Below, in pieces: positions 1 to 64,000 of a DNA stretch of 64,000 bases. The stretch covers positions 164,226-228,225 of the forward strand of contig CAZNUU010000001.1 of assembly GCA_964576615.1 (NCBI GenBank). Reading direction: 5' to 3'. Positions within the stretch are counted from its first letter, which is position 1, and the number at the start of each line of letters is the position of its first letter. The translations under genes were made by a program, and so were the position numbers. The notes under the pieces are model-generated. The model saw only the letters and a list, made by a program, of their open reading frames with translations, was not told the origin of the DNA and searched no databases. This stretch comes from an uncultured Candidatus Saccharibacteria bacterium. GTDB lineage: Bacteria; Patescibacteriota; Minisyncoccia; Phycocordibacterales; DATDWN01.

Positions 1-463
1 GATCGTCCTTACTATGGTAGAGAAAAATTTTACCACCCTGAGATTTTAAAAGATCCAAAGAAGCCGGAAGAACAAAATCAACAATTTTTCTTCCCCCATC
101 AGTATCATATGGAGCCGAAACTAGGAAGGTAGCCTTAATTTGCTTTGGAAGCTTTTCCTCAGAGAGGTATTTTGCCAAAAAAAGTCCGCCCAGAGAGTGA
201 CCAATTAGAATTGTATTTTCATAGATGACATTAAGCATCTTGCTAAAAAGTATTTCCCATTCTAGATATTTTGCGTTTCTACTACTCGGCATCCATGGAG
301 TCAAAACATCATATTCCGAGTCCAGATTTGCTTGCAAATTTGTTTTCCAATCGTCTTTACGAAGACGATCCAGATCTATCTTTGCATTCTTAAGAGACTC
401 GATATACTCATCGTAGGTCACCCAAACATCACCACCGTGTATGACTAGAATCTGCTGTTTCAT
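1..463 (-). CDS. alpha/beta-fold serine hydrolase (YdeN/RBBP9-like). The 5' end is complete and the 3' end is cut by the window edge.
   Basis: Reverse-strand translation from ATG at 463-461 reads MKQQILVIHGGDVWVTYDEY...ILIGHSLGG..., with a GHSLGG nucleophile elbow. Its start overlaps the stop of the upstream ATL gene (ATGA). Not in the ORF track because it runs off the edge. Confidence 0.5.
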   Translation of the reverse strand, partial: MKQQILVIHGGDVWVTYDEYIESLKNAKIDLDRLRKDDWKTNLQANLDSEYDVLTPWMPSSRNAKYLEWEILFSKMLNVIYENTILIGHSLGGLFLAKYLSEEKLPKQIKATFLVSAPYDTDGGRKIVDFVLPASLDLLKSQGGKIFLYHSKDD

Positions 464-777
464 TTAAATTCGAATAATTTTTTATGAAAATTTTTTATTT
501 TGTCTTTCTCGATTTCGATTCCTTCTTTTTTGTAAAGTCTCATTCTCTCTTTTCTGTTTTTTTCACTAACCCAGATTCCCCCATTAGCATAAACTATTCT
601 ATGCCAAGGAATTTTATGATTGCCAGCCATCCAGGCCTTACCTAAAATCCCCGTCACTGATTGAGAAGCCATGGGGCCTCTTGCTCCAGCAGCTTTTGCT
701 ATCCTACCATATGTAGTCACCTTGCCCTTTGGCACGGAAAGAGCTAGTTTCAATACACGCTGACTAAAAGTCTGCAT
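460..777 (-). CDS. alkyltransferase-like (ATL) protein: MGMT/Ogt DNA-binding domain with the active-site Cys replaced by Trp (PWHRIV).
   Basis: VPKGKVTTYGRIAKAAG...GNHKIPWHRIV matches the Ogt C-terminal HTH plus the P-C-H-R-V motif with C changed to W, as in the ATL family. Confidence 0.6.
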   Translation of the reverse strand: MQTFSQRVLKLALSVPKGKVTTYGRIAKAAGARGPMASQSVTGILGKAWMAGNHKIPWHRIVYANGGIWVSEKNRKERMRLYKKEGIEIEKDKIKNFHKKLFEFK

Positions 778-783
778 AAATCA

Positions 784-1194
784 TTACTTGAACACAGATG
801 TACAATGAGCGCATCTTTTTGCTTCCTTTGGGATCTCACTTAAGCACTCTGGACACTTTTTTGTACCTGGCTCAGGTGAAATTTCACCTCTTTTCACCCG
901 AGCAGTTAAGGAATTCACAGGCAGGACTACAAAAAAGTAGACAGCTATAGCCACAAGAAGAAATGACAAAAGTTCATTAACAAAATCACCTATCATAAAC
1001 TTGCTCCCGTTTATGGTGAAATAAATTGATGAAAAGTCAGGCAACTTACCGACCGCCCCTATAACAGGAGTAATAATATCTTTAACTAAGGCTGAAACAA
1101 CGGTCCCGAAAGCAGCTCCTATAACCACACCCACAGCCAAGTCAACTACGTTGCCTCGTAGAATAAACGTTTTAAAATCCTTTAGCATTCTCAA
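784..1194 (-). CDS. mscL: large-conductance mechanosensitive channel MscL with a C-terminal CxxC-x13-CxxC tail.
   Basis: The N-terminus MLKDFKTFILRGNVVDLAVGVVIGAAFG is the canonical MscL TM1 signature. The C-terminus KKCPECLSEIPKEAKRCAHC is zinc-ribbon-like. Confidence 0.85.
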   Translation of the reverse strand: MRMLKDFKTFILRGNVVDLAVGVVIGAAFGTVVSALVKDIITPVIGAVGKLPDFSSIYFTINGSKFMIGDFVNELLSFLLVAIAVYFFVVLPVNSLTARVKRGEISPEPGTKKCPECLSEIPKEAKRCAHCTSVFK

Positions 1195-1197
1195 ATC

Positions 1198-1491
1198 TTA
1201 CCACACTCGATAAATTTCTCGAGAACCACTCTCATACATATCTGTATAGCCTTTCATTTTTTCCATCGCTGCTTTCATTTCCTTGGTTGGTTTCATATAT
1301 GCCTCCCAACTTTTCTCATACGCTGCAAGGTCCTTATACTTACTAACCATTATTACTCTATTATACTGGCCAGTCATGTCTGTCAGAATGTTAACCAAAT
1401 TCTTGTCCTTGGCCATAACTTCTTTAAATAATTTTGCCATCTTTGAAGCATTTCCTGGCTTACACACAAACGTATCGTGAACAATGATCAT
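1198..1491 (-). CDS. hypothetical small protein.
   Basis: 97-aa ORF co-oriented with its neighbours; no motif recognised. Confidence 0.35.
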   Translation of the reverse strand: MIIVHDTFVCKPGNASKMAKLFKEVMAKDKNLVNILTDMTGQYNRVIMVSKYKDLAAYEKSWEAYMKPTKEMKAAMEKMKGYTDMYESGSREIYRVW

Positions 1492-1539
1492 ATAAAATAA
1501 TATTAATGATAATAACAGGTATCTTAAAGCAGCCTTTCT

Positions 1540-1989
1540 TTAGCGTCTAGGAGTAGTACTGGCAAAAAACATGCCTGCTGGCCTAATTTGAATACTACTT
1601 GCAGTAAGACTGCCGTCGCTATTAGTTTGACCCATAGCAGTAATATTCTCTCCGATAGATAAATCATTTATCGAACCGGTAACCGTCTTCATCACCTCAG
1701 TACTTGATGCAATTAAAACAATTTTCGTACTACCATCTGGAGACTTGATCGTAATACCAGTGGCATCTTTTGAAATAATCTCCCCACCATTAAACCCACC
1801 CATACCACGAAGCCCCCTGCCCCCGCCAGCTCCAAACTGCACAAATTGACCACTCCTAACTGGGCCCTTATTTTTGGCATAAGTTATCCCGCCATAAAAA
1901 CCGGCAGCAATGAGAACCAAACCGATTATTCCAATCACAATTTTATTATTCATAATATTCATACGATATACATGTATATCTTGGTGCAC
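1540..1989 (-). CDS. hypothetical membrane-anchored Gly-rich protein at the end of the efflux operon.
   Basis: N-terminal TM (IVIGIIGLVLIAAGFYGG) and a GGGRGLRGMGGFNGG stretch; its start overlaps the permease stop. Confidence 0.4.
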   Translation of the reverse strand: MHQDIHVYRMNIMNNKIVIGIIGLVLIAAGFYGGITYAKNKGPVRSGQFVQFGAGGGRGLRGMGGFNGGEIISKDATGITIKSPDGSTKIVLIASSTEVMKTVTGSINDLSIGENITAMGQTNSDGSLTASSIQIRPAGMFFASTTPRR

Positions 1990-3314
1990 TATTCATAACG
2001 CAGTGCATCAATCGGATTTAAAGACGAGGCTTTCCGAGCTGGATACCATCCAAATATTATTCCAATAGCTGCAGAGACTCCGAATGCAAGAAGAATTGAG
2101 CTAAGTGAAACCGATGTCTGTAGTACACCCAAGGCTGTAACAATATACGAACCTAGCGCGCCAATTGCAATCCCAATCATTCCACTTATTAACGTTAAAA
2201 CTATTGCCTCCGTTAAAAATTGTCTGCTGATATCACTTTTGGTCGCCCCGATCGCTTTTCGTAAACCAATTTCTCGAGTTCTTTCAGTTACTGTTGTAAG
2301 CATCATATTCATAATCCCAATACCCCCAACCACCAAGGATATCCCGGCTATGGCCGTGAGGAGAAGCGTGAATGTTCCAGTAACCGAGGAAACAGCAGAT
2401 AATAGATCGTTCTGATTTAACACAGTAAAATCTGCTTGGGACGAGTCGGATATATGATGACGAGTTAAAAGAAGATTGGTGATGTCGTCTTGCACTTCTG
2501 TCATCACAGATGAATCCTGGGCTTGGACACTTACGTTTGAAACATACCTACCGCCTGCTAAATATCTCCCAGCTGTAGAGAGTGGCACAAAAATCATATC
2601 GTCTTGATTGGTAAAGCCTGTACCGCCTTTTGAAACTGTCACGCCAATAACTTTGAACTCTAGTTTATTAATTCTAATTGTTTGTCCAACGGCCTGCGCC
2701 CCTTCCCCAAATAAATCATCTCTTGCTGTAGGCCCGAGGACTGCAACTTTGGCCGCAGAGGAATCATTTGAGTCAGAAATAAAACTGCCTTCGTCGATTT
2801 GAAGATTTCGAACTGTCAGATAAGCTCCAGTAACTCCTACCACGGACGTATTTGTATTTGTGCCTTTGGCTGTAACCTGATATCGCCCCGAAAGTTCTGG
2901 AGAAACCGCGGAAATATTCGAAATGCTTTTTGAGATAGCATCTGAGTCCTCCAGAGTCAGAGTTCTTGCGGCTCCTCGGCCGGTAGAGACACCGAAGCCA
3001 CCCGGGCCTCTTTGTGCGCCGGGTAAAACTTGAATTAAATTTGAGCCGAGAGATTGAATATTCGACTGAATAGAACTTTGCGCACCTTGGCCAATCGAAA
3101 TAAGTGCGATAACAGAGGAGATGCCAATTACGATTCCAAGTACGGTTAAACCAGACCTGACTTTATTTGCAGATAATGCCGTGTACGTTTCATGTAATAA
3201 ATCATTTATGTTCATGGCGAATTCTTTTTTGATTATGAGATTTGTTATCCGAAACAATTTGTCCATCCCGAACCTGAATAATCCTAGAAGCATGCTCCGC
3301 GACCGAATGCTCAT
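1989..3314 (-). CDS. ABC transporter permease, MacB/FtsX family (likely true start about 3218 at MNINDLL).
   Basis: MacB-like periplasmic core followed by a C-terminal FtsX 4-TM domain (…IMNMMLTTVTERTREIGLRKAIGAT…). Confidence 0.8.
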   Translation of the reverse strand: MSIRSRSMLLGLFRFGMDKLFRITNLIIKKEFAMNINDLLHETYTALSANKVRSGLTVLGIVIGISSVIALISIGQGAQSSIQSNIQSLGSNLIQVLPGAQRGPGGFGVSTGRGAARTLTLEDSDAISKSISNISAVSPELSGRYQVTAKGTNTNTSVVGVTGAYLTVRNLQIDEGSFISDSNDSSAAKVAVLGPTARDDLFGEGAQAVGQTIRINKLEFKVIGVTVSKGGTGFTNQDDMIFVPLSTAGRYLAGGRYVSNVSVQAQDSSVMTEVQDDITNLLLTRHHISDSSQADFTVLNQNDLLSAVSSVTGTFTLLLTAIAGISLVVGGIGIMNMMLTTVTERTREIGLRKAIGATKSDISRQFLTEAIVLTLISGMIGIAIGALGSYIVTALGVLQTSVSLSSILLAFGVSAAIGIIFGWYPARKASSLNPIDALRYE

Positions 3315-3990
3315 GCGTTATTAAAATTACCGTCCTACCTTCTTGTTCGTTTAACTTCTGAAATGTGCCCAAGACAATTTCTCCTGTCTTTGTGTCCAAA
3401 TTGCCAGTTGGTTCATCCGCCAAAATAAGGGTTGGATTATTTACCAAAGCTCTAGCAATAGCTACTATCTGTATCTGCCCACCAGAGAGTTCATTTGACC
3501 TATGTAAAAAATGACTTTCTTCGAGTCCGGAAGAAAACAGAGCATCTCTCGCTTTACTTTCTCTCTCTTCACCCACCACTCCAGCATATATAAGCGGCAA
3601 CATAACATTGCGGAGAACAGTGGTTCGCGGCAAAAGATTAAAGGCTTGAAAAACAAATCCAATTTTATCCTTCCGAATTTTCGCAAGCTCATCGTCCTCC
3701 AAAGTGGATACGTCTTTTCCATCCAGAAAATAAGATCCGCTGGTAGGAGTATCTAGACAACCTAAAATATGCATGAGAGTTGATTTACCTGAACCAGAAG
3801 GCCCCATGATGGCCACGAACTCTCCATCTTTAATATTAAAAGTTACACCCTTTAGGGCTTCAAATGCTGCTTCACCTGTACCATAAATCTTTTTGACATC
3901 TTTTATTTCAATCATTTTATCTGGAGATAAATACAGCGTTGCCACCAGCTGCTCTAGTTCCCCCGCTTGTCGTTCTGTTTCCCCCTCCAA
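3202..3990 (-). CDS. ABC transporter ATP-binding protein (MacB/LolD-like); likely start about 3915 at MIEIKDV.
   Basis: Walker [13 protein letters not shown] signature LSGGQ, Walker [12 protein letters not shown]. Confidence 0.85.
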
Positions 3991-5707
3991 ACAATGACGG
4001 AGCCGTTTGAGTTGTGGTTTTTGTAGTTCCGGAAATTGTTCTTGTCACTATTTGCTCCCCAGGATCAAGTCCAGATGTGATTTCTGTATTAGTATCATCA
4101 GAGATACCAACTTCAACCGAAACTTGCCCTGGCGAAGTAGCTGATACGACACCTGTTGATCCGCCAGTATCAGTTAAAGGTGGAGTGAAAACTTGAACAA
4201 AGCTTTGACCATTTAGAGTTTTAACTGCACTCGACGGAACAGATAGAACATCAGCGTGAACATCAGTGATGATTGAAGCATTTGCCGTCATGCCTGACCT
4301 AATCCTCTCGTCCTGACTATCGAATCCGATTTTAATAGCATAAGAGACAACACCTTGGCTTACAGTTCCAACTGTATCTACTTCTGCCACCTTACCTGTA
4401 AGGGTCAGTCCATCAATAGCGTCGAATGTGAGCGTCGTCTTGTCGCCTTCTTTTATTTTTGCAGCATCAACTTCGTTTAAAGATAACTCTGCAATTTTTT
4501 GATTGGTAATGAGCGTAGCAATCGCGGCAGAATTTCCCGCTGAATCATATTTTTTTATAGAAACCTGGCCGATAACTCCATCAAATGGAGCTCGGATAAA
4601 GTAATTTGCCAAAGTATTATTCGCATCCTGTAGAGCATTCTCCGCCTTGGTAACATTGAGCTGCGCACTTCTAAGGTCTAGGGAGTCCGCACCTGCAGTT
4701 ATTTCATTTAAGGATTCTTGTTTCTCTGTTATGGCTTGCTTGTCTTGGGTAAGACTATTTGTGTCAGAGAGAAGACTTGATAAGTGGGATGCAAGTTTAC
4801 TGGAGTATGTATTTAGATTTGTAATCTGGGTATCAGCAAGAGTAATGTGGGTGAGACCATGAGCTTTGTAGGTATCGATATAAAGCTGAATAAAACCATT
4901 GGCACTTTTTACAGCTTTTGCCACAGTAGTACTAGTATCATAGGTTTCTTTCAGAACTTTCTCAATTGAATCTTTGTCTGTAGAGATACTGAGCGCTTGA
5001 TAGTCGTTAAACATCGCATCGTAAGAAGCTTGTGCCGCTAAATAATCACTATATGCTGCATCTCGAAACGACTTTGCTCTTATATCATAAGGATCGACTG
5101 CATTTTTGTAATAATCAATATTCCACTGGGAGCTAGCCGCATCACTACCGGTCAAGATATTTTTTAAATTCAAGATAATATCAGGCAAATCCACAAACGA
5201 ACTAGCTATGTCAGCCTGGCTATTACTATAGAGTGTCGCAAGATTGCTTTGGGCATTAGTTAAGGCATTTTGGGCCTGCGTCAGTGTAAGCTGGGAGGCC
5301 GGTTTTTGTAATTTCTCTAGTGCAATCTGGGCGCTCTCTAAATTTGCCTGTGCATCTCGTACTGACTTTTGCGCATCCCGTGCATCAAGCTCAGCAATTA
5401 GAGTACCGGCCGAAACTTTTTGTCCCGCAATTACTCCAACATATACCACATCACCTGAAACTTTTGACTTAATTGCTAATTCATTTGAAGATGAAACCTG
5501 ACCAGAAGCCGAAACGGAGGAAACGATTGTCGCCTTTTCAGCAGTACCTAAGACGTAGTGGGTTTGGGTGGAAGTGGTGTGCAGTTTTGAGTAAGTAGAG
5601 TAGCCGGCCGAAAGAACTAAAACTGCAATGACAAACGAGGAGACCTTGTGGATCTTCGCCCAAGCTACCCATTTTTTTAAATGCGGATTTGAAAGTATTT
5701 TATTCAT
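3917..5707 (-). CDS. HlyD-family membrane-fusion (periplasmic adaptor) protein, MacA/YknX-like.
   Basis: N-terminal TM, biotinyl-lipoyl-like hairpin (VSGDVVYVGV...AGTLIAELD), a long coiled-coil region and a C-terminal beta-domain with a Gly/Thr-rich tail. Confidence 0.75.
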   Translation of the reverse strand: MNKILSNPHLKKWVAWAKIHKVSSFVIAVLVLSAGYSTYSKLHTTSTQTHYVLGTAEKATIVSSVSASGQVSSSNELAIKSKVSGDVVYVGVIAGQKVSAGTLIAELDARDAQKSVRDAQANLESAQIALEKLQKPASQLTLTQAQNALTNAQSNLATLYSNSQADIASSFVDLPDIILNLKNILTGSDAASSQWNIDYYKNAVDPYDIRAKSFRDAAYSDYLAAQASYDAMFNDYQALSISTDKDSIEKVLKETYDTSTTVAKAVKSANGFIQLYIDTYKAHGLTHITLADTQITNLNTYSSKLASHLSSLLSDTNSLTQDKQAITEKQESLNEITAGADSLDLRSAQLNVTKAENALQDANNTLANYFIRAPFDGVIGQVSIKKYDSAGNSAAIATLITNQKIAELSLNEVDAAKIKEGDKTTLTFDAIDGLTLTGKVAEVDTVGTVSQGVVSYAIKIGFDSQDERIRSGMTANASIITDVHADVLSVPSSAVKTLNGQSFVQVFTPPLTDTGGSTGVVSATSPGQVSVEVGISDDTNTEITSGLDPGEQIVTRTISGTTKTTTQTAPSLFGGGNRTTSGGTRAAGGNAVFISR

Positions 5708-5708
5708 A

Positions 5709-6197
5709 TTAGAAGTTTTTTATAGAAGTGGTTGACTGCGGTGGAGGCAAGAGCCTTATTAGTCTTGCCTCGATCTGAGAATCATTATCAGGTGAACCGA
5801 AAACAATTACAAAATCATCTGGCTTGAGGTCACTTGGTTGTATGGTTTTATCGAAACTTCTGATTTGAGTACTAGTTGAGATAAACACAGTCTTTTCCAT
5901 ATTATCTCTCTCAGAAACTACAAAGGTCGGCAGATTTATACTTACAATTTTCCCGGCCGCACCATTTCCTTCCATGAATTTGTCGTGAAGTGAGATTTGA
6001 AATACTCTATCACCCATGCCGCCTGGCCCGGCAAAAACTCGATAGTAATGATCACCAAAACCATATGAGAATGCAGCTTTTCTGTAACCGAAAAACATGC
6101 CGGCTTGAAAAATAAGCATGGCTAAAAGAGCAATAGAAAGTCCGATTAGGACACCTTTGAACATATTGGATTTAATAAAATCTTTTATATTTTTCAT
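5709..6197 (-). CDS. hypothetical membrane protein.
   Basis: N-terminal TM; lies in the operon between the sigma/anti-sigma pair and the efflux genes. Confidence 0.4.
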   Translation of the reverse strand: MKNIKDFIKSNMFKGVLIGLSIALLAMLIFQAGMFFGYRKAAFSYGFGDHYYRVFAGPGGMGDRVFQISLHDKFMEGNGAAGKIVSINLPTFVVSERDNMEKTVFISTSTQIRSFDKTIQPSDLKPDDFVIVFGSPDNDSQIEARLIRLLPPPQSTTSIKNF

Positions 6198-6198
6198 G

Positions 6199-6573
6199 TT
6201 AATTTGCTGGGACCATTCTTATGCTCGACTTCAAAACAAAAGCCCGCAAGGAATAAAGTAAAACTAGAATAGCTGCGAGCGAGAGTGTAATCTCGGTGAT
6301 AGGAACTGAACTTACGAGCGACATAAAAAATTCTCCTGAGTGAGACAACACTACATCCCTATCACTTATCGCGAGAGAAAGATAATCGTAAAACCCTGTC
6401 TGGGAAAAATCGCTGATTAAATACTTCAAGAGGAGAACAATTGATGAAGCTGAAATGACAATTGTAGTTGTAAGAAATAGCAAATAATTTCGAGATCTTA
6501 TTTTCTCTTCTTTCTGAATACTAAGTATTACTTTTTCTCGAAGACGAGAAGGAGGATTCATATTCCCTTTCAT
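6199..6573 (-). CDS. hypothetical membrane protein; putative anti-sigma factor by position.
   Basis: Sits immediately downstream of the ECF sigma gene and has two TM segments; the call is positional only. Confidence 0.3.
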   Translation of the reverse strand: MKGNMNPPSRLREKVILSIQKEEKIRSRNYLLFLTTTIVISASSIVLLLKYLISDFSQTGFYDYLSLAISDRDVVLSHSGEFFMSLVSSVPITEITLSLAAILVLLYSLRAFVLKSSIRMVPAN

Positions 6574-6638
6574 ACAAAAACAATACGAAAAATAAGTCTA
6601 TTTTGGTGCAGTAAGGCCCTAAACAAGGGAATAGAAGT

Positions 6639-7196
6639 CTATAGAGATAGAGCTAACCTCCTGAGGGAAGCAATAGCTCGTCGATATTGACTTTTTATAG
6701 TATTCGCAGGTCGTCCAAGTATTTTTCCAATCTCTTCAAATGTTAGATCCCTTGACTCTCGTAACATCAGAACTTCCCGATATTTTGGATCAATCTGGGA
6801 TAAAAGTTTTTGAACATAGTCGATATCTTCCGCCCTTTGTATGAGATCAAGCGCGTTTGGTTCTGTATCAATAAGATTGTGAGTTAGGATATTTTTCGCA
6901 TCAGCGTCTTCGAATGCAGAGAGGTTAATCTCTTTCTTTTTTCTCAAGTGGTCAATAGCGGTATTTCTAGCAATTCTAAACAGCCAACTTTTAAAATTGT
7001 TCCCTCTTTTATACTTTCCGATATTTTTCCAGACTTTTATAAATGATTCCTGGGTAGCATCCTCGGCAATCTGCAAATCTCCGGTTAGTCTGTACAAAAA
7101 ATTATAAACATCATCCAGATAGCGACTAACTAAAGTGCTGAGTGCGTTTTCATCACCTTCGATATATGAAGAAATCAGATCTTCGTCTTTAAACAT
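6639..7196 (-). CDS. ECF-type RNA polymerase sigma-70 factor.
   Basis: From MFKDEDLISSYIEGDENA...: region 2 (FLYRLTGD...AEDATQESFIKVW) and region 4 (REVLMLRESRDLTFEEIGKILGRPANTIKSQ). The listed 310-aa ORF N-terminus is a GC-rich artefact. Confidence 0.8.
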   Translation of the reverse strand: MFKDEDLISSYIEGDENALSTLVSRYLDDVYNFLYRLTGDLQIAEDATQESFIKVWKNIGKYKRGNNFKSWLFRIARNTAIDHLRKKKEINLSAFEDADAKNILTHNLIDTEPNALDLIQRAEDIDYVQKLLSQIDPKYREVLMLRESRDLTFEEIGKILGRPANTIKSQYRRAIASLRRLALSL

Positions 7197-7216
7197 GGAG
7201 ACTATTATAGCATACT

Positions 7217-7264
7217 CGCAAAAAAGAAAGAGTCCGCGCAAAGTTGCGCATGTTGCGCGGACTC
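7217..7264 (-). terminator. Rho-independent terminator downstream of the GC-rich gene 7274..7864.
   Basis: 12-bp perfect stem GAGTCCGCGCAA/TTGCGCGGACTC (7230-7264) followed on the minus strand by TTTCTTTTTTG. Confidence 0.7.
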
Positions 7265-7273
7265 TTCGCGGAC

Positions 7274-7864
7274 TTAGGTGAAGGCGAGATAGAGTGTGAC
7301 ACCGGAGAAAATCATGGCGGTGATTTGCACCCACCAAGAATTTTCCTGCATCAGCCTCTCGACCGCTGTTCCTGCTGCATCCTTGTGATGGATGCGCAGG
7401 TGGACCGTGAGACTCGCGATTTCCCAGAGCCCAACTGTTGTGGCCAGCCAACCGCCTGCCCCCAGATACCCCGTGAGATACCACGGGATGGCAAATGCCA
7501 GGAGAACAGGACAGAGAGACCAGGCCTTGAAGTGGCCGGGAATCCAGGGATCCGGAGTTCTGACTGCCCACTCCTTCAGGGCCTCCTTCATCGGATCACT
7601 CATAGGCACAACTGTCACCCCATTGCGATCGGCCAAATCGACCAGCTTCCACATTCTATCGGTCATCTCCCGACCGAAAAACCAGAGCTCGTCGACAAAG
7701 CGGCGCTCGAAGTACCTCTCCAGGTGATCCGAACTCACATCCTCAAGAAAGATCGGGGTTACGATCTCCCTGGAAGCCTGGAGGGCTTCCAGTTCACCCA
7801 TCATCCTTCTCTCGCTTAGGGAATTGCCGCCGGATTCGGCGACCATCACAATCTTCGTGGCCAT
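7274..7864 (-). CDS. hypothetical protein with a C-terminal TM region, in a GC-rich islet.
   Basis: 196-aa ORF in a GC-rich block within a low-GC backbone; ends in hydrophobic helices and is followed by a strong terminator. Confidence 0.45.
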   Translation of the reverse strand: MATKIVMVAESGGNSLSERRMMGELEALQASREIVTPIFLEDVSSDHLERYFERRFVDELWFFGREMTDRMWKLVDLADRNGVTVVPMSDPMKEALKEWAVRTPDPWIPGHFKAWSLCPVLLAFAIPWYLTGYLGAGGWLATTVGLWEIASLTVHLRIHHKDAAGTAVERLMQENSWWVQITAMIFSGVTLYLAFT

Positions 7865-7928
7865 ATTGGCCCTCCTTCTGTCCCTATTTCTACTCTTTTA
7901 TATCTCCCCTGTCAAAGACAGTCTTGCA

Positions 7929-8426
7929 CTAGGCGTTTTCCAAATCCGCAATAATAATTTTCTTCATCTGGAGCATTGCTTGAAGTGATCTCTTGGCTTT
8001 TTCCTTATCCGGATTGTTAAGCCATGGTTCCATGTCAGGCACAATCTGCCAGGAGAAACCATACTTATCCTGAAGCCAACCACATTGTCCAGCTTCCGGA
8101 TCTGCAGAAAGATTGTTCCAGAAATGGTCAATCTCAGCTTGATCTTTGCAGTCGACAAGAAGTGATACTGCATTGTTTGGTTTAAAAATTGGCCCTCCAT
8201 CGAGACACATATAAATTTGGCCTTCTAATTCAAAAACTCCCGTTAAAACTTTACCGCCCATATCTGGCATAGGACCAACTTGCATGTCTGAGGGATATCT
8301 TTTGATATTTATAATTTTTGACTCTACTTTTTTGTTTGGATTATTGTTAAAGACCGATACATAAAAGTTCATTGCTTCTTCTGCACTCTTGTCGAACCAT
8401 AAAAACGGTGTAATTTTTTGTTTCAT
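7929..8426 (-). CDS. VOC-family protein (PhnB-like, 3-demethylubiquinone-9 3-methyltransferase-like domain).
   Basis: ITPFLWFDKSAEEAMNFYVSVF... has the typical N-terminus of this glyoxalase-fold family. Confidence 0.6.
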   Translation of the reverse strand: MKQKITPFLWFDKSAEEAMNFYVSVFNNNPNKKVESKIINIKRYPSDMQVGPMPDMGGKVLTGVFELEGQIYMCLDGGPIFKPNNAVSLLVDCKDQAEIDHFWNNLSADPEAGQCGWLQDKYGFSWQIVPDMEPWLNNPDKEKAKRSLQAMLQMKKIIIADLENA

Positions 8427-8455
8427 AGTTTAATTATAATTATTAATAACTATAT

Positions 8456-8848
8456 TTACAATTGACGACTGATAAACAAAGTAATTACAGAGACCAATCC
8501 CGTCGCAAATCCTCCCCACAACATATCGACTATTGTCGCTACATTTGACCACTCCTTGATTGTGGCAGAATTAACTAGATCATATGTACCGTACGCAACT
8601 AGTCCAAGCACTAGTCCAGAAACAAAAACGTGCATTAAGTTTTTTGAAAGATTCGGCTCGAGGATAATATAAACTATCCCAAAGACATACAAGAAATAAA
8701 AAACTACTATGGGTAAATAATTTATTTTATCCACAAACAAGAAACTCAATTGTTTTCGGTAAAACCCGCTAGCAATCACACCAACCCAAAGAGAGTCCAA
8801 AATCACATAGGATACTAAAGAAATAATGTAAAGTTTTAAAAAAGTCAT
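8456..8848 (-). CDS. small polytopic membrane protein (DUF2177-like).
   Basis: Four predicted TM helices; resembles the DUF2177 pattern. Confidence 0.4.
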   Translation of the reverse strand: MTFLKLYIISLVSYVILDSLWVGVIASGFYRKQLSFLFVDKINYLPIVVFYFLYVFGIVYIILEPNLSKNLMHVFVSGLVLGLVAYGTYDLVNSATIKEWSNVATIVDMLWGGFATGLVSVITLFISRQL

Positions 8849-8854
8849 TTTTTG

Positions 8855-10081
8855 TTAGGGCTTACACGCAAAATACGCACCTATGTATGTGCACGAACCC
8901 CAAACACTTGCACCAACCACACAAGAGGCCCCAGATGACTTACCCTGACATGCATCTATTGCCTCTTGGGGTGGAGCGGGTGGACTTCCACTCCCGGACG
9001 GAGACTGGCCACTACCAGATTGCACACTCCCACTACTTTGGCCTTGCTCACCCCCTCCGCCTGGTTTAAATGTTGAGACTCCTTTAAAACAACTAACCGA
9101 GTAAGGGAAATCCTGGGTTAGAACATAGTGGTATGTATAAGTACTTTTACCATCGAGTGAAATCGTACTTTTGATTCCATGACACTCGTCCAGATCATTT
9201 GTGGTTAGATATTTTCCAGAAGGTAAAAGTGGTCCGGTGATTGGAAAACCATCCAGAGCGAAACCAACCACTTGGGATACTTTTTCTGTTTTAAGTTCAT
9301 TTTCAAACCCGTGATGATGATACTCTCCTGTTTTCTCGGGATGCCCGGCGTATGAATCTTGAACTTCGTGAGCAACAGCATCCCTGTTTTCCGCATCAAA
9401 ACCATCAAACAGCATGACACCATCGTTCATTACACCCACTTCACCGTATATACATTGCGGATTACTTTGGATCATGGGACTAACAGGAAAAGTGAAAGAT
9501 AAATTCTGAGCGGAAATAGAATTTGGATTTCTGTCGTATTGATACGCTGGATCTGTCGACTGAATCGGGAAAACTCCAGTTGTGTGATTTATTGGTAGAT
9601 CATTAAAAGTGATTAGCCTGTTACTCCCAGATATTTTCATGCTGTAACTCGCTTGTGGCCAAGAGACAGAACCAGAGACAGAGACTTTCTCTCCTGGTGT
9701 CCAACTCGAACCATGTATCCAAGACGGATTGCCTTGCGCCCCGCCACCGCTGCCAACATGGCAAAGATAAATGTATCCCTTCTTTGGAGCAGCTGTGACA
9801 TATTTACCATCACCCAGCGGAACAGTACTCACCCAATCAGAACCAGCGGGTATTGTCTCGACGGAGTTGTTTGTTGGACTCGTGTTCGAGGTTGTTGTTT
9901 TTGCCGAAACCGATGATGAAACTGGTGTGGATTTATTGCTTTGCTTTTCTACAGTATTTACATCAGTTGTTGTTAAATCAACACTCGGCAAAACGGAATG
10001 GCTTTGTTTTAGATAAAAATTTATTCCAAAAAAAACTCCAATTACCGCCAAAAAAGCACCTACCCAATAAAAATACTTCAT
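8855..10081 (-). CDS. secreted YHYH-motif domain protein with Ser/Thr/Gly-rich linkers and a Cys-rich C-terminus.
   Basis: N-terminal TM/signal sequence, a YTYHYVLTQDFPYSVSCFKG motif, and a C-terminal ACQGKSSGASCVVGASVWGSCTYIGAYFACKP. Confidence 0.5.
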   Translation of the reverse strand: MKYFYWVGAFLAVIGVFFGINFYLKQSHSVLPSVDLTTTDVNTVEKQSNKSTPVSSSVSAKTTTSNTSPTNNSVETIPAGSDWVSTVPLGDGKYVTAAPKKGYIYLCHVGSGGGAQGNPSWIHGSSWTPGEKVSVSGSVSWPQASYSMKISGSNRLITFNDLPINHTTGVFPIQSTDPAYQYDRNPNSISAQNLSFTFPVSPMIQSNPQCIYGEVGVMNDGVMLFDGFDAENRDAVAHEVQDSYAGHPEKTGEYHHHGFENELKTEKVSQVVGFALDGFPITGPLLPSGKYLTTNDLDECHGIKSTISLDGKSTYTYHYVLTQDFPYSVSCFKGVSTFKPGGGGEQGQSSGSVQSGSGQSPSGSGSPPAPPQEAIDACQGKSSGASCVVGASVWGSCTYIGAYFACKP

Positions 10082-10230
10082 ATCTTGTTACTGCTCATTC
10101 GATCGTAGACAAAGCTCACTACACCTAGACCAAGAACTAGTAATTTACTTGTTAATGAGCCTGTACCTGAAATAAATCCGACTAATGACAACACAACTAA
10201 AACGATACCAACAATTTGAAAAGTTTTCAT
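10078..10230 (-). CDS. small (50 aa) membrane peptide translationally coupled to the YHYH gene.
   Basis: Reverse translation reads MKTFQIVGIVLVVLSLVGFISGTGSLTSKLLVLGLGVVSFVYDRMSSNKI; its stop overlaps the downstream start (ATGA). Confidence 0.35.
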   Translation of the reverse strand: MKTFQIVGIVLVVLSLVGFISGTGSLTSKLLVLGLGVVSFVYDRMSSNKI

Positions 10231-10266
10231 AATTAATAATTATAAACCAAAATCACCACAAATGTT

Positions 10267-10298
10267 AAACCGCCAAGCAACGAAATGCTTGGCGGTTT
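10267..10298. terminator. bidirectional hairpin terminator.
   Basis: 13-bp stem AAACCGCCAAGCA / TGCTTGGCGGTTT lying between convergent genes. Confidence 0.55.
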
Positions 10299-10310
10299 GT
10301 CGAGAGAGAC

Positions 10311-10703
10311 CTATTTCTTCCTCGCCGTGACCGGTTTCTTTCTCTCCTCGAGAAGCTCGTAGACGATGTGCTCGTCAGAGTCCTTCGGTGGAGACTCGAA
10401 AAATTCGTCAGGCAATTCATCGTAAGTATCGTCTCTCATTGCCTGTCCTCGACTCCGACCCATTTCATCGGACCGGCGCCTGAGCTCCTTGGTGTCGAGC
10501 TTGCCGAGTTCAATCTTGCGAGCCCGATACCGCGTTTCCCTCTCGGCCCCACTTGTGGCGAACCTGCTCAAGCCGTCGAGATACCTCGAGATCTCGCCCT
10601 TGTGAGCAATGATCTTCTTTAGCTCCTCATCTGTCAGTTCGCGATCCTCGAGAAGGAGAGCAACAAAGCCACGCGCCCTCTTCCTTTCTTCTTCGTAGGA
10701 CAT
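10311..10703 (-). CDS. hypothetical highly charged protein in a GC-rich islet.
   Basis: 130-aa Arg/Glu-rich ORF in a GC-rich block. Confidence 0.4.
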   Translation of the reverse strand: MSYEEERKRARGFVALLLEDRELTDEELKKIIAHKGEISRYLDGLSRFATSGAERETRYRARKIELGKLDTKELRRRSDEMGRSRGQAMRDDTYDELPDEFFESPPKDSDEHIVYELLEERKKPVTARKK

Positions 10704-10770
10704 GACCTACCTCCGAGGGTACCCTAACAGAGTTTAAAAACTGAAGCAAATGTTAAATTATTTCATACTA

Positions 10771-11142
10771 TTATGAATACCCACCAGCCAGATCGTCCTT
10801 GCCAACAATTAAATGCAAATGAAAGTGATCTGGGAAGGACTTGCCCATTGCTTCTATTATCCAGTGATATCCTTGAGTTGATATATATGACTCTTTTATT
10901 TTCTCTAATTCTTCTCTTTCTTCCGGATTTAGTTCCCTTTCTTTGACGTGTCTCTTACTAACTAAAATATGATGCGTTTTGGCGACGAGATCATAAGGGA
11001 AACGATTGTCGATAATTCTCCAACCATTAAAATCTTTTATGGATTGTTCCTCACACATGGGACAAAACTTCGTAAGGTCGAGGGTTTTAAAATAGTCTTT
11101 GTATTTAATATCACTTTCCGGAGTTCTGAGTGTTTTGATCAT
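10771..11142 (-). CDS. HIT-family (histidine triad) hydrolase-like protein.
   Basis: C-terminal DHFHLHLIV fits the HxHxHxx triad; N-terminal CPMC motif. Confidence 0.55.
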   Translation of the reverse strand: MIKTLRTPESDIKYKDYFKTLDLTKFCPMCEEQSIKDFNGWRIIDNRFPYDLVAKTHHILVSKRHVKERELNPEEREELEKIKESYISTQGYHWIIEAMGKSFPDHFHLHLIVGKDDLAGGYS

Positions 11143-11693
11143 CTGACTATTATACTAGAACTGTTCTTTCTTCTCATTATGAAGTCGCCGTCGACTACTT
11201 TGCCTGTAAACTCAAATCCATAGGACTTGTAAAGTTTCTGAGCACCAATATTTTTCTCCCAGACATCCAGATATACATTCTGTGCTTTTTTTATTTGGTC
11301 GTAACCAAAGGCTTTGTCGAGCAGTTTTTTGCCAATTCCCATTTTCTGGTAATTTTGCAATACGTACAATCTCCGTATCTCTTGATCTCCTTCCTGAAAA
11401 TCGTCGGTAGGATAAGATGAGTCAATCGGACCAAACTCGCAATAACCAATCAGGATATCATTATCTTCCGCAACTATTGCAGTATTATCTTTCAAAGAAT
11501 CTGTAAAATATTTCTCTGAACGCCCCTCCTCCAAAGCAGCCTGTAAATCCTCAGGATTTTTAAAAGTATGTCCAAATGCATCCGTATAAGTCTTGGCTGC
11601 TAAAATAGCCAGATTCGGTATATCTTTTTCTGTAGCTTCCCTTGTTATCATTTTATCTATTGTACCAAACGAAATGCCGGGTAGCGCTTTCAC
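11139..11693 (-). CDS. GNAT family N-acetyltransferase.
   Basis: RRLYVLQNYQKMGIGKKLLDKA (acetyl-CoA binding motif A). Confidence 0.8.
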   Translation of the reverse strand: MKALPGISFGTIDKMITREATEKDIPNLAILAAKTYTDAFGHTFKNPEDLQAALEEGRSEKYFTDSLKDNTAIVAEDNDILIGYCEFGPIDSSYPTDDFQEGDQEIRRLYVLQNYQKMGIGKKLLDKAFGYDQIKKAQNVYLDVWEKNIGAQKLYKSYGFEFTGKVVDGDFIMRRKNSSSIIVR

Positions 11694-12307
11694 GCTACCC
11701 GGTTCTTAAAGTACTGTTCGTTGGCCGACTTGATCTGCCACGCGTCGGCGACAAACACCAGCGAGACTGCCTGTTGCAATGCAAGCCAGAAGTAGCCTTG
11801 CATGAACATGAGGATCCCAGCCGAAGCGTTCATGAGAAAGAACCAACCATACCCGTCGAGGTGATCTTTGGCGAGGCGGTAGGTCCCGACCAGGAAACCT
11901 ACCGTGACACCGAGCTCGACCCACTGACTCACGTGAATCATGAAGCCAAGCTTCCAGACACTGACAGCGACCCCGACGATTGCGGCCACAACCGCAAATC
12001 GATCGAGAATCTTCACTGACAGATCCCTGAACCAGCTCGGCTTCTTGTCCAGGCGCCGAAGCGCGAGAACAAGTCCGAGTACCATAGCCGGTGCGCCACC
12101 CGCTTCAACCAGAGTGACCATCAAATCGTTTTCACGGTAGAGGATCACCAGCCAAGCCGGCAGACCAACGATGTAGACCGCCCACGCCGCGATGTTCCAG
12201 AGACGCCATTCACGACCCTTCTCGGGTGACCTTTCCTTGCGGCTAAGGAAGATCTTGTTGAGAAGGTAGAAAACACCTCCCCAAGTCTGCAGTAATCCTG
12301 TGGTCAA
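11690..12307 (-). CDS. PnuC-like nicotinamide riboside/NMN transporter family membrane protein (GC-rich islet).
   Basis: Polytopic; GWFFLMNASAGILMFMQGYFWLA resembles the PnuC W-x-L-x-N...QG-Y signature. Confidence 0.4.
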   Translation of the reverse strand: MTTGLLQTWGGVFYLLNKIFLSRKERSPEKGREWRLWNIAAWAVYIVGLPAWLVILYRENDLMVTLVEAGGAPAMVLGLVLALRRLDKKPSWFRDLSVKILDRFAVVAAIVGVAVSVWKLGFMIHVSQWVELGVTVGFLVGTYRLAKDHLDGYGWFFLMNASAGILMFMQGYFWLALQQAVSLVFVADAWQIKSANEQYFKNRVA

Positions 12308-12405
12308 TCGCCACCTCCATCTACCCGGACAATATCATTTTTTATGGAAAAGTCAAATATAATTGGAAAAATCACTCAAAAAGTGTAGTATTTAATTTGT
12401 TTTAT

Positions 12406-12476
12406 TGCCGACTCGTCTAACGGTAGGACGTCTCCCTTTGGAGGAGAAAATTGGGGTTCGATTCCCTGGTCGGCAG
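12406..12476 (+). tRNA. tRNA-Gln (anticodon TTG).
   Basis: Cloverleaf with acceptor TGCCGAC/GTCGGCA, D-loop containing GG, anticodon stem TCTCC/GGAGA with loop CTTTGGA, and T-arm GGGG-TTCGATT-CCC. Confidence 0.7.
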
Positions 12477-12478
12477 CT

Positions 12479-12862
12479 ATGGACTTCGCATACATTGGAT
12501 ATTTATTATTTGTGGTTCCTGGATTTTTTCTTGTCTGGACATACAGACATTTTACAAATGCAGAAAAGATAGGGGAATTTGAATATGCAGCATGGAGTTT
12601 TTTCTTTGGAGTATTCCTTTTTATTGCGGATATTTACATATTATCAATCAACAACAAGTCACTACCCCCAATCCCCATAAACAACATTGCTGATCTCTTG
12701 GGAAGTATAATAGGCATATCTCTTGGAATTGTTCTTGGTTCATCATTTTTAATTGGTTACATCGGGGCGTTTATATCAAGAATGGGACTTTTTAGATGGG
12801 TAGATAAGAAATTGTTCAAATTTCTAGATTGGCTAGAAGAAATAGCCCATAACTTTTTATAA
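12479..12862 (+). CDS. hypothetical membrane protein abutting the tRNA-Gln 3' end.
   Basis: 127 aa with multiple TM helices; begins 3 nt after the tRNA. Confidence 0.4.
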   Translation: MDFAYIGYLLFVVPGFFLVWTYRHFTNAEKIGEFEYAAWSFFFGVFLFIADIYILSINNKSLPPIPINNIADLLGSIIGISLGIVLGSSFLIGYIGAFISRMGLFRWVDKKLFKFLDWLEEIAHNFL

Positions 12863-12886
12863 TTTAAACTGTTATATACTATAGTC

Positions 12887-13450
12887 ATGCAAAGATTATT
12901 AAATGTATTTTTTCACTGGATACCACTCGGAGCTACAATAGCCATCCTAGGTATTTGTATTTATGCAGTTGCACAGCAGAATTATAGGCAAGGTTTAAAT
13001 GATCCCCAGATTCAGATGGTCGAAGATGCCCAGACAGCAATTAATTCAGGGCTATCCCCTGTAGAAGTTGTCGGACGTGCTCCTCTATTTGATGCAGAAA
13101 AATCTCTAGCACCATTTATCGTAGTTTATGATTCAAACTACACCCCACTCGAATCTTCAGCATCAGTCGGAAATACTCCTCCAAAACCACCTTCTGGTGT
13201 TTTCGAATACGCCAAAGCTCATGGCGAAGACAGAGTAACCTGGCAACCAAATCCAGATACACGAATAGCTCTAGTCGTAAGACCGACAAAAAATGGCTTC
13301 GTTGCTTCTGGTAGAAATATGCGAGAAGTTGAGGGAAGAATTCGAGATATTGGCAATAAAATTTATCTGGGAATAATTGTCCTTCTTATTTTTACTTTCT
13401 GTCTCGATCTTATTGGAGACATTTACAGGAGACGCCAGATGGCTAAATAA
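12887..13450 (+). CDS. hypothetical membrane-anchored protein.
   Basis: N-terminal TM and C-terminal TM; no motif recognised. Confidence 0.4.
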   Translation: MQRLLNVFFHWIPLGATIAILGICIYAVAQQNYRQGLNDPQIQMVEDAQTAINSGLSPVEVVGRAPLFDAEKSLAPFIVVYDSNYTPLESSASVGNTPPKPPSGVFEYAKAHGEDRVTWQPNPDTRIALVVRPTKNGFVASGRNMREVEGRIRDIGNKIYLGIIVLLIFTFCLDLIGDIYRRRQMAK

Positions 13451-14632
13451 TTACTTGAGATCCAGATAGGAATTTATATAGTGCACAGCAAATCCCCCAA
13501 AACTACTGTAACCTTCAAATGCTGAAGCTAGATTTGTTTTTTGTTTATCTAAATAACTTTTATTCGTGCTGTAAAAAGTTACATAGGATGGCTGAACGTT
13601 TCCGGTCTCTTGGGCAATCACGACTTTTGTTTTAGCTAAGAGCGCATCTTTTATTTCTCCTTTTGAAATGTCTATCGAGCCATCGTCGCCTCGACTAAAA
13701 TTCCGGTATGACATAACAACTAGTTTACTGCCCGAACGTCTGTCCAGTACACGGAGTAAGTGATCAAATGTAAAACCGTTCTCCCCTCTATATGAATACT
13801 CGGGCGTCTCGTTGCTATCGCTATCATAAAAATCCGGCACAACCACAGAGAGTAGTAGGTCCGTATTGTTTAATTTCGCAACAGTTTGGTCAACCAGATT
13901 TACAAAATTATAGAGAGTAACTTGTTTATTCTCTTCGTACTGTGGTAGCAAATACGACTCAACATCATACTGAAACCCCCGAAACTTTTCCGGGTGACTT
14001 TTATTAAACGCGATCACATAATCCAAAACAGCCAGCGGTTTATAAAGATTGCCGAACTCGGCCCAGTTTTGCCAGCCAGCCTCGGCATCTACAGAAATGC
14101 CGTCTTTGTGAGCGTCAGCAATAAATTTTTCAACTGCATTATCAAAAGCTAATTTAGATTTGTCTCTTTTTTCTCCGTTAGGCATGAGAAAAATGTCCAA
14201 ATAGGAATCTATGGAAAGATAAATTGTCTTAATTCCATTTTGTTTAGCACCAGAAATAACAAACTCTTTATAGGCAGGGGTAATATCCATAACTGGTGTC
14301 CAAAGCCAAGTGCCCACCTCCTCTCCTCCATTTATATTGCCAGTATTGTTGGAAACCGAACTTATCACACTCGCCAAAAGCAGATTTTTGTCAAAAACCA
14401 CAGTGTCTTTATATTTCGTATTTGCCTCAGAAATGCTTTTTGGATAATGGATATCAGAGTACTGTCTTGGATAGTAAATTTTTTTCGCTGTTGTTTTAGG
14501 CAAGAGAGCAATCGCCGGTTTTGGCTTTGTAGATTTGAGCGAAACAATAAAAAATCCCCCCATGATAATCACAAAAGCTCCTGCCCAAATCAATCGTTCG
14601 AAACTTAATACAGATTTTTTGCTTTTTTTCAT
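13451..14632 (-). CDS. hypothetical membrane-anchored protein, possibly glycoside-hydrolase-like (TIM-barrel).
   Basis: 393 aa with N-terminal TM; alternating beta/alpha pattern with conserved acidic/aromatic positions. Weak call. Confidence 0.3.
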   Translation of the reverse strand: MKKSKKSVLSFERLIWAGAFVIIMGGFFIVSLKSTKPKPAIALLPKTTAKKIYYPRQYSDIHYPKSISEANTKYKDTVVFDKNLLLASVISSVSNNTGNINGGEEVGTWLWTPVMDITPAYKEFVISGAKQNGIKTIYLSIDSYLDIFLMPNGEKRDKSKLAFDNAVEKFIADAHKDGISVDAEAGWQNWAEFGNLYKPLAVLDYVIAFNKSHPEKFRGFQYDVESYLLPQYEENKQVTLYNFVNLVDQTVAKLNNTDLLLSVVVPDFYDSDSNETPEYSYRGENGFTFDHLLRVLDRRSGSKLVVMSYRNFSRGDDGSIDISKGEIKDALLAKTKVVIAQETGNVQPSYVTFYSTNKSYLDKQKTNLASAFEGYSSFGGFAVHYINSYLDLK

Positions 14633-15648
14633 TTTGCAATACTGACAAGAGCCAACTCAAGTGGCAGGGACTGAATATAGGCTCCGGTGGTTCTCTCGAG
14701 AGCGGTGAGAAGCTCGATTAAAACAGTCGAAGAGAATACTGTGTCCGTCTTTGATATATTACTCACAAACTCAAATTCTTTTTCTGATAAATCTTCCTTA
14801 ACCATACTCGTCTCTCCAAATCTAACCAAAAGTACAGCCCTGGCTGTATGTAAAATAAGCCTTAGAAAAACTGACATGTCGATATTTTGATTGGCCGCTT
14901 TCCTTACAGCACCGAGTCCCAGATCTAAATCCTTCGTTGATATAGAAGTTATGATGTCATGGACAAGTTCAATAGCGGGAGCGCCTGTAACTAAACGAAC
15001 TTCCTCTTCGGAAATTTTTTTATCTTTGGAATAATGAAGAATCTTTTGAACAATTCCCACCGTATCACGAAAAGATCCGTCCCCAAGTAATGCTACAAGC
15101 TCAGCTGATGGTTCGTCCATACTGTAGCCTTCTTTCTTAGCAACGGATATAGCCATTTTTTTAAGAAGATCTTGGCTTGGCTTTTTGAAAGTATAGACTT
15201 CGCAGCGAGACAAGACAGTTTCGGGGATTTTGTGAATTTCTGTTGTGGCAAGAATGAAAATTACATGGGAAGGTGGCTCCTCCAACGTTTTGAGAAGAGC
15301 GTTTGAAGCCGATTTCGAAAGCATGTGAACTTCGTCCAAAATATAGACTTTGTACTTGGATTCAAAAGGCAGAGTGAAAACAGACTCGTTTAGACTACGA
15401 ATGTCTTCCACAGAAGTATTGGATGCCGCGTCTATTTCGTAAATATCGTTTTTACTCGTACCTACTCCTGCAGCAAAAATTCTAGCTACGGATGTCTTCC
15501 CGGTTCCCCGGGTTCCGTAAAAAAGATAAGCGTGTGATATATTGCCGGACTTGGATTCTGCTTCGAGAACTTTAACAACATGATCTTGCCCAATTACATC
15601 AGAGAATTTAGTCGGCCTGTATTTTCTGTAGAGAGTTTGATTTTCCAT
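14629..15648 (-). CDS. dnaX: DNA polymerase III subunit gamma/tau (short form).
   Basis: YRKYRPTKFSDVIGQDHVVKVL, P-loop GTRGTGKTSVARIFA, ILDEVHMLS, and sensor LSRCEVYTF. Confidence 0.85.
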   Translation of the reverse strand: MENQTLYRKYRPTKFSDVIGQDHVVKVLEAESKSGNISHAYLFYGTRGTGKTSVARIFAAGVGTSKNDIYEIDAASNTSVEDIRSLNESVFTLPFESKYKVYILDEVHMLSKSASNALLKTLEEPPSHVIFILATTEIHKIPETVLSRCEVYTFKKPSQDLLKKMAISVAKKEGYSMDEPSAELVALLGDGSFRDTVGIVQKILHYSKDKKISEEEVRLVTGAPAIELVHDIITSISTKDLDLGLGAVRKAANQNIDMSVFLRLILHTARAVLLVRFGETSMVKEDLSEKEFEFVSNISKTDTVFSSTVLIELLTALERTTGAYIQSLPLELALVSIAK

Positions 15649-15665
15649 TGTCGAACTAAGTATAA

Positions 15666-15960
15666 CAATTTTTTTGAAACGAAAAATACCGTCAGAAAGA
15701 CGGCATCGGTCGGGCCACGTGAGATATCGAATTCAAGACATCTCACGTGGCAGGTCGCTTGTTACCGGACTTCTCCCTTCTGCGCCACGCGCCGATGGAG
15801 ATGCGGTGAGGCTAAGGACGGATCTGGGCCAAGACAGAAGCCCGCCTGGGCACATTCTGCCCCCAAATCTCCCACCTGACCGGAGCAAGGGCACGATTGC
15901 GGATTTTTGCCACCATTTTACTGGACTCGCCAGTACTACTGGTGTCTTATGGGGAGATGT
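15666..15960 (-). ncRNA. candidate structured RNA immediately upstream of dnaX, ending in an intrinsic terminator. Possibly SRP RNA by synteny; unproven.
   Basis: GC-rich, with an 11-bp perfect hairpin CCACGTGAGAT...ATCTCACGTGG (15705-15745) and a minus-strand terminator CCGTC-AGAAA-GACGG plus a T-run (15666-15703). A GGTCAGGT segment is only weakly SRP-like. Confidence 0.3.
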
Positions 15961-16035
15961 ATCCCAATCCCTCGCGCTCTCTCTTTCTATACAATCATCC
16001 TTTACGAAAAAAATGTCAAGACAATAAAGTTGTGG

Positions 16036-16320
16036 ATAAAAAGAAAAGCCCCGGCGCGGTTTTCTGCGCCGGGACCCGTTGTTCTTCTTGACTCCATGGT
16101 CTAAGCCCACTATTTTAATCAGGTTAGCGGGAACCTGCCGGGGCGACACGCCCTCGGTGAAATGTTCGCATTTTTCCAAGCCCGGAGCTCCACATTAGCC
16201 AGTAGATATCTCGCGGTGGATGAGCCAGCCTCTTCCTCTCTGCCGGTTTTATCCTAGTTATTCCGGCTCAGTGGGTGTGGCGTGCAATTGCCCAGCATCT
16301 GGGGATCACACAACCATGAC
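16036..16320 (-). ncRNA. candidate structured GC-rich RNA downstream of dus, ending in a strong intrinsic terminator.
   Basis: Minus-strand terminator CCCGGCGC-agaaaacc-GCGCCGGG plus CTTTTCTTTTTAT (16036-16073). A possible TTGACT-N16-TACCAT promoter lies near 16345. Contains AAGCCCGGAGCUCCACA, which resembles the RNase P P4/P5 string, but the motif order does not fit RNase P. Confidence 0.3.
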
Positions 16321-16365
16321 CAGTCCAGGAGCAATGGTAGCACAGTAGAAAATTAAGTCAATCTT

Positions 16366-17334
16366 TTATTTTGATGCCTCAATATAGTCATTTATTACTG
16401 CCTCGACTTCACCTCCGTTATTTGCTTCCATTAATTTCATGCGAAGCTCTTTTGAACCGTCGAAGCCAGCTACATATGCCTTAAAATGTTTTTTCATAAT
16501 TGAAAAACTTTTCTGAGACAATAATTCCTCAAATAATTTTGTATGTTCGATTAATACTCTAAGCCTTTCCTCTATTGAAATCTGATCTCGAGAAATATTT
16601 TTATCAAACAGCCATGGGTTACCAAAAATCGCCCTCCCCAACATAACTCCATCACAACCCGTCTCATCACACTTCCTCCTACCGTCGTCAATGTCTACGA
16701 CATCACCATTTCCAAAAATCAAAGTATCTTTTTTTAGTTCGTCTCTAATCTCTACTGCCCCCTTAACATACTCCCAGTTTGCTGGAACGTTTGACATCTC
16801 CTTCCGCGTCCTGGCATGAATAGTTATCACAGCCGGATTTACTTCCAGAAGTGCCGGTAGCCAGGTTTCTAATTCATTTTTATTGTAACCAACTCTCGTT
16901 TTCACACTAACTGGTAAATTTTTTCCATCTTTTTTAGCACCTTTCATTGCTGCCATAATTATTTCCTGGGCAAGTTTTGGATTTTTAATAAGTGCTGCTC
17001 CCCCACCTTGCTTCTCCACACTTTTATCAGGACAGCCCATATTTATATCGATACCGTCGAAACCAAGATCACAAGCAAGTTCAGTTGCTTTTTGCATCAT
17101 GTCTGGTTTACTTGTAAAAAACTGTGCCACAATTGGCCTTTCGGCATCGGTAAATGCCAGGTCTTTTATCAAATGCTCATAACCTCCCATAAAAAGTCCG
17201 TCGGCTGAGACAAACTCAGTCCACATTACATCCGGTTTGCCATACTTTGCGATGATACGTCGAAAAGCTGGATCCGTAACATCAGCCATTGGAGCTAGAA
17301 CCATTAGAGGTTTTCTTAGATTTTGCCAAAACAT
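16366..17334 (-). CDS. tRNA-dihydrouridine synthase.
   Basis: LAPMADVTDPAFRRI...DINMGCP...TIHARTR matches the Dus TIM-barrel signature. Confidence 0.85.
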   Translation of the reverse strand: MFWQNLRKPLMVLAPMADVTDPAFRRIIAKYGKPDVMWTEFVSADGLFMGGYEHLIKDLAFTDAERPIVAQFFTSKPDMMQKATELACDLGFDGIDINMGCPDKSVEKQGGGAALIKNPKLAQEIIMAAMKGAKKDGKNLPVSVKTRVGYNKNELETWLPALLEVNPAVITIHARTRKEMSNVPANWEYVKGAVEIRDELKKDTLIFGNGDVVDIDDGRRKCDETGCDGVMLGRAIFGNPWLFDKNISRDQISIEERLRVLIEHTKLFEELLSQKSFSIMKKHFKAYVAGFDGSKELRMKLMEANNGGEVEAVINDYIEASK

Positions 17335-17389
17335 CGTTTGACTATATTATATACATTCGTTATAAACAAATCGGAGGCAAGATAAAATC

Positions 17390-18019
17390 ATGTCAAGAAA
17401 ACCAATGCTCGCCGTGATGGCGTCCGGAACAAAAACAGGCGGTGGCTCGGGTTTTGAGAATCTGGTCAAGGCTTCACGGGACGGCAGACTAGACGCTGCT
17501 ATCTTCGTCATTTCTAATCACGAAAATGGCGGAGTACGCGAAAGAGCCAACAAGCTCGGTGTTCCCTTCACCTACTTCCCTGGGCCATGGACCGCGGAGA
17601 ACTACCGCAAGATAACTGAAGGAGCTGATTTCGTAGCTCTTTCTGGTTGGCTCAAGATGGTTTATGGGCTTGATCCCAAGACAACATTCAACATCCACCC
17701 GGGACCACTTCCGAAATTTGGTGGTGACGGAATGTACAGTCACCATGTCCACGAGGCGGTGGTCAGCGCATATCGCAGAGGAGAGATCGCCGAATCAGCT
17801 GTGACAATGCACTTTGTGATCGAAGGTTACGACAAGGGACCGATCTTCTTCGCCGAGAAGGTAGAGATGAGGCCAGACGATACACCAGAGTCACTTCAGG
17901 TCCGTGTCAACATGGCGGAGCATAAATTTCAACCCTTGGTGACTCAAGCTGTGTTACGAGGCGAGGTCAGTTGGGATGGCAAGGATCCTTCCACGCTTGT
18001 ATCGCCGTATCATTTCTGA
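17390..18019 (+). CDS. formyltransferase-domain protein (PurN/GART-like), moderately GC-enriched.
   Basis: N-terminal Rossmann-like region and NIHPGPLPKFGG (PurN NIHPSLLP motif analogue), followed by a hairpin at 18024-18047. Confidence 0.55.
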   Translation: MSRKPMLAVMASGTKTGGGSGFENLVKASRDGRLDAAIFVISNHENGGVRERANKLGVPFTYFPGPWTAENYRKITEGADFVALSGWLKMVYGLDPKTTFNIHPGPLPKFGGDGMYSHHVHEAVVSAYRRGEIAESAVTMHFVIEGYDKGPIFFAEKVEMRPDDTPESLQVRVNMAEHKFQPLVTQAVLRGEVSWDGKDPSTLVSPYHF

Positions 18020-18053
18020 ACAGATCCCCGCTTGAAAGAGCGGGGATAATCCA

Positions 18054-18896
18054 TTATTTCATTTTATAAAAAAGTTTATTGCCAAAACGGAGATCAATAT
18101 AATCTACTGAATCTAAACTATCAGTGAGAGGCTTGGTTTTAAGTAAGGCAGAAAGATTTTGGTAAGTCTCCTCGAGAGGATTTTTTGTATCAAAATAAAT
18201 TTTTAGACCTTTCTGTAAAATTATGGAAAATTGACTATCACTATCGGCTACTAGATAAAGAGGATGAAGATTGAGTGCTTTTATTGAATCGATAAATCCA
18301 GAAATTGCGGCAAACTCAGTACTGGATGAAATATATTCTTTACCTAGAGGATCGCCTGAGACCAACCCGTAGTATTTAAAATAAGCATCACCTGAAAAAA
18401 GAGGGGCTTCCGCAAATACAGTACTGTTTTGGTCTAGAAAATAACATTTCTCTGAATCTTGATAAGTCAGATCGCCGACTATGGCAGGTGGTTTGTCACA
18501 CCAAATAGCATAAGGACTTCTTTCCTTTATAGAAATCTGTAAGGTATGAAAGTCCTTAAGCTGCATGTCTAATGTATCTATTCGTTTGAACTGATCCTTC
18601 AGGTAACTTTCTAGCTTTTTTCTAGGTAACCAGAGTACATTGTTTTTTGGAAATAAATATAAATACGAACCGCTTAAAAAAGAAAGACTTTTGTCACTTA
18701 CCTCCTCTTCGGTCACCAATACTCCTCCGCTTAGTTCAACCTTTGAGAGACAAAACCCTGGTCGATGCGCTGCATATGAAGCCGCAGCTATTAAAAGAAC
18801 CAGTACTATAATTAGAATCAAATACCTTAGCCTTCTTTGATTTCTCTTTTTTTTCAGATACGCCTCGCGTAAAGGCAGAGAACTGGTAGTTATCAT
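18054..18896 (-). CDS. FtsQ/DivIB-like cell-division protein (POTRA domain).
   Basis: Cytoplasmic basic N-terminus, single TM, then LSKVELSGGVLVTEEEV...ISIKERSPYAIW typical of FtsQ POTRA. Confidence 0.5.
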   Translation of the reverse strand: MITTSSLPLREAYLKKKRNQRRLRYLILIIVLVLLIAAASYAAHRPGFCLSKVELSGGVLVTEEEVSDKSLSFLSGSYLYLFPKNNVLWLPRKKLESYLKDQFKRIDTLDMQLKDFHTLQISIKERSPYAIWCDKPPAIVGDLTYQDSEKCYFLDQNSTVFAEAPLFSGDAYFKYYGLVSGDPLGKEYISSSTEFAAISGFIDSIKALNLHPLYLVADSDSQFSIILQKGLKIYFDTKNPLEETYQNLSALLKTKPLTDSLDSVDYIDLRFGNKLFYKMK

Positions 18897-20161
18897 TTTG
18901 AAATAACTTTTTTACCGTTCATATAAGGCTGTAGCACTTCCGGAATTTTTATCGATCCATCGGCCTGCTGATAATTTTCAACAATCATAATAAGTGGACG
19001 ACCTGAGAGGGCGGTATTGTTTAAGGAGTGAACAAATTTTAACTTACCATCTGTATCGCGGTAACGAATATTTAGTCTTCTGGTCTGAAAATCGTGAAAG
19101 TAAGAAGCTGATCCTGTTTCTCGGTAGGTGTTTTCCGAAGGCAGCCAGGCTTCAATGTCATATTTTTTCACCTGTCCTAGTCCTAAGTCCCCAGCGCAAT
19201 TTATGACTACATGGTAAGGGAGACCAAGAGCCTCGGTAAATTCTTCTGCGTTCTTTTGTATTTCTTCGTGAAATTTTACCGACTCTTCGTGAGATGCTTC
19301 ACATAAAACAACCTGTTCAAATTTATAAAATTCGTGAACCCTAAGAATTCCTCTGGTATCTTTACCGTGGGCGCCGGCTTCTCGTCTGTACGCTTCGGAA
19401 AAAGAGAAAAACTTCATTGGCAAATCTTTTTTTTCTAAAATCTCATCCATGAAGTACCCCATGGTTGCTACTTCCGCCGTTCCAGATAGGTATTCTCCAT
19501 CTTGAGTTCTATACAAATCTTCCTCACCCTGAGGCAAATATCCTGTACCTAATAAAAGTTCCCGCTTAAGAAGTGTGGGTACGATCATTGGCACAAAACC
19601 ACCTTTTTTTTCAAAAAAATCCTGAGCGAATCGCCAGAGCGCAAACTGAAGCCTGGCTCCATCACCTTTTAGAAAATACCCTCTGAATCCTGAGACCTTT
19701 ACCCCTCGTTCTAAATCGAGCATGTCGAGGTTGGTCATGAGCTCAATATGATCCTTGGGTTTAAAATCAAACCCGGGAATCTCTCCCCACTTCTTTACCT
19801 CCTTGTTATCTTTATCATCAACCCCTTCTGGCACCGAGACATCCGGAATATTCGGCACAGAAATCATGAGTCTTTGCCAATCGTGCATTATCTCCTTCAG
19901 TTTTTCCTCTTCTTTTTGTAATTCGTCTTTGACCACCTTCATCTCTGCAATCATTTGAGATTTTTTGTCTTTCTCAGGAGTCTTGACTATCTTGTCGTTA
20001 AAATCGTTCTGTTCGGCTCTTTTTTTCTCAATAACTGCTATGAGTTCCCTTCTTTTATCATCCACTAGGATAAGATCATCAACATTAAAATCAAGGTGCT
20101 TCTTCTGGGCAGCCATTTTAATTAGATCCTTGTTTTCCCGAATGAATTTAATATCCAGCAT
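18893..20161 (-). CDS. serS: seryl-tRNA synthetase (start at MLDIKFIREN).
   Basis: N-terminal coiled coil, class II motifs, and ...HSLNNTALSGRPLIMIVENYQ at the C-terminus. Confidence 0.9.
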   Translation of the reverse strand: MLDIKFIRENKDLIKMAAQKKHLDFNVDDLILVDDKRRELIAVIEKKRAEQNDFNDKIVKTPEKDKKSQMIAEMKVVKDELQKEEEKLKEIMHDWQRLMISVPNIPDVSVPEGVDDKDNKEVKKWGEIPGFDFKPKDHIELMTNLDMLDLERGVKVSGFRGYFLKGDGARLQFALWRFAQDFFEKKGGFVPMIVPTLLKRELLLGTGYLPQGEEDLYRTQDGEYLSGTAEVATMGYFMDEILEKKDLPMKFFSFSEAYRREAGAHGKDTRGILRVHEFYKFEQVVLCEASHEESVKFHEEIQKNAEEFTEALGLPYHVVINCAGDLGLGQVKKYDIEAWLPSENTYRETGSASYFHDFQTRRLNIRYRDTDGKLKFVHSLNNTALSGRPLIMIVENYQQADGSIKIPEVLQPYMNGKKVISK

Positions 20162-20196
20162 AATATTAGTGTAACAAAATAGACACAAAATGGAAC

Positions 20197-20218
20197 GGCG
20201 GGCCCCGTAGGACCCGCC
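20197..20218 (-). terminator. hairpin terminator after the GC-rich small gene.
   Basis: GGCGGGTCC-tacg-GGGCCCGCC on the minus strand, followed by a T-rich run. Confidence 0.5.
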
Positions 20219-20227
20219 AAATTACTC

Positions 20228-20485
20228 TTACGTTGTGACTGCCATGTCGCGAGAGGCCGGCCGCAGGCACTTTTCCGCTTCATACGCAAGGACGAAGTAG
20301 CTGAGATCGCCCAGCCTCACCTTCACCATCTCGCGATGTTTCCTGATGCCTTCCACCTGCATCCGCTGGATCTCCCCGTCGGTTACGACCGAGGTCTTGG
20401 CTGGGAGAGACCCCAGCTTTCGAAGTCCGCTCCCCGTGATTTCGCTGAAGTAGTTCAGTCTCCGGCTGATCTGCATTTGTTGCAT
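20228..20485 (-). CDS. small hypothetical protein in a GC-rich islet (start probably at MQQMQISRR).
   Basis: GC-rich ORF; the listed 112-aa ORF extends into a low-GC N-terminal artefact. Confidence 0.3.
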   Translation of the reverse strand: MQQMQISRRLNYFSEITGSGLRKLGSLPAKTSVVTDGEIQRMQVEGIRKHREMVKVRLGDLSYFVLAYEAEKCLRPASRDMAVTT

Positions 20486-20560
20486 ATGCCCTCCAGATAT
20501 TACCTTACATCCTGGCTTGGAGACTGTCAAAACAAGTTTTATTATTGTTAGAATAATAGT

Positions 20561-21412
20561 ATGCAAATTCGTGACCTTCCTAAAAAAGACTGGCCGAAGC
20601 TACTCCTGCAAATAAACGACCCACCTAAGTCTCTGCGAATCATTGGTGAGTTACCAAAGACAGAAAAGTATCTGGCTGTAGTCGGTTCTAGAAAGTACAG
20701 TGAATACGGCAAGGCTGTTTGTGACAAGTTGATTGAGGGGCTGCGTGGTTACTCTATTACTATAGTCTCCGGCCTGGCTCTTGGCATGGATGCGATCGCT
20801 CATCGTGCAGCACTACGAGTGGGGTTACCAACAGTCGGAGTACCTGGCTCAGGTCTTTCCGAGAAAGTTTTATATCCCTCCACCAATCGAAATTTAGCAA
20901 AAGAGATACTAGAAAAAAGCGGGGCGTTAATTTCCGAATTCCCTGATGATTTTAAGGCTACTCCATACAGTTTCCCTCAAAGAAACAGAATCATGGCTGG
21001 AATGTCTCATGCCTCACTTATAGTAGAAGCTGCTCTCCAGTCTGGAACATTGATTACGTCTAAATTTGCAACTGAATATAACCGAGATGTTTTTACCGTG
21101 CCTAATTCTATTTTTTCCAAAACCGGCGAAGGTCCTCATATGTTGCTACGTCTTGGTGCTACACCAATCACCCAACCCGAAGACATTGTTACAGCTCTGG
21201 GATTGGAGTTAAAAGATATAAAAACAAAGAAAGATTACAAAGATTGTTCAAGTGATGAATTAGAAGTTATAAATTTACTGGAAGAACCGATGGAAAGAAA
21301 CGAAATCATAAGGCGACTCGGTAAACCAATCTACGCAACCCAAACTATTTTGGCCACGATGGAAATAAAAGGACTTATTGAGGAAGTAATGGGTGAGATT
21401 CATTTAAAGTGA
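20561..21412 (+). CDS. dprA: DNA-processing protein DprA (Smf).
   Basis: Rossmann-like core with VVGSRKYSEYGKAV...IVSGLALGMDAIAHRAAL. Confidence 0.85.
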   Translation: MQIRDLPKKDWPKLLLQINDPPKSLRIIGELPKTEKYLAVVGSRKYSEYGKAVCDKLIEGLRGYSITIVSGLALGMDAIAHRAALRVGLPTVGVPGSGLSEKVLYPSTNRNLAKEILEKSGALISEFPDDFKATPYSFPQRNRIMAGMSHASLIVEAALQSGTLITSKFATEYNRDVFTVPNSIFSKTGEGPHMLLRLGATPITQPEDIVTALGLELKDIKTKKDYKDCSSDELEVINLLEEPMERNEIIRRLGKPIYATQTILATMEIKGLIEEVMGEIHLK

Positions 21413-21429
21413 AGATCGTGCTATCGTGT

Positions 21430-21731
21430 AAAAGGAGGGCAGATTCATGACCGTGATGGAAAGAACGCCGGCATTCGAAATCTCCGAGGCAGGGACGTTA
21501 ATTGCGACGGAACACTAAGTCGATGCGGGAACCCGAGTCCCCATCGGCAGCAAAAGACGCGCTCGCTACCACGGGCACAGTGTCTCGGTCATTCAGATCG
21601 AGCACGCGAACGAGCAGTTGTATCTCATCGACGACCCGGCGTTTCTGGAACACGTCCAGGAAGAAGCCGACGGCAGAATCGCATCGTAAGTACACCAAAG
21701 GGCTTGGCACCGTGCCGAGCCCTTTTGATTT
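21430..21731 (+). other. GC-rich ~300-bp insertion between dprA and topA, ending in an intrinsic terminator.
   Basis: Composition jumps to GC-rich. Terminator GGGCTTGGC-accgt-GCCGAGCCC plus TTTTGATTT at 21700-21731. Only short overlapping ORFs. Confidence 0.4.
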
Positions 21732-21774
21732 AACAAATTGGACAAAAGAATTTATTTGCTGTACTAATTAAGGA

Positions 21775-23970
21775 ATGTCAAAACTTTTGATCGTCGAATC
21801 TCCAGCAAAAGCAAAAACAATTTCAAAATATCTGGATGGCAAGTACGAAGTTGTAGCGAGTGTCGGACATATTCGGGATTTACCAAAATCAAATAAAAAA
21901 GCCATCGATATCGAAGGTGGTTTTATTCCTCACTACGAAATTACTAAAGGCAAAGAAAAAGTAGTAAACCAGATAAAGGAAAAAGCCGATGAAGCAGACG
22001 AAGTCCTGCTTGCAACTGACCCTGATCGCGAAGGAGAAGCTATTGCTTGGCATGTGGCACAGGCGACTGGCCTTAAAAAACCCAGAAGGGTTGTTTTTTA
22101 CGAGATTACAAAGGATGCAGTGAAGGATGCAATTGAACACCCTCGCGATATTGATATGGACTTGAAGCGAGCTCAGGAAGCTAGGCGCGTGCTAGACAGA
22201 CTGGTGGGTTATGACCTCTCTGGCCTCATCTGGAAGAAAGTTCGTTATGGTCTCTCTGCAGGAAGAGTTCAGTCCCCAGCTTTACGTATAATAATGGAAC
22301 GCGAGAGAGAAATAAGAGCTTTCAAATCACACCCGTACTGGATTATTTCAGCAGAAGTGGAAGGAGAAAAGAAAATCCCTTTTACTATTGTCTGCGAAGA
22401 GGAGCCAACAGATAAACTGCAAGTTGAAAAAATAATGTCGGCTGCAGAGTCAGGTAATTGGCAGGTAAAAGATATTAAAGAAACAGATGTCAAAAAATCT
22501 CCTCGGCCACCTTTTATTACCTCAACTCTTCAACAAGCTGCATCATCCAGACTAGGATTCTCACCATCGAGGACTATGGGTATTGCTCAGAAACTTTACG
22601 AAGCTGGCTTCATCACCTACATGAGAACTGACTCTGTAAATTTGAGTTCTGTGGCAGTAAACCATATAAAAGAAGTAGTGGAGAAAAAATTCGGCAAAGA
22701 ATTTGTAGAGGTGCGAGCTTATGCAGCAAAAAGTAAAAACGCGCAGGAGGCCCATGAAGCAATAAGACCGACAAACTTTGACCTAGAGAATGCAGGGCAT
22801 AATGATGAACAGAAAAAACTTTATAATCTAATCTGGCGCAGATCCGTCAGCTCCCAAATGAAGGACGCACTAACCCTACGCACCAAAATTACAGCAAACA
22901 TTACAGACGGAAAGGATACTATTCCAGATTTCTCAATAACTGGCTCACAAATAAAATTTCCGGGTTGGTTACTCGGCGACCCGGCTTCCCGAGGTGATGA
23001 TGTAGAGTTACCAAAGGTCTTAGTTAAAGAAAAACTCGATTTGAAGAAAATATGGACAGATGAAAAGCAAACAGAACCCCCAGGCAGATATTCTGAAGCA
23101 GGTCTAATTAAGGAGCTTGAAAAAAGAGACATCGGTCGTCCATCTACATACGCAAGTATCATAAAGACTCTGGAAGACCGGGGTTACGTAGAAAAAGTAA
23201 ACAAATCTCTCGTACCAACAGACACTGGTGATGTGGTCTCGAGTTTTCTAGAAGAACACTTCTCTAACTACATTTCTGATAGTTTCACCGCTGAAATGGA
23301 AGATGAACTTGACCTAATTGCGGATGGCAAGGCGGATTATGTAAAAATACTTAGCACTTTCTATAAACCATTCCTGAAAGATGTTAAAAGCAAAGACAAA
23401 TTAGACAAAGTAACAAATCTAGGGGATGCACCACCAGAATTTAAATGTCCGGTATGTGGTAGTCCGATGATCATAAAGCTTTCGCGGGGTGGAAAATTTC
23501 TTTCTTGCTCTAGATACCCAGATTGCGAGGGTTCCCTAACTATAGATGGCAAGGAGATTAAAAAAGAAGAACCGATTGGCACTGATCCTGAATCTGGATT
23601 ACCTATCTATATAATGATCGGCAGATTCGGACCATACGTTCAACTTGGTGAAAAGGTCAAAGGCAAAGGATCTAAAAAAGCACCGAAGCCAAAGATGGCG
23701 AGTATTCCAAAAGAAAAAGATCCTTCTACAGTTACTCTTGAAGATGCTTTGAAATATTTGTCTCTACCACGTATATTGGGAGTTCATCCTGATACCGGCG
23801 AAACTATTACAGCAAACGTGGGACGTTTTGGACCATACATTGTTCACCAAAAAGATTTTAGATCTCTAAAACAGGACGATGTTTATAAAATTGAACTGCC
23901 ACGGGCCCTAGAAATACTGAAAGAAGAGAAAAAAAAGCGTGGTTGGGCAAAGAAGAAAGAAACTAAATAA
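21775..23970 (+). CDS. topA: DNA topoisomerase I.
   Basis: TOPRIM LLIVESPAKAKTISKYL, active-site region, and C-terminal zinc ribbons CPVCGSPMIIKLSRGGKFLSCSRYPDC. Confidence 0.9.
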   Translation: MSKLLIVESPAKAKTISKYLDGKYEVVASVGHIRDLPKSNKKAIDIEGGFIPHYEITKGKEKVVNQIKEKADEADEVLLATDPDREGEAIAWHVAQATGLKKPRRVVFYEITKDAVKDAIEHPRDIDMDLKRAQEARRVLDRLVGYDLSGLIWKKVRYGLSAGRVQSPALRIIMEREREIRAFKSHPYWIISAEVEGEKKIPFTIVCEEEPTDKLQVEKIMSAAESGNWQVKDIKETDVKKSPRPPFITSTLQQAASSRLGFSPSRTMGIAQKLYEAGFITYMRTDSVNLSSVAVNHIKEVVEKKFGKEFVEVRAYAAKSKNAQEAHEAIRPTNFDLENAGHNDEQKKLYNLIWRRSVSSQMKDALTLRTKITANITDGKDTIPDFSITGSQIKFPGWLLGDPASRGDDVELPKVLVKEKLDLKKIWTDEKQTEPPGRYSEAGLIKELEKRDIGRPSTYASIIKTLEDRGYVEKVNKSLVPTDTGDVVSSFLEEHFSNYISDSFTAEMEDELDLIADGKADYVKILSTFYKPFLKDVKSKDKLDKVTNLGDAPPEFKCPVCGSPMIIKLSRGGKFLSCSRYPDCEGSLTIDGKEIKKEEPIGTDPESGLPIYIMIGRFGPYVQLGEKVKGKGSKKAPKPKMASIPKEKDPSTVTLEDALKYLSLPRILGVHPDTGETITANVGRFGPYIVHQKDFRSLKQDDVYKIELPRALEILKEEKKKRGWAKKKETK

Positions 23971-24000
23971 CAAAAGGGTCCTGAAGGATGGTTCAGAACC

Positions 24001-24291
24001 CTACTGGCGGCCAACTTTCAAAAGTTCGACACCGCAGATCGGACAGAACGGCCAGGAAAACTCAACCGCGACGAGATGTTCGTCAATTTCCTTTTCGGTT
24101 TCCCCTTCCGCCAGGTTGTGCCAGGTCGGACACCACCTCTTGCGTGCTTGCTCCAGAGTCGCATACCCTTCTGCATTTAGAGCCAGGATACTGAATCCCC
24201 CATTGCTCTTACCGCAATGCATACAGAAGGGACACCAATTCTCGAGCAAGTGTTCACAATGAGGACAGGTCGGAGACCTCATAGCCCTCAT
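24001..24291 (-). CDS. small zinc-ribbon protein (multiple CxxC) in a GC-rich islet.
   Basis: From MRAMRSPTCPHCEHLLENWCPFCMHCG...WPFCPICG; GC-rich. Confidence 0.35.
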   Translation of the reverse strand: MRAMRSPTCPHCEHLLENWCPFCMHCGKSNGGFSILALNAEGYATLEQARKRWCPTWHNLAEGETEKEIDEHLVAVEFSWPFCPICGVELLKVGRQ

Positions 24292-24395
24292 TGCTCCCTC
24301 GAGCTGTTTTTTGGTCAGTCTCAAATAAACCTCCGGTCTCAGATTAGCATGAAAAAATAATAGCAGAAAGTCCCGGCAGACCTTCTGCTCGGGAC

Positions 24396-24671
24396 CTAAT
24401 GAGTGGTATCGAGAACGACCTTGATTGGAGGCTGTGTGACGACGCCATCCTTGATGTACTTCACACATTCCTGCGGAAGTTGCCCTCCTTGAAGGCACGG
24501 GTTGAGAAACTTCCTCAACTCATCAGGGTAGACGAGCCCATCAGGCTTGCCGAGTGCCTGATAGGTGACATCAGAGTAGTGCTTGGGTGTGAGTCCCATC
24601 GCAACCTGAAAAACGAGGAGAAACGCAATGCCAATCACGAAACCAACAACCGCCGAAGCCATTCTGTTCAC
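24396..24671 (-). CDS. small membrane-anchored hypothetical protein in the same GC-rich islet.
   Basis: N-terminal TM (VVGFVIGIAFLLVFQVAMG) and a C-terminal Cys pair; an overlapping plus-strand ORF is the alternative reading. Confidence 0.3.
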   Translation of the reverse strand: MNRMASAVVGFVIGIAFLLVFQVAMGLTPKHYSDVTYQALGKPDGLVYPDELRKFLNPCLQGGQLPQECVKYIKDGVVTQPPIKVVLDTTH

Positions 24672-24782
24672 ACGACCTCCTCACGGCCACTAATCCTTGG
24701 CCAAGTCTTAAATTAGACTACATTAAAAAACAGTCTTGTCAAGAATTAATTGAAGATAGTTTCAATATATAATTAGCATTTT

Positions 24783-26231
24783 ATGAACGACATCTCCCAG
24801 ATAATAAGTCTCATGCAAAACCCTTCTGCCAAAGATATAGCTTTGGTTGAAAAAGCCTATGACTTTGCAAACCGAATTCACGAGGGACACAAGAGAAATA
24901 ACGGTGACCCGTACTTTACTCACCTATTTGAAACAGCTAAGAACATCGCTTCCCTTGGCATGGGAGCAAGCACAATTGCAGCTGGCTTTTTACATGACTC
25001 AATAGAAGATATGAAGGTTACCCCAGAGGAGATCGGAAAAGAATTTGGTAAAGAAATATTATTTTTGGCCGAGGGTGTGACAAAACTTGGAAAAATAAGG
25101 TATCGGGGCACAAATCGATATAACGAAAGCTTACGAAAACTATTTGTTGCAATGTCTCAGGATATTCGGGTTTTAATAATTAAACTCTGTGATCGTCTTC
25201 ACAACATGCAGACACTGGAATACGTGCCCAAAGAAAAGCAACTTCGTATTGCAAAAGAAACACTTGAGATTTATGCCCCTATCGCTTATCGATTGGGAAT
25301 CAAAAAACTCCAACGGGATTTGGAGGACTTAGCCTTCGCTTATGTTTATCCAAAGGAATACGAAGAGATCAAAAAAATATTAAAGAAAAAGAAAAAGGAG
25401 GTCGAAAAACATTTGGATAAGTCACAAAAGTATCTAAAAAGAGCTTTGGCCGAGCATAGCGTAACAAAATTTAGAATGGATTATCGAGTTAAGAGTATGT
25501 ACTCGCTCTACAAAAAAATCCAGAAATACAAAGGGGATGTGGAAGCAATTTACGATATTTCCGCCCTCCGAATAATGGTCCAAACCATTCCAGAGTGTTA
25601 TAGAGTTTTAGGCATTGTTCATGGTATCTGGAAACCTCTACCGGAAAGAATAAAGGATTATATTGCTTCGCCTAAACTAAACGGTTATCGCTCAATTCAC
25701 ACCACAGTTTTTACCGGAGATGGAAGTATAATTGAGGTCCAGATCAGGACGGAAGAAATGAACAAAGAAGCAGAGTATGGTATCGCCTCCCATATCTCTT
25801 ACAAAGAAGGCAAAGATAGTCCAAGTATTCAGTGGATAAATAAAATACTGCCTAAAAAAAGCGAAGCGCCAAGTTGGGTAAAAGAATTAGTGGAGTTTCA
25901 GAAAAATGCTGGAGACAATTTTGTGGAAGAAATTAAATCTGATTTTTTTGAAGAAAGAATATTCGTATTTACCCCAATTGGAGACGTTATTGATTTGCCC
26001 AAAGGCTCATCGGTGATCGATTTTGCATTCGCCATCCACACAGATATTGGAAGCCATATGTCCGGAGCAAAAATAAATGGCAAAATGGTCGCTATTACTA
26101 GCCAACTTAAAAATGGAGATAGAGTTGAGATTGAAACCAAAAAGACTGCAAAACCAAGTCAGAAGTGGTTGGAGTTTTGTAAAACAACCCTGGCAAAGCG
26201 GAGAATCAACCACGCCCTCGGTGTCAAATAG
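24783..26231 (+). CDS. rel: (p)ppGpp synthetase/hydrolase RSH (Rel/SpoT homolog), short form without an ACT domain.
   Basis: HD domain (H...FLHDSIED), synthetase domain (GYRSIHTTV) and TGS domain (IFVFTPIGDVIDLPKGSSVIDFA). Confidence 0.85.
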   Translation: MNDISQIISLMQNPSAKDIALVEKAYDFANRIHEGHKRNNGDPYFTHLFETAKNIASLGMGASTIAAGFLHDSIEDMKVTPEEIGKEFGKEILFLAEGVTKLGKIRYRGTNRYNESLRKLFVAMSQDIRVLIIKLCDRLHNMQTLEYVPKEKQLRIAKETLEIYAPIAYRLGIKKLQRDLEDLAFAYVYPKEYEEIKKILKKKKKEVEKHLDKSQKYLKRALAEHSVTKFRMDYRVKSMYSLYKKIQKYKGDVEAIYDISALRIMVQTIPECYRVLGIVHGIWKPLPERIKDYIASPKLNGYRSIHTTVFTGDGSIIEVQIRTEEMNKEAEYGIASHISYKEGKDSPSIQWINKILPKKSEAPSWVKELVEFQKNAGDNFVEEIKSDFFEERIFVFTPIGDVIDLPKGSSVIDFAFAIHTDIGSHMSGAKINGKMVAITSQLKNGDRVEIETKKTAKPSQKWLEFCKTTLAKRRINHALGVK

Positions 26232-27258
26232 AAAAATTTTTAACCGAGTAAATATCTTCCTCGGTATTTTCGGCTTTTTCTTTCTCTTCTGGAGTCCTGT
26301 CATCCAAATCTTCTGCGGTCATTGTAGTAGCACGTGAATCATTTACGTAGTTTGGAATATCTTCATTTTTTGGTGGGATAGGATTTTTTTCTATATGTCT
26401 ATCGAGCATTTCGCTGGGAGATTTTAATTTATTTGATTTTATTAAATCCAAAATAGAGTGAAGATCGTCGTTGGAAAAAAAGTCGATTAAAATCTTGCCC
26501 CCATTTTCCCTTTTCTCAATAGAAACTCGAGTACCGAGCGTCTCTGTAAGTTTTTCTTCGAGTTCCTGGGTTTCTGGATCAAGTGTTATACCTTTCTTAC
26601 GGATTTTATCGTAAGCAATTCTTCTGGAAATTGCTTCTGCCTCTCGCACAGTAAGCCTCTTGAACAAAATCTCCTTAAAGAGGGTCATCTGTTCCTCCGG
26701 CCTGTCCCCCAACATCATAAGTGGCCTGGCATGTCCTTCGGAAATCTTTCCTTGAGAGAGTGAATCAAGAATTTCTTTTGGCAACGCGAGAAGACGAACT
26801 GAGTTTGAGACATATTCGCGACTTTTGCCAACTTTTTTACTTATCTCCAAATGTTTAAAACCAAATTCATTTATGAGGCGCTCAAATGCCCTAGCTCTAT
26901 CAACTGGATTTAAATCTTCACGTTGAATGTTTTCAATAATCGCAAGCTCGAGCTTTAGTAAATCATTTCCTTCATCTCCTGTTTTGATAAGAACTGGAAC
27001 CTGAGAGAGTCCGGCTAATTTTGAAGCACGAAGTCTTCTCTCTCCCGCAATTAATTCATATTCCACACCCATACCCCCGTCAGCTCTCTCTACTTCTTTA
27101 CGAGTCACAACTAGAGCTTGAAGAACCCCATACTGCCTGATTGAATCAGCCAGAGACTGAAGTTCTTGTTCATTAAACTCCCTTCTCGGTTGGAAAGGGT
27201 TGGGTACTATTTTATCTACATCAATCCAGAAAATAGAATCGTTATAGAACTGCGACAT
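26224..27258 (-). CDS. parB: ParB/Spo0J-family partition protein with a long acidic C-terminal extension.
   Basis: PNPFQPRREF...LIAGERRLRASKLAG box plus HTH. No parA adjacent; 8-nt convergent overlap with rel. Confidence 0.8.
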   Translation of the reverse strand: MSQFYNDSIFWIDVDKIVPNPFQPRREFNEQELQSLADSIRQYGVLQALVVTRKEVERADGGMGVEYELIAGERRLRASKLAGLSQVPVLIKTGDEGNDLLKLELAIIENIQREDLNPVDRARAFERLINEFGFKHLEISKKVGKSREYVSNSVRLLALPKEILDSLSQGKISEGHARPLMMLGDRPEEQMTLFKEILFKRLTVREAEAISRRIAYDKIRKKGITLDPETQELEEKLTETLGTRVSIEKRENGGKILIDFFSNDDLHSILDLIKSNKLKSPSEMLDRHIEKNPIPPKNEDIPNYVNDSRATTMTAEDLDDRTPEEKEKAENTEEDIYSVKNFSI

Positions 27259-27322
27259 ACAAGTATTTTAACAAATTTTTGACTCTTTAAAAGAGCTATA
27301 GTAGGGTATCTCCGGAGGCTTT

Positions 27323-27862
27323 ATGCCAGAAAACTTGCAGGACCCGACCCCTCCCAAAAAAGAGCGTGGCAACGGAGCGAACGTCATCGCTGTAAATGAG
27401 GTCGGAGGTATTCTCCTCGTCAAACACAACTACGGAGGCGAGCAGTGGGGTCTTCCGGGCGGTGAAATTGAGCGAGGTGAGGCCCCGACTCACGCTGCTT
27501 GTGAAGAGACAGAGGAGGAATCGGGTCTGGTGATTGATCCTCACGATCTCAAACTCATCGGCTGGTTCATCCAGAGACCTAAGGGGGTCGTCTTCCTCTT
27601 CGAGACACGGAAGTACGCCGGGACCGTCATAACAGAACCGAACAACGAAGTCTCAGAGGCTCGCTTTATGAGCCTTAGAGAAATCGTTGACCTTGGCGAG
27701 AAAGTCGGTCTGGCCTATCGAAGAATGATTCTGCGGTATATCCGCTGCATCGAGAGGATCGACCCGATCCCCTACGAAGGACGGCTGGCAGATCCGGTCG
27801 AGTATCCGAAGGATCTTGTCTCGGGCGAGGGAAAGTTCGCCGACATTGTTCACCGAGTCTGA
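27323..27862 (+). CDS. Nudix hydrolase (GC-rich islet) with a non-canonical Nudix box.
   Basis: GGEIERGEAPTHAACEETEEESGL fits GX5EX7REUXEEXGU except that R-E is replaced by E-E. Confidence 0.55.
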   Translation: MPENLQDPTPPKKERGNGANVIAVNEVGGILLVKHNYGGEQWGLPGGEIERGEAPTHAACEETEEESGLVIDPHDLKLIGWFIQRPKGVVFLFETRKYAGTVITEPNNEVSEARFMSLREIVDLGEKVGLAYRRMILRYIRCIERIDPIPYEGRLADPVEYPKDLVSGEGKFADIVHRV

Positions 27863-27927
27863 AAAAGGGGGCCAGAGATGGCCTCCTTTCGCTTGTAAAA
27901 AATAAAATAAAAAATTAAGATAAAAAT

Positions 27928-28608
27928 ATGAAAGCTGTTATCCTAGCCGCTGGAGTTGGCACAAGACTTCTGCCACTTACAGAAACCATTCCAAAAACAT
28001 TAATCCGAATCAATGGTGTGCCAATTATCGACAAAGTTTTGGAGTCCCTACCAGATGAAATAGATGAAATAATTATTGTTGTTGATTACCTAAAAGAAAA
28101 AATTAAAGATCATACAGGCGATAATTTTAAAGATAAAAAAATAATTTTTACGGAGCAAGGTGAATCCAAAGGTACTTTGGCAGCACTTCAGTCTGCAAAA
28201 TATTTGTTTTCTGAAAACGAAAGGTTTTTAGTTTTAAACGGAGATGATATTCATGACAAAGAGGAGCTCATGAGTTACCTGCTTTATCCCCGGTCGTTTG
28301 GAGTGCAGAAAATGATTATGCCAAATTATTATAGTGTTAAGCTCGGCAAGAAAAATCATATTGAGGGTTTTACTGCTCAATCTGAAGAAGAAAAAAGAAA
28401 CGGGGCACTTATTGCAACAGGTGCTTATGTTATTGACTCAAATATTTTTAAGCATCCCGGAGTAATGGTTTTTGGCGGTGAATATGGATTACCGCAAACT
28501 ATACTCGCCCAGAAAGAGGAAACGCCAATTGTTGGCATTGTGACTGAAAAATGGATCCCAATAAATTATGCTTCAGATATTGAGAAGGCAGAGAAGATGT
28601 TAGAATAA
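27928..28608 (+). CDS. sugar-phosphate nucleotidyltransferase (NTP_transferase fold).
   Basis: MKAVILAAGVGTRLLPLTETIPKTLI is the canonical G-x-G-T-R-L motif. Confidence 0.7.
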   Translation: MKAVILAAGVGTRLLPLTETIPKTLIRINGVPIIDKVLESLPDEIDEIIIVVDYLKEKIKDHTGDNFKDKKIIFTEQGESKGTLAALQSAKYLFSENERFLVLNGDDIHDKEELMSYLLYPRSFGVQKMIMPNYYSVKLGKKNHIEGFTAQSEEEKRNGALIATGAYVIDSNIFKHPGVMVFGGEYGLPQTILAQKEETPIVGIVTEKWIPINYASDIEKAEKMLE

Positions 28609-28634
28609 CCTTCGATTCTCGGATGCTCCGTCTG

Positions 28635-28716
28635 TGCCGGGAGAGAGAATCGAACTCTCAAGGATTGCTCCGCACGATTTTGAGTCGTGTGCGTCTACCA
28701 ATTCCGCCATCCCGGC
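28635..28716 (-). tRNA. tRNA-Leu (anticodon CAA).
   Basis: The reverse complement gives GCCGGGA...anticodon loop CT-CAA-AA, a long variable arm, and T-arm GAGTTCGATTCTC; acceptor 3' TCCCGGC-A. Confidence 0.8.
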
Positions 28717-28788
28717 AATTTATATAAATTATCACAAATCTTATTTGCATAAAAGTTTAGGGCCGGCTTCGGCCGACCCCAGAGATAA

Positions 28789-29316
28789 CTACTTACGTAC
28801 AACCAAGCTGACAACAACCCCGAGGGGTTTGCGCTCTTTCCTCCTACGCCTCAACTCGTAATACATTCTCCGTGCTCGATCCGGGTTATGCTCTGGCAGC
28901 CCTCTTACTACCGCCGAGAGCACACTAACCTTGGTCCCAGCCCGGATGATTCTTTTGTATTCCGGGTCGAGGAAATAACCCATTTCCTCGATTGTTTCCT
29001 GAACCCGCCTTAGAGCAGTCGATGACTTTGCAAATGATTTGTCTTTTGCAATTGGCAACCAACCTGCCTGGGTAAACAACCCAATGACAGCTCGCTCTTG
29101 AGAGCGGTTCGTCCCCTTCCAGATTGCATTCAGGATGGAGAGCAAGAAATCCTCGGTGAGTGCGACCATGGTCTGTTCTCGCCGAGCCTCCCAGTTCTTG
29201 AGCCGCTTTTCTAAAGCTACACTGTCTCTCTCCTTTTGTTTTCTTGATTGACCCATTGAGCCCTCTCTAAAGCTGAGTTTGCGAGGAGAAACTATCCGTC
29301 GTATAGTCTTACACAA
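28789..29316 (-). CDS. hypothetical basic protein, moderately GC-enriched, upstream of tRNA-Leu(CAA).
   Basis: 175-aa ORF, Arg/Lys-rich; no motif recognised. Confidence 0.3.
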   Translation of the reverse strand: MCKTIRRIVSPRKLSFREGSMGQSRKQKERDSVALEKRLKNWEARREQTMVALTEDFLLSILNAIWKGTNRSQERAVIGLFTQAGWLPIAKDKSFAKSSTALRRVQETIEEMGYFLDPEYKRIIRAGTKVSVLSAVVRGLPEHNPDRARRMYYELRRRRKERKPLGVVVSLVVRK

Positions 29317-29320
29317 TCAG

Positions 29321-30220
29321 ATGAAGATAGTCAAAAAAGATAGGCTTCTGGTCATATTGGGTCAAACAGCAACTGGCAAAAGTGACCTTGCTGTAAAAAT
29401 CGCCAAAAAATATAACGGTGAGATTATTTCTGCTGACTCCAGGCAAGTTTACAAAGGACTCAATATTGGCACTGGAAAACTTACTAGAAAAGAGATGCGA
29501 GGTGTTCATCACTGGATGATCGATGTGATTTCCCCCAAGAAAACTTTTTCAGTTACAGATTGGAAGAAAATGGCGGAGGAAAGAATTGAAGTAATATTAA
29601 AGAAACACAAATTGCCTATTATCTGTGGTGGCACAGGTTTTTACATTCAGTCGATCGTGGATAATATTGTTTTGCCAGAAGTACCTCCAAACAAAAAATT
29701 GAGAGGAGAGTTAGAAAAAAAATCTGCCTTGGAACTTTTTAACATTCTCGAAAAAGTAGACTCAAACAGAGCCAAAAATATTGATAAGCATAATAAAGTA
29801 AGACTAATAAGAGCAATTGAGATAGCAAAGGCTATGGGCAAGATCCCAAAATTAAAGAAGAATAGAGTTACTTTTGACGTACTACAAATAGGCCTGAAAA
29901 GCGAAAATTTGTCAGAGAATATACACAAAAGACTCATTCGCCGTTTGAAGAAAGGCATGATCACTGAAGCAACAAGGCTTCACAAAAATGGCCTGTCCTT
30001 CAAACGCATGCGAGAACTCGGTCTGGAATACAAATACTTAGCTGACTTATTAGAGAAAAAAATAACAAAAAAAGATTTTATGAAAAAACTTGAAGCAGAT
30101 ATCTGGCGTTATTCAAAAAGACAAATGACCTGGTTCAAGAGAGATAAAAGAATAGAGTGGTTTGACCCAAGTGAAATAAAGAGAATTAATAGACTAATTA
30201 AAAAATTTCTAGTAGCATAA
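29321..30220 (+). CDS. miaA: tRNA dimethylallyltransferase.
   Basis: P-loop GQTATGKSDLAV, and ISADSRQVYKGLNIGT. Confidence 0.85.
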   Translation: MKIVKKDRLLVILGQTATGKSDLAVKIAKKYNGEIISADSRQVYKGLNIGTGKLTRKEMRGVHHWMIDVISPKKTFSVTDWKKMAEERIEVILKKHKLPIICGGTGFYIQSIVDNIVLPEVPPNKKLRGELEKKSALELFNILEKVDSNRAKNIDKHNKVRLIRAIEIAKAMGKIPKLKKNRVTFDVLQIGLKSENLSENIHKRLIRRLKKGMITEATRLHKNGLSFKRMRELGLEYKYLADLLEKKITKKDFMKKLEADIWRYSKRQMTWFKRDKRIEWFDPSEIKRINRLIKKFLVA

Positions 30221-30228
30221 AACGGTCT

Positions 30229-30299
30229 GGGGGGTTAGTTAAGTGGCATAACTACGGTCTCCAAAACCGTTGTCGGGAGTTCGATTCTTCCACCCCCCG
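30229..30299 (+). tRNA. tRNA-Trp (anticodon CCA).
   Basis: Acceptor GGGGGGT/ACCCCCC, D-arm GTTA-AGTGGCA-TAAC, anticodon stem ACGGT/ACCGT with loop CT-CCA-AA, and T-arm GGGAG-TTCGATT-CTTCC. Confidence 0.8.
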
Positions 30300-30398
30300 C
30301 TTTCATGCAAAGCTTGCTTTGCGTGGGAGAATCGAAGGCCGGAGCGCGACGGCGCGAGGCGGGGTCGAAAGTAAAGTCAGCAGACTTTGACTTGTGAC

Positions 30399-30418
30399 CG
30401 ATTCTTCCACCCCCCGCC
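30399..30418 (+). repeat. direct repeat of the tRNA-Trp 3' end (att-like).
   Basis: CGATTCTTCCACCCCCCGC at 30281-30300 recurs at 30399-30418, 98 bp downstream. Confidence 0.7.
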
Positions 30419-30451
30419 ACAACAAAAATTCGCCTTATGGGCGAATTTTTG

Positions 30452-30607
30452 TTATTTCTTTACTTCTTTAAATACAACTCTCTTTCGCAATTTCTTGCTG
30501 TATTTTTTAAGCTCGATTTTTCGCTCTACTTTTCTTTTATTCTTGGAAGTCCAATAAACTTCGCCTGTTTCCTTATTCTTTATCTGTATTAATCTATCCT
30601 GTGACAT
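30452..30607 (-). CDS. rpmG: 50S ribosomal protein L33.
   Basis: Unlisted 51-aa ORF: MSQDRLIQIKNKETGEVYWTSKNKRKVERKIELKKYSKKLRKRVVFKEVKK (L33 KNKRN...LELKKY pattern). Followed by hairpin AAAAATTCGCC-ttatg-GGCGAATTTTT at 30424-30450. Confidence 0.7.
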   Translation of the reverse strand: MSQDRLIQIKNKETGEVYWTSKNKRKVERKIELKKYSKKLRKRVVFKEVKK

Positions 30608-30664
30608 AGTTTCTTCAAACTATCAGAAAACCCATAAAAAGGCAATCTATTGAGTCGATACACA

Positions 30665-31444
30665 TTATTCAAACTCAACAAGTATCGGGCTGTGGTCTGA
30701 TACCTCATAAGGTAATACTTTAAAATTAGTGATCTTTATTCCGTCACTCACAAAGACATAGTCCGCCAATCTATGTTTCTTTTTATATAGACTTGTTCTG
30801 GTAGACGTAACATTGTTTTCTCTGATTAGGTTCCGCAGACCAAATTCTTCAAATTTTTTGAGACTTTCTGTATCTGGTAATAGATTAAAGTCACCACATA
30901 ATATGAAAGGGTTATTTAATGTTTTAAGGAATTTAATTATGTTGTCAGATTGTACTAAACGATCTTCAGTATCAGTTTTACCCTTTCCGTTCCAAATACC
31001 GTGAAAGTTAATTACAGTTATCGGTCCATTTTTAGCATTTATAGTCGCATACTGGACATTTCTAGCATGATTACCAACATCTCCTGTTGGTATATAGCTT
31101 CTATCCTTGTATACAAAAAAATCTCCCTCTTCCCTCAAACCCAAATCATTCTTAATAAACATACCTAAGCCATAATGAGTCCCGTAATGTGGCCTAAAAA
31201 AACCCATGTGATTAGTCAGGGTTTTTTGAAGTCTCAAAAACATATCCTCCATCATGTCTTTGAGCACTACTCCCCCAACTATTGCATTTACAAGAGATGC
31301 ATACATTTGTTTCTGATTCTCCTCATTGACATTCCAAACTTCTTGCAAGCAAAAAATATCTATTTTATTTTTATGCTCTTCAAAAAAATCCAGAAAAATA
31401 GAATCAACCCTCCCACCCCAGGTATTTAAAGTAATTAACTTCAT
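30665..31444 (-). CDS. endonuclease/exonuclease/phosphatase (EEP) family protein.
   Basis: MKLITLNTWGG...IFCLQEV start, and C-terminal SDHSPI. Confidence 0.7.
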   Translation of the reverse strand: MKLITLNTWGGRVDSIFLDFFEEHKNKIDIFCLQEVWNVNEENQKQMYASLVNAIVGGVVLKDMMEDMFLRLQKTLTNHMGFFRPHYGTHYGLGMFIKNDLGLREEGDFFVYKDRSYIPTGDVGNHARNVQYATINAKNGPITVINFHGIWNGKGKTDTEDRLVQSDNIIKFLKTLNNPFILCGDFNLLPDTESLKKFEEFGLRNLIRENNVTSTRTSLYKKKHRLADYVFVSDGIKITNFKVLPYEVSDHSPILVEFE

Positions 31445-31452
31445 AAAAAGGG

Positions 31453-31535
31453 TGCGCCGGGCAGGATTCGAACCTGCGTAGCCCGAAGGCGACAGATTTA
31501 CAGTCTGTTGTAATTGACCACTCTACCACCGACGC
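31453..31535 (-). tRNA. tRNA-Tyr (anticodon GTA).
   Basis: The reverse complement gives GCGTCGG...anticodon loop CT-GTA-AA, a long variable arm CGCCTTCGGGCTACG, and T-arm CAGGTTCGAATCCTG. Confidence 0.8.
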
Positions 31536-31575
31536 AATACAAAAAAGATTAACACATTACCTGAACAATTTCCAT

Positions 31576-34260
31576 TTAAGCCACTGCGCCTTCTTGTACA
31601 AAACCTTCAGTTACAAATGATCCGTTCTTGCCTTTTTTCACAGAGAAAGTGAACTCATCCCCTTTCATATCGACTGTAATCGATCCACCTTTTGCTAAAC
31701 CCTTACTTACCATAAGTGAAGCGATCTGGGTCAGGATTTTTGTTTGAATCAATCTTTTTAGGGGTCTTGCGCCGTATTGCGGACTGTAACCTTCTTTTGC
31801 CAAATGATCCATGACTGCATTAGTTAGAGTTAATTTAATCTCTTTTTGAAGAAGCCTCTCACGCACAATATCTACTTGAATTCTGACAATCTCTTTTATG
31901 GCTTCGTGACTTAGGATATCGAAAACAATTATGTCATCTAGTCGATTCAAAAACTCTGGTCTGAAGTGATCTTTTAAGGCATCCAGAACGCGAGCTTTAG
32001 CATCTGCGTAGTTTGCCTTCTCATTACTACCATAAGCAAAACCAATTTTTTCCATTTTATCTATAAACTTTGCGCCAATATTGGAAGTAAGAATTATCAC
32101 TGTATTTCGGAAGTTAACTACCCTACCCTTTGCATCAGTTAAGCGACCATTGTCTAAAACCTGAAGCAAAATATTAAACACTTCTGGGTGTGCCTTTTCG
32201 ATTTCATCAAAGAGAACAACAGAGTATGGTCTATGACGAATCATCTCTGTTATAGTTCCACCTTCTTCGTGACCTACATAACCCGGAGGAGCACCGATAA
32301 TTTTTGAGACAGAGTGTTTTTCCATAAACTCTGACATATCTATTCGGATCAAGGATTTCTCATCATTAAAGAGAAACTCTGCTAAAGCCTTGGTAAGTTC
32401 TGTCTTACCTACACCCGTTGGACCAAGAAACAGAAAAGAACCGATTGGTCGGTTAGGGTCAGAAATACCAGCTCGACTTCTTTTTACTGTATCTGAAATC
32501 TTCTTAACTGCTTCGTCTTGACCCACAATTCGTTTCTTTAATACGTCATCCATCCTGTTTAATTTGTCAGCTTCTTCTTCCAGCATTCTAGAGACAGGTA
32601 TACCAGTCCATTTTGAAACAATCATAGCAATATCGTTTTCTGTGATTTCTTCCTTTAAAATCCTGCGAGAACTTTGGAGCTTTTTTAGTTTCTTTGATTT
32701 GGTATCCAGATCTCGCTCCAGAGCTGGAATTTTGACATAGCGAATTTCCGCAGCCCGAGATAAATCTGGCCTTGCCTCTGCTGCCTCAGCTTCACGACGC
32801 AATTCCTCTAGCTGTTTCTTTATGGCTTTGATATCGGAGACGGTTTCCTTCTCGTTGTTCCATTTTAGTTCAATCTCCCCTGTTTCCTCCTTGAGATCAG
32901 CGATTTGTTTATCTATTTCTTTTAGTCTTGCTTTTGATTTTGGATCAGTTTCCTTTTTGAGAGCTTCGTGTTCTATCTGTAATTTCACAATACTTGAATG
33001 AGCTTTCTGCAAAACTGGGGGCTTATTTTCCATCGCAATTTTCAAATACGAAGCAGATTCATCAATTAAGTCCACCGCTTTATCAGGCAAAAATCTGTCG
33101 GTAATGTATCTAGTAGAAAGATTCACAGCCGCAACTATCGCTTCATCTGTGATTCTAACCCCGTGGTAAAGTTCATATTTTTCCTTGAGACCTCTAAGTA
33201 TTGTTATGGCATCCTCTACCGAAGGCTCGTTTACATAAACAGGCTGAAAACGTCGGGTTAGAGCGGGATCTTTTTCAATATGCTTTTGGTATTCTTTGAG
33301 TGTAGTTGCGCCAATGGCCCGGAGTTCCCCCCTCGCCAAAGCCGGTTTTAGCATATTCGATGCATCGAGGGAGCCTTCTGCAGAACCAGCACCAACTATG
33401 GTGTGAATTTCATCCACAAAAAGAATTATTTTGCCATCCGACCTCTCAATCTCTTTTAAAATATTTTTTAGCCTCTCTTCAAACTCACCTCTGTATTTTG
33501 TCCCAGCAATAAGTAAGCCAAGGTCTAATGACACAAGCTCTTTATCTTTAAGCGACTCTGGCACTTCTCCCATGGACATACGTAAAGCCAAGCCTTCTAC
33601 AATAGCGGTCTTGCCTACTCCGGCCTCACCAATCAAAATCGGATTATTTTTTGTCCGACGAGAAAGGATTTGAATAATCCTTGAGATTTCATCGTCTCTG
33701 CCAATAACTGGATCTAATTTATTTTGCTGAGCAAGCTTAGTTAAATTTCTGGTAAATTTCGAAAGTGCTTTAAATTTCTTTGGCGCCTCATGTGTCGTCG
33801 GCGAAGCTGCCCTTATCTCTTCTATTACTCGTAGTACCGAGTCTTTGTTTATTTTAAATTTATGAAGAAGATCTTTGGCTGGAGATGAAACTTCAGTTAA
33901 AGCTAGAAAAAGGTGCTCGGTTGAAACAAATTCATCACTTAGAGCAGTTAACTCCTTGGTTGAAGCTTCGATAGTCTGTGCTAACTCCGGAGTTAGATAA
34001 ATCTGATACGATGCAGAAAGTGTTTGCCCTGCCTCAACACCTTCAATCGATTCGAGTAGTGAGTCGGTAAGTAAAATAGTATCTACTTCTAGTTTATCCA
34101 AAATCGAAGTAACCACGCTCTCCTCCTGAAGGATAAGTGCAGTTAAAAGGTGGAGAGGATTTACATGATTCTGACCTCGTTCAATAGCGAGTTCGTGAGC
34201 TTTTCTGATTGCTTCCTTAGCCTTGGTTGTAAAGTGATTAAATGGTGGCATAGCCTTCAA
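31576..34260 (-). CDS. clpB: ATP-dependent chaperone ClpB.
   Basis: Clp_N repeats, two AAA+ modules (GEAGVGKT and GPTGVGKT), a long M-domain coiled coil, and 894 aa. Confidence 0.9.
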
Positions 34261-34405
34261 TTATATAGACGAAAGAATCTTTATATTTGGCGCAACATCT
34301 CTTGGATCTGGGATTTTATTTTCGTCGTGTTGTACAGCAATTATATAGGCCAAAAATCGAAAAGTCAAGAAAAATAGCCTTATTTTTAGTTGTTTTTTGA
34401 CAATC

Positions 34406-35215
34406 CTACCAAGTCGAGATTTCTTTTCTTAGAAACGATACTGGAGTAAATGACCTTGCAGAGTCCGAGGAGAGTTTAATGCCGATTATGTCACCAGAGA
34501 GATTAAAGACTGGGCTACCGTCAACTAAATCCTTGGTAGAAAGATCCGTATCGATATCTATAAGTGTTTTTGCTGTGCTTGAAGAAGTGTTTGAGTTTTT
34601 TGTTTGGAGCGAAACTACACGACCGACAGATACTGCATTCTCAGTCTCGCCTCCTAGGCCAATCACAGTCTGACCAAGTTTTGGCTCAGTGTCCGAAAAG
34701 GATGTGGCTGTAAATATGTAACTTTTTGTTTTATCTGAAGAAATTACTTTAAACTCGATAAAATTCGTTTGTTTATCAACCCCCAATGGGTTTAACTGAA
34801 ACTCTGACCCATCACTGAAAGTCCCGTAATATGTGTTATCTGCCAGGATAGTATTTTTGTCCGCCGCGATAACTCCATCTTTGTTTACCACAAGACCAAT
34901 CCCATAAAATGTTGCCGCCCCGTCTTTGTCTTTGGCTTTTATCCTGACAATGCTTTTTACATTTTTATCAATTGAAGTTAGGACTTGGTCTTCCTCTTTA
35001 ACTACCACTGTAGTAATCTCCTTTTGCCCCGGAGTTACTACCCCGGGGGTTGTGACAGTCTCGATAGTTTTTTCTACAACTCGGTTGATATTTCGAGTAA
35101 CCTCAAGAGGCGCTTCTTGAAGAAGATAATTTGTCATAATTCCCGTAGCAATCGAAGTTACAAAAGATATGAGGAGTGTGAGGAGAATAATTTGATTCTT
35201 ATTTAGATCTTCCAT
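34406..35215 (-). CDS. membrane-anchored protein with a degenerate trypsin-like (S1/HtrA-like) fold.
   Basis: VDGSPVFNLSGDIIGI resembles GNSGGPLxNxxGEVIGI but lacks a clear catalytic His/Ser context. Confidence 0.3.
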   Translation of the reverse strand: MEDLNKNQIILLTLLISFVTSIATGIMTNYLLQEAPLEVTRNINRVVEKTIETVTTPGVVTPGQKEITTVVVKEEDQVLTSIDKNVKSIVRIKAKDKDGAATFYGIGLVVNKDGVIAADKNTILADNTYYGTFSDGSEFQLNPLGVDKQTNFIEFKVISSDKTKSYIFTATSFSDTEPKLGQTVIGLGGETENAVSVGRVVSLQTKNSNTSSSTAKTLIDIDTDLSTKDLVDGSPVFNLSGDIIGIKLSSDSARSFTPVSFLRKEISTW

Positions 35216-35221
35216 TGGGAT

Positions 35222-36391
35222 TTATTTTAGCACATTTTGTAAAACACTAACCAATCTATCTATATCGCCCATTTTGCTCTGTCGCCCCAGAGTAAACCTG
35301 AGACTTGATTCACTACAATCTTTTTTACCCAGACTAGATATTACGTAAGATGACGAATCCTCCTTTAGAGTCTGACAAGAAGACGAATAGGAGGCGGAAA
35401 TTCCTAAAACATCGAGAGAAATAACAAGAAATTCGGCATCTTTACCAGGGAAACAGATGTTTACATTGTTTGGAAGCCTATCTTTTTGTGGGCCATTTAA
35501 GGTAGAGCCCGGGAACGTCTTCAAAATTTTTTCAATTGCATAATCTCGAATTGAACTAAGTCTAGAAACTTCACTATTTTTTATTTCTTCAGTAATCTCG
35601 ATTGCTTTAGCCAAGCCTAAAGCAGCGGCTACGTTTTCTGTTCCACTACGCAAATTTTTTTCTTGCCCACCACCAAATATAATCGGCGCGATCTCAACTG
35701 TAGATTTAATATACAGCGCTCCCGTTCCTCGTGGACCATAAATCTTTATTCCGTCCAAAGTAAGAAGGTCGACACCTAACTTCAAGACATCCACTGGTAA
35801 ATATGAAATCGCCTGGCAAGCATCGGTGTGAAAATACGGGAATGAAGAATTATTCTTGTGTTTATATTCCCTTATGACTTTTGCAATTTCTTTTATGTTT
35901 TGAATCGAGCCAATTTCGTTATTCGCATACATAATTGAAACCAGGATTGTATTTTCTTTGATAGAATGGCGAACATCGTTCGGGTCAACAATACCCTCAG
36001 TGGAAACGGGCAAAATAGTAACCTCACCCCCGCGTCGTTCAATTTCCCTTACACACTCCAAAATCGAGGAGTGCTCAATTGAAGATGTAATCATATGAGG
36101 AATAAATCCGTCTCTTCTATTTTTTTCAAAAATTCCAATTAGCGCCAAGTTATTCCCCTCTGTTCCGCCACTTGTAAACACGACTTCCTCACTTCTTGCA
36201 TTAAGAATGTTAGCAATACTTTTTCTTGCACTCTCCAATTCTTTTTTTGCAAAAAGCGCCTCTTCATATAGTGCAGAGGGATTAGCAAAGGATTTTTCTT
36301 CATACTGCCTCATAACCCTGGAGACTCTCTTGTCCAAAGGAGTTATTGAAGCATAGTCTAGAAAAATTCTTTTTTTTCGCCCAAATAACAT
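35222..36391 (-). CDS. cysteine desulfurase (class V aminotransferase; IscS/NifS/SufS-like).
   Basis: FLDYASITPLD...FTSGGTEGNNLAL and a PLP-lysine region. Confidence 0.85.
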   Translation of the reverse strand: MLFGRKKRIFLDYASITPLDKRVSRVMRQYEEKSFANPSALYEEALFAKKELESARKSIANILNARSEEVVFTSGGTEGNNLALIGIFEKNRRDGFIPHMITSSIEHSSILECVREIERRGGEVTILPVSTEGIVDPNDVRHSIKENTILVSIMYANNEIGSIQNIKEIAKVIREYKHKNNSSFPYFHTDACQAISYLPVDVLKLGVDLLTLDGIKIYGPRGTGALYIKSTVEIAPIIFGGGQEKNLRSGTENVAAALGLAKAIEITEEIKNSEVSRLSSIRDYAIEKILKTFPGSTLNGPQKDRLPNNVNICFPGKDAEFLVISLDVLGISASYSSSCQTLKEDSSSYVISSLGKKDCSESSLRFTLGRQSKMGDIDRLVSVLQNVLK

Positions 36392-36426
36392 GCGATTATA
36401 TTACTCTCTGTCTTCATAAATCACAA

Positions 36427-36614
36427 ATTGCAAAAACATTGCGCAGGAAATTAGAAAACAAAGACGAAAGCGTCAGTCTGGAGACACTGTTTGAGGCGAT
36501 AGCCGAGTTTGTCGAGAAGACGAGTTTGAGGATATTGTTTTCTTGATTTCCGAGCATAGTAAAATTGCACCAGCAATTTATACGTATTTTTGCAATTTGT
36601 GATTTAGTTTCTTT
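36427..36614 (+). ncRNA. conserved structured intergenic element, copy A (paralog of 59822..59994).
   Basis: Closed by a perfect 19-bp inverted repeat AAATCACAAATTGCAAAAA / TTTTTGCAATTTGTGATTT. The interior shares CATTGCRCAGGAAATTAG, GAGACACTGTTTGAG, CGAGTTTGNCGAGAAG and TTGTTTTCTTGATTT with copy B; internal hairpins covary. Confidence 0.5.
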
Positions 36615-36650
36615 TTTGCAAATCACAACAAAATATGCCATAATTCCTGG

Positions 36651-37118
36651 ATGTTTTTAGACCCACTATTTATAAAATACGCAGTAATTGGTCTTTTTAT
36701 AATTCTGGTGGGATGGCAAATTCGACTTGAAATAAAGATAAAAAAACTTCTTATTGGCAAGAATTCGAAATCACTTGAGGATTCGATTGTAGCTGCTGGC
36801 ACAAACCTTGAAAAACTAAACAATTTCCAAAAGGAGGCTGCCTCATACTTTACCAACATTGAAAGAAGACTTCGCAGAAGTATCCAAGCAGTAGAGACAG
36901 TTCGTTTTAATCCCTTCAAGGGCACAGGAGACGGAGGAAACCAGAGCTTTTCTACTTCTTTTGTCTCCGAAAATGGCGATGGGGTCGTAATCTCTAGTCT
37001 TTATTCCAGGGAGAGAATTGGCATTTTTTCTAAACCAGTCGAAAAGTTCCAGAGTCAATTCGAGTTAACCGAAGAAGAGAAAGAGGTTATAAATAATTCC
37101 AAAAGTTCGCTTGGCTAA
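36651..37118 (+). CDS. hypothetical membrane-anchored protein.
   Basis: 155 aa, N-terminal TM; directly downstream of repeat element A and upstream of infB. Confidence 0.4.
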   Translation: MFLDPLFIKYAVIGLFIILVGWQIRLEIKIKKLLIGKNSKSLEDSIVAAGTNLEKLNNFQKEAASYFTNIERRLRRSIQAVETVRFNPFKGTGDGGNQSFSTSFVSENGDGVVISSLYSRERIGIFSKPVEKFQSQFELTEEEKEVINNSKSSLG

Positions 37119-37150
37119 GCCCAGTGTCATGAACCAGAAAATTAACTTTT

Positions 37151-38665
37151 ATGCAGAAAGAAAACACACATCTTACAGAGAGGGATCCTGTCGTGGCGAT
37201 AATGGGTCACATCGATCATGGTAAATCCACGCTACTTTCATATATTCGAAAAAGCAATAAACCGCTTGGCGAAGCTGGTGGAATAACTCAGCACGTCTCA
37301 GCGTACGAAGTCGAGCACAAGACAAAAGAGGGTAAAACTCATAAAATCACTTTTATTGATACCCCGGGTCATGAAGCCTTTGGGGGGATAAGAAAAAGAG
37401 GAGCTGGTGTTGCGGACATTGCTATCTTAGTTGTAGCCGGAGATGATGGCGTTAAACCTCAAACCTTAGATGCCTTGAAAGCAATCAAAGCAAGCGGTAC
37501 ACCTTATATTGTTGCGATAAATAAAATAGATAAGCCAGATGTAAATATTGAGAAAACAAAACAAAGCTTGGCAGAGAATGAAATATATATTGAAGGTTAC
37601 GGTGGAGACATACCTTCAGTTTCCGTGTCAGCAAAGACTGGTGAAGGTGTCTCTGAGTTACTAGATTTAATTTCGCTTGCCGCAGAGCTGGAGAATCTAA
37701 AGGGTGATAAAAATAAACTGGCCGAAGGCATTGTTATTGAAAGTAATCGCGACACCAAAAAAGGAATATCCGCTACCTGTATTATAAAAGATGGTAGTCT
37801 AAAAAAAGGTATGTTTGTAACCTCGGGCGAAGCTTCAAGTCCAATTCGGATCATGGAAAATTATCTCGGAAAACCGATAGATAGCGCTTCATTTTCCGCT
37901 CCAGTAAAGATAATCGGTTGGGACTCCATCCCAGAAGTCGGTGCTAAGTTTTCAGCACATAACGAAAGAGAAGAAGCTAGATCTGCAGTTGAGGCTGAGA
38001 AGTCAAAACCAAAAAATAAAAAGGGTGAAAAATTAGAGGAAATCGCAGAGGGAGAAGTTAAGGGCTTAGTCTATCTAGTAATTAAAGCGGACACATCAAG
38101 TAGTCTAGAGGCGATAGTAGGTGAGATCGAGAAAATGCCTAAGGATAAAGTGACGGTAAAAATAATTTCTTCTGGTGTTGGTACAGTCTCGGAAGGTGAT
38201 ATTCGCCTGGCAGATGGTAGCCTAAAATCAACCGTGGTAGGGTTTCAAACCAAAACAGATCCTTTGGCTAAAAACTTGGCCGAGAGAAACTCAATCGAAA
38301 TTCAAAACTTTGATGTTATTTATAAATTAACTGACTGGCTAAAGGAAAAAGTAGAATTAAACGTACCGAAAGTAAAAACTGTAGAAACTATCGGACGTGC
38401 CAAAGTCCTGAAAATATTTAGCAAAGTAAAGGATAGGCAGATAGTAGGAGGAAGAGTTGAAGAAGGTGTAATAGCGCTTGGCTCTATGGTAAAAATCCTG
38501 CGAAAAGATGCAGAAATTGTAGAGGGAAAAATAAAAGAGTTACAACAAAACAAAAAAAATGTAAGTGAAGTCAATGTTGGTAGTGAATTCGGAACATTAA
38601 TTGAAGCTAAAATTGAGATTGCCCCTGGAGATTACATTAAAAGTTTTACTGTTGTTGAAAAATAA
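37151..38665 (+). CDS. infB: translation initiation factor IF-2 (short form).
   Basis: G domain with GHIDHGKSTLL, DTPGHEAF and NKID, plus C-terminal beta-barrels. Confidence 0.9.
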   Translation: MQKENTHLTERDPVVAIMGHIDHGKSTLLSYIRKSNKPLGEAGGITQHVSAYEVEHKTKEGKTHKITFIDTPGHEAFGGIRKRGAGVADIAILVVAGDDGVKPQTLDALKAIKASGTPYIVAINKIDKPDVNIEKTKQSLAENEIYIEGYGGDIPSVSVSAKTGEGVSELLDLISLAAELENLKGDKNKLAEGIVIESNRDTKKGISATCIIKDGSLKKGMFVTSGEASSPIRIMENYLGKPIDSASFSAPVKIIGWDSIPEVGAKFSAHNEREEARSAVEAEKSKPKNKKGEKLEEIAEGEVKGLVYLVIKADTSSSLEAIVGEIEKMPKDKVTVKIISSGVGTVSEGDIRLADGSLKSTVVGFQTKTDPLAKNLAERNSIEIQNFDVIYKLTDWLKEKVELNVPKVKTVETIGRAKVLKIFSKVKDRQIVGGRVEEGVIALGSMVKILRKDAEIVEGKIKELQQNKKNVSEVNVGSEFGTLIEAKIEIAPGDYIKSFTVVEK

Positions 38666-38770
38666 CTTGTCCCGTATTGAAAATGAATGACTCGAATAAT
38701 CATAGTACTATTAAACAATGCAAACCTATTGGATTAACAAGTTGTTTAGTTATAATTTTCTAATACTGGG

Positions 38771-39091
38771 ATGAGCACAAAAGACGAGAGGGTGAAAGAG
38801 ATTTTGAGAGACTTAGGTGCAAGATTTTTGGAATTAAATGCAAACAAAAGTTCCCTACTCACCGTAACGAGAGTTGAATTAACGAAAGACCGAAAACATG
38901 CTACTATCTTTTTTACAGTTTTCCCTGACAATTTAGAGAAAACTGCACTTGAGTTCGCCAAGAGAAAAAGGAGTGAATTTAAGGAATTCGTAATTGAGAA
39001 ATCAAGTCTTGGCCGAGTACCAAACCTGGATTTCCAAATTGACGAAGGAGAAAAAAATCGACAGCGGATAGATAGTCTTCTAAATGAATAA
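38771..39091 (+). CDS. rbfA: ribosome-binding factor A.
   Basis: KH-like VKEILRDLGARFLELN...LTVTRVELTKDRKHATIFF; conserved infB-rbfA order. Confidence 0.8.
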   Translation: MSTKDERVKEILRDLGARFLELNANKSSLLTVTRVELTKDRKHATIFFTVFPDNLEKTALEFAKRKRSEFKEFVIEKSSLGRVPNLDFQIDEGEKNRQRIDSLLNE

Positions 39092-39430
39092 GGCGTAGTA
39101 GCCAAGTAGCATGAGCATAGCGAACTAGTAAAAAGCCAAGGGTCTGCATGCAGACAAATCTGAAATAATTTCAGATAATGAAGAACGAAGTAAATAGTGG
39201 CGTAGTAGCCAAGATAGCAAGGCAAAGGTCTGCAAAACCTTTATGCGGCGGCGCACATCCGCCCTACGCCTCCAGGCGAGGAAGCAAGCAAATTTATTTG
39301 CTTGCTTGCGGATGTGCGAGCCGCAGATATATTTTTTCAGTAGAAAAAATAATCGAGGCGGGGTCGCGAAATTTTGCAAGCGACGGCGAGCAAAATATTT
39401 GTGACCGCATCCGTCTTCGCATTTATATTT
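39092..39430 (+). repeat. GC-rich highly structured region with a tandem imperfect repeat, upstream of tRNA-Leu(TAA).
   Basis: GGCGTAGTAGCCAAGTAGCA...GGTCTGCA repeated at 39094 and 39198; palindrome GTCTGCATGCAGAC; hairpin ATCTGAAAT-aa-TTTCAGAT; 11-bp stem CGCACATCCGC...GCGGATGTGCG enclosing hairpin GCAAGCAAA-ttta-TTTGCTTGC. Confidence 0.4.
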
Positions 39431-39431
39431 T

Positions 39432-39513
39432 GCCCGGATGGCGGAACTGGTATACGCGCACGACTTAAAATCGTGTCTCGCAAGGGATGTGGGTTCGATT
39501 CCCACTCCGGGCA
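39432..39513 (+). tRNA. tRNA-Leu (anticodon TAA).
   Basis: GCCCGGA...anticodon stem CACGA/TCGTG with loop CT-TAA-AA, a long variable arm, T-arm GGGTTCGATTCCC, and acceptor TCCGGGC-A. Confidence 0.8.
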
Positions 39514-39536
39514 CAAATTTCCATTTATTTTAATAA

Positions 39537-39566
39537 TTGACAGATACATATAAACCGTGCTATAAT
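39537..39566 (+). promoter_or_regulatory. consensus sigma-70-type promoter with a strong Shine-Dalgarno, driving the GC-rich ORF at 39586.
   Basis: TTGACA (39537-42), 18-bp spacer, TATAAT (39561-66), then AAGGAGG (39572-78) 7 nt before the ATG. Confidence 0.6.
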
Positions 39567-39585
39567 TGAAAAAGGAGGCAGACTC

Positions 39586-39915
39586 ATGGAACTTGTTCCG
39601 TACCACCTGGCAGCCATCGTGGCTGGTCAGATCGCGCAGCAGGACTTCAGGGTAACCCTCAGCGAGTACATCTCGCGTAAAGGAAGCCCTTGGGTCATCA
39701 CCGTCGGGGAATCCTACTGGCAACGGCACCTGGTGATCGAAACGGTCATCCATGGTGGCAACGATGCCACGTTGGCGATTCTCGCCAACGAACAGTCAGT
39801 CTTGCGTACCCTCGACATCGACACGACGAAGGTCGACCGCAGGGTCTCGCTCAAGGAGCTCCTCGCCGGACGCTACAGTGGCATAAGGCAGGCTCTCGAT
39901 GCCGTTCATGCGTAG
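39586..39915 (+). CDS. hypothetical protein (109 aa), strongly GC-rich cargo gene.
   Basis: ORF with a perfect promoter and RBS, followed by two hairpins (39929-39955 and 39964-39995); no recognisable motif. Confidence 0.45.
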   Translation: MELVPYHLAAIVAGQIAQQDFRVTLSEYISRKGSPWVITVGESYWQRHLVIETVIHGGNDATLAILANEQSVLRTLDIDTTKVDRRVSLKELLAGRYSGIRQALDAVHA

Positions 39916-40000
39916 CGATGTTCGAAACGAGTGGGAGAGATGTATTCTCCCACTCGGCACTCTCGATAATTCAGAAGAGTTATCGGGATTTTTTGTATTT

Positions 40001-40039
40001 AAAAATCAATAGCCGAGAAACGTGAACCGTTTCTCGGCT
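40001..40039 (-). terminator. Rho-independent terminator for the minus-strand gene 40054..40671.
   Basis: 12-bp stem AGCCGAGAAACG/CGTTTCTCGGCT followed on the minus strand by a T-run. Confidence 0.65.
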
Positions 40040-40053
40040 AGAAGCTCAACCAC

Positions 40054-40671
40054 TTACGGGACCTCCCTACGAACGTGATAAGCCCCCCTGAGAAGAGAAG
40101 CTGAGATCACAAATAACGTGAGCGTAGAGAAGCACCAGAAAATGATCTTTGGTAGATCATCAGCTGGTGGGAGTCCAGTCCGCAGTAAGAGCCCTGAAAT
40201 GAACAGTGCTCCGACTGTAAACGCCGCCGCCATACCTTCGAATCGCAGAATCTCCTTACGCTGATAAGACCTTTGAGGCCTCGACAGCATTCCAATGGCG
40301 AGAGCCACCAGCAAGACTGTTGAGATTGTGATCACAACATCAGGAACTTCAAAACCAAACCAGCTTTTGAAAATCCTGATGATGAAGGGCTGCGGAACTC
40401 CCCCAATCCAGTTATCCTTGACGAATTCGGGATTGGAGAGACCTCGCAGGTAGGCCGAGAGCAGAGTGAGAGGACAGATGAAGTTGAACGGAATTTGCGC
40501 AAGACCGACTGTGATCAGGACAGCTCGATTGTACTTGAAGATCCTCGAGTAGCGAGAAGACAACGCAAAAAATGGACCAACTGCCATACCCACCATGATT
40601 ACAAGCACGACGAGGTGGAAAAAATCCACCAACATAGCCAGCCTTTCATAGAAGTTCATAACTTCCTCCAT
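40054..40671 (-). CDS. hypothetical polytopic membrane protein, GC-enriched, directly 3' of tRNA-Lys.
   Basis: 205 aa with about 5 TM helices. Confidence 0.4.
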   Translation of the reverse strand: MEEVMNFYERLAMLVDFFHLVVLVIMVGMAVGPFFALSSRYSRIFKYNRAVLITVGLAQIPFNFICPLTLLSAYLRGLSNPEFVKDNWIGGVPQPFIIRIFKSWFGFEVPDVVITISTVLLVALAIGMLSRPQRSYQRKEILRFEGMAAAFTVGALFISGLLLRTGLPPADDLPKIIFWCFSTLTLFVISASLLRGAYHVRREVP

Positions 40672-40723
40672 TGCGGATAATACGATTTAAATCGCTAATG
40701 TCAAATTCAGAAAAAACTTATTA

Positions 40724-40800
40724 GTGGTGCGCCCACCAGGGATCGAACCTGGGACATTCTCCTTAAGAGGGAGCTACTCTACCAGCTGAGTTATGGGCGC
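40724..40800 (-). tRNA. tRNA-Lys (anticodon CTT) with encoded CCA.
   Basis: The reverse complement gives GCGCCCATAACTCAGCTGGTAGAGTAGCTCC-CTCTTAA-GGAGAATGTCCCAGGTTCGATCCCTGGTGGGCGCACCA. Confidence 0.85.
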
Positions 40801-40839
40801 AGTATTTTTATTATACTCACTTTTATTCAGACTTCAATT

Positions 40840-40871
40840 TCTATATCATACGATATATCGTATGATATAGA
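40840..40871. promoter_or_regulatory. 32-bp perfect palindrome (operator-like), copy 1.
   Basis: TCTATATCATACGATATATCGTATGATATAGA, 2 nt beyond the regulator stop and about 40 nt upstream of the tRNA-Lys 5' end. Confidence 0.6.
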
Positions 40872-40872
40872 T

Positions 40873-41259
40873 TTAAAATTGCAAAAAATGTTTAAATCTA
40901 TCTCTGCCAACTCTAGGAGGTATTATTTTTTTGATTAATGTTTGGAAACTTTTTTGAAGCTTTATTTCTTTTATAATATTGTCATACTTCCCTATCTCAT
41001 AGCTATCTGAGATTCTGGCTACGGTCGATGGACTAACTTGTAATATATTTTCAATTGCATAAGAAGTTTCACCCTCATCAATCATAACTATCATAGCCAG
41101 TCTTTTAGCAAGCATTATTTTCTCTGTTTTGGTCAATACCTCATCAAAAAATACTTTTGTTTTACCAGACCGAACAAGATTTTGAATATTTTTATACAGT
41201 TGCTTGTTTATTTCTATAAATTTATTCCTTTCTAATAATTTTTTTGAAATATGTGGCAT
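40873..41259 (-). CDS. TrpR-family YerC/YecD-like HTH DNA-binding protein.
   Basis: ...VFFDEVLTKTEKIMLAKRLAMIVMIDEGETSYAIENILQVSPSTVARISD... matches the YerC pattern (FFDDLLTPNE...LAKRL...GxTYxEIxxxTGxSxxTVxR). Confidence 0.5.
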   Translation of the reverse strand: MPHISKKLLERNKFIEINKQLYKNIQNLVRSGKTKVFFDEVLTKTEKIMLAKRLAMIVMIDEGETSYAIENILQVSPSTVARISDSYEIGKYDNIIKEIKLQKSFQTLIKKIIPPRVGRDRFKHFLQF

Positions 41260-41264
41260 TTATA

Positions 41265-41288
41265 TATCATACGATATATCGTATGATA
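41265..41288. promoter_or_regulatory. 24-bp perfect palindrome (operator-like), copy 2, identical core to copy 1.
   Basis: TATCATACGATATATCGTATGATA, 5 nt upstream of the regulator ATG and about 50 nt upstream of tRNA-Leu(TAG). Confidence 0.6.
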
Positions 41289-41339
41289 AGAACAACTAGT
41301 TATATTGGGATGTTTGTGATATATTTCCTCTATTAATTT

Positions 41340-41420
41340 GGGCGAGTGGTGAAATGGCAGACACGCATGCCTTAGGAGCATGTCCCGCAAGGGGTGGAGG
41401 TTCAAGTCCTCTCTCGCCCA
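41340..41420 (+). tRNA. tRNA-Leu (anticodon TAG).
   Basis: GGGCGAG...anticodon stem CATGC/GCATG with loop CT-TAG-GA, long variable arm TCCCGCAAGGGGTG, T-arm GGAGGTTCAAGTCCTCT; followed by terminator AAACTGGC-gttca-GCCAGTTTTTG (41425-41449). Confidence 0.8.
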
Positions 41421-41617
41421 CAAGAAACTGGCGTTCAGCCAGTTTTTGTGCGGACTAGAGAGGACTTGAAGACCGATTGAGATATTTTTGGAGTTACGAG
41501 CAAAAATATCCAATTGGGATACTGATCGTGTAACGATCAAGTCCGCTTGCTAAAAATAGTTCCTGAACTATTTGACTTTTTTTAAAAAATCGATAGATTG
41601 GCCGAAGAGAGGATGAC

Positions 41618-41851
41618 ATGGCAAACAGAAAACCACGTCGCCGAGCTTCAGAAAGACTCATTCGGATAACCACAGATCTGGAGAAGGAAGACTACCAAGA
41701 TCTAATGGATCTAGGACGCAAGCGGCTTGCCTCGAGCCAGGCTGTCCTGGTGCGCAAAGCAATTCGACTCCTTGCGGCACTGGAAAAGGGGGAGATCTTC
41801 CTCACAACACGAAATGGAGAAAAAATACCCAAGTCAGTGATCTTCTCCTAA
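41618..41851 (+). CDS. small ribbon-helix-helix (CopG/Arc/ParD-like) protein, GC-enriched.
   Basis: Beta-strand ERLIRITTDL followed by two helices (EDYQDLMDLGRK, SSQAVLVRKAIRLLAA); terminator at 41871-41900. Confidence 0.4.
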   Translation: MANRKPRRRASERLIRITTDLEKEDYQDLMDLGRKRLASSQAVLVRKAIRLLAALEKGEIFLTTRNGEKIPKSVIFS

Positions 41852-41884
41852 TACGAGGTTCTGAACCAGAAACCGGCACAACGC

Positions 41885-42367
41885 GTGTCGGTTTTCATTT
41901 ATGTTACAATTTATAAAGCAATGCATTCTCACTACAGAAAATTGACAGTGATGGTTATCCTCTCTTTTGTTGCGATGTATTTTCTCATGTTTGCAATGGT
42001 GAATACTTTCGATAATGTTTTCATTGGCATAAACCAGTTCTATATGGCAGGCCTCATGACTTCGGCAATGGTTTTAATTGAACTTGGGATAATGGGTTCA
42101 ATGTATGGAAACAAAAGAGTAAATACAATTATTTGTATCGTAAGTCTTGTAGCGTTAGTTGGTTTCTGGTCAGCGATAAGAAGTCAGCACGCAATCAGAG
42201 ATAGAGAATTTTTGAAATCGATGATTCCCCACCACGCGGGCGCTATACTTATGTGTAGTGAGGCAAAGTTAAGTGACCCAGATGTAATAAAACTTTGTCA
42301 AAATATTATAAAAGGTCAGCAAAGTGAGATTGATTTTATGAAATTAAAACTTAATCAAACAAAATAA
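41885..42367 (+). CDS. DUF305-family membrane protein.
   Basis: MIPHHAGAILMC matches the DUF305 HH motif; three TM helices. Confidence 0.5.
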   Translation: MSVFIYVTIYKAMHSHYRKLTVMVILSFVAMYFLMFAMVNTFDNVFIGINQFYMAGLMTSAMVLIELGIMGSMYGNKRVNTIICIVSLVALVGFWSAIRSQHAIRDREFLKSMIPHHAGAILMCSEAKLSDPDVIKLCQNIIKGQQSEIDFMKLKLNQTK

Positions 42368-42368
42368 A

Positions 42369-42569
42369 ATGACATACCCAGAATTTGTAGAGGAACTTAT
42401 AAATCGTTTCGGAGAGCAAGGAGTTTTAATGGCCTTGCGCGCAGAAGTTGGATTCCTACGACGTTTTATGGAAAAGCAAAATTTTCCGGACTTTCAAAAG
42501 GATCAAGAAAAAATGATTGAGGATTTCCTAGATCGCCACCCAAAAGGCCATCAAATGAGACATCATTAA
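42369..42569 (+). CDS. small hypothetical protein coupled to the DUF305 gene.
   Basis: 66 aa; 1-nt gap after the upstream stop. Confidence 0.3.
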   Translation: MTYPEFVEELINRFGEQGVLMALRAEVGFLRRFMEKQNFPDFQKDQEKMIEDFLDRHPKGHQMRHH

Positions 42570-42715
42570 TTCTGCCTAATTCTAACTTTATTATTAGCCA
42601 TATTTTTCCCTTTTCCATACTTGACTTTTAGATATTTTGTGATACAATGGCCCTAGGGTTGGGTCGGAATTTTCGACCTTTAACATATATGCAAGTTACT
42701 TGAGAGGAGAGAGAT

Positions 42716-43936
42716 ATGAATGGTGTGAGACCACAGCGACTTCCGGAGAGCCACGCGAAAGCGGCGCTCATCCTGATGGTCGCACTCGTGGTGAATCTGG
42801 CGCTTTTCGGGACAGCGGTCCTCATGATCCTCTTCGGAAGAAGTACGGGATCGTGGTGGGATACGCTTTCACAGGTCAACTTGGAAACGGGAGGGGTCTT
42901 GATCCTTCTCATCCAAGTCTTTCACGCTTTAAACAGCGTGAAGAACGTGAACCTCAACCAGCAGGCAATTCTGCTGCTGTTTGGGGCATTCGTGAAGTAC
43001 GTCGAGCCGGGGCTCATTTATGTGCCCTGGGGTTTCTGCAGGTTGCTTCGAGCGACCACCGAGACGATCGAGAAAGACGTCCCGGCAGACTCACGGTTCA
43101 TAGACCACAGCGATGTTACCGATCAGACCACCGGTGGAACGGGAGTAATCCGAAAGGGCTACTTCCCTCCCATTCGAGTGACCTTTGCACCAGCAAAGGC
43201 TGCGGAAACAATCGAGGTGGGCGGTGAGAGGATCACGATTCCGGCGGACGATCCCTACGGCAAGAGAAATACTGCCGAAGTGGAGTTCTCCTACGGTTTC
43301 GAGATCTACGACTACGCGCGAGTGGTAAAGCGGTTCGGCACTGACGATCCAATCGGCAAGGCCAAGAACCAGCTGGACGACGTCGGCATCGGAGTCGTAA
43401 ACGACGAGTTGTCGCGAATGACAACCGCCAGAGCGATGATGAGTCAATCAGCGGTAGCGAACAAGATCCGGGATACTCAGTCTACCGAATCGGCAGACTG
43501 GGGAGTTCAGATCCTCTTCGTTCGCTTGAAGCCGTTTGGGTTCAGTCACAAACTGAACACTGCGGTCAGACAAGCAGCGGAGTCGTTTGCGCTGAAACAG
43601 GCAGTCGTCGTCGCCTCAGAAGGCGAACGTGAGAGACTCACCAACGTCGGCACGGGCACAGCAGAAGCAGAACGTCTGCTTTTGGAGGCACGGGCCAAGG
43701 GTGAAGCGGCGCTCGCCAAGGTCGCAGAGACACCTGGTGGCAAGTACGCCATGGCGGTCCGAGAAATCGGGCAGGCTGTGACGGCTGCCAGGGCAGTCGT
43801 CGTTCCGGGAGATAATCTCCTCGGAGCGGTGGCAAGTGCTGCGGCACTGGTCAAACAAGTCGGTGACGTAACGGAAACCGGCACAACCGGCTCAGCAAGC
43901 GGAAGCAACACGCGACCGCCTGCATCGAGACCATGA
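42716..43936 (+). CDS. SPFH/band-7 (stomatin/flotillin-like) membrane protein, strongly GC-rich.
   Basis: N-terminal TM, then AILLLFGAFVKYVEPGLIYVPWGFCRLL...(SPFH core) and a flotillin-like Ala/Glu coiled coil ERLLLEARAKGEAALAKVAE. Confidence 0.6.
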   Translation: MNGVRPQRLPESHAKAALILMVALVVNLALFGTAVLMILFGRSTGSWWDTLSQVNLETGGVLILLIQVFHALNSVKNVNLNQQAILLLFGAFVKYVEPGLIYVPWGFCRLLRATTETIEKDVPADSRFIDHSDVTDQTTGGTGVIRKGYFPPIRVTFAPAKAAETIEVGGERITIPADDPYGKRNTAEVEFSYGFEIYDYARVVKRFGTDDPIGKAKNQLDDVGIGVVNDELSRMTTARAMMSQSAVANKIRDTQSTESADWGVQILFVRLKPFGFSHKLNTAVRQAAESFALKQAVVVASEGERERLTNVGTGTAEAERLLLEARAKGEAALAKVAETPGGKYAMAVREIGQAVTAARAVVVPGDNLLGAVASAAALVKQVGDVTETGTTGSASGSNTRPPASRP

Positions 43937-43946
43937 GGTGTGAGAG

Positions 43947-44714
43947 ATGATCATCGCAGCGGTCGTCGTGGTGCTCGCAGCCATTTACATTTGGCTGCGA
44001 GCACAACAAGATCGAGACAGCAGAGGTATTGCGCGGGAGAGGCAGGAAGCCCCTCCCGACCAGGCAGATACGCCCCCGCAACCCGAAAGGGATGCGGATG
44101 GCGACTTCCCTTGGTACAAGTGGTGGAAGAGGCCCGGGTGGTGGAAAGAGAACATCTTTACCATTCCACTCGGAATCCTCCTCGGCCACATCATCGTCGC
44201 TGTCGCGACTCCAGATTTGTACTTCGAGTACATCTGGAGTTCGTGGCAGTTCTGGGCGCTGCAAGCGGTGATCGTTATCGCCGCCTGGATGATTCCGCAA
44301 GGAAATGTCCAGTACCATCCGAAGCTTGGCAAGATCATTGTCGTTACCGCTCTGCTAGCTGTTGTATATGTCTGGGGAAACAAAGCCCTGGATGATGCAC
44401 AGAAAAGCGCAGCGGCATCGAACAATGCTCAAGCCAGCTCATCGACCCAGAACACCCCGCCACCGAACAACGGAGGCAGGATCGTGATCACCGCCCCGCC
44501 GGTCTCGCAAGAGCCGACGGGTCGCATCGCACTACCACCGAGAGCCGTGCTCTCGGCGAACAAGCCGTTCACAATTTTTCAACTCGACGAGAGGGGAAAA
44601 GAGGCCTCCTACGACGGAGGTCCGGGCATGGAGGGGGTTCATCTCCCGCCATCTCCCTACGCCAGGTTCCGGTCAAAATCAGAAGAACCGGTCCTGATAA
44701 CCTTCATCCAGTAA
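43947..44714 (+). CDS. polytopic membrane protein, possible NfeD-like SPFH partner, GC-rich.
   Basis: 4 TM helices plus a C-terminal soluble beta-rich segment; followed by terminator CCCCCCCGCA-tacg-TGCGGGGGGG (44742-44765). Confidence 0.35.
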   Translation: MIIAAVVVVLAAIYIWLRAQQDRDSRGIARERQEAPPDQADTPPQPERDADGDFPWYKWWKRPGWWKENIFTIPLGILLGHIIVAVATPDLYFEYIWSSWQFWALQAVIVIAAWMIPQGNVQYHPKLGKIIVVTALLAVVYVWGNKALDDAQKSAAASNNAQASSSTQNTPPPNNGGRIVITAPPVSQEPTGRIALPPRAVLSANKPFTIFQLDERGKEASYDGGPGMEGVHLPPSPYARFRSKSEEPVLITFIQ

Positions 44715-44780
44715 CTGTACGCAGTTTGTACATTCATATAGCCCCCCCGCATACGTGCGGGGGGGATTCGTTTATACGAG

Positions 44781-45065
44781 TTAGAGATTTAGAAACGATC
44801 TAGCCGTAGGAACATCACTTGGCGCAATGCCAAAAGTATCGAGGGTGAATTTTATAAGACCGTAGACAGAAAACATTATAACTAGACCCACAATACTCCA
44901 GAGTATTGCATTACGAGCCTCGTCCCTATCCGTAGAGTCAGCACCGAGCCTGAGAAATCGAACAACACTGTAGAAAAAATATGCAAAGGCTAGGGCAAAG
45001 CCGAGCGTAATTATGGGATTGAGAATAACACTATTTACATTATAGAGAAAAGTCGTGATAGTCAC
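44781..45065 (-). CDS. pilin-like small membrane protein, paralog A (no signal peptide; possibly truncated).
   Basis: Shares the two-helix core LxFALAFAYFFYSV...AILWSIVGLVIMFSVYGL with five upstream paralogs. Confidence 0.4.
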   Translation of the reverse strand: MTITTFLYNVNSVILNPIITLGFALAFAYFFYSVVRFLRLGADSTDRDEARNAILWSIVGLVIMFSVYGLIKFTLDTFGIAPSDVPTARSFLNL

Positions 45066-45073
45066 GAGAAACT

Positions 45074-45421
45074 TTATGAGTTAGGAAGCTTAGGTAGGTT
45101 GATGTTTGTATCTGTAAGACCAAACGTATTAACCAAGAAGTTGATTAGACCGTAGACAGCAATCATCACAGCCAAAGCTACGACACCCCAGATCATTATA
45201 CTTCTTCCCTCTGCAGCAGCCTTTGGATCGCTACCAACATTTCGGATGTATTTAATAAGACCCCAGAAGAAGTAGATAATAGCTAGACCGAAAAGAATCG
45301 GCAGTACTCGATCTAATACCTCTGTCTTAAACTGACTAAGTAAAGTACCCAGACCAGTTAGGCTTGCGGCAAAAGCCAAGGCAGGGCCAAAAACTAACAC
45401 TGAATAAGCAATTTTTTTCAT
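45074..45421 (-). CDS. VirB2/TrbC-like pilin-family small membrane protein, paralog B.
   Basis: Sec signal peptide (…ALAFA), then hydrophobic helix 1 (PILFGLAIIYFFWGLIKYI), polar loop (NVGSDPKAAAEGRS) and helix 2 (IMIWGVVALAVMIAVYGL). Confidence 0.45.
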   Translation of the reverse strand: MKKIAYSVLVFGPALAFAASLTGLGTLLSQFKTEVLDRVLPILFGLAIIYFFWGLIKYIRNVGSDPKAAAEGRSIMIWGVVALAVMIAVYGLINFLVNTFGLTDTNINLPKLPNS

Positions 45422-45505
45422 ATCTTAATGTAAATAACCTGTAATATCTTAATTATATAGTAAATAGTAAGGAAAACAAGCTAGTTGTGGATAAAAAGAA
45501 TAGCG

Positions 45506-45859
45506 TTATGGCCCAAATATACCGCTAAAATCACCGCCTGGTCTTATACCTAGAGCATCACCTATTGCAAACAATATTCCGTATATAGCAACGAATACAA
45601 ATAGAGCGACAATCCCCCAGATAATCTTATTTTTACCGTCCTCTCTGGTCTTATCGTTACCGGCATCATTTAAGATAAACTGGGCCAAGCCCCAGAAGAA
45701 GTAGACTATCGAGAGGCCAAAAAGAATCGGAACTATGCTCGATAGAATTTGCATTATTTCTTGGAGCAACCCCTTTATTCCATTTAATTGGGCAAAAGCT
45801 AAATTAGGTAACAAGACTAATAATGTATATTTTATTTTTTTCATATTTTTATGGACCAC
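45506..45859 (-). CDS. VirB2/TrbC-like pilin-family small membrane protein, paralog C.
   Basis: Signal peptide …NLAFA; VPILFGLSIVYFFWGLAQFIL ... IIWGIVALFVFVAIYGIL. Confidence 0.45.
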   Translation of the reverse strand: MVHKNMKKIKYTLLVLLPNLAFAQLNGIKGLLQEIMQILSSIVPILFGLSIVYFFWGLAQFILNDAGNDKTREDGKNKIIWGIVALFVFVAIYGILFAIGDALGIRPGGDFSGIFGP

Positions 45860-46202
45860 CTTTTAAATATGGTATGGCTGAGGCGGGACCAAAGCCAAGG
45901 TCACTTGCAATAAAACTGGTAATTGTTCTGAAAGTGAGAAGAATGAATAATGCCAAGATACCCCAAAGCATGTAGCTTTTACCCTTTTCTATATTTTCAT
46001 GACTATCCGAGTGGAGAATAAATTTGGAGAGCCCCCAAAAGAAAACAATGAAGGCAAGCGAAAAAAGAACAGGAACTAGAAGACCAATGGCACTAACAAT
46101 ATATTTTATTGTAGCCCCCAGAGTAGTGGAAAATAAGGAAAAAGCAAAAACTGGAATTGGACACAGAATCAAGAAAACAATTATAGATCTTATTTTTTTC
46201 AT
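45849..46202 (-). CDS. VirB2/TrbC-like pilin-family small membrane protein, paralog D.
   Basis: Signal peptide …VFAFS; VPVLFSLAFIVFFWGLSKFIL ... YMLWGILALFILLTF. Confidence 0.45.
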   Translation of the reverse strand: MKKIRSIIVFLILCPIPVFAFSLFSTTLGATIKYIVSAIGLLVPVLFSLAFIVFFWGLSKFILHSDSHENIEKGKSYMLWGILALFILLTFRTITSFIASDLGFGPASAIPYLKGGP

Positions 46203-46203
46203 G

Positions 46204-46581
46204 CTATGGACAAGGGAAGGAACCCGTTGCTACCACACTACAGACTGTACTCTGGATAACGAGTGAGATGCCAGCTGCCCCAAGAAGAATACCCGCACCA
46301 ACTAGTGCCCATAGTAGCCTCTGATGTGCTTCTTCTATTTTTTTTGGATTGCCTTGCGCAGTTAGATAAGTAAAACCTGCCCAGATAATCCAAAGTACGA
46401 CGACGATAGCGGCAACCGGCATTACAATCTTGTTCAAAATAACAGAAAGGAGCTGGGGTAAGGTATTTGCGCCACTTAGCGGGTTCGGAATAGAGGTGCC
46501 AGATCCTATTGTTTGAGCATATAAAACACCCGGTAAAAGATAGGCAAGATATTTAGTTTTTGTGAGAAGTTTCATACTCAA
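46204..46581 (-). CDS. VirB2/TrbC-like pilin-family small membrane protein, paralog E (C-terminal Cys pair).
   Basis: Signal peptide …VLYAQ; IVMPVAAIVVVLWIIWAGFTYL ... LLWALVGAGILLGAAG; ends CSVVATGSFPCP. Confidence 0.4.
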   Translation of the reverse strand: MSMKLLTKTKYLAYLLPGVLYAQTIGSGTSIPNPLSGANTLPQLLSVILNKIVMPVAAIVVVLWIIWAGFTYLTAQGNPKKIEEAHQRLLWALVGAGILLGAAGISLVIQSTVCSVVATGSFPCP

Positions 46582-46583
46582 TA

Positions 46584-47036
46584 TTATATTAAATTTGGAA
46601 TACTGCTGTTAAGTAAAGTTGAGGTGATTAAGTGGACAATGAGCCAAGCACCAAGGATAACCGCTATACCAATTGCACACTTAAGAAGTGTCTGGTTTGC
46701 CTCCGATCTTTTGCCGGGATTGGGACCTGAGATCATATACTTCCAGCCCGCAAAGGCAATCACAATCACAGTAAACAAAAGTGCAGTGACTGTTCCAAAG
46801 TTAACAATATTTATTACTTCCGGAATGAGATCTTTGTAAAAATCACAATCACCTGCTCTGCCTGTACTACCCCCCGTGCATTCCCAAACGATGCCAGTCT
46901 TACCACCAGAGCCTGCAGCCTGAGCATGAATTGTAAAAGGCAGAACAAAAAGAAATAATGTCGGAATAATTAGGAGAAAGAATGAAAAAATTTTTCTATT
47001 TAAAAACATACTACTGTATTTGGCTATTAAGTTCAT
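46584..47036 (-). CDS. VirB2/TrbC-like pilin-family small membrane protein, paralog F (Cys pair after the signal peptide).
   Basis: Signal peptide …TIHAQA; VWECTGGSTGRAGDCDF; TVTALLFTVIVIAFAGWKYM ... LLKCAIGIAVILGAWL. Confidence 0.4.
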   Translation of the reverse strand: MNLIAKYSSMFLNRKIFSFFLLIIPTLFLFVLPFTIHAQAAGSGGKTGIVWECTGGSTGRAGDCDFYKDLIPEVINIVNFGTVTALLFTVIVIAFAGWKYMISGPNPGKRSEANQTLLKCAIGIAVILGAWLIVHLITSTLLNSSIPNLI

Positions 47037-48300
47037 CGTTAGCTCTTTCTAGGGCTTCAGTTGAGCGTAAGTTTCCGCTTGTTACTCCCTCAATCATATC
47101 ACGGAAGGTATTCGAACTTGCCTTCGGATCTGGATCAAGCCAAGATTTTGAAATTAGAGCTGAGTTATAGAAAACAACTTTGAAGGCATCTGAGGGTCTA
47201 CTCGCCAAGAGGTCCCGACGAACCGGTGGTAAGTTAGTAATAGGTGCAAGAGCATTGATAGCCGCTGGCTCTATCAAAGCAAGAACAGCAGTGTAGGCAC
47301 CAGCAAGTTGTTTTGACTGCTTCACAATAGATAGAGAATAAATATGAGCATAGACAGTTTGTCTTTCCGCATCTCTGATCTGAGGTACAACCGATACATC
47401 AAAATTTAAATTAGGATTTTTTTGCTGAATGCCAAATATTTCACTAGCAAAACCTATGTACATCGACAATTTACCTGACAAAAAGAATGTAAGTGAGTTA
47501 GGCAGCGATCTGTTCCAGGTGTAGTTCGGAGATGTTGGGTTAGAGAATTGGGTGTAGAAATTTAGAGCGGATTGGCCAGGCCTAACTGGATAATTGAACT
47601 GAGCAGTAAGTTGTGACTTCACCCCATCCTTGGTTCTAGCTACGATAGGCGTCCCGGCCTGAAGCAAAAGCGTCGCAAAAACTTCTTTGGAATTAAGAAT
47701 ATTTCGCCACTCACCTAAGGCAATGGTTGAAGTCAGCACGTTTCCAGATGTGTCTTTGCGAGTTATTTTATCTAGCATAGGTGTAATCTCATCCCAATAT
47801 TTTGGCGATTGCGAAATGAGAGCATTTGAAAACATATCCCTATTCCAATACATCACCATTGGATCAACCATAAAAGGCAGAGCTAAAACTCCTTCGGGGG
47901 TAAGATATAGTTCCCCACCCTCAATAAAAGTATCCTTGAATGTTCTCTCAGAATAATTAGCAAAAGGTATGACAAAGAGCTTGTTTCTTTCTTTATACAA
48001 ATATTCATCTCGTAAAATAACAATATCTGGACCACTGCCTTCGGCTAGTGCTTCCGTAAATTCAGCATCAAAAGTTGTGGGGTCTTTCTCCACGTACTCA
48101 ACTTTGATGGTTTTACTATGTGCGACCGAAGAAGCAATATATGCTGCGTGAAACTGATCAGCAGAAATCGGCCCCCAGATTACCAGGTTTGACTCCCCTG
48201 TTGATCCCACTTTGGAAATAGCAAAAAGAACAATCCCAATAACCATACTCAAGACAAAGACTGCAATCACGACTATTTTAAATGTACTGGTTTCGTTCAT
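47011..48300 (-). CDS. membrane-anchored extracellular solute-binding protein (ABC-type SBP family 1-like), orphan.
   Basis: N-terminal TM anchor, then two-lobe periplasmic binding fold (…IVILRDEYL..., WNRDMF...); its 3' end overlaps paralog F. Confidence 0.55.
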   Translation of the reverse strand: MNETSTFKIVVIAVFVLSMVIGIVLFAISKVGSTGESNLVIWGPISADQFHAAYIASSVAHSKTIKVEYVEKDPTTFDAEFTEALAEGSGPDIVILRDEYLYKERNKLFVIPFANYSERTFKDTFIEGGELYLTPEGVLALPFMVDPMVMYWNRDMFSNALISQSPKYWDEITPMLDKITRKDTSGNVLTSTIALGEWRNILNSKEVFATLLLQAGTPIVARTKDGVKSQLTAQFNYPVRPGQSALNFYTQFSNPTSPNYTWNRSLPNSLTFFLSGKLSMYIGFASEIFGIQQKNPNLNFDVSVVPQIRDAERQTVYAHIYSLSIVKQSKQLAGAYTAVLALIEPAAINALAPITNLPPVRRDLLASRPSDAFKVVFYNSALISKSWLDPDPKASSNTFRDMIEGVTSGNLRSTEALERANDELNSQIQ

Positions 48301-48824
48301 AACTTCTTAAAAATTATTCCATAATGATGGCTACCGGCCGAGATCTCTTTGTCCTGACTAAATCCAACTTTTTCAAACATTTCTTTAACCACATTTTTCT
48401 TGACGACACTTTCCGGTTTTGGACCAATCCCTCCGAATGAATCCGTCCACTCCACCAAAAGCACTCTGCCACCAGGTTTTAGAATTCTTTTAGCTTCATT
48501 TATTGTCTCGTTTTTTTTCTCCAGTTGAAAAAGTAGATTACATATTAAAACGAGGTCAACCGATCCATCTCGCAGTTTGGTGCCGTTTGGCTTTTCCACA
48601 TCACCCCAGATAACTTCAACATTATATAGACCCTCGTGAACGGCGGAATTTTTTAATTTAGAAAGAAGATCCTTTTGAATATCTACGGAATAGACACGTC
48701 CCGTAGACATAAGAGCCTTGGCCACCTGGAAACTATAAGAACCAGAGCCTGAGCCGAAGTCAGCAATGTCCATCCCAGGCTGTATTCCAGATTGCTCAAT
48801 AATTCTGACAGGGTCAGAGAACAT
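48297..48824 (-). CDS. class I SAM-dependent methyltransferase.
   Basis: Motif I DIADFGSGSGSYSF, followed by VYSVDIQ and LLVEW. Confidence 0.7.
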   Translation of the reverse strand: MFSDPVRIIEQSGIQPGMDIADFGSGSGSYSFQVAKALMSTGRVYSVDIQKDLLSKLKNSAVHEGLYNVEVIWGDVEKPNGTKLRDGSVDLVLICNLLFQLEKKNETINEAKRILKPGGRVLLVEWTDSFGGIGPKPESVVKKNVVKEMFEKVGFSQDKEISAGSHHYGIIFKKL

Positions 48825-48923
48825 ACCTTTATTATATGATTAAAAAATTGCTATCGCACTTAGGTTTTCAACATAAACACGAAGGCTCCACACTTATGAA
48901 GCTGTGAAGCTTCGTGTAGAGCC

Positions 48924-49352
48924 TTACCTATCGCAACTGACGATGACACCGGCACTTCTCTTTTCGCCGACGAAGGCCTGACAGGTGATAGAGACCCCGT
49001 CTACCTTTATCGTAAGAAGTATCATGTTGACAACTCCGCCGGGGCGACGCTTGCCTTTGACCCTCTGCCACCTTTCGTTGATGGGAACATCCAGAGCTTT
49101 GTCGAAGTCGTGGTACGAGACCTCGACGGCGTCGAGACCACGGTGGACATGGTCATCCAGAATCTCGAATCCGCCCTGACCATCGTTTCGAACGATGACC
49201 AATTCACGTGAGAATTCGATCGCAACCATGTTACCGGCAGCGATTGAACCCATCGAATCCGACGTGTACACGAAGCTTTTGGTCGAGTCCGTAGCAGGGC
49301 TCTCGATGCAGGCACTCATGGCCAGAACCAGAGATACAAGGATCAATCTCAT
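48924..49352 (-). CDS. putative lipoprotein, strongly GC-rich islet.
   Basis: Signal peptide with lipobox-like LAMSAC; a beta-rich body. Confidence 0.35.
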   Translation of the reverse strand: MRLILVSLVLAMSACIESPATDSTKSFVYTSDSMGSIAAGNMVAIEFSRELVIVRNDGQGGFEILDDHVHRGLDAVEVSYHDFDKALDVPINERWQRVKGKRRPGGVVNMILLTIKVDGVSITCQAFVGEKRSAGVIVSCDR

Positions 49353-49423
49353 TGAAACCTCCTAGATAGATACTAACACAATAGTAACAATAAGTCAATA
49401 AAACTTTCAAATTTGAAAGTCTT

Positions 49424-51883
49424 CTATAAGCAAATAAGTGAAGCAATCCTATCTCCCTCTCGCAATTTCATCACCCTAACTCCTTGAGTTTGTCTGCCGT
49501 GAACAGGAATCTCTTTGGCATCCACTCGGATAACTTGTGATTTCTTGGAGATGGCCACAATTTCACCCTGACCTTCTGCAAAAACTTTGGCAGAAATCAA
49601 ATCCCCTGTCTTTGCATTAACCTTAGCTGTTTTTATGCCAGAACCACCTCTGTTTTGAACCTTATACTCATCAATATCAGTGCACTTACCATAACCATTT
49701 GCGGAAATAACCATGATGCTGGCGTTGTTCAATTCATTTGGCACAACTTCAGCGGAAATTACTTGATCACCTTTTTTAAGTTTTATTGCCCAAACTCCCA
49801 TAGCCGTCCTGCCCATTTCCCGAATATCAGATTCCTTAAAATGAATTGACTGACCTTTGGCTGTTACTACCATAACTGTGTCTTTCTTTCTTACAATGTT
49901 CGCCGAGATCAGAGCATCACCCTCTTCCAGTTTAATCGCAATGATTCCAGAAATTCTTACGTCTTCAAAACTTTTTGTAGCGACTTTTTTGGATACGCCA
50001 TTTTTTGTAACCATCATGACAGAACTTTCGGAACCCTTAACTTGTTTTGGCACAGGCAAAATTGAGGTAATCTTCTCTTCCCCTGAAAGTGGCAAGAAAT
50101 TCACGATGGATTTCCCTTTTGTTGCCCGACGACCCTCTGGAATGTCGTACATTTTGGTTTGATAAACTTTGCCTTTGTTTGTGAAAAAGAGTAGATCCGA
50201 GTGAGTGGAAGCAATAAGTAGATTGGTCACAAAGTCCTCCTCTTTTGTATCAAGGTCAACGACACCAACTCCTCCTCTTTTTTGTTTCCTAAACTCATCC
50301 GGATTTGTTCTCTTTATATAACCTCCCGCTGTAAGAACTAATGCATTTTCCTCATCGGGAATTAAATCCTCTTGGGATAGAATTGTTGCTCCACCTTTTA
50401 CAATTTTTGTCCTTCTTTCATCACCATATTTTTCTTTTATTTCCTCCGATTCTTTCTTTATGATACTTAAAATTTTCTTAGGTGAAGAAAGGATAGATTT
50501 CATTTCTTCGATAAATTCTTGAACAGTTTTTAGCTCATCCTCAATTTTCTTTCTCTCGAGTCCCGCCAAACGTGAAAGTTTCATCTCCAAAATAGCATTT
50601 GCTTGAATAGCTGAGAATTTAAACTGAGCCATGAGGTTTTTATGTGCCTCTGGAGTATCTTTGGAACTTTTTATGAGTTTAATAATCGCATCTATATGAT
50701 CAAGAGCTTTTTTGAGACCAAGTAAAATATGCTCTCTTTCTTCTGCCTTCCTTAAGTCATACTCTGACCTGCGTCTTATCACAGTCACTCTATGAGAGAC
50801 AAATTCCTCCAGGATGCCCTTAAGCGACATTGTCTCTGGTACTCCGTTAACTAAAGCCACCATGTTGTAATGAAATGTATCTTCCAGCTGAGTATGTTTA
50901 TAAAGATAATTTAAAACTGTCTGAGGATGCGCGGAAGATTTTAAGTCAATAACAATTCTAATGTCTTTGGCAGACTCGTCGCGCACATCTTTTATTTCTA
51001 TTTTCTTATCGCGATAAAGTTCGGCAATTTTAACCAGAAGATCTGCTTTGTTTACTCGAAATGGAATTGAGGAGATGACAATTTGGTAGTTTCCAGCTTT
51101 GTTTTCAACGATTTCAGCAACACCTCTGACAACCACAGGGCCCTTGCCGTTGGCATAAGCATGATTTATATCTTTTTGGTTAAAGGCCACAGCTCCAATT
51201 GGGAAATCTGGCCCTTTAATAAACTGGAGCAGATCTTCGGTTGCAGCATCCTTGTTGTCCGCCATGTGAATCACAGCATCCATCACTTCATTTAGGTTGT
51301 GAGGTGGAATATTAGTTGCCATTCCAACGGCAATGCCCAATGTCCCATTCAAAAGCAAGTTCGGCACAGCAGTCGGCAAAACTTTTGGCTCTTTTTTCGT
51401 GCCGTCGTAGTTTGGAATAAAATCAACAGTCTCTTTTTCAATATCACGTAAAAGTTCCGCGGCAAGTTTGGACATTTTTGCTTCGGTGTATCTGTAAGCG
51501 GCAGCATTATCACCATCAATTGATCCGAAGTTTCCTTGGCCAGTAATTAACGGATAGCGCATGGTAAAGTCCTGGGCCATTTTTACCATCGAGTCGTAAA
51601 CGGCCACATCACCATGAGGATGGTAATCTCCAATCACCGCTCCCACGACTGTTGCAGACTTTCTGGTCTTGGCTCCAGAAGTTAAACCTTCCTGATGCAT
51701 GGCATAAAGAATTCTGCGGTGCACTGGTTTTAGACCATCTCGCACATCTGGAAGCGCACGGTCAGTAATCACCGACATCGCATAGTCGATAAAAGAAGTC
51801 TTCATTTCGTCCGTAATTTCCTGCGAAATAACGTTCATTTGTATAGGTGATTTTATGCCCTCTTCTGTGTCCTTTTTAGCCAT
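49424..51883 (-). CDS. gyrA: DNA gyrase subunit A.
   Basis: [21 protein letters not shown], active-site [28 protein letters not shown], and C-terminal beta-pinwheel repeats. Confidence 0.95.
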
Positions 51884-51936
51884 ATTATTAGGTATATTTT
51901 AGCATATTCCAGCTTTTATTTCAAACGAAAAAATGG

Positions 51937-52287
51937 TTAATTTTGAGTGGTAGTACTAACGTCGTCCTTTGCAGGTATTTCAGGTGAAGAACTGGCCGAA
52001 TAATAAGTTGGCCCAGATGAGAAGGCAGTCATCGCTTCTTTTAATTTTTGATACTGGTCTTTTATGCCTGTCATACCCTGCGAGAAAAAACTTGTAAAGT
52101 TATCTGTGGGATTTGCTTGAATACTTGATATCTTACTTTGTTTCTCTTGGGTATCGACAAAATCAGGATAGATAACAGAGAGCCAAACCACAAAAATAAT
52201 TCCAGCAAAAGAAAAAGCTGTGAAAAAAGCGATCTGTTTTTTCACCCTTGCTGGTTTTTTTCTTATTTTATCTAAGAAGTTAAACAT
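51937..52287 (-). CDS. hypothetical membrane-anchored protein.
   Basis: 116 aa, N-terminal TM. Confidence 0.4.
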   Translation of the reverse strand: MFNFLDKIRKKPARVKKQIAFFTAFSFAGIIFVVWLSVIYPDFVDTQEKQSKISSIQANPTDNFTSFFSQGMTGIKDQYQKLKEAMTAFSSGPTYYSASSSPEIPAKDDVSTTTQN

Positions 52288-52456
52288 ATTGTTGAAAATG
52301 AAATTTTTTGAGCATTCGCAAACTTTTGTATCAGATAAAAATAATTTTTGAAGTCCGAAGCACGTGACCGTAGGGCGACCGAAGGGAGTCTGCGAAAGGA
52401 CAAAGAAAATTATTCATTATCTGTCAAAAGTTGAGGACGCGAAAAAAATTCCATTT

Positions 52457-53098
52457 TCATATTGCTTCAAGCACAACCACCTCCCCCTCCATCTCAGCAA
52501 TATCTTTTTTCTTTATGGTGAGCTTATCTAAAGCCTTGGTACCTTCTGCGCCTTCTTCTTTTAGAAATGTTTTGAGGGCGTTCTTGTCTCCAACTTCGCC
52601 ATAATGACTGGGGATAATAATCCCTGGCTCAAACTGAACCGCCAGCTTGTGCGCGGAGGAAGCATCCAGTACTCCATCACCACCAGTTGGCACAAATAGT
52701 ATATCAACACCATCAATAGCTTCTTTTGTCTCAGCTTTGAGCTCTTTTTCAGAGAGAGCTCCCAAAAAACACAGATTCATCCCCTCCAGCGAGACCGTAT
52801 ATATAGTATTGATATGCTCCTCTCCTCCATATTTGGACTTCGAGGGAATCCCTTTTATGAAAACATCCGAAACTTCATACTCACCCGGACCACTTATGAG
52901 AAATGATTCTTTGTCGCCTCGGGAAGTTGTTTCAGCCCCGTTGTGCTCAGGAGAATTTAAAGAGACCAGTGTAATGTCAGCACCAAATCTAGAATTTTTA
53001 AATTTAGAATCTTTCGAAACAGGATTGACCGCTATTGTGGTGTTGCCAAATGTAACCTTAAAATAATCCACTCCGTGATATGTGATAATCATGTCCAC
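52457..53098 (-). CDS. MBL-fold metallo-hydrolase.
   Basis: MIITYHGVDYFKVTFGNTTIAVNP... is a beta-lactamase-like fold start; conserved Asp/His positions. Confidence 0.6.
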   Translation of the reverse strand: MDMIITYHGVDYFKVTFGNTTIAVNPVSKDSKFKNSRFGADITLVSLNSPEHNGAETTSRGDKESFLISGPGEYEVSDVFIKGIPSKSKYGGEEHINTIYTVSLEGMNLCFLGALSEKELKAETKEAIDGVDILFVPTGGDGVLDASSAHKLAVQFEPGIIIPSHYGEVGDKNALKTFLKEEGAEGTKALDKLTIKKKDIAEMEGEVVVLEAI

Positions 53099-53164
53099 AG
53101 TTTATCAAGAAAAGTCTCGATGGCAAGGTTTGACAGAAAATTTCACTTAAGTATCATTGAACCC

Positions 53165-53483
53165 GGAAGGGGTAGGAAGAAAACAATAGTGATTCCCCAT
53201 GGGAAACCTGGGGCTTACAAAACAGCCCAAACCTGAGGCAAACCGGAGTAATCCGCGAGAACCGCAGGGGTTGTAGGATCCCGCAAAGTCCCGCTTCGTT
53301 TGGTAGGGACTAAGGAGTTACCAACCGGCTCGACCGGCTCCCGCGCGATACCTGAGTAATGATCTGTCACCGCATGCGGGGCAGAGGCATGAAACCACGT
53401 GACGAGGACAATTCGCACGTAAGGCTAAACTGACCCCCTTCCAGCTAATGCGGCGCGCAATGTGTGCGCCGTTTTCTTTTTTC
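53165..53483 (+). ncRNA. candidate GC-rich structured ncRNA with its own promoter and intrinsic terminator (family unknown).
   Basis: Promoter TTGACA-N16-TATCAT at 53130-53157. P1-like closure CCGGAAGGGG (53163) with CCCCTTCCAG (53434-43). Internal hairpins CCCCATGG-gaaa-CCTGGGG and GGGCT-uacaaaaca-GCCC. Terminator GGCGCGCA-atg-TGTGCGCC plus GTTTTCTTTTTTC (53452-53483). The string AAAGUCCCGCUUC...GUAGGGAC is weakly RNase-P-like. Confidence 0.35.
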
Positions 53484-53532
53484 TTTATTTAAAGTGTTTC
53501 AAATTCAATATTTGACATAATTATATAAATGT

Positions 53533-53775
53533 GTGAGTATTGACCATAGAGAGGAGATGCTGATGGCCAAGGAAGATCGTGGTTTTGCGTCGATGGATTC
53601 GAAGAAGCAGCGAGAAATCGCGAGCAAAGGTGGGAGAGCGGCACACGAGAAAGGTACCGCCCACGAGTGGGACGCGAACGAAGCTCGTGAAGCAGGTCGC
53701 AAAGGCGGCCACGAAACCCAGAAACGTCGGAAAAAGCAGGGTCTACCAGCGTGGATCAGGAAGAAGAAAAAATAA
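53533..53775 (+). CDS. KGG-repeat general stress protein (YciG-like), GC-rich.
   Basis: ASKGGRAAHEKG...AGRKGGHETQKRR are KGG motifs; terminator at 53788-53819. Confidence 0.5.
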   Translation: MSIDHREEMLMAKEDRGFASMDSKKQREIASKGGRAAHEKGTAHEWDANEAREAGRKGGHETQKRRKKQGLPAWIRKKKK

Positions 53776-53966
53776 GTTCGGTACCGAGGCGGCGTGCAAC
53801 GTGCGCGCCGCTTTTGTTTGCACAAATACCTATGACTTAGAACCAACGACACTAATGCTACAATATACTGTAGCATTAGAGATAATGACTTTTTATAAAT
53901 GAAGTCGAATATATTAAAACAAGAAAAGGTTCGACTCGGAGAGCGTCTAACCCCCCTTGTCGAACC

Positions 53967-54293
53967 TTACTTTTTCGAAAACTTCACGTGTCGGAACTCC
54001 TCACTCCGGAATCGGCCGATGTCCGATTCGGAGATCCCCTCTTGTTTCATTGCCTCTTCGAGGGCGGACCCCTTGGCAAGGCTTCGGCTGAAGAAGCCTG
54101 AGAGCTCGTCGAGGGAAACTTCCTCGCCGGCGAGGACCTTCTTCGCCGTTCTTGCCTGGGTCCGCCGATCTGCCTCTTGAGCCTTCTTCAGCCCCGGAAC
54201 GGCGATCGCTGCGATGATTCCGACAAACAGGATGACGATGAGAAACTCGATCAGGGTGAATCCTTTGATCGAACGCGCACGAGAAACTGTCAT
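53967..54293 (-). CDS. type IV pilin/pseudopilin-like protein (prepilin N-terminal methylation motif), GC-rich.
   Basis: MTVSRARSIKG|FTLIEFLIVILFVGIIAAIAVP is a class III signal peptide; GGAGG RBS before this Met; terminator hairpin AGGTTCGAC...GTCGAACCT downstream. Confidence 0.5.
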   Translation of the reverse strand: MTVSRARSIKGFTLIEFLIVILFVGIIAAIAVPGLKKAQEADRRTQARTAKKVLAGEEVSLDELSGFFSRSLAKGSALEEAMKQEGISESDIGRFRSEEFRHVKFSKK

Positions 54294-54404
54294 CTCAACC
54301 TCCTCCACCTTTATACCACCAGTATTTAATATGTCAAGCTATCCAAACTTCCTCATTTTTGTATACTTAAAGCCGTATTTTATTAGCCACTATATACGCT
54401 AAAT

Positions 54405-55571
54405 TTGGCTCTTCCCGAGGATACTGACCGAGACCAAGCCGTCTATAGAAAAATACTCATGGCAAAAGCCGTTTTAGACGAGGAAAAAGAGGAGGTAACT
54501 TCTGGGGCACAAAAGGAGGACCTCATGACTCACATTTTAAATACGAGCCTAACTCCCCCATCTGTAGATGATGTGGTGGAAGGCAAAGTAATTGGCGTAG
54601 AGAAAGCCAAGGTCTTTATCGATATCCCGCCTTTTGGAACCGGAATAATTTATGGCCGTGAATTTATAAATGCGCGTGACATAATAAAAAAAATAAATAT
54701 TGGTGATACAGTTGCGGGAAAAGTTATAGGTATTTCTAACAAAGATGGCTACATTGAAATCTCTCTTAAAGAAGCTCGCCAGGCGCTCATTTGGTCAGAG
54801 GCGGAGGACGCAATCCGAGATAAGAAAATATTTGAACTCGCTGTCCAAGAAGCAAACAAAGGTGGACTTATTTTAACTTGGCAAGGAATCACGGGATTTT
54901 TGCCAGCATCCCAGCTGAAAACAGAGCACTACCCACGCGTTGCGGATGGAGATAAGGACAGAATTTTGGAGGAATTGAAAAAACTAGTTGGTCAGAAAAT
55001 TTCAGTTGCAATAATCGGTGCATCGCCAAAGGAGGGCAAACTTATCTTCTCCGAAAAGAATCCGGAGCAGAAAAACAAAGACTATATTATTGGCAAATAC
55101 GCACTAGGCGACGAAGTCGTAGGCGAAGTTACGGGCATGGTTGATTTCGGTGTATTCGTAAAACTAGAAGAAGGACTTGAAGGTCTAGTTCACATATCTG
55201 AGATTGATTGGGCATTGGTTGAGAACCCAAAACTACTATTCCACATTGGTGAAAAAGTAAAAGTAAAAATTATAGAAATAAAAGACGGTAAGATTTCACT
55301 CTCAATTAAAGCTCTCAAGGAAAATCCTTGGAAAGACGCCGAAAAGAAATACAAAAAAGATGATGCGGTGGACGGGGTGATTATTAAATTTAACAAACAC
55401 GGCGCTCTTGCTTCGATTGAAGAAGGTATCGCTGGACTAGTTCACATCTCAGAATTTGGAAGTGATCAGATTATGCATGACAAACTGGAACTTGGTAAAA
55501 GTTACAAATTTAAAATAACTATGTTTGACGCCAAAGAGCAGAAGATGACATTAAGTTTTGTGGAAAAATAA
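54405..55571 (+). CDS. rpsA: 30S ribosomal protein S1 (four S1 domains).
   Basis: Repeated S1 OB folds (GKVIGVEKAKVFIDI, GDTVAGKVIGIS, DEVVGEVTGMVDFGVFVKL, DAVDGVIIKFNKHGALASI); terminator at 55581-55605. Confidence 0.7.
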   Translation: MALPEDTDRDQAVYRKILMAKAVLDEEKEEVTSGAQKEDLMTHILNTSLTPPSVDDVVEGKVIGVEKAKVFIDIPPFGTGIIYGREFINARDIIKKINIGDTVAGKVIGISNKDGYIEISLKEARQALIWSEAEDAIRDKKIFELAVQEANKGGLILTWQGITGFLPASQLKTEHYPRVADGDKDRILEELKKLVGQKISVAIIGASPKEGKLIFSEKNPEQKNKDYIIGKYALGDEVVGEVTGMVDFGVFVKLEEGLEGLVHISEIDWALVENPKLLFHIGEKVKVKIIEIKDGKISLSIKALKENPWKDAEKKYKKDDAVDGVIIKFNKHGALASIEEGIAGLVHISEFGSDQIMHDKLELGKSYKFKITMFDAKEQKMTLSFVEK

Positions 55572-55605
55572 AAATGAGAAGGGGCGGCATCGGCCGCCCT
55601 TTTTC

Positions 55606-55863
55606 TTATGCCTCCAGCCTACGCAGGAGACTGCCATGCACCGAAAGAGCAACTCGCCCTTCGGGCGTCCAGATCGTGACATGATAACTGCCTGCCCCCA
55701 TCTCCATCAGATGATCGAGTGCAGACTCTGCTGTCACGAAGTGACCGTCGATTCTCGTTGTCGCTGACTGAGCCACCATTCGAAAAGGAGCTGGTGACAT
55801 CGGCAAGTGACAATCTGGATCAGGTGTCATCTCTCCTGGTCTACGCGGTCCAATTGGTGCCAT
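55606..55863 (-). CDS. hypothetical protein in a GC-rich islet (uncertain).
   Basis: 85-aa ORF in a GC-rich block; overlapping alternative frames exist. Confidence 0.2.
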   Translation of the reverse strand: MAPIGPRRPGEMTPDPDCHLPMSPAPFRMVAQSATTRIDGHFVTAESALDHLMEMGAGSYHVTIWTPEGRVALSVHGSLLRRLEA

Positions 55864-55931
55864 AATCCCCCCAAATTGAATCCTAACATAAGCATTTTGA
55901 GCGCACGACTTTCATCGTGCGCTCTCGTGTC

Positions 55932-56321
55932 TTACCCGACTACATGAAGATTGTCGTGTTCGTCATCTTGCGGAGGAGCTGACCTTCCACCTCGAAGTGC
56001 ATCACCCTCAGCACGGACTCTGGCAACTCTGGCTTCAACCCTCCTCTGCTGCCGTCGGATGTGAGCAACGACGCTCGCCACCTCACCACTCAGCAGATGT
56101 GGGCTGTATGTGTAGATCGTGCTTTGCTGGGCTTGCCAGAGCTCCGCGATGGCATCGTGGTTCTCTGGGATCTTCGTCGCCAAGATCAATTTGGCCAGGA
56201 TGTTCATGGCATTCGCAGTATTTGCCTGCGGTATGACATTAGTGATTGAGAGATGGAACGGCTTGGTACCGTCATCATCCATCACATCTTTTCCTTGACC
56301 GAGAAAAACTCCGTCACTCAT
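55932..56321 (-). CDS. hypothetical protein in a GC-rich islet (uncertain).
   Basis: 129-aa ORF; an overlapping plus-frame ORF is the alternative reading. Confidence 0.25.
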   Translation of the reverse strand: MSDGVFLGQGKDVMDDDGTKPFHLSITNVIPQANTANAMNILAKLILATKIPENHDAIAELWQAQQSTIYTYSPHLLSGEVASVVAHIRRQQRRVEARVARVRAEGDALRGGRSAPPQDDEHDNLHVVG

Positions 56322-56353
56322 GACAGTCTCCTTTCCGTGATTACCCTACCACA

Positions 56354-56941
56354 TTAGTTAAACTCTGTCATCATTTTCTGCAAGCCGTCTGAGATAAAAG
56401 TCTCAAGGGCTTGATTTATTTTTTTGGATAATTTTTTGAGCATAGTCGTTTCTTCAGGTTTCCATTTACCCATTATGACCTTGGTCACAGCTTCTTCCCC
56501 ACTAGGCTTTTTTATTTTGCCGCTTTGAGTAATTGGGGAGATCCCGACACGGATACGTGTAAACTTTTCAGTCTTTAATGCTTTTATGATTGACTCCAAA
56601 CCTTTGTGACCCCCCGAAGATTTATTGAAAGAAATTTTTAGAGTACCAAATGGCAAATCCAAGTCATCGTAAATCACTACAACTTTTTCTGCTGCTTTCT
56701 GACTTTTTACCAAAGCTCCCACCGCCTTACCAGAGTTGTTCATAAAAGTATTTGGTAAAAGCAAAGTTACCTGATTTTTCCCAAGTTTCACCTTTGAAAC
56801 TGTCGCGTTTAGTTTTTTATCTTCCTTCCACTCTGCACCGAGGGACTTGCCGAACCATTCTAAGAGAATTCGGCCAGTGTTGTGCCGACTGTCCTTGTAT
56901 TCTTCCCCTGGATTTCCTAGACCGACAAATATATATGACAT
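56354..56941 (-). CDS. pth: peptidyl-tRNA hydrolase (start at MSYIFVGLGNPG).
   Basis: FVGLGNPGEEYKDSRHNTG...; upstream extended -10 TGTGGTACAAT. Confidence 0.85.
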   Translation of the reverse strand: MSYIFVGLGNPGEEYKDSRHNTGRILLEWFGKSLGAEWKEDKKLNATVSKVKLGKNQVTLLLPNTFMNNSGKAVGALVKSQKAAEKVVVIYDDLDLPFGTLKISFNKSSGGHKGLESIIKALKTEKFTRIRVGISPITQSGKIKKPSGEEAVTKVIMGKWKPEETTMLKKLSKKINQALETFISDGLQKMMTEFN

Positions 56942-57103
56942 GAAGGGATTGTACCACACTAAAAATCTCGTTGAAGCGTATCTTTTTTCGAGCATTCGCA
57001 GGCGGGTAGCCGAGACAGAACAAAAAGCCAACAGGCTTTTATGTGGTGAGAAAAAAGATAAGCTGAATAAGAGATTTTTGGAACTAAATCACGCAAATTC
57101 CCA

Positions 57104-57739
57104 TTGTGTCAAATAAGTTTCGCCTGTATACTTCTCTTCATGAATCAAGAAGAAACCCAAAATCTCTCAAATTCTTCTTCTACTTCTTCCCAAAAAAGCA
57201 CTTTTAAAGAAATCCTGAAAGAAATTTTAATTTTTGGGGCAATCGCGATCGGCATTGTCATGCCTTTTCGAATTTACATAGCAGAACCATACCTGGTTGA
57301 CGGCAGATCCATGTCGCCGACGTTTGAAACAGCTGACTATTTGATAGTAGATAAAATTAATTCTGGCATTGGAAAATTAGACAGAAATTCGGTGGTAGTT
57401 TTCAAATACCCGGACGACACATCCAAAAGTTTTATAAAAAGAATAATCGGACTACCCGGAGAAACGGTCAAAATCGAAGATAATAAGGTAACAATTGTAA
57501 ATAATGATCATCCGGAAGGATTTGGTTTGGATCAATCATATATAGTGCACAAATCCGTCGGCTCTTATGAGAAAACTTTAGATGCAGATGAATATTTCGT
57601 TATGGGTGATAATCGAGCTGAGAGTTTTGATTCAAGATCCTGGGGACCACTCCCCCAAAAAGATATTTTAGGTAAACCAATCTTACGACTTTTCCCTTTT
57701 ACCAAAATAAGTTTTATGCCGGGAGAGCTAAAAAATTAA
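57104..57739 (+). CDS. lepB: signal peptidase I.
   Basis: N-terminal TM, catalytic Ser box DGRSMSPTF, box D/E KRIIGLPGE...GDNRAESFDSR. Confidence 0.8.
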   Translation: MCQISFACILLFMNQEETQNLSNSSSTSSQKSTFKEILKEILIFGAIAIGIVMPFRIYIAEPYLVDGRSMSPTFETADYLIVDKINSGIGKLDRNSVVVFKYPDDTSKSFIKRIIGLPGETVKIEDNKVTIVNNDHPEGFGLDQSYIVHKSVGSYEKTLDADEYFVMGDNRAESFDSRSWGPLPQKDILGKPILRLFPFTKISFMPGELKN

Positions 57740-57754
57740 TTCTGACCTAAGTCC

Positions 57755-58966
57755 ATGGCTAAGAAGGAAGAGAAAAAAGAAAAAATTCATCTTGAGACCA
57801 TAACTGATAAAATTGGCGAAATCGCTGTCCATTATGGTTTTACGGTAATAAAGCCACCCCATATCACATCGGAAGATATTTCAAAGGCCAAACAATTTAA
57901 GGATTTTGATTTTTACGAAGACGCGGTAGAGAAAATTGCCATGACCAGGTGGTATATGGAAAATAGACTAGACCTCGAGATTCAACCCGTACTCTTGCAC
58001 TACAAGAAACCCCTGCCTGGAAGTAGCGTAAGGAAAAAACCTTCTGTTGAGACTTATGGTTTTGAAATCATGGGAAGTTATAAATCCACCTCCGAGGCAC
58101 TTTTAGTTAAATGCGCCATCGCGGTTTTAGAAGAAGCTGGCTATAACAATCTTTGCATCGACATAAATAGTATAGGTGACAGAGAATCGATCGGTAGATT
58201 TGAACGAGAGGTTCATTCCTATATAAGGAAAAACGGCAACAATTTACCTGCAAAAATAAAACAAGAACTTAAAAAAAATCATTATGAATTACTCTCGAAG
58301 CCTCTGGATGATGAGAAAGATTTTTTCAAAAATTTCCCTCAACCGATCTCAGCTCTTTCAGATGTAAGTAGGATACATTTTAAAGAAGTCCTAGAATGTG
58401 TTGAAGCTTTTAATGTCACATATAAGATCAAGCCAAATATTTTATCCAACAAGCTGTTCGCCGCTTATACAGTTATGGAGATACGAGACCTAAGCAAGGG
58501 CGAGGATGGTGAACTACTCGCTTATGGTTATCGCTACAATCATTTAGCCAAGAAACTCGGAGGAAAAAGAGAAATCCCAACTGTCGGCCTCACCGTAATG
58601 GTTAAAAAGAATCCTAAATTAGCTAAAAAAATTCCAGTAAAGAAGATTAAAAAACCTCATTTTTATTTGGCTCAGCTGGGAAACTTAGCCAAGATAAAAG
58701 CACTAAATATTGTTGAGATGCTTCGCAAAGAAAAAATACCGGTTGGACACTCGATTACAAAAGATAAAATAACTGGACAGCTTTCTGGAGCTGAATTTAT
58801 GAAAGCAACCCATGTTCTGGTTATGGGGCAAAAGGAAGCGATTGAGAACAGCATGATTGTGAGAAGCCTCATAAACAGAGAGCAAGAAACAGTCTCGATC
58901 GATGAACTATCTGAGTTTTTAAAGAAAATTGAAAGTGGTAAGAAGAGTTTGGTAAAAAAACGCTAG
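57755..58966 (+). CDS. histidyl-tRNA-synthetase-like protein (class II aaRS fold with anticodon-binding domain), apparently degenerate catalytic motifs.
   Basis: Motif-1-like IAVHYGFTVIKPP; ETYGFEIMGS~CDFDIIGS; motif-3-like AYGYRYNHLAKKLGG (vs GGGRYDGL); the C-terminus KKPHFYLAQLG...HVLVMGQKEAIENSMIVRSLINREQETVSIDEL resembles the HisRS/ThrRS anticodon-binding domain. Confidence 0.45.
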   Translation: MAKKEEKKEKIHLETITDKIGEIAVHYGFTVIKPPHITSEDISKAKQFKDFDFYEDAVEKIAMTRWYMENRLDLEIQPVLLHYKKPLPGSSVRKKPSVETYGFEIMGSYKSTSEALLVKCAIAVLEEAGYNNLCIDINSIGDRESIGRFEREVHSYIRKNGNNLPAKIKQELKKNHYELLSKPLDDEKDFFKNFPQPISALSDVSRIHFKEVLECVEAFNVTYKIKPNILSNKLFAAYTVMEIRDLSKGEDGELLAYGYRYNHLAKKLGGKREIPTVGLTVMVKKNPKLAKKIPVKKIKKPHFYLAQLGNLAKIKALNIVEMLRKEKIPVGHSITKDKITGQLSGAEFMKATHVLVMGQKEAIENSMIVRSLINREQETVSIDELSEFLKKIESGKKSLVKKR

Positions 58967-59180
58967 ACTAGTTTCATTTTTCAGTTTCAGAGCTTCCGCA
59001 GGCTGCAAGCAGGGTTCTGTCAACGTCCCGCTAAAGTTTTGTAATCAAAATTTAGGCGGGCTCATTGACAGATTGCAGCCGAGGACAGCTGAAAAAGCTC
59101 GCTGGAGCTTTTGAGGGTGCGATGAAATTGAAAAATGAAACTAGTTGAACAAATCCGATGATTATGTTAAGGTATTCCCC

Positions 59181-59426
59181 ATGATAAATGCAGAAGTAAC
59201 CAGAAACGGCAACGAAAATAACGTAAATCTAATAAGGAGATTCACCAAAAAGGTCCAGGCCTCGGGTGTATTGCCACGTGTAAGAGGGATCAGATATGCC
59301 TCTAGAAAAGCATCCGAATACGTAAAACAAAAGAAAACCCTAAAGACACTTAGGAAGAGAGAAGAAATTAGCGAGTTGATTCGTATGGGTAAAATGCCAG
59401 AGTTTGGTACACGAGGTAAAAAGTAA
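59181..59426 (+). CDS. rpsU: 30S ribosomal protein S21-like.
   Basis: MINAEVTRNGNENNVNLIRRFTKKVQASGVLPRVRGIRYASRKASE... follows the S21 pattern (ALRRFKR..EKAGVL.E.RRR..YEKP); preceded by a long imperfect hairpin at 59015-59095. Confidence 0.5.
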   Translation: MINAEVTRNGNENNVNLIRRFTKKVQASGVLPRVRGIRYASRKASEYVKQKKTLKTLRKREEISELIRMGKMPEFGTRGKK

Positions 59427-59809
59427 TGCCAGTTGAGTTAACGATCACAAATAAGTCAAAAAGCACGCCTCCCAGCGTGCCTTTTGCAAAGATAAAGGAC
59501 TCAATTCTAGGTAAAAAATACGAACTCTCCTTGGTGTTTGTGGTAGGAAAAGAGTCCCAAAAACTTAATAAAAAATATAGAGGAAAAAACAAACCAACAA
59601 ATGTTTTAAGCTTTGAACTCGAGAAAACTGCAGGCGAGATCTTCATTTGTTTGCCTGTTGTTAAAAAAGAAACAGTTAAATTTGGTATAGATTTCAAGAG
59701 TTTGACGACCCTCCTATTTATCCACGGATTACTTCATTTAAAAGGACTGAATCATGGTAGGATAATGGATAAGGCTGAAGAAAAATTCCAAAGGAAATTT
59801 GGAATTTAA
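59426..59809 (+). CDS. ybeY: rRNA maturation endoribonuclease YbeY.
   Basis: VLSF...GEIFIC...HGLLHLKGLNH (H-x3-H-x5-H metal site). Confidence 0.8.
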   Translation: MPVELTITNKSKSTPPSVPFAKIKDSILGKKYELSLVFVVGKESQKLNKKYRGKNKPTNVLSFELEKTAGEIFICLPVVKKETVKFGIDFKSLTTLLFIHGLLHLKGLNHGRIMDKAEEKFQRKFGI

Positions 59810-59821
59810 AACTTGTTTCGA

Positions 59822-59994
59822 CTCAAAATTTTTTAGAGCATTGCACAGGAAATTAGGAAACAACAGTGAGTCACGCCAGCCAGAGACACTGTTTGAGCGA
59901 AGCGAGTTTGGCGAGAAGCCAGTGACGAACGCTTTGTTTTCTTGATTTACGAGGATAGCAATTTGCTAGCAAGCAAAATATGCGTGCTCTCAAA
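59822..59994 (+). ncRNA. conserved structured intergenic element, copy B (paralog of 36427..36614), immediately upstream of ftsA.
   Basis: Closed by inverted repeat CTCAAAATTTTTTAGAGCA / TGCTCTCAAAAAATTTTAAGG. Shares conserved blocks with copy A. Internal hairpins GTGA-g-TCAC (A: GACG-aaag-CGTC) and TTTGCT-agca-AGCAAA (A: AATTGC-acca-GCAATT) covary. Confidence 0.5.
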
Positions 59995-60017
59995 AAATTT
60001 TAAGGATAAACCCCATT

Positions 60018-61196
60018 ATGCGTAACATTACAGCAGGAATAGATATAGGAAGCTACCAAGTCAAGGTAGTAGTGGCCGAACTCGTCAAAGAAAATGGGAA
60101 GCAAGTAACTAAGATTTTAGGAACCGGCATGACAGAGTCAAAAGGACTTCGTCATGGTTACATTATTAACAACGCAGAAGTAACTCAAAGTATTATTGCG
60201 GCTGTGAGGTTAGCCGAAAAAGCATCAGGTGTAAAAATAAACAGGGCTTATGTTTCCGTGGGAGGAATTGGTCTCTCTGGAGTAACTTCTACTGCAAGCA
60301 TTATTATTAGCAAAGCCGATCAGCAGATCACTGACCTTGATATTGAAAAGTTAACCAAGCTGGGAGAGGACAACCTGCCCATAACTCAAACTCAAAATCA
60401 CAAGATCCTACACAGTATCCCACTACAATACAAAATCGACGGGAAAGCAGTTTTAGCAAAATCCCCCATCGACATGAAAGGCACAAAGCTAGAGGTAAAA
60501 ACTCTTTTCATCACTTGCCTTGAGCCGCACTTAAATGATCTCCTGGAAGCAGTGGAGGAGGCTGGCATCGAGGTTATCGATGTTATGGCCTCACCTATTG
60601 CTGCCTCTTTTGTAACTTTAACTAAACAACAAAAGATGGCTGGTTGTGTTCTAGCAAACATTGGTGCGGAAACAATTTCCATCGTGGTGTTCGAAAACAA
60701 TATTCCGATTTCACTTGAAGTTTTCCCGATTGGTGGAGCCGATATCACCAACGACATCGCACTTGGCCTAAAAATACCGCTGGAAGAAGCTGAGAACATA
60801 AAGTTGGGAGGTTTCGGCATAAATTCTGTGCCAAGAAAAAAACTAGAAGAAATTATTTCTGCGAGATTGGCCGACATGTTCGAACTTATTGATAATCATC
60901 TTAAAAAAATAGGACGTAACGGACTACTGCCAGCCGGAATTTTCATAACTGGAGGCGGAGGTGGTATCGGTTCAATCGAAGACTTTGCAAAAATCTCACT
61001 TAAACTTCCTTCTCGCATTGCCGGGATAACACAACCTGAACAAAAGAGCACAATAAAAGATTCTACTTGGGCAGTTGCTTACGGACTTTGTATGCTGGGA
61101 CTGTCAAAAGAGGATAAAAATAATTTAGGCATAAAAGGAAATTTAGGAAAAGGAGGCCGAAAACTTTTAGGTTGGTTTCAACAATTTTTGCCATAA
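60018..61196 (+). CDS. ftsA: cell division protein FtsA.
   Basis: Actin-fold GIDIGSYQVKVVVAE, SVGGIGL, GGADITNDIA and FITGGGG. Confidence 0.9.
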   Translation: MRNITAGIDIGSYQVKVVVAELVKENGKQVTKILGTGMTESKGLRHGYIINNAEVTQSIIAAVRLAEKASGVKINRAYVSVGGIGLSGVTSTASIIISKADQQITDLDIEKLTKLGEDNLPITQTQNHKILHSIPLQYKIDGKAVLAKSPIDMKGTKLEVKTLFITCLEPHLNDLLEAVEEAGIEVIDVMASPIAASFVTLTKQQKMAGCVLANIGAETISIVVFENNIPISLEVFPIGGADITNDIALGLKIPLEEAENIKLGGFGINSVPRKKLEEIISARLADMFELIDNHLKKIGRNGLLPAGIFITGGGGGIGSIEDFAKISLKLPSRIAGITQPEQKSTIKDSTWAVAYGLCMLGLSKEDKNNLGIKGNLGKGGRKLLGWFQQFLP

Positions 61197-61365
61197 GAGC
61201 CCCGTGAGATAAGTTAATTTCTCCATAAATTCTCATTTTTTTGTCCCAAAATAGCCTAAAAATGGCTTAAATTATGGACATAAATATCTCACGGGGTCAA
61301 TTGCTTTTATAGGGGTTCTTTATGCTATAGTACTCACAACTAACAGACCAAAATAATAAATTTAT

Positions 61366-62499
61366 ATGCCCCAAGTTAAACCAGATATCGAAAGTTTTGC
61401 CCGAATAAAAGTGCTGGGAATCGGTGGTTCCGGGAAAAATGCCATAAACCACATGATTAATTCCAGGGTTAAAGGCGTAGATTTCGTGGCTATAAACACA
61501 GACTCGCAGGATCTCCATCAAGTTCAAGCCAAACAAAAAATTCATATCGGAAAAAATTTAACCCGAGGACTTGGGGCAGGCATGAACCCAGAACTTGGCA
61601 AAAGAGCAGTTGAAGAAACAAAAGAAGAAGTGCAAGAAGCCGTAAAAGGCGCAGACATGGTTTTCGTAACTTACGGTTTAGGCGGAGGCACAGGCACTGG
61701 CGCAGGCCCGATCGTAGCAAGAGTTGCAAAAGAAATGGGCGCATTAACAGTTGCAGTGGTAACTAAACCATTTTTCTTTGAGGGACAACAGAGAATGAAA
61801 TTGGCCGATGTTGGTCTCGAGGAACTAAGGCAAGCAGTCGACGCAACCATAGTTATTCCAAACGACAGACTTCTTTCAAGTATCACCAAAGAAACTTCCG
61901 CCAAACACGCTTTTGCAATGTGTGACGACGTCTTGAAGTCTGCAGTGGAAGGAATTTCAGATCTCATAACTACTCCTGGAATAATCAACATCGACTTTGC
62001 AGATATTAAAGCAATCATGGCTGACGCTGGTTCTGCACTTATGGGAATTGGCACCGCAACCGGAGAAAAGAGAGCCGAGGAAGCCGCAAAAATGGCAATC
62101 AACTCCCCTCTTCTAGAAGTCTCTATAAACGGCGCAAAAGGTGTCCTATTTTCAATCGCTGGTGGAGAAGATCTTGGCATGTTTGAGATTCAAGACGCTG
62201 CAAAAATTATTACAGAATCAGTCGATCCTAACGCAAAAATTATATTTGGTACCGTAAAAGACGAGAAGCTAAAGAAGGGTGAAGTTAAAATCACAGTTAT
62301 TGCATCAAACTTCCCAGATAACTTCAACAAGAAAACTCTTTTCCAGGCTGCTGCAGCAGTACAACCACCAAAAGAAGCTCAGGAAAAAGGTAAAATCTAT
62401 AATTCAGTTCCATCTCCTACAGCTGATACCAAACTGGAAGAAGAAGACGACGAATGGGGTGCCGTTCCAGCTTTTCTACGCAGATCTAAGCTAAAGTAA
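61366..62499 (+). CDS. ftsZ: cell division GTPase FtsZ.
   Basis: GIGGSGKNA, tubulin signature GGGTGTGAGP, NTDSQDL. Confidence 0.95.
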   Translation: MPQVKPDIESFARIKVLGIGGSGKNAINHMINSRVKGVDFVAINTDSQDLHQVQAKQKIHIGKNLTRGLGAGMNPELGKRAVEETKEEVQEAVKGADMVFVTYGLGGGTGTGAGPIVARVAKEMGALTVAVVTKPFFFEGQQRMKLADVGLEELRQAVDATIVIPNDRLLSSITKETSAKHAFAMCDDVLKSAVEGISDLITTPGIINIDFADIKAIMADAGSALMGIGTATGEKRAEEAAKMAINSPLLEVSINGAKGVLFSIAGGEDLGMFEIQDAAKIITESVDPNAKIIFGTVKDEKLKKGEVKITVIASNFPDNFNKKTLFQAAAAVQPPKEAQEKGKIYNSVPSPTADTKLEEEDDEWGAVPAFLRRSKLK

Positions 62500-62531
62500 G
62501 AGAAAGCCGCGTGGGTACGCGGCATTGAGGG

Positions 62532-62657
62532 AGTGCTCAGACGGTAACAGGTCTGGGTCGGTTTTTGACCAGTTAGGTAAGGACACTTCGTGAAGCAGCT
62601 GGTTCAAGGCTGAGTCGAGACAGCTGGCAGACATGTCATTGCAGGTTCTGAGCACTC
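62532..62657 (+). other. structured element downstream of ftsZ bounded by a 10-bp inverted repeat.
   Basis: GAGTGCTCAG (62532-41) ... CTGAGCACTC (62648-57) enclosing CAGCTG...CAGCTG; downstream hairpin CTTGTCAAG-aaaggtgc-CTTGACAAG. Confidence 0.3.
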
Positions 62658-62851
62658 TAGATAAATTATAGCATATTTTATATATAACGCTCACCAAATA
62701 ATTTTTCAGACCGTTCACTTTTCCAGCGAAAAGTTCACTTAGTCCTCGGCATCTACTTGTCAAGAAAGGTGCCTTGACAAGACCATGCTAGAAGCCTGCG
62801 GAGTCTGAAAAATTATTTGGTTCGCTGGAGAATTGCTGTATACTAAATCTT

Positions 62852-63775
62852 ATGCTTTACGATTTAATAATCATCGGCGCGGGGCCTGCAGGAGTTTCGG
62901 CGGGGGTGTACGCTGCAAGAAAAAAACTAAAAACTCTGCTTATTGCCCCAGAATTTGGCGGTCAGTCCATCGTTTCTGAAGGTATCGAAAACTGGATAGG
63001 CACAGTAAAAATCCCTGGTGCAGAACTTGCCCACAATCTAAAAAATCATCTAGCTGCCTATGCAGCGGATTCGGTAAAAATAAACGAAATGGAATGGGTG
63101 CAGGATATACAAAAATCTGCTGATAATTTCAAAGTAATAACAGACAAAGGTGAGTACGAAGCTAAAACCGTCCTCATTGCCACCGGAAGCACTAGACGAA
63201 AGCTTGATGTTCCAGGAGCAGCAGAGTTCGATAATAAAGGCCTGACCTATTGCGCTTCCTGCGACGGTCCCTTGTTTGCCGGTCAGGATGTAGTAGTGGT
63301 TGGTGGTGGTAATGCTGCATTTGAGACAGCCGCCCAGCTTCTCGCCTATTGTAAATCAGTGACACTTCTGAATCGAACGGAGAATTTGAAAGCGGACGAG
63401 ATTACTGTAACCAAGCTCAAGAAAAATCCTCATTTTCAAATAATTCTTAACTCTGTTCCAAAAGAAGTTAAGGGTGATCAATTTGTAAAAAGTATTGTGT
63501 ATGAAAATGCTGTAACAAAAGAAAGACATGAACTACTAACAGCTGGAATTTTTGTAGAGATTGGTCTTCTCCCAACAACCGATTTTGCAAAAAATATTCT
63601 AGAGTTAAATAAAATCGGCCAGATACCGACAGATCCGAGAACTCAACAGACTGCCGTGGAGGGAATCTGGGCTGCCGGAGACTGCACGGATGGACTTTAC
63701 CACCAAAACAATATTGCTTCCGGTGATGGGGTGAGGGCATTAGAAGATATCTACATGACGCTTCATACAAAATAA
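62852..63775 (+). CDS. trxB: thioredoxin-disulfide reductase-like FAD/NAD(P) oxidoreductase.
   Basis: FAD site IIIGAGPAGVSAG, redox CASCDG, NAD(P) site VVVVGGGNAAFE, and AAGDC. Confidence 0.8.
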   Translation: MLYDLIIIGAGPAGVSAGVYAARKKLKTLLIAPEFGGQSIVSEGIENWIGTVKIPGAELAHNLKNHLAAYAADSVKINEMEWVQDIQKSADNFKVITDKGEYEAKTVLIATGSTRRKLDVPGAAEFDNKGLTYCASCDGPLFAGQDVVVVGGGNAAFETAAQLLAYCKSVTLLNRTENLKADEITVTKLKKNPHFQIILNSVPKEVKGDQFVKSIVYENAVTKERHELLTAGIFVEIGLLPTTDFAKNILELNKIGQIPTDPRTQQTAVEGIWAAGDCTDGLYHQNNIASGDGVRALEDIYMTLHTK

Positions 63776-64000
63776 GTAAAATCAGCTCATCTACGTTTAT
63801 TTATTTTGTGGGATTCGATAAAAAGAAAGGGCCTCACCGAGGTGAAGCCCTTCAAACTGAACACTGGGATACCCAGTGCGAAAGAACGGATTTTTGTTGA
63901 GTGGGCCGAGGCAACACTCAACAGAAACGTATTAAGATCAGGGAGAGTGATTGGAGAGAAACTGGTACCAGTTCCTCGATCCGCACACCCTCTAAAACCT

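What the first reader, a model, noticed from the sequence alone, without database searches (positions are those of the whole stretch)
30229..30452. att-like duplication of the tRNA-Trp 3' end 98 bp downstream, a remnant of a site-specific integration
The last 19-20 nt of tRNA-Trp (CGATTCTTCCACCCCCCGC, 30281-30300) recur as a direct repeat at 30399-30418. The repeat is followed by a bidirectional terminator (30424-30450) and the rpmG gene. Tyrosine-integrase elements inserting into tRNA 3' ends leave exactly this signature (attL within the tRNA, attR a copy of the 3' end). Here only 98 bp of non-tRNA sequence separates the repeats (GC-rich, GCGTGGGAGAATCGAAGGCCGG...), so the element was lost or reduced to a tiny scar, or a miniature element remains.
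Basis: seen in the sequence. Interest (0 to 1): 0.5.

Follow-up and report, generated by a model that had tools for sequence, protein, structure and literature searches.

The report
Structured mini-element inserted behind tRNA-Trp
The repeated tRNA-Trp 3' end is real, but it bounds one complete copy of an apparently undescribed family of gene-less, tightly folded 90-190-base elements that sit behind about half of the tRNA genes sampled in these ultra-small (Patescibacteria) bacteria, each carrying a sequence complementary to its own host tRNA.

Summary
CGATTCTTCCACCCCCCGC occurs at 30282-30300 (the end of tRNA-Trp) and again at 30399-30417, 98 nt apart.

Related genomes have empty sites, so this is an insertion bounded by a duplicated tRNA 3' end. 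The interior, however, is not a scar. It is a conserved three-way junction whose closing helix pairs an internal antisense segment (30323-30336) with the tRNA-derived repeat.

Homologous elements of at least three core types follow tRNA-Trp, Leu, Tyr and Cys genes in other Patescibacteria. They are always on the tRNA strand, and the antisense always matches the host tRNA. In this window 4 of 8 tRNA genes carry one.

- **Covariation:** 92-94% of cells are paired, and 15/20 and 20/23 pairs show compensatory changes.
- **Strand:** G-U exceeds A-C by 27 to 9, so the tRNA-sense strand is the folded one.
- **Turnover:** copy number and element type differ between close relatives.
- **Absences:** no ORF, no integrase, no Rfam family, no phage or plasmid match, and no paper found.

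Best reading (confidence about 0.5): a non-autonomous mobile element specific for tRNA 3' ends. How it moves and what the fold does remain unknown.

The parts
30229..30300 (+). tRNA-Trp(CCA), intact cloverleaf, no encoded CCA. It hosts the element.
   Evidence: ARAGORN; Rfam tRNA 62.6 bits
30282..30300 (+). Copy 1 of the 19-nt repeat (T-loop C56 to discriminator +1). It is part of the working tRNA.
   Evidence: D1
30307..30322 (+). Small hairpin GCAAAGCTTGCTTTGC between copy 1 and the antisense. Its position is conserved in other copies; its sequence is not.
   Evidence: MFE fold; comparison
30323..30336 (+). Antisense segment GTGGGAGAATCGAA (P1 5' strand). It complements tRNA positions 54-67 and contains a copy of the T-stem 5' strand GGGAG, including its G-U pair.
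   Evidence: I1, I9; helix 1 covaries with tRNA identity
30338..30360 (+). P2: a 3-bp helix GCC/GGC that covaries across copies (GTC/GAC, GAC/GTC, ACC/GGT, AGC/GCT, GAT/ATC), an internal loop GGA/GA (possible tandem G-A pairs), and a GCGC stem with a GACG loop.
   Evidence: (helices 2-3: all six pairs have changes on both sides; 100% and 96.7% of cells paired)
30363..30399 (+). P3 hairpin (GGTCG...AAAGTCAGCAGACTTT...TGACC). It is nearly identical in L059, L063 and L021.
30399..30417 (+). Copy 2 of the 19-nt repeat. Bases 30400-30410 form the P1 3' strand. It is followed by CA, giving an encoded CCA at 30417-30419.
30421..30453 (.). Bidirectional intrinsic-terminator hairpin shared with convergent rpmG. 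It is the original flank of the tRNA, as seen in relatives.
   Evidence: (L011 has a near-identical terminator)
30452..30607 (-). rpmG (ribosomal protein L33, 51 aa). Context gene only.
39275..39422 (+). A second element of the same core type (type A), directly after tRNA-Cys 39199-39274. Order: GGCGAGG, hairpin, antisense GCGGATGTGCG, core, TTTGTGAC, diverged copy 2.
   Evidence: CM R2 105 bits, E 7e-25; (z -8.6)
41422..41548 (+). A type B element directly after tRNA-Leu(TAG) 41340-41421. Order: hairpin plus T-run, antisense AGAGAGGACTTGAA, core, copy 2 CAAGTCC...
   Evidence: CM R1 88 bits, E 5e-20; (z -7.0)
28609..28633 (-). Truncated left part of a type A element (…CCGAGAATCGAAGG) directly after tRNA-Leu(CAA) 28634-28716(-). 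It is cut off by the stop codon of the convergent ORF 27928-28608.

Best explanation
Positions 30301-30417 (equivalently 30282-30398) are one intact copy of a gene-less, non-autonomous mobile element specialised for the 3' end of tRNA genes.

The element carries its own copy of the host tRNA's 3' segment, from the T-loop to the end. It also carries an internal antisense to that segment. The two pair to close a three-way junction (P1-P2-P3), folded on the tRNA-sense strand.

I infer that integration occurs by recombination between the element-borne tRNA fragment and the chromosomal tRNA 3' end, as in an att-type single crossover of a small excised form. This leaves a complete tRNA (copy 1) and pushes the other copy of the 3' end distally (copy 2). 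The tRNA keeps working and the element is harmless.

The machinery must act in trans and is unknown. The folded junction, as RNA or as single-stranded DNA, is probably what that machinery recognises, and it is kept by selection.

**Shown:** the insertion with its duplication, empty sites, family membership, the covarying fold, strand polarity, matching of the antisense to the host tRNA, exclusive tRNA association, rapid turnover, and the absence of ORFs.

**Inferred:** the excised intermediate, crossover within the tRNA fragment, trans-acting recombination, and whether the folded molecule is RNA or ssDNA.
For: **Insertion.** Empty sites exist in relatives with the identical tRNA-Trp end. In the filled/empty pair L066/L067, the flank after copy 2 equals the empty-site flank.

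**Family.** The same architecture lies behind tRNA-Trp, Leu-CAA, Leu-TAG, Tyr and Cys genes in many Patescibacteria contigs, with core types A, B and C. Four of the 8 tRNA genes in this window carry one.

**Fold.** Type B has 91.9% of cells paired and 15/20 pairs with changes on both sides; 0/500 shuffles reach this, and slid controls give 36-52%. Type A has 93.5% paired, 20/23 pairs and 0/500 shuffles. The window copy folds into the same junction on its own, z = -4.0.

**Strand.** G-U outnumbers A-C 27 to 9 in paired cells.

**Association.** All strong covariance-model hits (E <= 1e-6) in 324 kb, and every weaker hit I inspected, lie just 3' of a tRNA gene on the same strand, or at a contig end, or next to a tRNA fragment. 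This includes the non-training hits L059, L063 and L068. One weak hit (L068 3022-3123) lies in ordinary sequence and looks like chance; three other weak hits were not inspected.

**Turnover.**
- L036 has two identical tandem units where L037 and L042 have one.
- The window has type A at tRNA-Trp where its relative L011 has type B.
- Arrays are ordered proximal-young, distal-old (L036 Leu and Tyr, L039 Tyr).

**Crossover inside the tRNA fragment.** In L059 and L063 the antisense and copy 2 match a foreign tRNA-Trp variant. Copy 2 is a hybrid that switches to the host sequence near the very 3' end.

**Selection on the fold.** The acceptor-like helix of the tRNA-Cys element (GCGAGGA/TCTTCGC) has drifted from the tRNA (GGCGTAG/CTACGCC) through a compensatory change, yet it still pairs.
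Against: - No recombinase, excised form or autonomous relative was found. There were no real hits in IMG/VR.
- A plain att-recombination model does not explain why the interior needs an elaborate conserved junction.
- It does not explain how both the antisense and the tRNA fragment become matched to a new tRNA species when the same core type appears behind different tRNAs.
- It does not explain why the antisense also complements T-loop positions 54-56, which copy 2 lacks. In L016 a G lies opposite C55; elsewhere an A lies opposite T55.
- Sampling is biased to three tRNA genes near rpmG and to a few dozen contigs.
Confidence: 0.5

Rival explanations
1. A resident functional RNA rather than (or besides) a parasite. 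It would be a structured 3' trailer, co-transcribed with the tRNA. Its long closing helix imitates the coaxial acceptor/T-stem stack and ends in N(CCA). It would act in tRNA 3' processing (for example as an RNase P or RNase Z entry site), or be released as a stable tRNA-like small RNA that binds a protein through its tandem G-A motifs.
For: - In the window no terminator separates the tRNA from the element. The only terminator follows copy 2.
- Copy 2 ends in an encoded CCA here and in L001, L016, L036 and L063.
- The fold is on the sense strand with G-U pairs.
- Many copies have a mimic of the acceptor 5' strand with its own wobble positions (L066 Tyr GCGCTGG).
- The tRNA-Cys element keeps its helix through compensatory change after diverging from the tRNA.
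Against: - The element is dispensable. Close relatives lack it at the same gene.
- Type A and type B replace each other at the same gene.
- Several copies have a terminator-like hairpin plus T-run between the tRNA and the core (L001, L012, L036, L039, L066, window Leu-TAG).
- The acceptor mimic is absent from the window's tRNA-Trp copy.
- Copy 2 has decayed in L011.
Confidence: 0.25
2. An intron-like ribozyme inserted in the T-loop at U55|C56 that carries a spare copy of the 3' exon at its own 5' end. The antisense would act as an internal guide spanning the junction. The core would catalyse cleavage and ligation (or reverse splicing) at the junction with copy 1 or copy 2, and mobility would go through an RNA intermediate.
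For: - The antisense has the polarity of a group I guide sequence. Its 5' part pairs with the '3' exon' (positions 56-67) and its last bases pair with T54-T55 of the '5' exon'. It tracks C55 in L016.
- Insertion points are fixed per core type: before C56 in type A, at about 56/57 in type B.
- T-loops are known targets of group I introns in tmRNA genes (PMC13011429, section 17).
- An A1-type core interrupts a tRNA-Asn fragment in L021.
Against: - No match to Intron_gpI or any self-cleaving ribozyme family, even at E <= 10.
- The core is only about 60-90 nt.
- There is no U-G pair at the putative 5' splice site and no G before the 3' junction (GTGAC|C).
- A complete tRNA precedes the element, so splicing is not needed.
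- No reverse transcriptase was seen. Patescibacteria are reported to lack group II introns (PMC13011429, abstract).
Confidence: 0.1
3. One reading: a degraded scar (attL-attR) of a large tyrosine-integrase island or prophage that integrated into tRNA-Trp and was then almost entirely deleted.
For: A direct repeat running from the T-loop to the tRNA end is the classic signature of tRNA-targeting integrases (established knowledge). Empty sites exist in relatives.
Against: - Independent deletions would not leave the same covarying three-way junction behind different tRNA genes in different lineages.
- There is no integrase in the window.
- No second tRNA-end copy was found 0.5-10 kb downstream of, or anywhere upstream of, any of 68 distinct tRNA contexts.
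- No phage or plasmid carries the interval or the att sequence.
Confidence: 0.05
4. A second, degenerate tRNA; or a terminator/antiterminator that uses the repeat; or a chance repeat.
For: The 5' acceptor strand of the tRNA can pair with copy 2 in a free-energy fold of the whole region. Many copies carry acceptor-like and T-stem-like strands.
Against: - ARAGORN and Rfam find no tRNA in 30301-30420.
- The segment opposite the T-loop is antisense to the loop, not a T-arm.
- The repeat is not part of the terminator.
- The duplication is absent from relatives.
- The chance probability is of the order of 1e-10.
Confidence: 0.02

Closest known systems
Genomic islands and prophages that integrate into tRNA or tmRNA genes through tyrosine integrases (T-loop sublocation; attL/attR)
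   Same: Insertion at the 3' part of a tRNA gene. A direct repeat runs from the T-loop to the end of the tRNA. The tRNA is regenerated and the older end displaced. Arrays are ordered with the youngest copy next to the tRNA. A hybrid repeat in L059 implies crossover within the shared segment.
   Different: Only 90-190 nt long, with no integrase or any other ORF. The interior is a conserved covarying three-way junction with an antisense to the att segment. Folding is strand-specific, with G-U pairs. The repeat length varies (18-24 nt, up to about 36 nt in L066).
Guide pairings of mobile introns (group I internal guide sequence P1/P10; group II EBS-IBS), including group I introns in Patescibacteria tRNA genes and in tmRNA T-loops
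   Same: An internal segment complementary to the sequences flanking the insertion point, which changes with the target. Located in a tRNA. Abundant in the same phylum.
   Different: No group I or group II core (Rfam negative), and far too small. No U-G or omega-G at the junctions. The '3' exon' is duplicated, so an intact tRNA precedes the element and no splicing is needed.
Folded single-strand recombination sites (integron attC; CTX-phi attP used by XerCD; IS200/IS605 ends)
   Same: Imperfect hairpins made from inverted repeats on one specific strand would recreate a duplex copy of the target. Size is similar to attC (57-141 nt). No gene lies inside. Hairpins with GCGAAGC loops recur; from memory (Hirao et al.), d(GCGAAGC) is an unusually stable DNA mini-hairpin.
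   Different: The target is a tRNA gene rather than attI, dif or a tetranucleotide. The central part is a conserved junction rather than a variable loop. No IntI, Xer or TnpA link has been shown. Whether the folded molecule is DNA at all is unknown.
tRNA-like structures in other RNAs (tmRNA tRNA-like domain, bacterial YrlA/Y RNA, viral 3' tRNA-like structures)
   Same: The 5' and 3' parts pair into an acceptor-like helix continued by a T-stem-like helix, ending in discriminator + CCA in several copies.
   Different: The T-loop is replaced. The helix runs on through the loop bases into a three-way junction. The acceptor part is missing or diverged in several copies, including the window's tRNA-Trp copy (missing).
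TnpB right-end RNA (reRNA) of IS200/IS605 elements (scaffold followed by a guide taken from the flank)
   Same: A structured scaffold of about 100 nt at the right end of an inserted element, followed by 16-20 nt of flanking target sequence.
   Different: The scaffold contains an antisense that would sequester the 'guide'. No tnpB or tnpA gene was seen. The target is duplicated, whereas IS605 insertion makes no duplication.

Membership tests
tRNA-targeting tyrosine-integrase element (att scar) | Direct repeat identical to the 3' part of the tRNA, flanking the inserted DNA | tested here: met
   19/19 repeat at 30282-30300 and 30399-30417
tRNA-targeting tyrosine-integrase element (att scar) | Empty site in related genomes | tested here: met
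   L001, L003, L012, L017, L055; L066 filled versus L067 empty
tRNA-targeting tyrosine-integrase element (att scar) | Integrase gene inside or next to the element, or full-length relatives that carry one | tested here: not met
   The 98-nt interior has no ORF. No integrase among 30 window ORFs. No tRNA-end copy 0.5-10 kb downstream of, or upstream of, any of 68 distinct tRNA contexts. No IMG/VR hit to the att 18-mer.
tRNA-targeting tyrosine-integrase element (att scar) | Interior of a scar is arbitrary leftover sequence | tested here: not met
   The interior matches covariance model R2 at 58 bits, E 1.7e-12, and shares a covarying fold with copies behind other tRNAs
Second or degenerate tRNA | Cloverleaf detectable by tRNA finders | tested here: not met
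   ARAGORN and Rfam find only 30229-30300
Group I intron | Catalytic core P3-P9 (Rfam RF00028) | tested here: not met
   No hit at E <= 10 in 30150-30520, nor at E <= 1 in L004, L011, L016, L021, L059
Group I intron | U-G pair at the 5' splice site and a G as the last intron base | tested here: not met
   U55 lies opposite A. The base before copy 2 is C (GTGAC|C)
Known self-cleaving ribozymes (hammerhead, HDV, twister, pistol, hatchet, hairpin) | Match to the family covariance model | tested here: not met
   Rfam 15 at E <= 10: none
MITE / IS-derived miniature transposon | Terminal inverted repeats typical of the element, plus a short target duplication of fixed length | tested here: not met
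   The inverted segments (antisense and copy 2) change with the host tRNA. The duplication is 18-24 nt or more and variable
Folded single-strand att site (attC / CTX-phi type) | Strand-specific imperfect hairpin that rebuilds a duplex copy of the target | tested here: inconclusive
   Strand bias is G-T/G-U 27 versus A-C 9. The same fold is obtained with DNA parameters, z = -3.6. RNA explains both results equally well.
Folded single-strand att site (attC / CTX-phi type) | Cognate recombinase (IntI, XerCD) acting on it | not testable with these tools
   No recombinase in the window. The genome outside the window cannot be seen.
Intrinsic terminator or attenuator using the repeat | The repeat forms part of alternative terminator/antiterminator hairpins and is conserved in relatives | tested here: not met
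   The terminator 30421-30453 lies outside the repeat. The repeat is absent in relatives.

The most novel reading that the evidence does not exclude
The elements are a new class of guide-bearing mobile nucleic acid. A small folded RNA (or single-stranded DNA) would use its antisense segment to find the T-arm of a particular tRNA gene, or of the tRNA itself. It would insert at a fixed T-loop position while bringing a spare 3' exon, so the host tRNA is never broken. This would be either a minimal new ribozyme/intron type or a guide for an unknown trans-acting recombinase. Re-targeting to new tRNAs would be templated.
Probability: 0.3. Interest if true: 0.95.

Novelty: categorically new. Interest (0 to 1): 0.8.

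Why it matters
If this holds, roughly half of the tRNA genes sampled here in Patescibacteria carry an unannotated, structured, gene-less passenger. That phylum is a large part of bacterial diversity and has extremely reduced genomes.

The passenger is matched base for base to its host tRNA. This would add a new kind of mobile element or non-coding RNA. It would explain many 'partial tRNA' repeats and odd tRNA flanks in these genomes. It would also give a natural example of target recognition by a built-in antisense combined with a harmless, gene-restoring insertion, which is a design of interest for programmable insertion.

It also makes testable the question of how ORF-less elements spread and re-target in organisms that appear to lack group II introns and, at these loci, integrases.

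Tried and rejected
**Searches that found nothing relevant**
- Rfam 15, at gathering threshold and at E <= 10 or E <= 1, on the window region and on related loci. Only tRNAs and chance terminator-like hits appeared.
- IMG/VR scans for the att 18-mer (0 hits) and for a type B core motif (0 hits).
- IMG/VR scan for a type A core motif. It gave 22 hits, about what chance would give by my own rough estimate. Neither covariance model matched any of them, and the one hit near a tRNA (L086) lacks the antisense.
- The single metagenome scan, for copy 1 plus antisense, returned only a duplicate of L016.
- BLAST against phages and plasmids matched only the tRNA part.
- Exact-protein look-up of the window's rpmG: not on record.
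- Contigs of the nearest rpmG homologues (P0001-P0004) have a different gene order or empty sites.
- A search for tRNA-end copies more than 500 nt downstream of, or upstream of, 68 distinct tRNA contexts (within the fetched flanks, at most 10 kb) found none.
- Pfam on 30 window ORFs found housekeeping genes only.
- Three literature searches found only the group I intron paper, which concerns anticodon-loop position 35/36 and does not describe this.

**Ideas considered and dropped**
- Hammerhead: no CUGANGA...GAAA core.
- Box C/D or H/ACA guide RNAs: no box next to the guide, and these bacteria lack the proteins.
- T-box: no specifier or antiterminator.
- IS110 bridge RNA: a 2-nt core duplication would be expected, and no recombinase is present.
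- Archaeal bulge-helix-bulge intron: no motif and no endonuclease.
- LAGLIDADG genes that follow tRNA-Leu in relatives, as the autonomous partner: no repeat follows them.
Full report
**1. The observation**

The sequence and the repeat finder show an exact 19-nt direct repeat, CGATTCTTCCACCCCCCGC, at 30282-30300 and 30399-30417. It is unique in the window.
- Copy 1 is the 3' end of an ordinary tRNA-Trp(CCA), 30229-30300. It runs from T-loop C56 to one base past the discriminator.
- Copy 2 is followed by CA, so it encodes CCA. Copy 1 is not.
- The 98-nt interval is 56% G+C in a 42% G+C window.
- The hairpin 30421-30453 is the only terminator-like site. rpmG is convergent at 30452-30607.
This is complementary, with one G-U, to TTCGATTCTTCCAC of either copy (I1 and I9).

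**2. It is an insertion**

An exact scan of one genome per species for the 19-mer gave 11 Patescibacteria tRNA-Trp loci.
- Most go from the tRNA directly to a terminator and rpmG. These are empty sites: L001, L003, L012, L017 and, from a later look-up, L055.
- L004, L011 and L016 have a 143-156-nt unit ending in a second copy of the tRNA end.
- L011 has an rpmG terminator almost identical to the window's, so it is a fairly close relative. Its insert nevertheless has a different core type.
- A clean allele pair exists. L066 and L067 encode the same L33 protein. L066 has an insert behind tRNA-Trp and L067 does not. The sequence after copy 2 in L066 is the sequence after the tRNA in L067.

**3. 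It is one member of a family, and the window holds four**

I scanned every tRNA in the fetched loci for a downstream copy of its own 3' end. This showed the same arrangement behind tRNA-Leu(CAA), tRNA-Tyr and further tRNA-Trp genes.

The common plan, in order:
- copy 1, which is the end of the tRNA;
- one or two hairpins, often terminator-like or with a CGAAG loop;
- often a stretch complementary to the acceptor 3' strand;
- a hairpin;
- an antisense to the T-stem 3' strand plus the T-loop;
- a conserved core;
- copy 2.

At least three core types exist.
- **Type A:** ...GAA-RNC-GGAGC...CGAG-GNY-GGGGTCG...hairpin...GTGAC|C56. The window's tRNA-Trp element is type A.
- **Type B:** a long bulged hairpin, GKTACTG, then a hairpin with a TGTAAG loop.
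- **Type C:** seen in L053, L056 and the L066 tRNA-Trp.

In this window:
- tRNA-Cys is followed by a type A element (39275-39422).
- tRNA-Leu(TAG) is followed by a type B element (41422-41548).
- tRNA-Leu(CAA) is followed by a truncated type A left part (28609-28633, minus strand).

So 4 of the 8 tRNA genes carry one.

**4. The fold is real and lies on the tRNA-sense strand**

RNAalifold on hand-collected copies predicts a three-way junction. P1 pairs the antisense with copy 2, and P2 and P3 are hairpins.

| Measure | Type B (12 sequences) | Type A (10 distinct sequences) |
|---|---|---|
| Cells forming standard pairs | 91.9% | 93.5% |
| Pairs with changes on both sides | 15 of 20 | 20 of 23 |
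| Shuffles reaching these values | 0 of 500 | 0 of 500 |
| Paired after sliding partners 1-3 columns | 36-52% | 34-51% |

These alignments were fitted to the models, which favours the structure. The slid-partner control and the first MAFFT-based counts agree, however.
- The 3-bp base of P2 reads GCC/GGC, GTC/GAC, GAC/GTC, ACC/GGT, AGC/GCT and GAT/ATC in different copies.
- Paired cells contain 27 G-U against 9 A-C. The folded strand is therefore the tRNA-sense strand, as RNA or as single-stranded DNA.
- The window copy alone folds into the same junction: hairpin 30307-30322, P1 30323-30333 with 30400-30410, P2 30338-30360, P3 30363-30399. For RNA, z = -4.0. With DNA parameters the fold is the same, z = -3.6. 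The opposite strand folds differently, z = -2.95.
- The two other intact window elements give z = -8.6 and -7.0.

**5. Association and content**

Covariance models R1 (type B) and R2 (type A) were searched over 324 kb of Patescibacteria loci plus the window.
- All strong hits (E <= 1e-6), and every weaker hit I inspected, lie immediately 3' of a tRNA gene on the same strand, or at a contig end, or next to a tRNA fragment. One weak hit (L068 3022-3123) lies in ordinary sequence and looks like chance; three other weak hits were not inspected.
- This includes hits that were not in the training sets: L059, L063, L068, L053 and L021.
- In the window the only hits are 30324-30408, 39306-39415 and 41458-41548.
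- No copy contains an ORF.
- Thirty window ORFs are housekeeping genes, including DprA, with no integrase, transposase or reverse transcriptase.
- No second tRNA-end copy lies 0.5-10 kb downstream of, or anywhere upstream of, any of 68 distinct tRNA contexts.
- Rfam has no family for the interior. Phage and plasmid collections match only the tRNA. IMG/VR gave nothing real.

**6. The antisense follows the host tRNA**

| tRNA T-loop region | Antisense in the element |
|---|---|
| TTCGATTCT | AGAATCGAA |
| TTCGAGTCC | GGACTCGAA |
| TTCAAATCC | GGATTTGAA |
| TTCAAGTCC | GGACTTGAA |
| CGCACATCCGC (aberrant T-loop of the window's tRNA-Cys) | GCGGATGTGCG |

Helix 1 shows this as covariation.

The antisense also covers positions 54-56, which copy 2 usually lacks. 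In L016, whose T-loop is TCCGATT, it reads ...ATCGG. In L004 and L011 (TTCGATT) it reads ...ATCGA. At least when it originated, it matched the tRNA itself and not only copy 2.

Conversely, in L059 and L063 the antisense and copy 2 match the window-type tRNA-Trp, although the host tRNA-Trp is a different variant. Their copy 2 is a hybrid that becomes host-like near its 3' end, and their P3 is almost identical to the window's. That is what a crossover within the tRNA fragment of an incoming element would give. It also shows recent horizontal spread of the window's subfamily.

**7. Dynamics**
- L036 has two identical tandem type A units behind tRNA-Trp, where L037 and L042 have one.
- L036 tRNA-Leu has two diverged type B units. 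The distal repeat preserves an older form of the tRNA end.
- tRNA-Tyr carries type B followed by a decayed type A in L036. In L039 it carries type A followed by a type B remnant.
- Copy 2 has decayed in L011.
- In the window's tRNA-Cys element, the acceptor-like helix has diverged from the tRNA but stays paired through a compensatory change: GCGAGGA/TCTTCGC against GGCGTAG/CTACGCC. This argues that the closed structure is under selection.

**8. How it most likely works**

Shown: an insertion with duplication of the tRNA 3' end; a conserved strand-specific three-way junction closed by antisense and tRNA fragment; exclusive tRNA association; turnover; no genes.

Best inference (confidence about 0.5): a non-autonomous mobile element whose excised form carries one tRNA 3' fragment.
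- Recombination between that fragment and the chromosomal tRNA end integrates it, rebuilds a complete tRNA, and leaves the other copy distally.
- Unknown machinery, acting in trans, recognises the folded junction.
- Natural competence (DprA is present) and the recurrent GCGAAGC mini-hairpins make a single-stranded DNA stage conceivable. From memory, d(GCGAAGC) is an exceptionally stable DNA hairpin. A stage of that kind is used by integron attC and CTX-phi sites. This is not shown here.

Rivals:
- A resident, co-transcribed tRNA-trailer RNA with a tRNA-like closing helix (0.25). This is not exclusive with mobility.
- An intron-like ribozyme carrying a spare 3' exon (0.1).
- An integrase scar (0.05).
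- A degenerate tRNA, a terminator or chance (0.02).

No model yet explains how the antisense and the tRNA fragment are both re-matched when a core type moves to another tRNA species. Repair of mismatches within the copy 1/antisense hairpin is one speculative route.

**9. Comparison and novelty**
- It works like a tRNA-targeting integrative element, in that it has an att-like duplication and restores the gene. It fails that family's test for an integrase and for an arbitrary interior.
- It resembles mobile introns in having a target-matched internal guide, but it lacks their cores and splice-site rules.
- It resembles attC and CTX-phi sites in being a small folded strand-specific unit, but its target and its conserved junction differ.
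- Three full-text literature searches found only the group I intron study of Patescibacteria tRNA genes (PMC13011429). That study concerns anticodon-loop introns and does not mention these elements.
- I therefore rate it as probably a new kind of element.
- Two caveats apply. The literature search covers open-access text only. My sampling is a few dozen contigs centred on the rpmG neighbourhood.

Noticed in passing
window 39199-39274: tRNA-Cys(GCA) has a non-canonical T-loop, CGCACAT (no T54-T55, no A58), and a D-loop without GG. ARAGORN calls it but it stays below Rfam's tRNA threshold. The antisense of the element behind it matches this odd loop exactly.
   Followed up: partly
L046 7864-8442; L049 2001-2657; L067 about 3950 onward; L003 3189-3290 (degenerate); L066 7584-7796; L068 6599-7387: Free-standing LAGLIDADG (and one GIY-YIG) homing-endonuclease-like ORFs start a few to about 20 nt after tRNA-Leu(CAA), or lie next to tRNA-Tyr, in relatives. 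No tRNA-end repeat follows them. The 3' flank of tRNA genes appears to be a general landing zone in these genomes.
   Followed up: partly
L021 2300-2454 versus L022 1587-1658: The L021 contig has the first 25 nt of tRNA-Asn, then a type A core whose P3 is nearly identical to the window element, then decayed pieces of anticodon stem and T-arm. The sister contig L022 has an intact tRNA-Asn. The contig ends there, so the arrangement is unresolved.
   Followed up: partly
L036 6200-6640 versus L037 3060-3320: Two identical tandem type A units lie behind tRNA-Trp in one contig and a single unit in contigs encoding the same L33 protein. This is a copy-number polymorphism.
   Followed up: yes
L067 2790-2812 (minus strand); also L011, L015, L036, L066: Small hairpins with a CGAAG loop (GCGAAGC or ACGAAGT) lie directly after tRNA genes, even at an empty site. 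In L066 the duplication extends through this hairpin (about 36 nt).
   Followed up: no
L051 4194-4635: A truncated type A left part after tRNA-Leu(CAA) is followed by a PemK-like toxin ORF.
   Followed up: no
window 30665-31444 (minus strand): An Exo_endo_phos family protein (259 aa) lies between rpmG and tRNA-Tyr. A gene of about 254 aa holds a similar position near rpmG and tRNA-Trp or tRNA-Tyr in relatives (its homology was not checked), so it is probably a resident gene, not part of the element.
   Followed up: partly
window 28789-29316 (minus strand); also 13451-14632, 18054-18896, 40054-40671, 43947-44714: ORFs with no Pfam family. The 175-aa ORF lies directly upstream of tRNA-Leu(CAA).
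   Followed up: no

What the first reader, a model, noticed from the sequence alone, without database searches (positions are those of the whole stretch)
36427..36614. Two-copy conserved structured RNA element with compensatory base changes (copy A), closed by a 19-bp perfect inverted repeat
Copy A (36427-36614) and copy B (59822-59994) share four or more conserved blocks: CATTGCRCAGGAAATTAG, GAGACACTGTTTGAG, CGAGTTTGNCGAGAAG and TTGTTTTCTTGATTTNCGAG. Three helices are preserved by different sequences. The outer closing stem is 19 bp in A and about 19 bp in B with unrelated sequence. Hairpin 1 is GACG-aaag-CGTC in A versus GTGA-g-TCAC in B. Hairpin 3 is AATTGC-acca-GCAATT versus TTTGCT-agca-AGCAAA. 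Covariation of this kind is the hallmark of a functional RNA rather than a protein-binding DNA site or a MITE. Both copies lie in the 5' leaders of plus-strand genes: a membrane protein upstream of infB, and ftsA. I do not recognise it as a known riboswitch or leader family.
Basis: seen in the sequence. Interest (0 to 1): 0.7.

Follow-up and report, generated by a model that had tools for sequence, protein, structure and literature searches.

The report
Cross-phylum mobile hairpin rod element
The two look-alike stretches are real, strongly structured copies of a small non-coding "rod" element with no Rfam entry; it is scattered through bacteria of at least seven phyla and behaves like a mobile insertion, not a switch for the neighbouring genes.

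Summary
There are two + strand copies, A at 36417-36606 and B at about 59815-60011. They share the reported blocks, and A closes with a perfect 20-bp inverted repeat. With four relatives from other Patescibacteria they fit one fold of 59 pairs: 93% paired, 27 pairs with compensatory changes, 0 of 500 shuffles as good.

The 5'-leader or riboswitch reading does not hold. Close relatives with the same gene order have empty spacers at both sites, or a decayed remnant. Copy A lies upstream of the conserved DUF4446 promoter. Other copies sit beside unrelated housekeeping genes.

The centre, 5'-(CA)CUGUYUGAG-[mini-hairpin]-CGAGUUUG-3', tips long imperfect hairpins in about 35 species of seven phyla. 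These are often multi-copy, always intergenic, contain no gene and have no transposase neighbour. The written strand folds better than its complement in 31 of 39 members. The orthologous copy B is 77-88% identical where ftsA synonymous sites are saturated, so it is under selection. Neither the window copies nor 17 typical family members scanned match any Rfam 15 family.

Best reading: a non-autonomous, single-strand-acting mobile hairpin element, comparable to REPIN, ERIC or MITE elements, with a conserved docking loop. Transcribed copies are probably kept as RNA rods. Its partner protein and its function were not found.

The parts
36417..36606 (+). Copy A, whole element (190 nt): a three-way-junction rod closed by a perfect 20-bp stem
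   Evidence: Absent from the orthologous spacer in L256 and L260; decayed in L258.
36417..36436 (+). A: 5' arm of closing stem P1 (pairs with 36587-36606)
   Evidence: repeat I3: 20 nt, 100% complementary. P1 has compensatory changes in 10 of its 15 pairs across six copies.
36587..36606 (+). A: 3' arm of closing stem P1
36437..36447 (+). A: basal conserved block CATTGCGCAGG. The equivalents are AUUUGCA in Bacteroidota/Bacillota members and AUUCGCA in type-II Patescibacteria copies.
   Evidence: the motif is present 48-62 nt upstream of the core in 9 of 45 non-redundant members, against 3% of random windows.
36446..36461 (+). A: P2 5' strand GGAAATTAGAAAACAA (pairs with 36535-36551)
   Evidence: helix 3: 16 pairs, 95.8% paired; repeat I12.
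36483..36513 (+). A: family-defining core GAC-ACUGUUUGA-GGC[GAUA]GCC-GAGUUU-GUC. It is an asymmetric internal loop with tandem G.A next to a mini-hairpin.
   Evidence: The same core occurs in about 35 species of 7 phyla. Model R1 scores copy A at 50.6 bits.
36535..36551 (+). A: P2 3' strand TTGTTTTCTTGATTTCC
36559..36584 (+). A: side hairpin 3 (GUAAAAUUGC-ACCA-GCAAUUUAUAC)
   Evidence: helix 8 has 10 pairs, 7 of them with changes on both sides, and is 98% paired.
36616..36644 (+). Not part of the element: promoter-like site TTGCAA-17-CATAAT of the DUF4446/infB operon, downstream of copy A
   Evidence: The same box lies at the same distance from the ATG in the empty-site relatives L256 and L260.
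59815..60011 (+). Copy B, whole element, in the ybeY-ftsA spacer. Well-paired P1 arms are 59822-59840 and 59985-60004.
   Evidence: repeat I9. Orthologous copies are in L261 and L159; L262, L263 and L265 have empty spacers.
59885..59912 (+). B: core GAC-ACUGUUUGA-GC[GAA]GC-GAGUUU-GGC
   Evidence: 53.3 bits.
59934..59950 (+). B: P2 3' strand TTGTTTTCTTGATTTAC (pairs with GGAAATTAGGAAACAA, 59849-59864)
59957..59983 (+). B: side hairpin 3 (AGCAAUUUGCU-AGCA-AGCAAAAUAUGC)

Best explanation
Copies A and B are two members of a family of small non-coding rod elements that has no Rfam entry. Each element is a long imperfect hairpin of about 130-330 nt. In the Patescibacteria version it is a three-way junction closed by a 15-20-bp stem. 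The tip carries a nearly invariant asymmetric internal loop, 5'-(CA)CUGUYUGAG / CGAGUUUG-3', capped by a 2-5-bp mini-hairpin.

The elements are non-autonomous mobile insertions that act in single-stranded form on one particular strand.

Proposed mechanism. The conserved loop, and in one sub-family a second basal loop (AUUUGCA/GAAAC), is the docking site of a protein encoded elsewhere in the genome. That protein copies or moves the rod through a single-stranded intermediate, in the way REP/REPIN elements depend on RAYT and IS200/IS605 ends depend on TnpA. A copy that lands in a transcribed spacer, such as copy B inside the ybeY-ftsA operon, is transcribed and folds into the same rod. It is then kept by selection, most plausibly as an RNA processing or stability element, as described for Correia and ERIC repeats.

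Shown here: the structure, the family, the strand specificity, insertion and decay at orthologous sites, the absence of coding capacity and of fixed neighbours, and purifying selection on copy B.

Inferred, not shown: the trans-acting protein, the single-stranded intermediate, whether that intermediate is RNA or DNA, and the RNA-level role.
For: 1. Family. An exact-pattern scan of one genome per species gave 71 loci, about 55 of them true members, against roughly 16 expected by chance (my arithmetic). They come from Bacillota, Pseudomonadota, Campylobacterota, Bacteroidota, Patescibacteria, Nitrospirota and Melainabacteria, with 5-7 copies in some genomes. Three prophage-like contigs and 124 Ralstonia megaplasmids also carry it.
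2. Structure. The helix flanking the core differs in sequence in every lineage but stays complementary: 36 sequences, 124 cells changed on both sides against 48 in shuffles, 0 of 500 shuffles as good, slid controls 28-46% paired against 75%. The Patescibacteria fold is equally well supported.
3. Strand specificity. The arms fold better on the written strand than on the complement in 31 of 39 non-redundant members, by a mean of 5.4 kcal/mol (Wilcoxon p = 5e-5).
4. Mobility. The repeated unit is only 100-380 bp and holds no gene. Orthologous sites are empty, filled or decayed at both window loci. Head-to-head pairs recur in five taxa. Lachnospiraceae and Phascolarctobacterium copies have conserved termini. 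Sites are enriched between convergent genes (14), depleted between divergent genes (3), and show no orientation bias.
5. Neighbours. Pfam matches of 116 flanking proteins are a mix of housekeeping families, none shared by more than five of them; no transposase, integrase, reverse-transcriptase or TnpB family is among the 25 most frequent families, which are the only ones the tool lists.
6. Selection. Orthologous copy B is 88.5% and 77.1% identical between genomes whose ftsA four-fold sites are 36% and 45% identical.
7. MITE and ERIC/Correia precedents for transcript hairpins cut by RNase III or RNase E: PMC10969869.
Against: - No partner enzyme was found, and no target-site duplication is visible.
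- The closing stems of A and B are unrelated in sequence. A transposase that reads terminal repeats would not allow that.
- The conserved part is the centre of the hairpin, not its ends, which is the reverse of ordinary MITEs.
- The exact core is shared across phyla, and multi-module architectures occur (a 3' a-b-a'-b' module, a basal loop). These look more like a functional RNA than like junk DNA.
- The window genome shows only two copies in 64 kb.
- Strong purifying selection on B fits a host-useful RNA as well as, or better than, a selfish element.
- Apparent compensatory changes in palindromes can also arise from hairpin-templated repair, not from selection on pairing.
Confidence: 0.5

Rival explanations
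1. A family of trans-acting structured small RNA genes (the RNA part of a ribonucleoprotein, or a ribozyme). The invariant asymmetric loop and the basal loop bind a widely conserved protein. Copies multiply by duplication and horizontal transfer, so the mobile behaviour is secondary.
For: - The core is invariant across seven phyla inside stems that covary freely.
- There are extra conserved modules: the basal loop AUUUGCA/GAAAC, CUUAG/CUUAG with a U.U mismatch, and a possible 3' pseudoknot.
- Folding is strand-specific.
- Copy B is far more conserved than synonymous sites.
- The tandem G.A pair next to a G-C pair is a common protein-binding RNA motif (established knowledge of k-turns and the hammerhead core).
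Against: - No promoter-like or terminator-like signal lies inside or at the ends of A or B.
- Orientation relative to neighbouring genes is random, and sites are biased to gene 3' ends.
- Copy number per genome ranges from 1 to at least 7.
- One orthologous copy has decayed and close relatives have empty sites, so the element is dispensable.
- There is no match to any Rfam family.
Confidence: 0.24
2. A site that works only as single-stranded DNA: a priming or single-strand-origin-like site, or a recombination site. It would resemble the ssoA origins of rolling-circle plasmids or folded attC sites, left in chromosomes by integrated elements.
For: - It is a strand-specific long imperfect hairpin with conserved internal and apical motifs.
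- About 10 of 36 mini-hairpins are C(GNA)G triloops such as GCGAAGC and GCGTAGC. These are known as unusually stable DNA mini-hairpins (my recollection of Hirao and colleagues' work, not checked here).
- Many loops contain TAGC, which recalls the CS-6 TAGCGT of ssoA (from memory, a lead only).
- Some copies are in prophage-like contigs and megaplasmids.
Against: - Copies lie among chromosomal housekeeping genes with no replication, relaxase or integrase gene nearby.
- Multi-copy dispersal and long-term conservation of copy B inside an operon are hard to explain for an origin or recombination site.
- In attC sites the conserved boxes are at the base of the hairpin, not at the tip.
Confidence: 0.1
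3. One reading: a cis-regulatory RNA (leader or riboswitch-like) that controls the downstream genes DUF4446/infB and ftsA.
For: Both window copies lie upstream of + strand genes. The structure is conserved with covariation. Copy B is in the sense orientation inside the ybeY-ftsA spacer and is conserved in two relatives.
Against: - Copy A lies upstream of the conserved promoter-like site.
- Relatives have empty spacers at both sites.
- Ten Patescibacteria copies have eight different gene contexts.
- Family-wide there are 11 antisense and 14 sense placements, plus many placements between convergent genes.
Confidence: 0.04
4. Structurally inert palindromic DNA. The arms are kept complementary by hairpin-templated repair or gene conversion, and the shared core is only common descent with no function.
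For: Perfect 19-20-bp closing repeats (A, and another rod at 62693-62821) suggest recent homogenisation. Several unrelated rods occupy spacers of the same genome group.
Against: - Folding is strand-asymmetric.
- Unpaired blocks, not only stems, are conserved, and copy B is 77-88% identical where neutral sites are saturated.
- The same core occurs in seven phyla.
Confidence: 0.05
5. A small protein gene. Both copies carry an in-frame TTG...TGA reading frame of 34-35 codons (M[RH]RKL..ETLFE..EF.EK..LFS).
For: The same frame and the same stop codon are present in A and B.
Against: - Across the family the segment between the two core halves is 5-14 nt long and not in multiples of three, so the frame is not kept.
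- Variable segments change in complementary pairs, not at third codon positions.
- Conservation continues past the stop codon.
Confidence: 0.01

Closest known systems
Bacterial MITE-type palindromic repeats whose transcripts fold into long hairpins: ERIC/IRU, Correia (CREE/NEMIS), RUP, BOX, QMITE
   Same: Small (100-300 bp), non-coding, intergenic and multi-copy, with insertion polymorphism between relatives. The whole unit folds into a stable stem-loop. Co-transcribed copies are known to be cut by RNase III or to expose RNase E sites (PMC10969869; PMC2229807 was listed). Some members here have conserved termini.
   Different: Those families are confined to a genus or family and are defined by conserved terminal inverted repeats plus target-site duplications. 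Here the conserved part is the apical internal loop. It is shared across seven phyla, the closing stems of A and B are unrelated, and no duplication was seen.
REP / REPIN / BIME elements mobilised by RAYT (TnpA-REP) HUH transposases
   Same: Hairpins that matter in single-stranded form on one strand, a preference for gene 3' ends, clusters in alternating (head-to-head) orientation, no element-encoded gene, and mobilisation in trans (PMC6006769).
   Different: REPs are short (20-40 nt), start with GTAG or GTGG just 5' of the stem, and each family lies near its own RAYT gene. Neither feature was found here. The rods are 130-330 nt with a conserved tip.
IS200/IS605 ends and their gene-less derivatives (PATEs), including the TnpB guide-RNA (omega RNA) scaffolds
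   Same: No target-site duplication, strand-specific sub-terminal hairpins recognised as single-stranded DNA, structured RNA at the element end, and wide horizontal spread.
   Different: There are no separate left- and right-end hairpins and no tnpA or tnpB gene nearby. The whole element is one hairpin. No conserved 4-5-nt target motif was seen at the left boundary (inspected by eye only).
ssoA-type single-strand origins of rolling-circle plasmids
   Same: A strand- and orientation-specific imperfect hairpin of about 150-200 nt, with one conserved internal region and one conserved loop motif (CS-6, TAGCGT). TAGC-containing GNA loops are frequent here. This comparison rests on memory and was not tested.
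   Different: The copies here are chromosomal and dispersed, with no rep gene. The conserved sequences are not the RSB and CS-6 consensus as far as I recall.
Rod-shaped housekeeping RNAs (6S RNA, 4.5S/SRP RNA) and the tandem-G.A loops of k-turns and hammerhead ribozymes
   Same: Long imperfect rods with conserved internal loops. The local motif UGA-G...C-GA-G equals the tandem sheared G.A next to a G-C pair found in k-turns and in hammerhead stem II.
   Different: Those RNAs are single-copy essential genes and have Rfam models, which do not match. The loop asymmetry and sequence do not fit a standard k-turn (G.G at the -1 position). There is no three-way hammerhead core.
Repetitive hairpin-forming elements of organelle genomes (sponge mitochondrial RHEs, fungal double-hairpin elements)
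   Same: Several unrelated families of hairpin-closed insertions repeatedly invade the same short spacers of a small genome (PMC2800124, seen). The same pattern appears here in these Parcubacteria.
   Different: A different domain of life, no sequence relationship, and an equally unknown mechanism.

Membership tests
MITE (miniature inverted-repeat transposable element) | Small non-coding unit, present in several copies, absent from orthologous sites in relatives | tested here: met
   The unit is 100-380 bp with no ORF. Both window loci have empty, filled or decayed orthologous sites.
MITE (miniature inverted-repeat transposable element) | Terminal inverted repeats whose sequence is conserved among copies (the transposase-binding ends) | tested here: inconclusive
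   Met in Dorea (TGTTTAATACACTA...TAGTGTATTAAACA) and Phascolarctobacterium (GCAATTAGTTAATCAA...TTGATAACTAATTGC). Not met for window A against B, whose closing stems are unrelated.
MITE (miniature inverted-repeat transposable element) | Flanking direct target-site duplication | tested here: not met
   No consistent direct repeat appears at the boundaries of A, B, or the Dorea and Phascolarctobacterium copies. This was an inspection by eye, and old duplications can decay.
MITE (miniature inverted-repeat transposable element) | A related autonomous insertion sequence that supplies the transposase | not testable with these tools
   Only +/-4-10 kb around the copies could be read. No transposase family is among the 25 most frequent Pfam families of 116 neighbours, and none matched in the three calls that list every match.
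REP / REPIN (RAYT-associated) | GTAG or GTGG tetranucleotide 0-2 nt 5' of the hairpin (PMC6006769) | tested here: not met
   The 5' flanks are ...TCTTCAT|AAATCAC (A) and ...GTTTCGA|CTCAAAA (B). No GTAG or GTGG is present.
REP / REPIN (RAYT-associated) | A RAYT (Y1 HUH) gene flanked by copies of the repeat | not testable with these tools
   Whole genomes could not be searched. No such family appears among the Pfam matches listed for flanking proteins, where one search lists only the 25 most frequent families.
Cis-regulatory leader / riboswitch | Constant position in the 5' untranslated region of a functionally coherent set of genes, in the sense orientation | tested here: not met
   Gene contexts are varied. 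Placements are 14 sense and 11 antisense. Copy A is upstream of the promoter-like site. Relatives have empty sites.
Any Rfam 15 family (including 6S, SRP, hammerhead, twister, HEARO and IS605-orfB motifs) | Score at or above the family's gathering threshold | tested here: not met
   The only hits in the window were tRNAs. Nothing credible appeared at E<=10 on A, B or L206. Nothing matched in 16 typical family loci.
Kink-turn motif | A 3-nt bulge followed by tandem sheared G.A and A.G pairs, with a Watson-Crick -1b:-1n pair closing the C stem | tested here: inconclusive
   The tandem G.A next to G-C and a 3-nt excess on the 5' strand are present. With a 3-nt bulge, however, the -1 pair would be G.G. 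Variants lacking the CA (Ralstonia) suggest a U.U / G.U / U.U / Y.G stack with a bulged U instead.
Small protein-coding gene | Reading frame preserved among homologs | tested here: not met
   The segment between the core halves is 5-14 nt long and not in multiples of three.

The most novel reading that the evidence does not exclude
The invariant asymmetric loop (CA)CUGUYUGAG/CGAGUUUG with its mini-hairpin, together with the basal AUUUGCA/GAAAC loop, would be a new cross-phylum functional nucleic-acid module. It could be a catalytic RNA, or the docking site of a universally conserved protein. It would ride on rod-shaped elements that spread horizontally between at least seven bacterial phyla, including Patescibacteria. 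That would make it a new class of structured mobile RNA or single-stranded-DNA element, not a lineage-bound MITE.
Probability: 0.25. Interest if true: 0.8.

Novelty: new variant of a known kind. Interest (0 to 1): 0.62.

Why it matters
Small hairpin repeats such as REP, ERIC and Correia are normally confined to one genus, and their conserved parts are their ends. Here the same roughly 20-nt asymmetric loop sits at the tip of otherwise unrelated rods in gut Bacillota, Bacteroidota, Proteobacteria, Campylobacterota, Nitrospirota, Melainabacteria and ultra-small Patescibacteria. It is missing from Rfam. At least one copy is kept by selection inside the cell-division operon of a reduced genome.

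If the loop is a docking site, finding its partner would reveal either a new mobilisation system that works across phyla or a new RNA-protein module.

The finding is also a caution for genome scans. Textbook covariation and a position upstream of genes do not make a riboswitch. Comparing orthologous spacers in relatives separated the two readings quickly.

Cultivable carriers exist, such as Ralstonia pseudosolanacearum GMI1000 and Blautia species, so the question can be tested directly.

Tried and rejected
- Rfam: gathering-threshold scan of the window, permissive scans of A, B and one typical member, and a gathering scan of 16 typical loci. Only tRNAs and one unrelated THF riboswitch matched.
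- Single 15-mers in viral contigs gave only chance hits; no locus held two blocks.
- The Patescibacteria-specific pattern found only 5 loci in metagenomes, two of them duplicates of loci already held.
- Full-text searches for core sequence strings returned only primer coincidences.
- Concept searches for a described family found nothing matching.
- BLAST: no match in E. coli complete genomes, none for a prophage copy in the phage collection, none for copy A in plasmids.
- Neighbour-gene enrichment for a transposase, integrase, reverse transcriptase or TnpB: none seen among the families listed.
- Promoter and terminator scan inside the elements: nothing.
- Small-ORF reading: rejected on frame loss.
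- Standard k-turn, hammerhead, attC, REP and LexA/parS-type DNA boxes: considered and rejected on sequence logic.
- Target-site duplications and a conserved target motif at element boundaries: not found.
- MAFFT plus RNAalifold on all ten Patescibacteria copies mixed two sub-types and gave a poor fold. The six type-I copies alone gave the clean structure.
Full report
**What is in the window**

Two + strand stretches are clearly related. A covariance model of the core also finds only these two copies.

Copy A is closed by a perfect 20-bp inverted repeat, 36417-36436 with 36587-36606, so the element spans 36417-36606. Copy B is closed by 59822-59840 with 59985-60004, and weaker pairing reaches 59815-60011. 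A folds far better than shuffled sequence (z = -6.4) and B moderately better (z = -2.9).

A lies between a divergently transcribed class-V aminotransferase gene (cysteine desulfurase-like) and a DUF4446 gene followed by infB. B lies between ybeY and ftsA. Rfam 15 reports only tRNAs in the window and nothing credible on either copy, even at E<=10.

**The structure is real**

Exact-pattern scans brought in related Patescibacteria copies: L158, L159, L183, L208, L211, L212, L250 and L251. L261 came from gene-neighbourhood look-ups.

Six type-I copies (A, B, L261, L159, L208, L158) share a fold of 59 pairs, built as follows:
- an outer stem P1 of 15 bp;
- a 16-bp P2, GGAAAUUAGRAAACAA pairing with UUGUUUUCUUGAUUUCC;
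- short helices P3 to P5;
- the core loop with its mini-hairpin;
- a 10-bp side hairpin, which makes the whole a three-way junction.

In this fold 93.4% of cells pair, against 79% in column shuffles. 27 pairs change on both sides, and 0 of 500 shuffles reach the observed values. Sliding the partners by 1-3 columns drops pairing to 32-49%. The fold was derived from these same sequences, so it is somewhat favoured, but the margin is large.

'Hairpin 1' of B is better explained as a long-range helix, GUCAC/GUGAC, which becomes GUCCC/GGGAC in L159.

**It is not a protein gene**

Both copies carry an in-frame TTG...TGA frame of 34-35 codons. Across the family, however, the segment between the two core halves varies from 5 to 14 nt and not in multiples of three. 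Variable segments change as complementary pairs.

**The core belongs to a widely scattered family**

The pattern GACACTGTTTGAG-N(2-16)-GAGTTTG was scanned against one genome per species. It gave 71 loci, against roughly 16 expected for random sequence by my arithmetic.

About 55 loci have the same anatomy:
- a long imperfect stem;
- the 5' half of the loop;
- a 2-5-bp mini-hairpin, often GCGAAGC or GCGTAGC;
- the 3' half of the loop;
- the return strand of the stem.

The carriers are Phascolarctobacterium, Blautia, Dorea, Ruminococcus, Diplocloster and other Clostridia, Ralstonia, Polaromonas, Duodenibacillus, Amphritea, Helicobacteraceae and other Campylobacterales, Porphyromonadaceae, Draconibacterium, Saccharibacteria, Paceibacterota and other Patescibacteria, a Nitrospirae genome and a Melainabacteria genome. 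Some genomes hold 5-7 copies among the fetched loci alone.

Three prophage-like contigs and 124 Ralstonia megaplasmids, including that of GMI1000, also carry the element. Complete E. coli genomes do not.

On 36 non-redundant members the 11-bp helix flanking the core differs in sequence everywhere yet remains paired. 124 cells change on both sides against 48 in shuffles, 0 of 500 shuffles match, and 75% of cells pair against 28-46% in slid controls.

Model R1, built from these sequences, found 85 matches in 77 loci. These include diverged copies that show which core positions can vary: U9 to C, loss of the CA dinucleotide, and A2 to G. The irreducible motif is UGUYUGAG...CGAGUUUG. It is best drawn as C-G, U.U, G.U, U.U, Y.G, a bulged U, G.A, A.G, G-C.

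Sixteen typical loci scanned at gathering threshold, and one further member (L206) scanned permissively, matched no Rfam family.

**It acts as a single strand of defined polarity**

When the core is replaced by a neutral loop, the arms fold better on the written strand than on the complement in 31 of 39 non-redundant members. The mean difference is 5.4 kcal/mol (Wilcoxon p = 5e-5). A purely double-stranded inverted repeat would show no such asymmetry. This test cannot distinguish RNA from single-stranded DNA.

**It behaves as a dispensable insertion, not a leader**

Site A. Two relatives with the same gene order (DUF4446 73-76% identical) have only a 56-bp spacer. That spacer holds the promoter-like TTGCAA-N17-YATART box. 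A closer relative (86%) has a truncated, decayed remnant of the 5' half of the element. In the window the same box lies at 36616-36644, downstream of copy A. Copy A is therefore not in the DUF4446/infB leader.

Site B. The ybeY-ftsA spacer varies among relatives:
- filled in the window, in L261 (FtsA 86% identical) and in L159 (77%);
- 27-40 bp and empty in three relatives (72-79%);
- occupied by an unrelated rod in L264.

Other Patescibacteria copies sit beside pilin/T2SS-F, HIT/PGK, recA, proS/dnaE, ruvC/yebC, gyrA and pilM genes.

Family-wide, 14 of 42 sites lie between convergent genes, 3 between divergent genes and 25 between co-directional genes. Of the co-directional sites, 14 are sense and 11 antisense.

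In multi-copy genomes the repeated unit is only 100-380 bp and contains no gene. The 116 flanking proteins match a mix of housekeeping families. No transposase, integrase, reverse-transcriptase or TnpB family is among the 25 most frequent families that the tool lists, and none matched in the three calls that list every match.

Pairs of copies in head-to-head orientation, 200-570 bp apart, recur in Blautia, Dorea, a Campylobacterales genome, a rumen Clostridiales genome and Ralstonia. Dorea and Phascolarctobacterium copies have conserved inverted termini. No target-site duplication was seen.

**Yet at least one copy is under selection**

Orthologous copy B is 88.5% (window against L261) and 77.1% (window against L159) identical. 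Four-fold degenerate sites of the adjacent ftsA are only 36% and 45% identical, and ftsA as a whole is 73-74% identical at the DNA level. The outer stem of B evolves by compensatory changes within this orthologous series.

Copy A has decayed in the genome that keeps copy B: L258 and L261 come from the same assembly.

**Interpretation**

Taken together, the evidence fits a non-autonomous, hairpin-shaped mobile element whose conserved loop is read in single-stranded form. Transcribed copies can be domesticated.

This is the logic of REP/REPIN with RAYT and of IS200/IS605 ends (PMC6006769). It is also the logic of ERIC and Correia repeats, whose transcripts form hairpins cut by RNase III or RNase E (PMC10969869).

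It differs from all of these in four ways:
- The conserved part is the tip, plus a basal loop in one sub-family. That basal loop, AUUUGCA/GAAAC, was found 48-62 nt upstream of the core in 9 of 45 members, against 3% of random windows.
- The core is shared across phyla.
- The closing stems of A and B are unrelated.
- No partner enzyme is visible.

For these reasons I give the mobile-element model only about 0.5. I keep a trans-acting structured RNA at about 0.24 and a single-stranded-DNA site at about 0.1. The frequent C(GNA)G mini-hairpins and TAGC loops hint at DNA, but that rests on my memory of the literature and was not tested.

**Verdict**

The leader/riboswitch interpretation is rejected. 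The thing itself is a variant of small hairpin repeats that I could not find in Rfam or in the searchable literature. It has an unusual cross-phylum conserved core, and its mechanism is unresolved.

Noticed in passing
window 58967-59145: Another hairpin-closed rod, unrelated in sequence to A and B. It has 34-nt arms, 82% complementary, and a minimum free energy of -89 kcal/mol. It fills the spacer between the hisS-like gene and the 93-aa ORF just upstream of ybeY. Five relatives have only about 40-60 nt there, so it is a lineage-specific insertion.
   Followed up: partly
window 62693-62821: A third kind of rod, closed by a perfect 19-bp inverted repeat (ACCAAATAATTTTTCAGAC / GTCTGAAAAATTATTTGGT), downstream of ftsZ. 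Its minimum free energy is -49.8 kcal/mol.
   Followed up: partly
window ~62530-62658: A G+C-rich closed structure (GAGUGCUCAGA...UCUGAGCACUC, -52 kcal/mol) directly after ftsZ. It contains GAAGCAGC, reminiscent of SRP RNA domain IV, but has no Rfam match at E<=1. It may be a divergent small RNA gene.
   Followed up: partly
L264:1371-1500 and L262:3955-4104: Relatives carry different rod-like hairpins at the same spacers, ybeY|ftsA and after ftsZ. The L264 tip is GGCUUUUCG-AGUGAG-[hairpin]-UGAA-CGAGAAAAGCC. These Parcubacteria spacers seem to be recurrent landing sites for several families of hairpin-closed elements.
   Followed up: no
L172, L194, L266:1585-1640, L278, L280 (3' of the rod): Proteobacterial, Bacteroidota and viral members carry a second module with segments in the order a-b-a'-b', which could form a pseudoknot. 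In L280 it reads CCUUGAU..GUACUUUUG..AUCAAGG.CAAAAGUAC. In Ralstonia it is CUUUCUUUG twice followed by CAAAGAAAG.
   Followed up: no
L189 and L203 (Phascolarctobacterium), 3' of the element: The right end of the element (..TTGATAACTAATTGCGAAT..) is repeated in tandem as a unit of about 39 nt, three to four times.
   Followed up: no
L180, L206, L234, L269 and the Patescibacteria copies, about 50-62 nt 5' of the core: These members share a basal internal loop, 5'-AUUUGCA (AUUGCRCA or AUUCGCA in Patescibacteria) opposite GAAAC. Their rods also contain CUUAG/CUUAG boxes with a central U.U mismatch. This defines a sub-family that links gut Bacteroidota and Bacillota copies with the Patescibacteria copies.
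   Followed up: partly
window 36609-36625 versus 36417-36436 and 36587-36606: The perfect closing stem of copy A is built from the same words (TTGCAA, ATCACAA) as the native promoter region just downstream. The decayed ortholog L258 has TTTTTAGA in place of TTGCAAAAA. This suggests the stem was remodelled by templated repair or conversion from the neighbouring sequence.
   Followed up: no

What the first reader, a model, noticed from the sequence alone, without database searches (positions are those of the whole stretch)
39092..44765. tRNA-dense integration hotspot (Leu-TAA, Lys-CTT, Leu-TAG) loaded with foreign-composition cargo
Within 5.7 kb there are three tRNA genes. Each has a GC-rich gene at its 3' flank: the 39586 ORF after Leu-TAA, the 40054 membrane protein after Lys-CTT, and the RHH gene after Leu-TAG. 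Further along sit DUF305 with a coupled small gene, and a GC-rich SPFH gene with a possible NfeD-like partner. No integrase is present, so these look like fixed remnants of site-specific integration at tRNA 3' ends.
Basis: partly seen in the sequence, partly recalled or inferred. Interest (0 to 1): 0.65.

Follow-up and report, generated by a model that had tools for sequence, protein, structure and literature searches.

The report
Conserved tRNA cluster with gene-turnover slots
A cluster of four tRNA genes in a small-genome Parcubacteria bacterium is an old, conserved landmark whose gaps hold different small foreign-looking genes in each relative, but its largest GC-rich block occupies the same conserved position in several relatives rather than being tRNA-targeted cargo, so this is an ordinary variable region, not a clear integration scar.

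Summary
The sequence facts are mostly right. There are four tRNA genes, not three: Cys-GCA was missed. A GC-rich gene does follow Leu-TAA, Lys-CTT and Leu-TAG. DUF305 and SPFH are real, and no integrase is present. The RHH and NfeD labels could not be verified.

Relatives (Candidatus Zambryskibacteria and allies) share the backbone infB-rbfA-tRNA-Cys-tRNA-Leu(TAA)...tRNA-Lys-tRNA-Leu(TAG)...SPFH-partner-T4SS pilins-SBP-methyltransferase-gyrA.

- **Variable slots.** The gaps beside the tRNAs hold different genes in every relative. One relative has a large serine integrase abutting tRNA-Leu(TAA), and another has an HNH endonuclease between tRNA-Cys and tRNA-Leu. The 109-aa gene family recurs next to tRNA 3' ends elsewhere.
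- **No integration scars here.** The window has no tRNA-end direct repeat and no room for an integrase pseudogene.
- **The SPFH pair is not hotspot cargo.** This largest GC-rich block sits at the same position, and is also GC-rich, in at least four lineages, at only about 25% identity.
- **GC-richness is genome-wide.** 18 of 75 genes in the window are GC-rich, and the excess beside tRNAs is not significant (p=0.12).

Verdict: a known kind of variable region. The one real oddity is compositionally distinct gene families that stay GC-rich wherever they occur.

The parts
39092..39155 (+). Degenerate 5' half of tRNA-Cys (acceptor and D arm, then anticodon stem, with a 23-nt insertion). It lies where relatives have the intact tRNA-Cys, 1-10 nt after the rbfA stop.
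   Evidence: Exact 15-nt repeat GGCGTAGTAGCCAAG at 39092 and 39199. L001's tRNA-Cys start aligns here in blastn. Positions in relatives.
   Evidence: ARAGORN; Rfam tRNA 51.9 bits.
39275..39431 (+). 157-nt highly structured spacer between tRNA-Cys and tRNA-Leu. It is absent from L002 and L003, which have 3-18 nt here.
   Evidence: MFE -68.6 kcal/mol against -40.9 +/- 4.0 for shuffles, z=-6.9. No Rfam hit. Single copy. 100% identical in L001.
39432..39514 (+). tRNA-Leu(TAA).
39537..39566 (+). Consensus sigma-70-like promoter (TTGACA-18-TATAAT with an extended TG) for the 109-aa gene.
   Evidence: 12 of 12 match.
39586..39915 (+). 109-aa protein of an uncharacterised but real family. GC .59, GC3 .75. 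It has its own SD and terminator (39961-39988).
   Evidence: 45 representative clusters at E<=1e-3, best 54% identity. AF2 pLDDT 93. No PDB or viral fold neighbour. No Pfam, PHROG, NCBIfam or PADLOC hit.
40054..40671 (-). Multi-pass membrane protein of 205 aa (annotated elsewhere as 201 aa). Orphan. GC .49, GC3 .56. Own promoter at 40704-40677 and terminator at 40040-40010.
   Evidence: Only itself found among 5.8 billion proteins. Weak sub-threshold DUF2784 match. Promoter and terminator.
40725..40800 (-). tRNA-Lys(CTT), inverted relative to L003 and L081/82.
40844..40869 (.). Perfect 26-nt palindrome, copy 1, between the TrpR-like gene's stop and the tRNA-Lys promoter.
   Evidence: (I1, I5, D4).
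40873..41259 (-). TrpR/YerC-YecD-like HTH protein, very AT-rich (GC .28). It is inserted between tRNA-Lys and tRNA-Leu(TAG), which are adjacent in relatives.
   Evidence: PF01371, 36.7 bits against a cut-off of 27. TIGR02531 sub-threshold. No homologue in the relatives' loci.
41263..41288 (.). Perfect 26-nt palindrome, copy 2, in the divergent promoter region between the TrpR-like gene and tRNA-Leu(TAG).
41340..41421 (+). tRNA-Leu(TAG).
41401..41470 (+). Long hairpin. The tRNA-Leu(TAG) T-arm and acceptor 3' strand pairs with an inverted copy at 41444-41470, around a small terminator hairpin. The same design, with lineage-specific sequence, occurs in L003 and L084.
   Evidence: (I2, 81% complementary).
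41618..41851 (+). 77-aa basic protein, GC .50.
   Evidence: No profile hit. Low-confidence AF2 model. Promoter-like site at 41572-41599 and terminator at 41869-41895.
41885..42367 (+). Membrane protein with a C-terminal DUF305/CopM-like segment. Native-like AT-rich composition.
   Evidence: PF03713, 45.3 bits. NF049983 CopM, sub-threshold. GC3 .35.
42369..42569 (+). 66-aa gene translationally coupled to DUF305 (start 1 nt after the stop).
   Evidence: Annotated as a gene in the source record.
42716..43936 (+). SPFH/Band-7 membrane protein, GC .57, GC3 .65. Positionally conserved in relatives at about 25% identity.
43947..44714 (+). Membrane partner protein of SPFH, GC .57, GC3 .66. Conserved as the downstream neighbour in L003, L082/83, L084 and L085. 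Not NfeD.
44742..44765 (+). GC-rich intrinsic terminator that closes the SPFH operon.
44781..47036 (-). Array of six T4SS-pilin (TrbC/VirB2-like) paralogues, convergent on the SPFH pair. Conserved context.
   Evidence: PF18895. tblastn to L003 and L081/82. Pfam in the relatives.

Best explanation
The region is an ancestral Parcubacteria tRNA gene cluster (Cys-GCA, Leu-TAA, Lys-CTT, Leu-TAG) inside a conserved gene order: infB-rbfA-[tRNAs]-SPFH-partner-T4SS pilin array-SBP-methyltransferase-gyrA.

- **The slots.** The short gaps next to the tRNAs act as permissive slots where accessory DNA is gained and lost. Each lineage carries different genes there. Most are single genes with their own promoter, Shine-Dalgarno sequence and terminator.
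- **How they probably got there (inferred).** Some came from site-specific elements that later decayed, since a serine integrase and an HNH endonuclease sit at the same tRNAs in relatives. Others came by recombination that uses the near-identical tRNA genes as anchors.
- **What is left.** In this genome only cargo remains. No recombinase and no att repeats survive.
- **The SPFH pair.** The SPFH-plus-partner operon is not cargo of the tRNA hotspot. It is a fixed member of the locus next to the pilin genes.
- **The GC-richness.** It belongs to a genome-wide class of about one quarter of the genes, with a codon dialect unlike the native one. It is not a signature of tRNA-targeted integration.
For: Shown:
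- The backbone is conserved. tRNA order and flanking genes match in L001-L004 and in L081/82 and L084. Core proteins are 59-85% identical to L003.
- Slot contents differ in every relative and have no homologues in the other loci.
- L002 has a serine integrase abutting tRNA-Leu(TAA) plus a Cro/C1 HTH gene.
- L004 has an HNH endonuclease between tRNA-Cys and tRNA-Leu.
- Scars in the window: a 5' half of tRNA-Cys at the ancestral position, an inverted tRNA-Lys, and a palindrome-flanked TrpR-like insertion.
- The 109-aa family lies next to a tRNA 3' end in the window, in L091 and probably in L090.
- The SPFH pair sits at the same position in four lineages with GC3 .58-.77. L083 is a single contig that bridges AT-rich, GC-rich and AT-rich DNA.
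- 18 of 75 genes are GC-rich and scattered across the window. Their codon usage is anticorrelated with native genes (r=-0.28).
- Each unit has its own SD, promoter and terminator.

From the literature: Patescibacteria MAGs carry hundreds of islands and individually transferred genes, up to 13% of genome length, mostly exchanged among Patescibacteria (PMC12455944).
Against: - No att repeat or recombinase exists in the window, so the integrative origin of the window's own slot genes is inferred, not shown.
- The excess of GC-rich genes next to tRNAs is not significant (p=0.12).
- If the SPFH pair is vertically inherited, its GC3 should have decayed toward the host value over a divergence that left only 25% identity. 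Calling it 'ancestral' therefore leaves its composition unexplained.
- Only a handful of relatives could be examined. Metagenome scans for more found nothing.
Confidence: 0.6

Rival explanations
1. Each GC-rich gene, including the SPFH pair, is the fixed remnant of a separate site-specific integration at the 3' end of the adjacent tRNA, and the integrases and att sites have since been lost.
For: - All three tRNAs have a co-oriented GC-rich gene on their 3' side.
- A serine integrase sits at the same tRNA-Leu(TAA) in L002.
- The 109-aa family recurs 3' of tRNAs.
- The SPFH pair always lies downstream of tRNA-Leu(TAG).
Against: - No tRNA-end direct repeats. No integrase and no space for a pseudogene.
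- The same two-gene SPFH module, never with an integrase, occupies the same place in four lineages at about 25% identity.
- In the window and in L081, AT-rich genes separate the SPFH pair from the tRNA.
- GC-rich genes are as common away from tRNAs.
Confidence: 0.15
2. No foreign origin. The GC-rich genes are native, and their composition is generated or maintained in place. One route is GC-biased gene conversion at recombination-prone, fast-diversifying membrane or surface loci. Another is selection on these particular families.
For: - The SPFH pair is positionally conserved, hyper-divergent (about 25% identity against 59-69% for its neighbours) and GC3-rich in several lineages.
- The 109-aa family is GC3-rich (.67-.86) in all six genomes sampled, whatever the host GC.
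- Many of the GC-rich genes encode membrane or secreted proteins.
- Their regulatory flanks are AT-rich like the host.
Against: - GC1 and GC2 are raised as well as GC3, as expected for genes that evolved in a GC-richer genome.
- Most GC-rich genes have no counterpart in the orthologous slot of relatives. One slot, methyltransferase|gyrA, is empty in L081.
- The closest SPFH homologue, on L085, is not GC-rich (GC3 .41).
- No known bacterial mechanism raises GC3 by 0.3-0.4 at single genes.
Confidence: 0.15
3. Assembly artefact. Near-identical tRNA genes shared by co-occurring organisms let the assembler splice segments of a GC-richer organism into this contig, so the tRNA-bounded GC-rich pieces are chimeric.
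For: - The independent Logan contig L086 equals window 39451-40797 and breaks inside both flanking tRNAs.
- The 319-nt tRNA-Cys-spacer-tRNA-Leu block is 99.7% identical to L001, while the flanks are 67-74% identical. This could be a wrong graph path through shared tRNAs.
- L001 comes from a co-assembly, according to its record title.
Against: - Most GC-rich genes, including the SPFH pair, are not bounded by tRNAs on both sides.
- L083 and L082 independently bridge AT-rich, GC-rich and AT-rich DNA in a relative.
- Intergenic DNA inside the tRNA-bounded segment is AT-rich like the host.
- Inserts of this size at 18 places in 64 kb are implausible as chimeras.
Confidence: 0.06

Closest known systems
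tRNA-linked genomic islands and integrative elements (tyrosine or serine recombinase, attL/attR from the tRNA 3' end)
   Same: Atypical composition next to tRNA genes. Contents vary between relatives. One relative (L002) has a serine integrase abutting the same tRNA.
   Different: The window has no integrase and no tRNA-derived direct repeats. The units are single genes rather than multi-gene islands. The biggest 'cargo' is conserved in position across lineages. The foreign-looking DNA is GC-richer than the host, the opposite of the usual AT-rich islands.
Individually transferred genes and genomic islands reported in Patescibacteria MAGs (PMC12455944)
   Same: A streamlined CPR genome with a substantial share of compositionally deviant accessory genes: here 16.5% of coding bases, against up to 13% of genome length in the paper.
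   Different: That study did not describe tRNA association. It also did not describe families that stay GC-rich in every host, as far as the text search showed.
SPFH-NfeD operons (stomatin/HflK-type scaffold with an NfeD partner)
   Same: A membrane-anchored SPFH protein sits in a tight two-gene operon with a second membrane protein.
   Different: The partner lacks the NfeD domain in all five orthologues and lies downstream rather than upstream. The pair is linked to a T4SS-pilin array.
Positionally conserved replacement loci of atypical GC, such as enterobacterial O-antigen clusters between galF and gnd (from general knowledge)
   Same: Fixed chromosomal position, conserved flanks, extremely divergent alleles, composition unlike the rest of the genome, and membrane or surface function.
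   Different: Here there are two genes, GC-rich rather than AT-rich. Exchange by flank recombination and diversifying selection have not been shown.
Homing endonuclease or selfish-element insertions in tRNA gene arrays
   Same: L004 carries an HNH endonuclease gene between the same two tRNAs. The window has an extra 157-nt structured insert and a tRNA-Cys half-copy there.
   Different: No endonuclease is present in the window. The 157-nt element matches no known RNA or repeat family.

Membership tests
tRNA-targeted integrative island (site-specific) | Integrase (tyrosine or serine recombinase) gene at one end, next to the tRNA | tested here: not met
   No recombinase domain in any ORF of 39.0-44.8 kb. 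No unassigned gap above about 200 bp. Present only in relative L002.
tRNA-targeted integrative island (site-specific) | Direct repeat of the tRNA 3' segment at the distal border (attR) | tested here: not met
   Searches with 22-25 nt of each tRNA 3' end, allowing up to 3 mismatches, found only the tRNAs themselves in 64 kb. The only tRNA-derived repeats are a 5' half of tRNA-Cys and an inverted copy after tRNA-Leu(TAG) that is also present in relatives.
tRNA-targeted integrative island (site-specific) | Presence/absence polymorphism: empty site in relatives | tested here: inconclusive
   tRNA-Lys and tRNA-Leu(TAG) are adjacent in L003 and L081/82, so that site is empty. The other slots are filled with different genes in every relative, and none is cleanly empty. 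The SPFH pair is present in all of them.
tRNA-targeted integrative island (site-specific) | Composition unlike the host | tested here: met
   GC3 .49-.75 against about .33 for native genes. Not specific to tRNA flanks (Fisher p=0.12).
SPFH / Band 7 superfamily (42716-43936) | SPFH domain detectable by profile | tested here: met
   PF01145, 33.8 bits against a cut-off of 23.6. A family profile hits stomatin, HflK, prohibitin and QmcA in the PDB at E 2e-12 to 1e-3.
SPFH / Band 7 superfamily (42716-43936) | N-terminal membrane anchor and C-terminal Ala/Glu-rich helical (oligomerisation) region | tested here: inconclusive
   A hydrophobic N-terminal stretch and an A/E-rich C-terminal segment are visible in the sequence and alignment. 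No topology or coiled-coil predictor was run.
NfeD partner of SPFH (43947-44714) | NfeD domain (PF01957, C-terminal OB-fold) | tested here: not met
   No PF01957 hit at E<=0.05 in any of the five orthologous partners.
NfeD partner of SPFH (43947-44714) | Gene immediately upstream of, and co-transcribed with, the SPFH gene | tested here: not met
   The partner is downstream of SPFH in all loci.
Ribbon-helix-helix regulator (41618-41851) | RHH domain by profile, or a beta-alpha-alpha fold | tested here: inconclusive
   No Pfam, NCBIfam, PHROG or PDB hit. The single-sequence AF2 model has pLDDT 70 and pTM .31, with no N-terminal strand. A basic N-terminus and the helix pattern are compatible with RHH.
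DUF305 / CopM (41885-42367) | Full DUF305 four-helix domain | tested here: inconclusive
   PF03713 is above its cut-off (45.3 bits against 27), but only profile positions 98-148 of 151 are matched. CopM NF049983 scores 46.9 bits against a cut-off of 90.
TrpR / YerC-YecD family (40873-41259) | Trp_repressor-type HTH domain | tested here: met
   PF01371, 36.7 bits against a cut-off of 27, covering profile positions 4-76 of 88. TIGR02531 is sub-threshold.

The most novel reading that the evidence does not exclude
Some Patescibacteria gene families stay strongly GC3-rich (.6-.86) in every host genome, including AT-rich ones. Two were seen here: the SPFH-partner pair next to the pilin array, and the 109-aa tRNA-flanking family. 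The SPFH pair does so at one conserved chromosomal position while diverging to about 25% identity. This would point to one of two things. Either a dedicated, compositionally distinct mobile gene pool repeatedly replaces alleles at fixed 'docking' sites (tRNA flanks, the pilin locus). Or a locus-specific GC-biased recombination process acts on fast-diversifying envelope genes. Either way, ordinary one-off horizontal transfer followed by amelioration would not be the explanation.
Probability: 0.2. Interest if true: 0.6.

Novelty: new member of a known kind. Interest (0 to 1): 0.33.

Why it matters
- **Caution for genome scans.** In these genomes, atypical GC next to a tRNA is weak evidence for site-specific integration. 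About a quarter of the genes share that composition, and the largest block is syntenic in relatives.
- **CPR biology.** The locus documents a conserved tRNA landmark whose flanks are used again and again by selfish or accessory DNA in different lineages: a serine integrase, an HNH endonuclease and single-gene units.
- **Possible follow-up.** If the persistent GC-richness of particular families is real, it would give a handle on how ultra-small episymbiotic bacteria exchange and diversify envelope genes.

Tried and rejected
- **More SPFH-pair loci.** The five-sequence alignment was too divergent for the metagenome scan. The two-sequence alignment found no relatives. The word-indexed profile search added only generic HflK/stomatin hits.
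- **The 157-nt spacer elsewhere.** Exact 27-mer scans of IMG/VR and the JGI metagenomes found nothing. There is no second copy in the window or in 90 loci, and no Rfam family.
- **The membrane protein at 40054.** No homologue at all.
- **The RHH label.** The single-sequence AF2 model was too poor to use.
- **Consensus fold of the hairpin after tRNA-Leu(TAG).** MAFFT could not align the arms across indels, so no covariation statistic was obtained.
- **Donor inference from codon usage.** The GC-rich genes resemble any GC-rich genome (r=.31-.66), so the test does not discriminate.
- **Shared border motifs.** Inspection of the borders of 17 GC-rich units found no common repeat, only individual SDs and terminators.
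- **A single large island from 39.5 to 44.8 kb.** Rejected, because it would contain two conserved tRNAs, native-composition genes and the ancestral SPFH pair.

Full report
**What is in the sequence**

ARAGORN finds four tRNA genes in 2.2 kb, not three. Rfam agrees.

| tRNA | Coordinates | Strand |
|---|---|---|
| Cys(GCA) | 39199-39274 | + |
| Leu(TAA) | 39432-39514 | + |
| Lys(CTT) | 40725-40800 | - |
| Leu(TAG) | 41340-41421 | + |

The window averages 42% GC. Native genes have GC3 of about .33. The genes of the finding are listed below.

| Gene | Product | GC / GC3 |
|---|---|---|
| 39586-39915 (+) | 109 aa, uncharacterised family | .59 / .75 |
| 40054-40671 (-) | 205-aa multi-pass membrane protein | .49 / .56 |
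| 40873-41259 (-) | TrpR/YerC-like HTH | .28 / .22 |
| 41618-41851 (+) | 77 aa | .50 / .49 |
| 41885-42367 (+) | C-terminal DUF305/CopM-like segment | .35 / .35 |
| 42369-42569 (+) | 66 aa, coupled to the previous gene | .39 / .33 |
| 42716-43936 (+) | SPFH/Band 7 | .57 / .65 |
| 43947-44714 (+) | 255-aa membrane partner | .57 / .66 |

A convergent array of six T4SS-pilin paralogues follows at 44781-47036.

Each of those genes has its own promoter-like site, Shine-Dalgarno sequence and terminator. The promoter-like site before the 109-aa gene is a perfect TTGACA-18-TATAAT.

No ORF in the region has a recombinase domain. The largest unassigned gap is about 200 bp, so an integrase pseudogene has nowhere to sit.

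The 'NfeD-like' label fails. No orthologue of the partner matches PF01957, and the gene lies downstream of SPFH. The 'RHH' label could not be verified.

**Whose genome this is, and what relatives look like**

The IF-2 gene just upstream retrieved relatives from GTDB genomes.

| Locus | Source | IF-2 identity |
|---|---|---|
| L001 | uncultured CPR MAG | 78% |
| L002, L003 | Candidatus Zambryskibacteria | 61-62% |
| L004 | Candidatus Adlerbacteria | 50% |

SPFH homologues added L081/L082/L083, L084 and L085.

All of these share the backbone. infB and rbfA are followed at once by tRNA-Cys and tRNA-Leu(TAA). Further on come tRNA-Lys(CTT) and tRNA-Leu(TAG), then SPFH, its partner, the pilin array, a substrate-binding protein, a methyltransferase and gyrA. 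The tRNA cluster is therefore ancestral and not a chance aggregation.

**The slots are variable**

The 3' flank of tRNA-Leu(TAA) holds different content in each genome:
- In the window: the 109-aa gene and the membrane orphan.
- In L001: an unrelated 179-aa secreted protein.
- In L003: about 900 bp of partly GC-rich DNA.
- In L002: a large serine recombinase (PHROG integrase, E=7.5e-74) whose reading frame runs antisense into the tRNA, followed by a Cro/C1 HTH gene.

Other slots also vary:
- L004 has an AT-rich HNH endonuclease gene between tRNA-Cys and tRNA-Leu, in a 57% GC genome.
- tRNA-Lys and tRNA-Leu(TAG) are adjacent and co-oriented in L003 and L081/82. In the window tRNA-Lys is inverted, and the very AT-rich TrpR-like gene lies between them, bracketed by two perfect 26-nt palindromes.
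- After tRNA-Leu(TAG) the window has the 77-aa gene and DUF305 with its partner. L003 has an unrelated 98-aa GC-rich ORF, L081/82 have an AT-rich TIG-domain gene, and L084 has about 400 bp.

None of the window's slot genes has a homologue in any relative's locus. This supports 'hotspot of turnover'.

**What does not fit site-specific integration remnants**

- Searches with the last 22-25 nt of each tRNA, allowing 3 mismatches, find only the tRNAs themselves in 64 kb.
- The weak 72% match to tRNA-Leu at 44502-44533 lies inside the partner gene. It loses similarity toward the tRNA end, so I treat it as chance.
- The inverted copy of the tRNA-Leu(TAG) 3' end at 41444-41470 is not a scar of this genome. 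L003 and L084 have the same architecture with their own sequences.

The SPFH pair occupies the orthologous position in L003, L081/82/83 and L084. It is GC-rich there too, with GC3 .64-.77 against .26-.40 for neighbours in L003 and L081/82, and .58-.63 in L084. L083 is a single independent contig that bridges AT-rich, GC-rich and AT-rich DNA.

**GC-richness is a genome-wide class**

Gene-by-gene composition is bimodal. 18 of 75 genes (16.5% of coding bases) have GC of at least .49 and GC3 of .49-.75, and they are scattered through the window. They include a formyltransferase, a NUDIX hydrolase, a pilin-like protein and many hypotheticals.

- 5 of 12 tRNA-adjacent genes are GC-rich, against 13 of 63 others (one-sided Fisher p=0.12).
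- Only 3 of the 7 tRNA 3' flanks are GC-rich.
- Codon usage of the GC-rich set is anticorrelated with the native set (r=-0.28). It resembles any GC-rich genome, so no donor can be named.
- The methyltransferase|gyrA junction is a non-tRNA example. It is empty in L081 (35 bp). It holds a GC-rich lipoprotein ORF in the window (48924-49352), and a different GC-rich piece plus an IS200-like transposase in L003.

A published survey of 125 Patescibacteria MAGs reports hundreds of islands and individually transferred genes, up to 13% of genome length, mostly exchanged within the phylum (PMC12455944). The general phenomenon is therefore known.

**What remains odd**

First, the SPFH proteins are only about 25% identical between lineages whose neighbouring core proteins are 59-69% identical, and the partners about 23%. 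Yet the pair keeps both its position and its GC-rich composition.
- Vertical descent predicts that the composition would decay toward the host value.
- Repeated replacement from GC-rich donors needs a recurrent mechanism at one site.
- The closest homologue (P0002, 42-45% identity, on L085) is not GC-rich (GC3 .41).

Second, the 109-aa protein belongs to a real family.
- It has 45 representative clusters, with best identity 54%.
- The AF2 model is confident (pLDDT 93) and has no structural neighbour.
- Its members have GC3 .67-.86 in all six contexts examined, in hosts of 42-53% GC.
- In the window it lies directly 3' of tRNA-Leu(TAA). In L091 it lies directly 3' of a tRNA (51 bits, cut at the contig end; anticodon GTA by eye). 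In L090 a tRNA 3' end is visible by eye.
- L090 and L091 may be orthologous, so this counts as two independent cases in five. That is suggestive, not conclusive.

**Recombination scars at tRNA-Cys and tRNA-Leu**

- Window 39199-39517 (tRNA-Cys, a 157-nt spacer, tRNA-Leu) is 99.7% identical to L001. The flanking coding DNA is 67-74% identical.
- L002 and L003 have only 3-18 nt between these two tRNAs.
- The window also keeps a degenerate 5' half of tRNA-Cys exactly where relatives have the intact gene.
- The spacer folds far better than shuffles (z=-6.9). It matches no Rfam family and is single copy.

This fits recent exchange anchored in the tRNAs. A caveat applies. L001 comes from a co-assembly, and the independent Logan contig L086 breaks inside both tRNAs. 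A wrong assembly path through shared tRNAs could therefore produce the identity.

**Conclusion**

The finding is a conserved tRNA cluster whose flanks are gene-turnover slots. Relatives give good circumstantial evidence that selfish or integrative elements use these tRNAs. The window holds no direct evidence (att repeats or an integrase) that its own genes arrived that way.

The largest GC-rich block is a positionally conserved part of the locus. GC-richness is a genome-wide property of accessory genes.

The persistent GC-richness of particular families is the one lead worth following.

Noticed in passing
window 39275-39431 (and L001 5244-5400): A 157-nt spacer between tRNA-Cys and tRNA-Leu(TAA) folds into a very stable multi-branch structure (MFE -68.6 kcal/mol, z=-6.9). 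It has no Rfam match and is single copy. It is absent from L002 and L003 and 100% identical in L001, whose coding flanks are only 67-74% identical. It may be a new small RNA or mobile insert, or the identity may be an assembly-path artefact.
   Followed up: partly
window 39092-39155: A degenerate 5' half of tRNA-Cys (15 nt exact, then the anticodon stem after a 23-nt insertion). It sits where relatives have the intact tRNA-Cys, about 107 nt upstream of the functional copy. This is a scar of insertion or replacement within the tRNA.
   Followed up: partly
window 40844-40869 and 41263-41288, flanking 40873-41259: Two perfect 26-nt palindromes (within 31-nt direct repeats, 97% identical) bracket a very AT-rich TrpR/YerC-like gene. 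They fall in the presumptive promoter regions of tRNA-Lys and of tRNA-Leu(TAG) and the gene itself. They could be operators that tie tRNA transcription to this repressor, or the ends of a small mobile unit. No other copy exists in the window or in 90 loci.
   Followed up: partly
window 41401-41470; L003 about 13219-13318; L084 about 203-298: Just after tRNA-Leu(TAG), three lineages have a small terminator hairpin followed by an inverted copy of the tRNA's own T-arm and acceptor 3' strand. Each has lineage-specific, matching sequence, so the precursor could sequester the tRNA 3' half. L081 lacks it.
   Followed up: partly
window, e.g. 7274-7864, 10311-10703, 11690-12307, 17390-18019, 20228-20566, 24001-24498, 27323-27862, 28789-29316, 48924-49352, 53967-54308, 55606-56321: About a quarter of the genes are GC-rich (GC3 .5-.7 against .33). 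They are single-gene units with their own SD and GC-rich terminator, scattered between AT-rich core genes. They include a formyltransferase, a NUDIX hydrolase and a pilin-like protein.
   Followed up: partly
window 48924-49352; L081 7327-7363; L003 20250-21324: The methyltransferase|gyrA junction is empty in L081. In the window it holds a GC-rich lipoprotein-like ORF. In L003 it holds a different GC-rich piece plus an IS200-like transposase. This is a turnover slot that is not next to a tRNA.
   Followed up: partly
L002 9375-11408: A large serine recombinase (PHROG integrase) has a reading frame that runs antisense through tRNA-Leu(TAA) and tRNA-Cys. A Cro/C1 HTH gene follows. This is probably an integrated element, but its far end lies off the contig.
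   Followed up: partly
L004 12206-12721: An AT-rich HNH endonuclease gene lies between tRNA-Cys and tRNA-Leu(TAA) in a 57% GC Adlerbacteria genome.
   Followed up: yes
L087 7370-14111: A run of twelve small genes (64-230 aa), mostly unannotated and widely spaced, with very uneven GC3 (.32-.81). It includes a homologue of the 109-aa gene and looks like an accessory-gene array in another CPR-like genome.
   Followed up: no
window 15642-16381: A GC-rich stretch whose longest ORF has flat codon-position GC (.55/.52/.51), so it may be non-coding. No Rfam match at E<=0.1.
   Followed up: partly
window 44781-47036: Six tandem T4SS-pilin (TrbC/VirB2-like) paralogues are conserved as an array in L003, L081/82 and L084. 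They are always convergent on the SPFH pair, which suggests a functional link between the SPFH scaffold and pilin handling.
   Followed up: no
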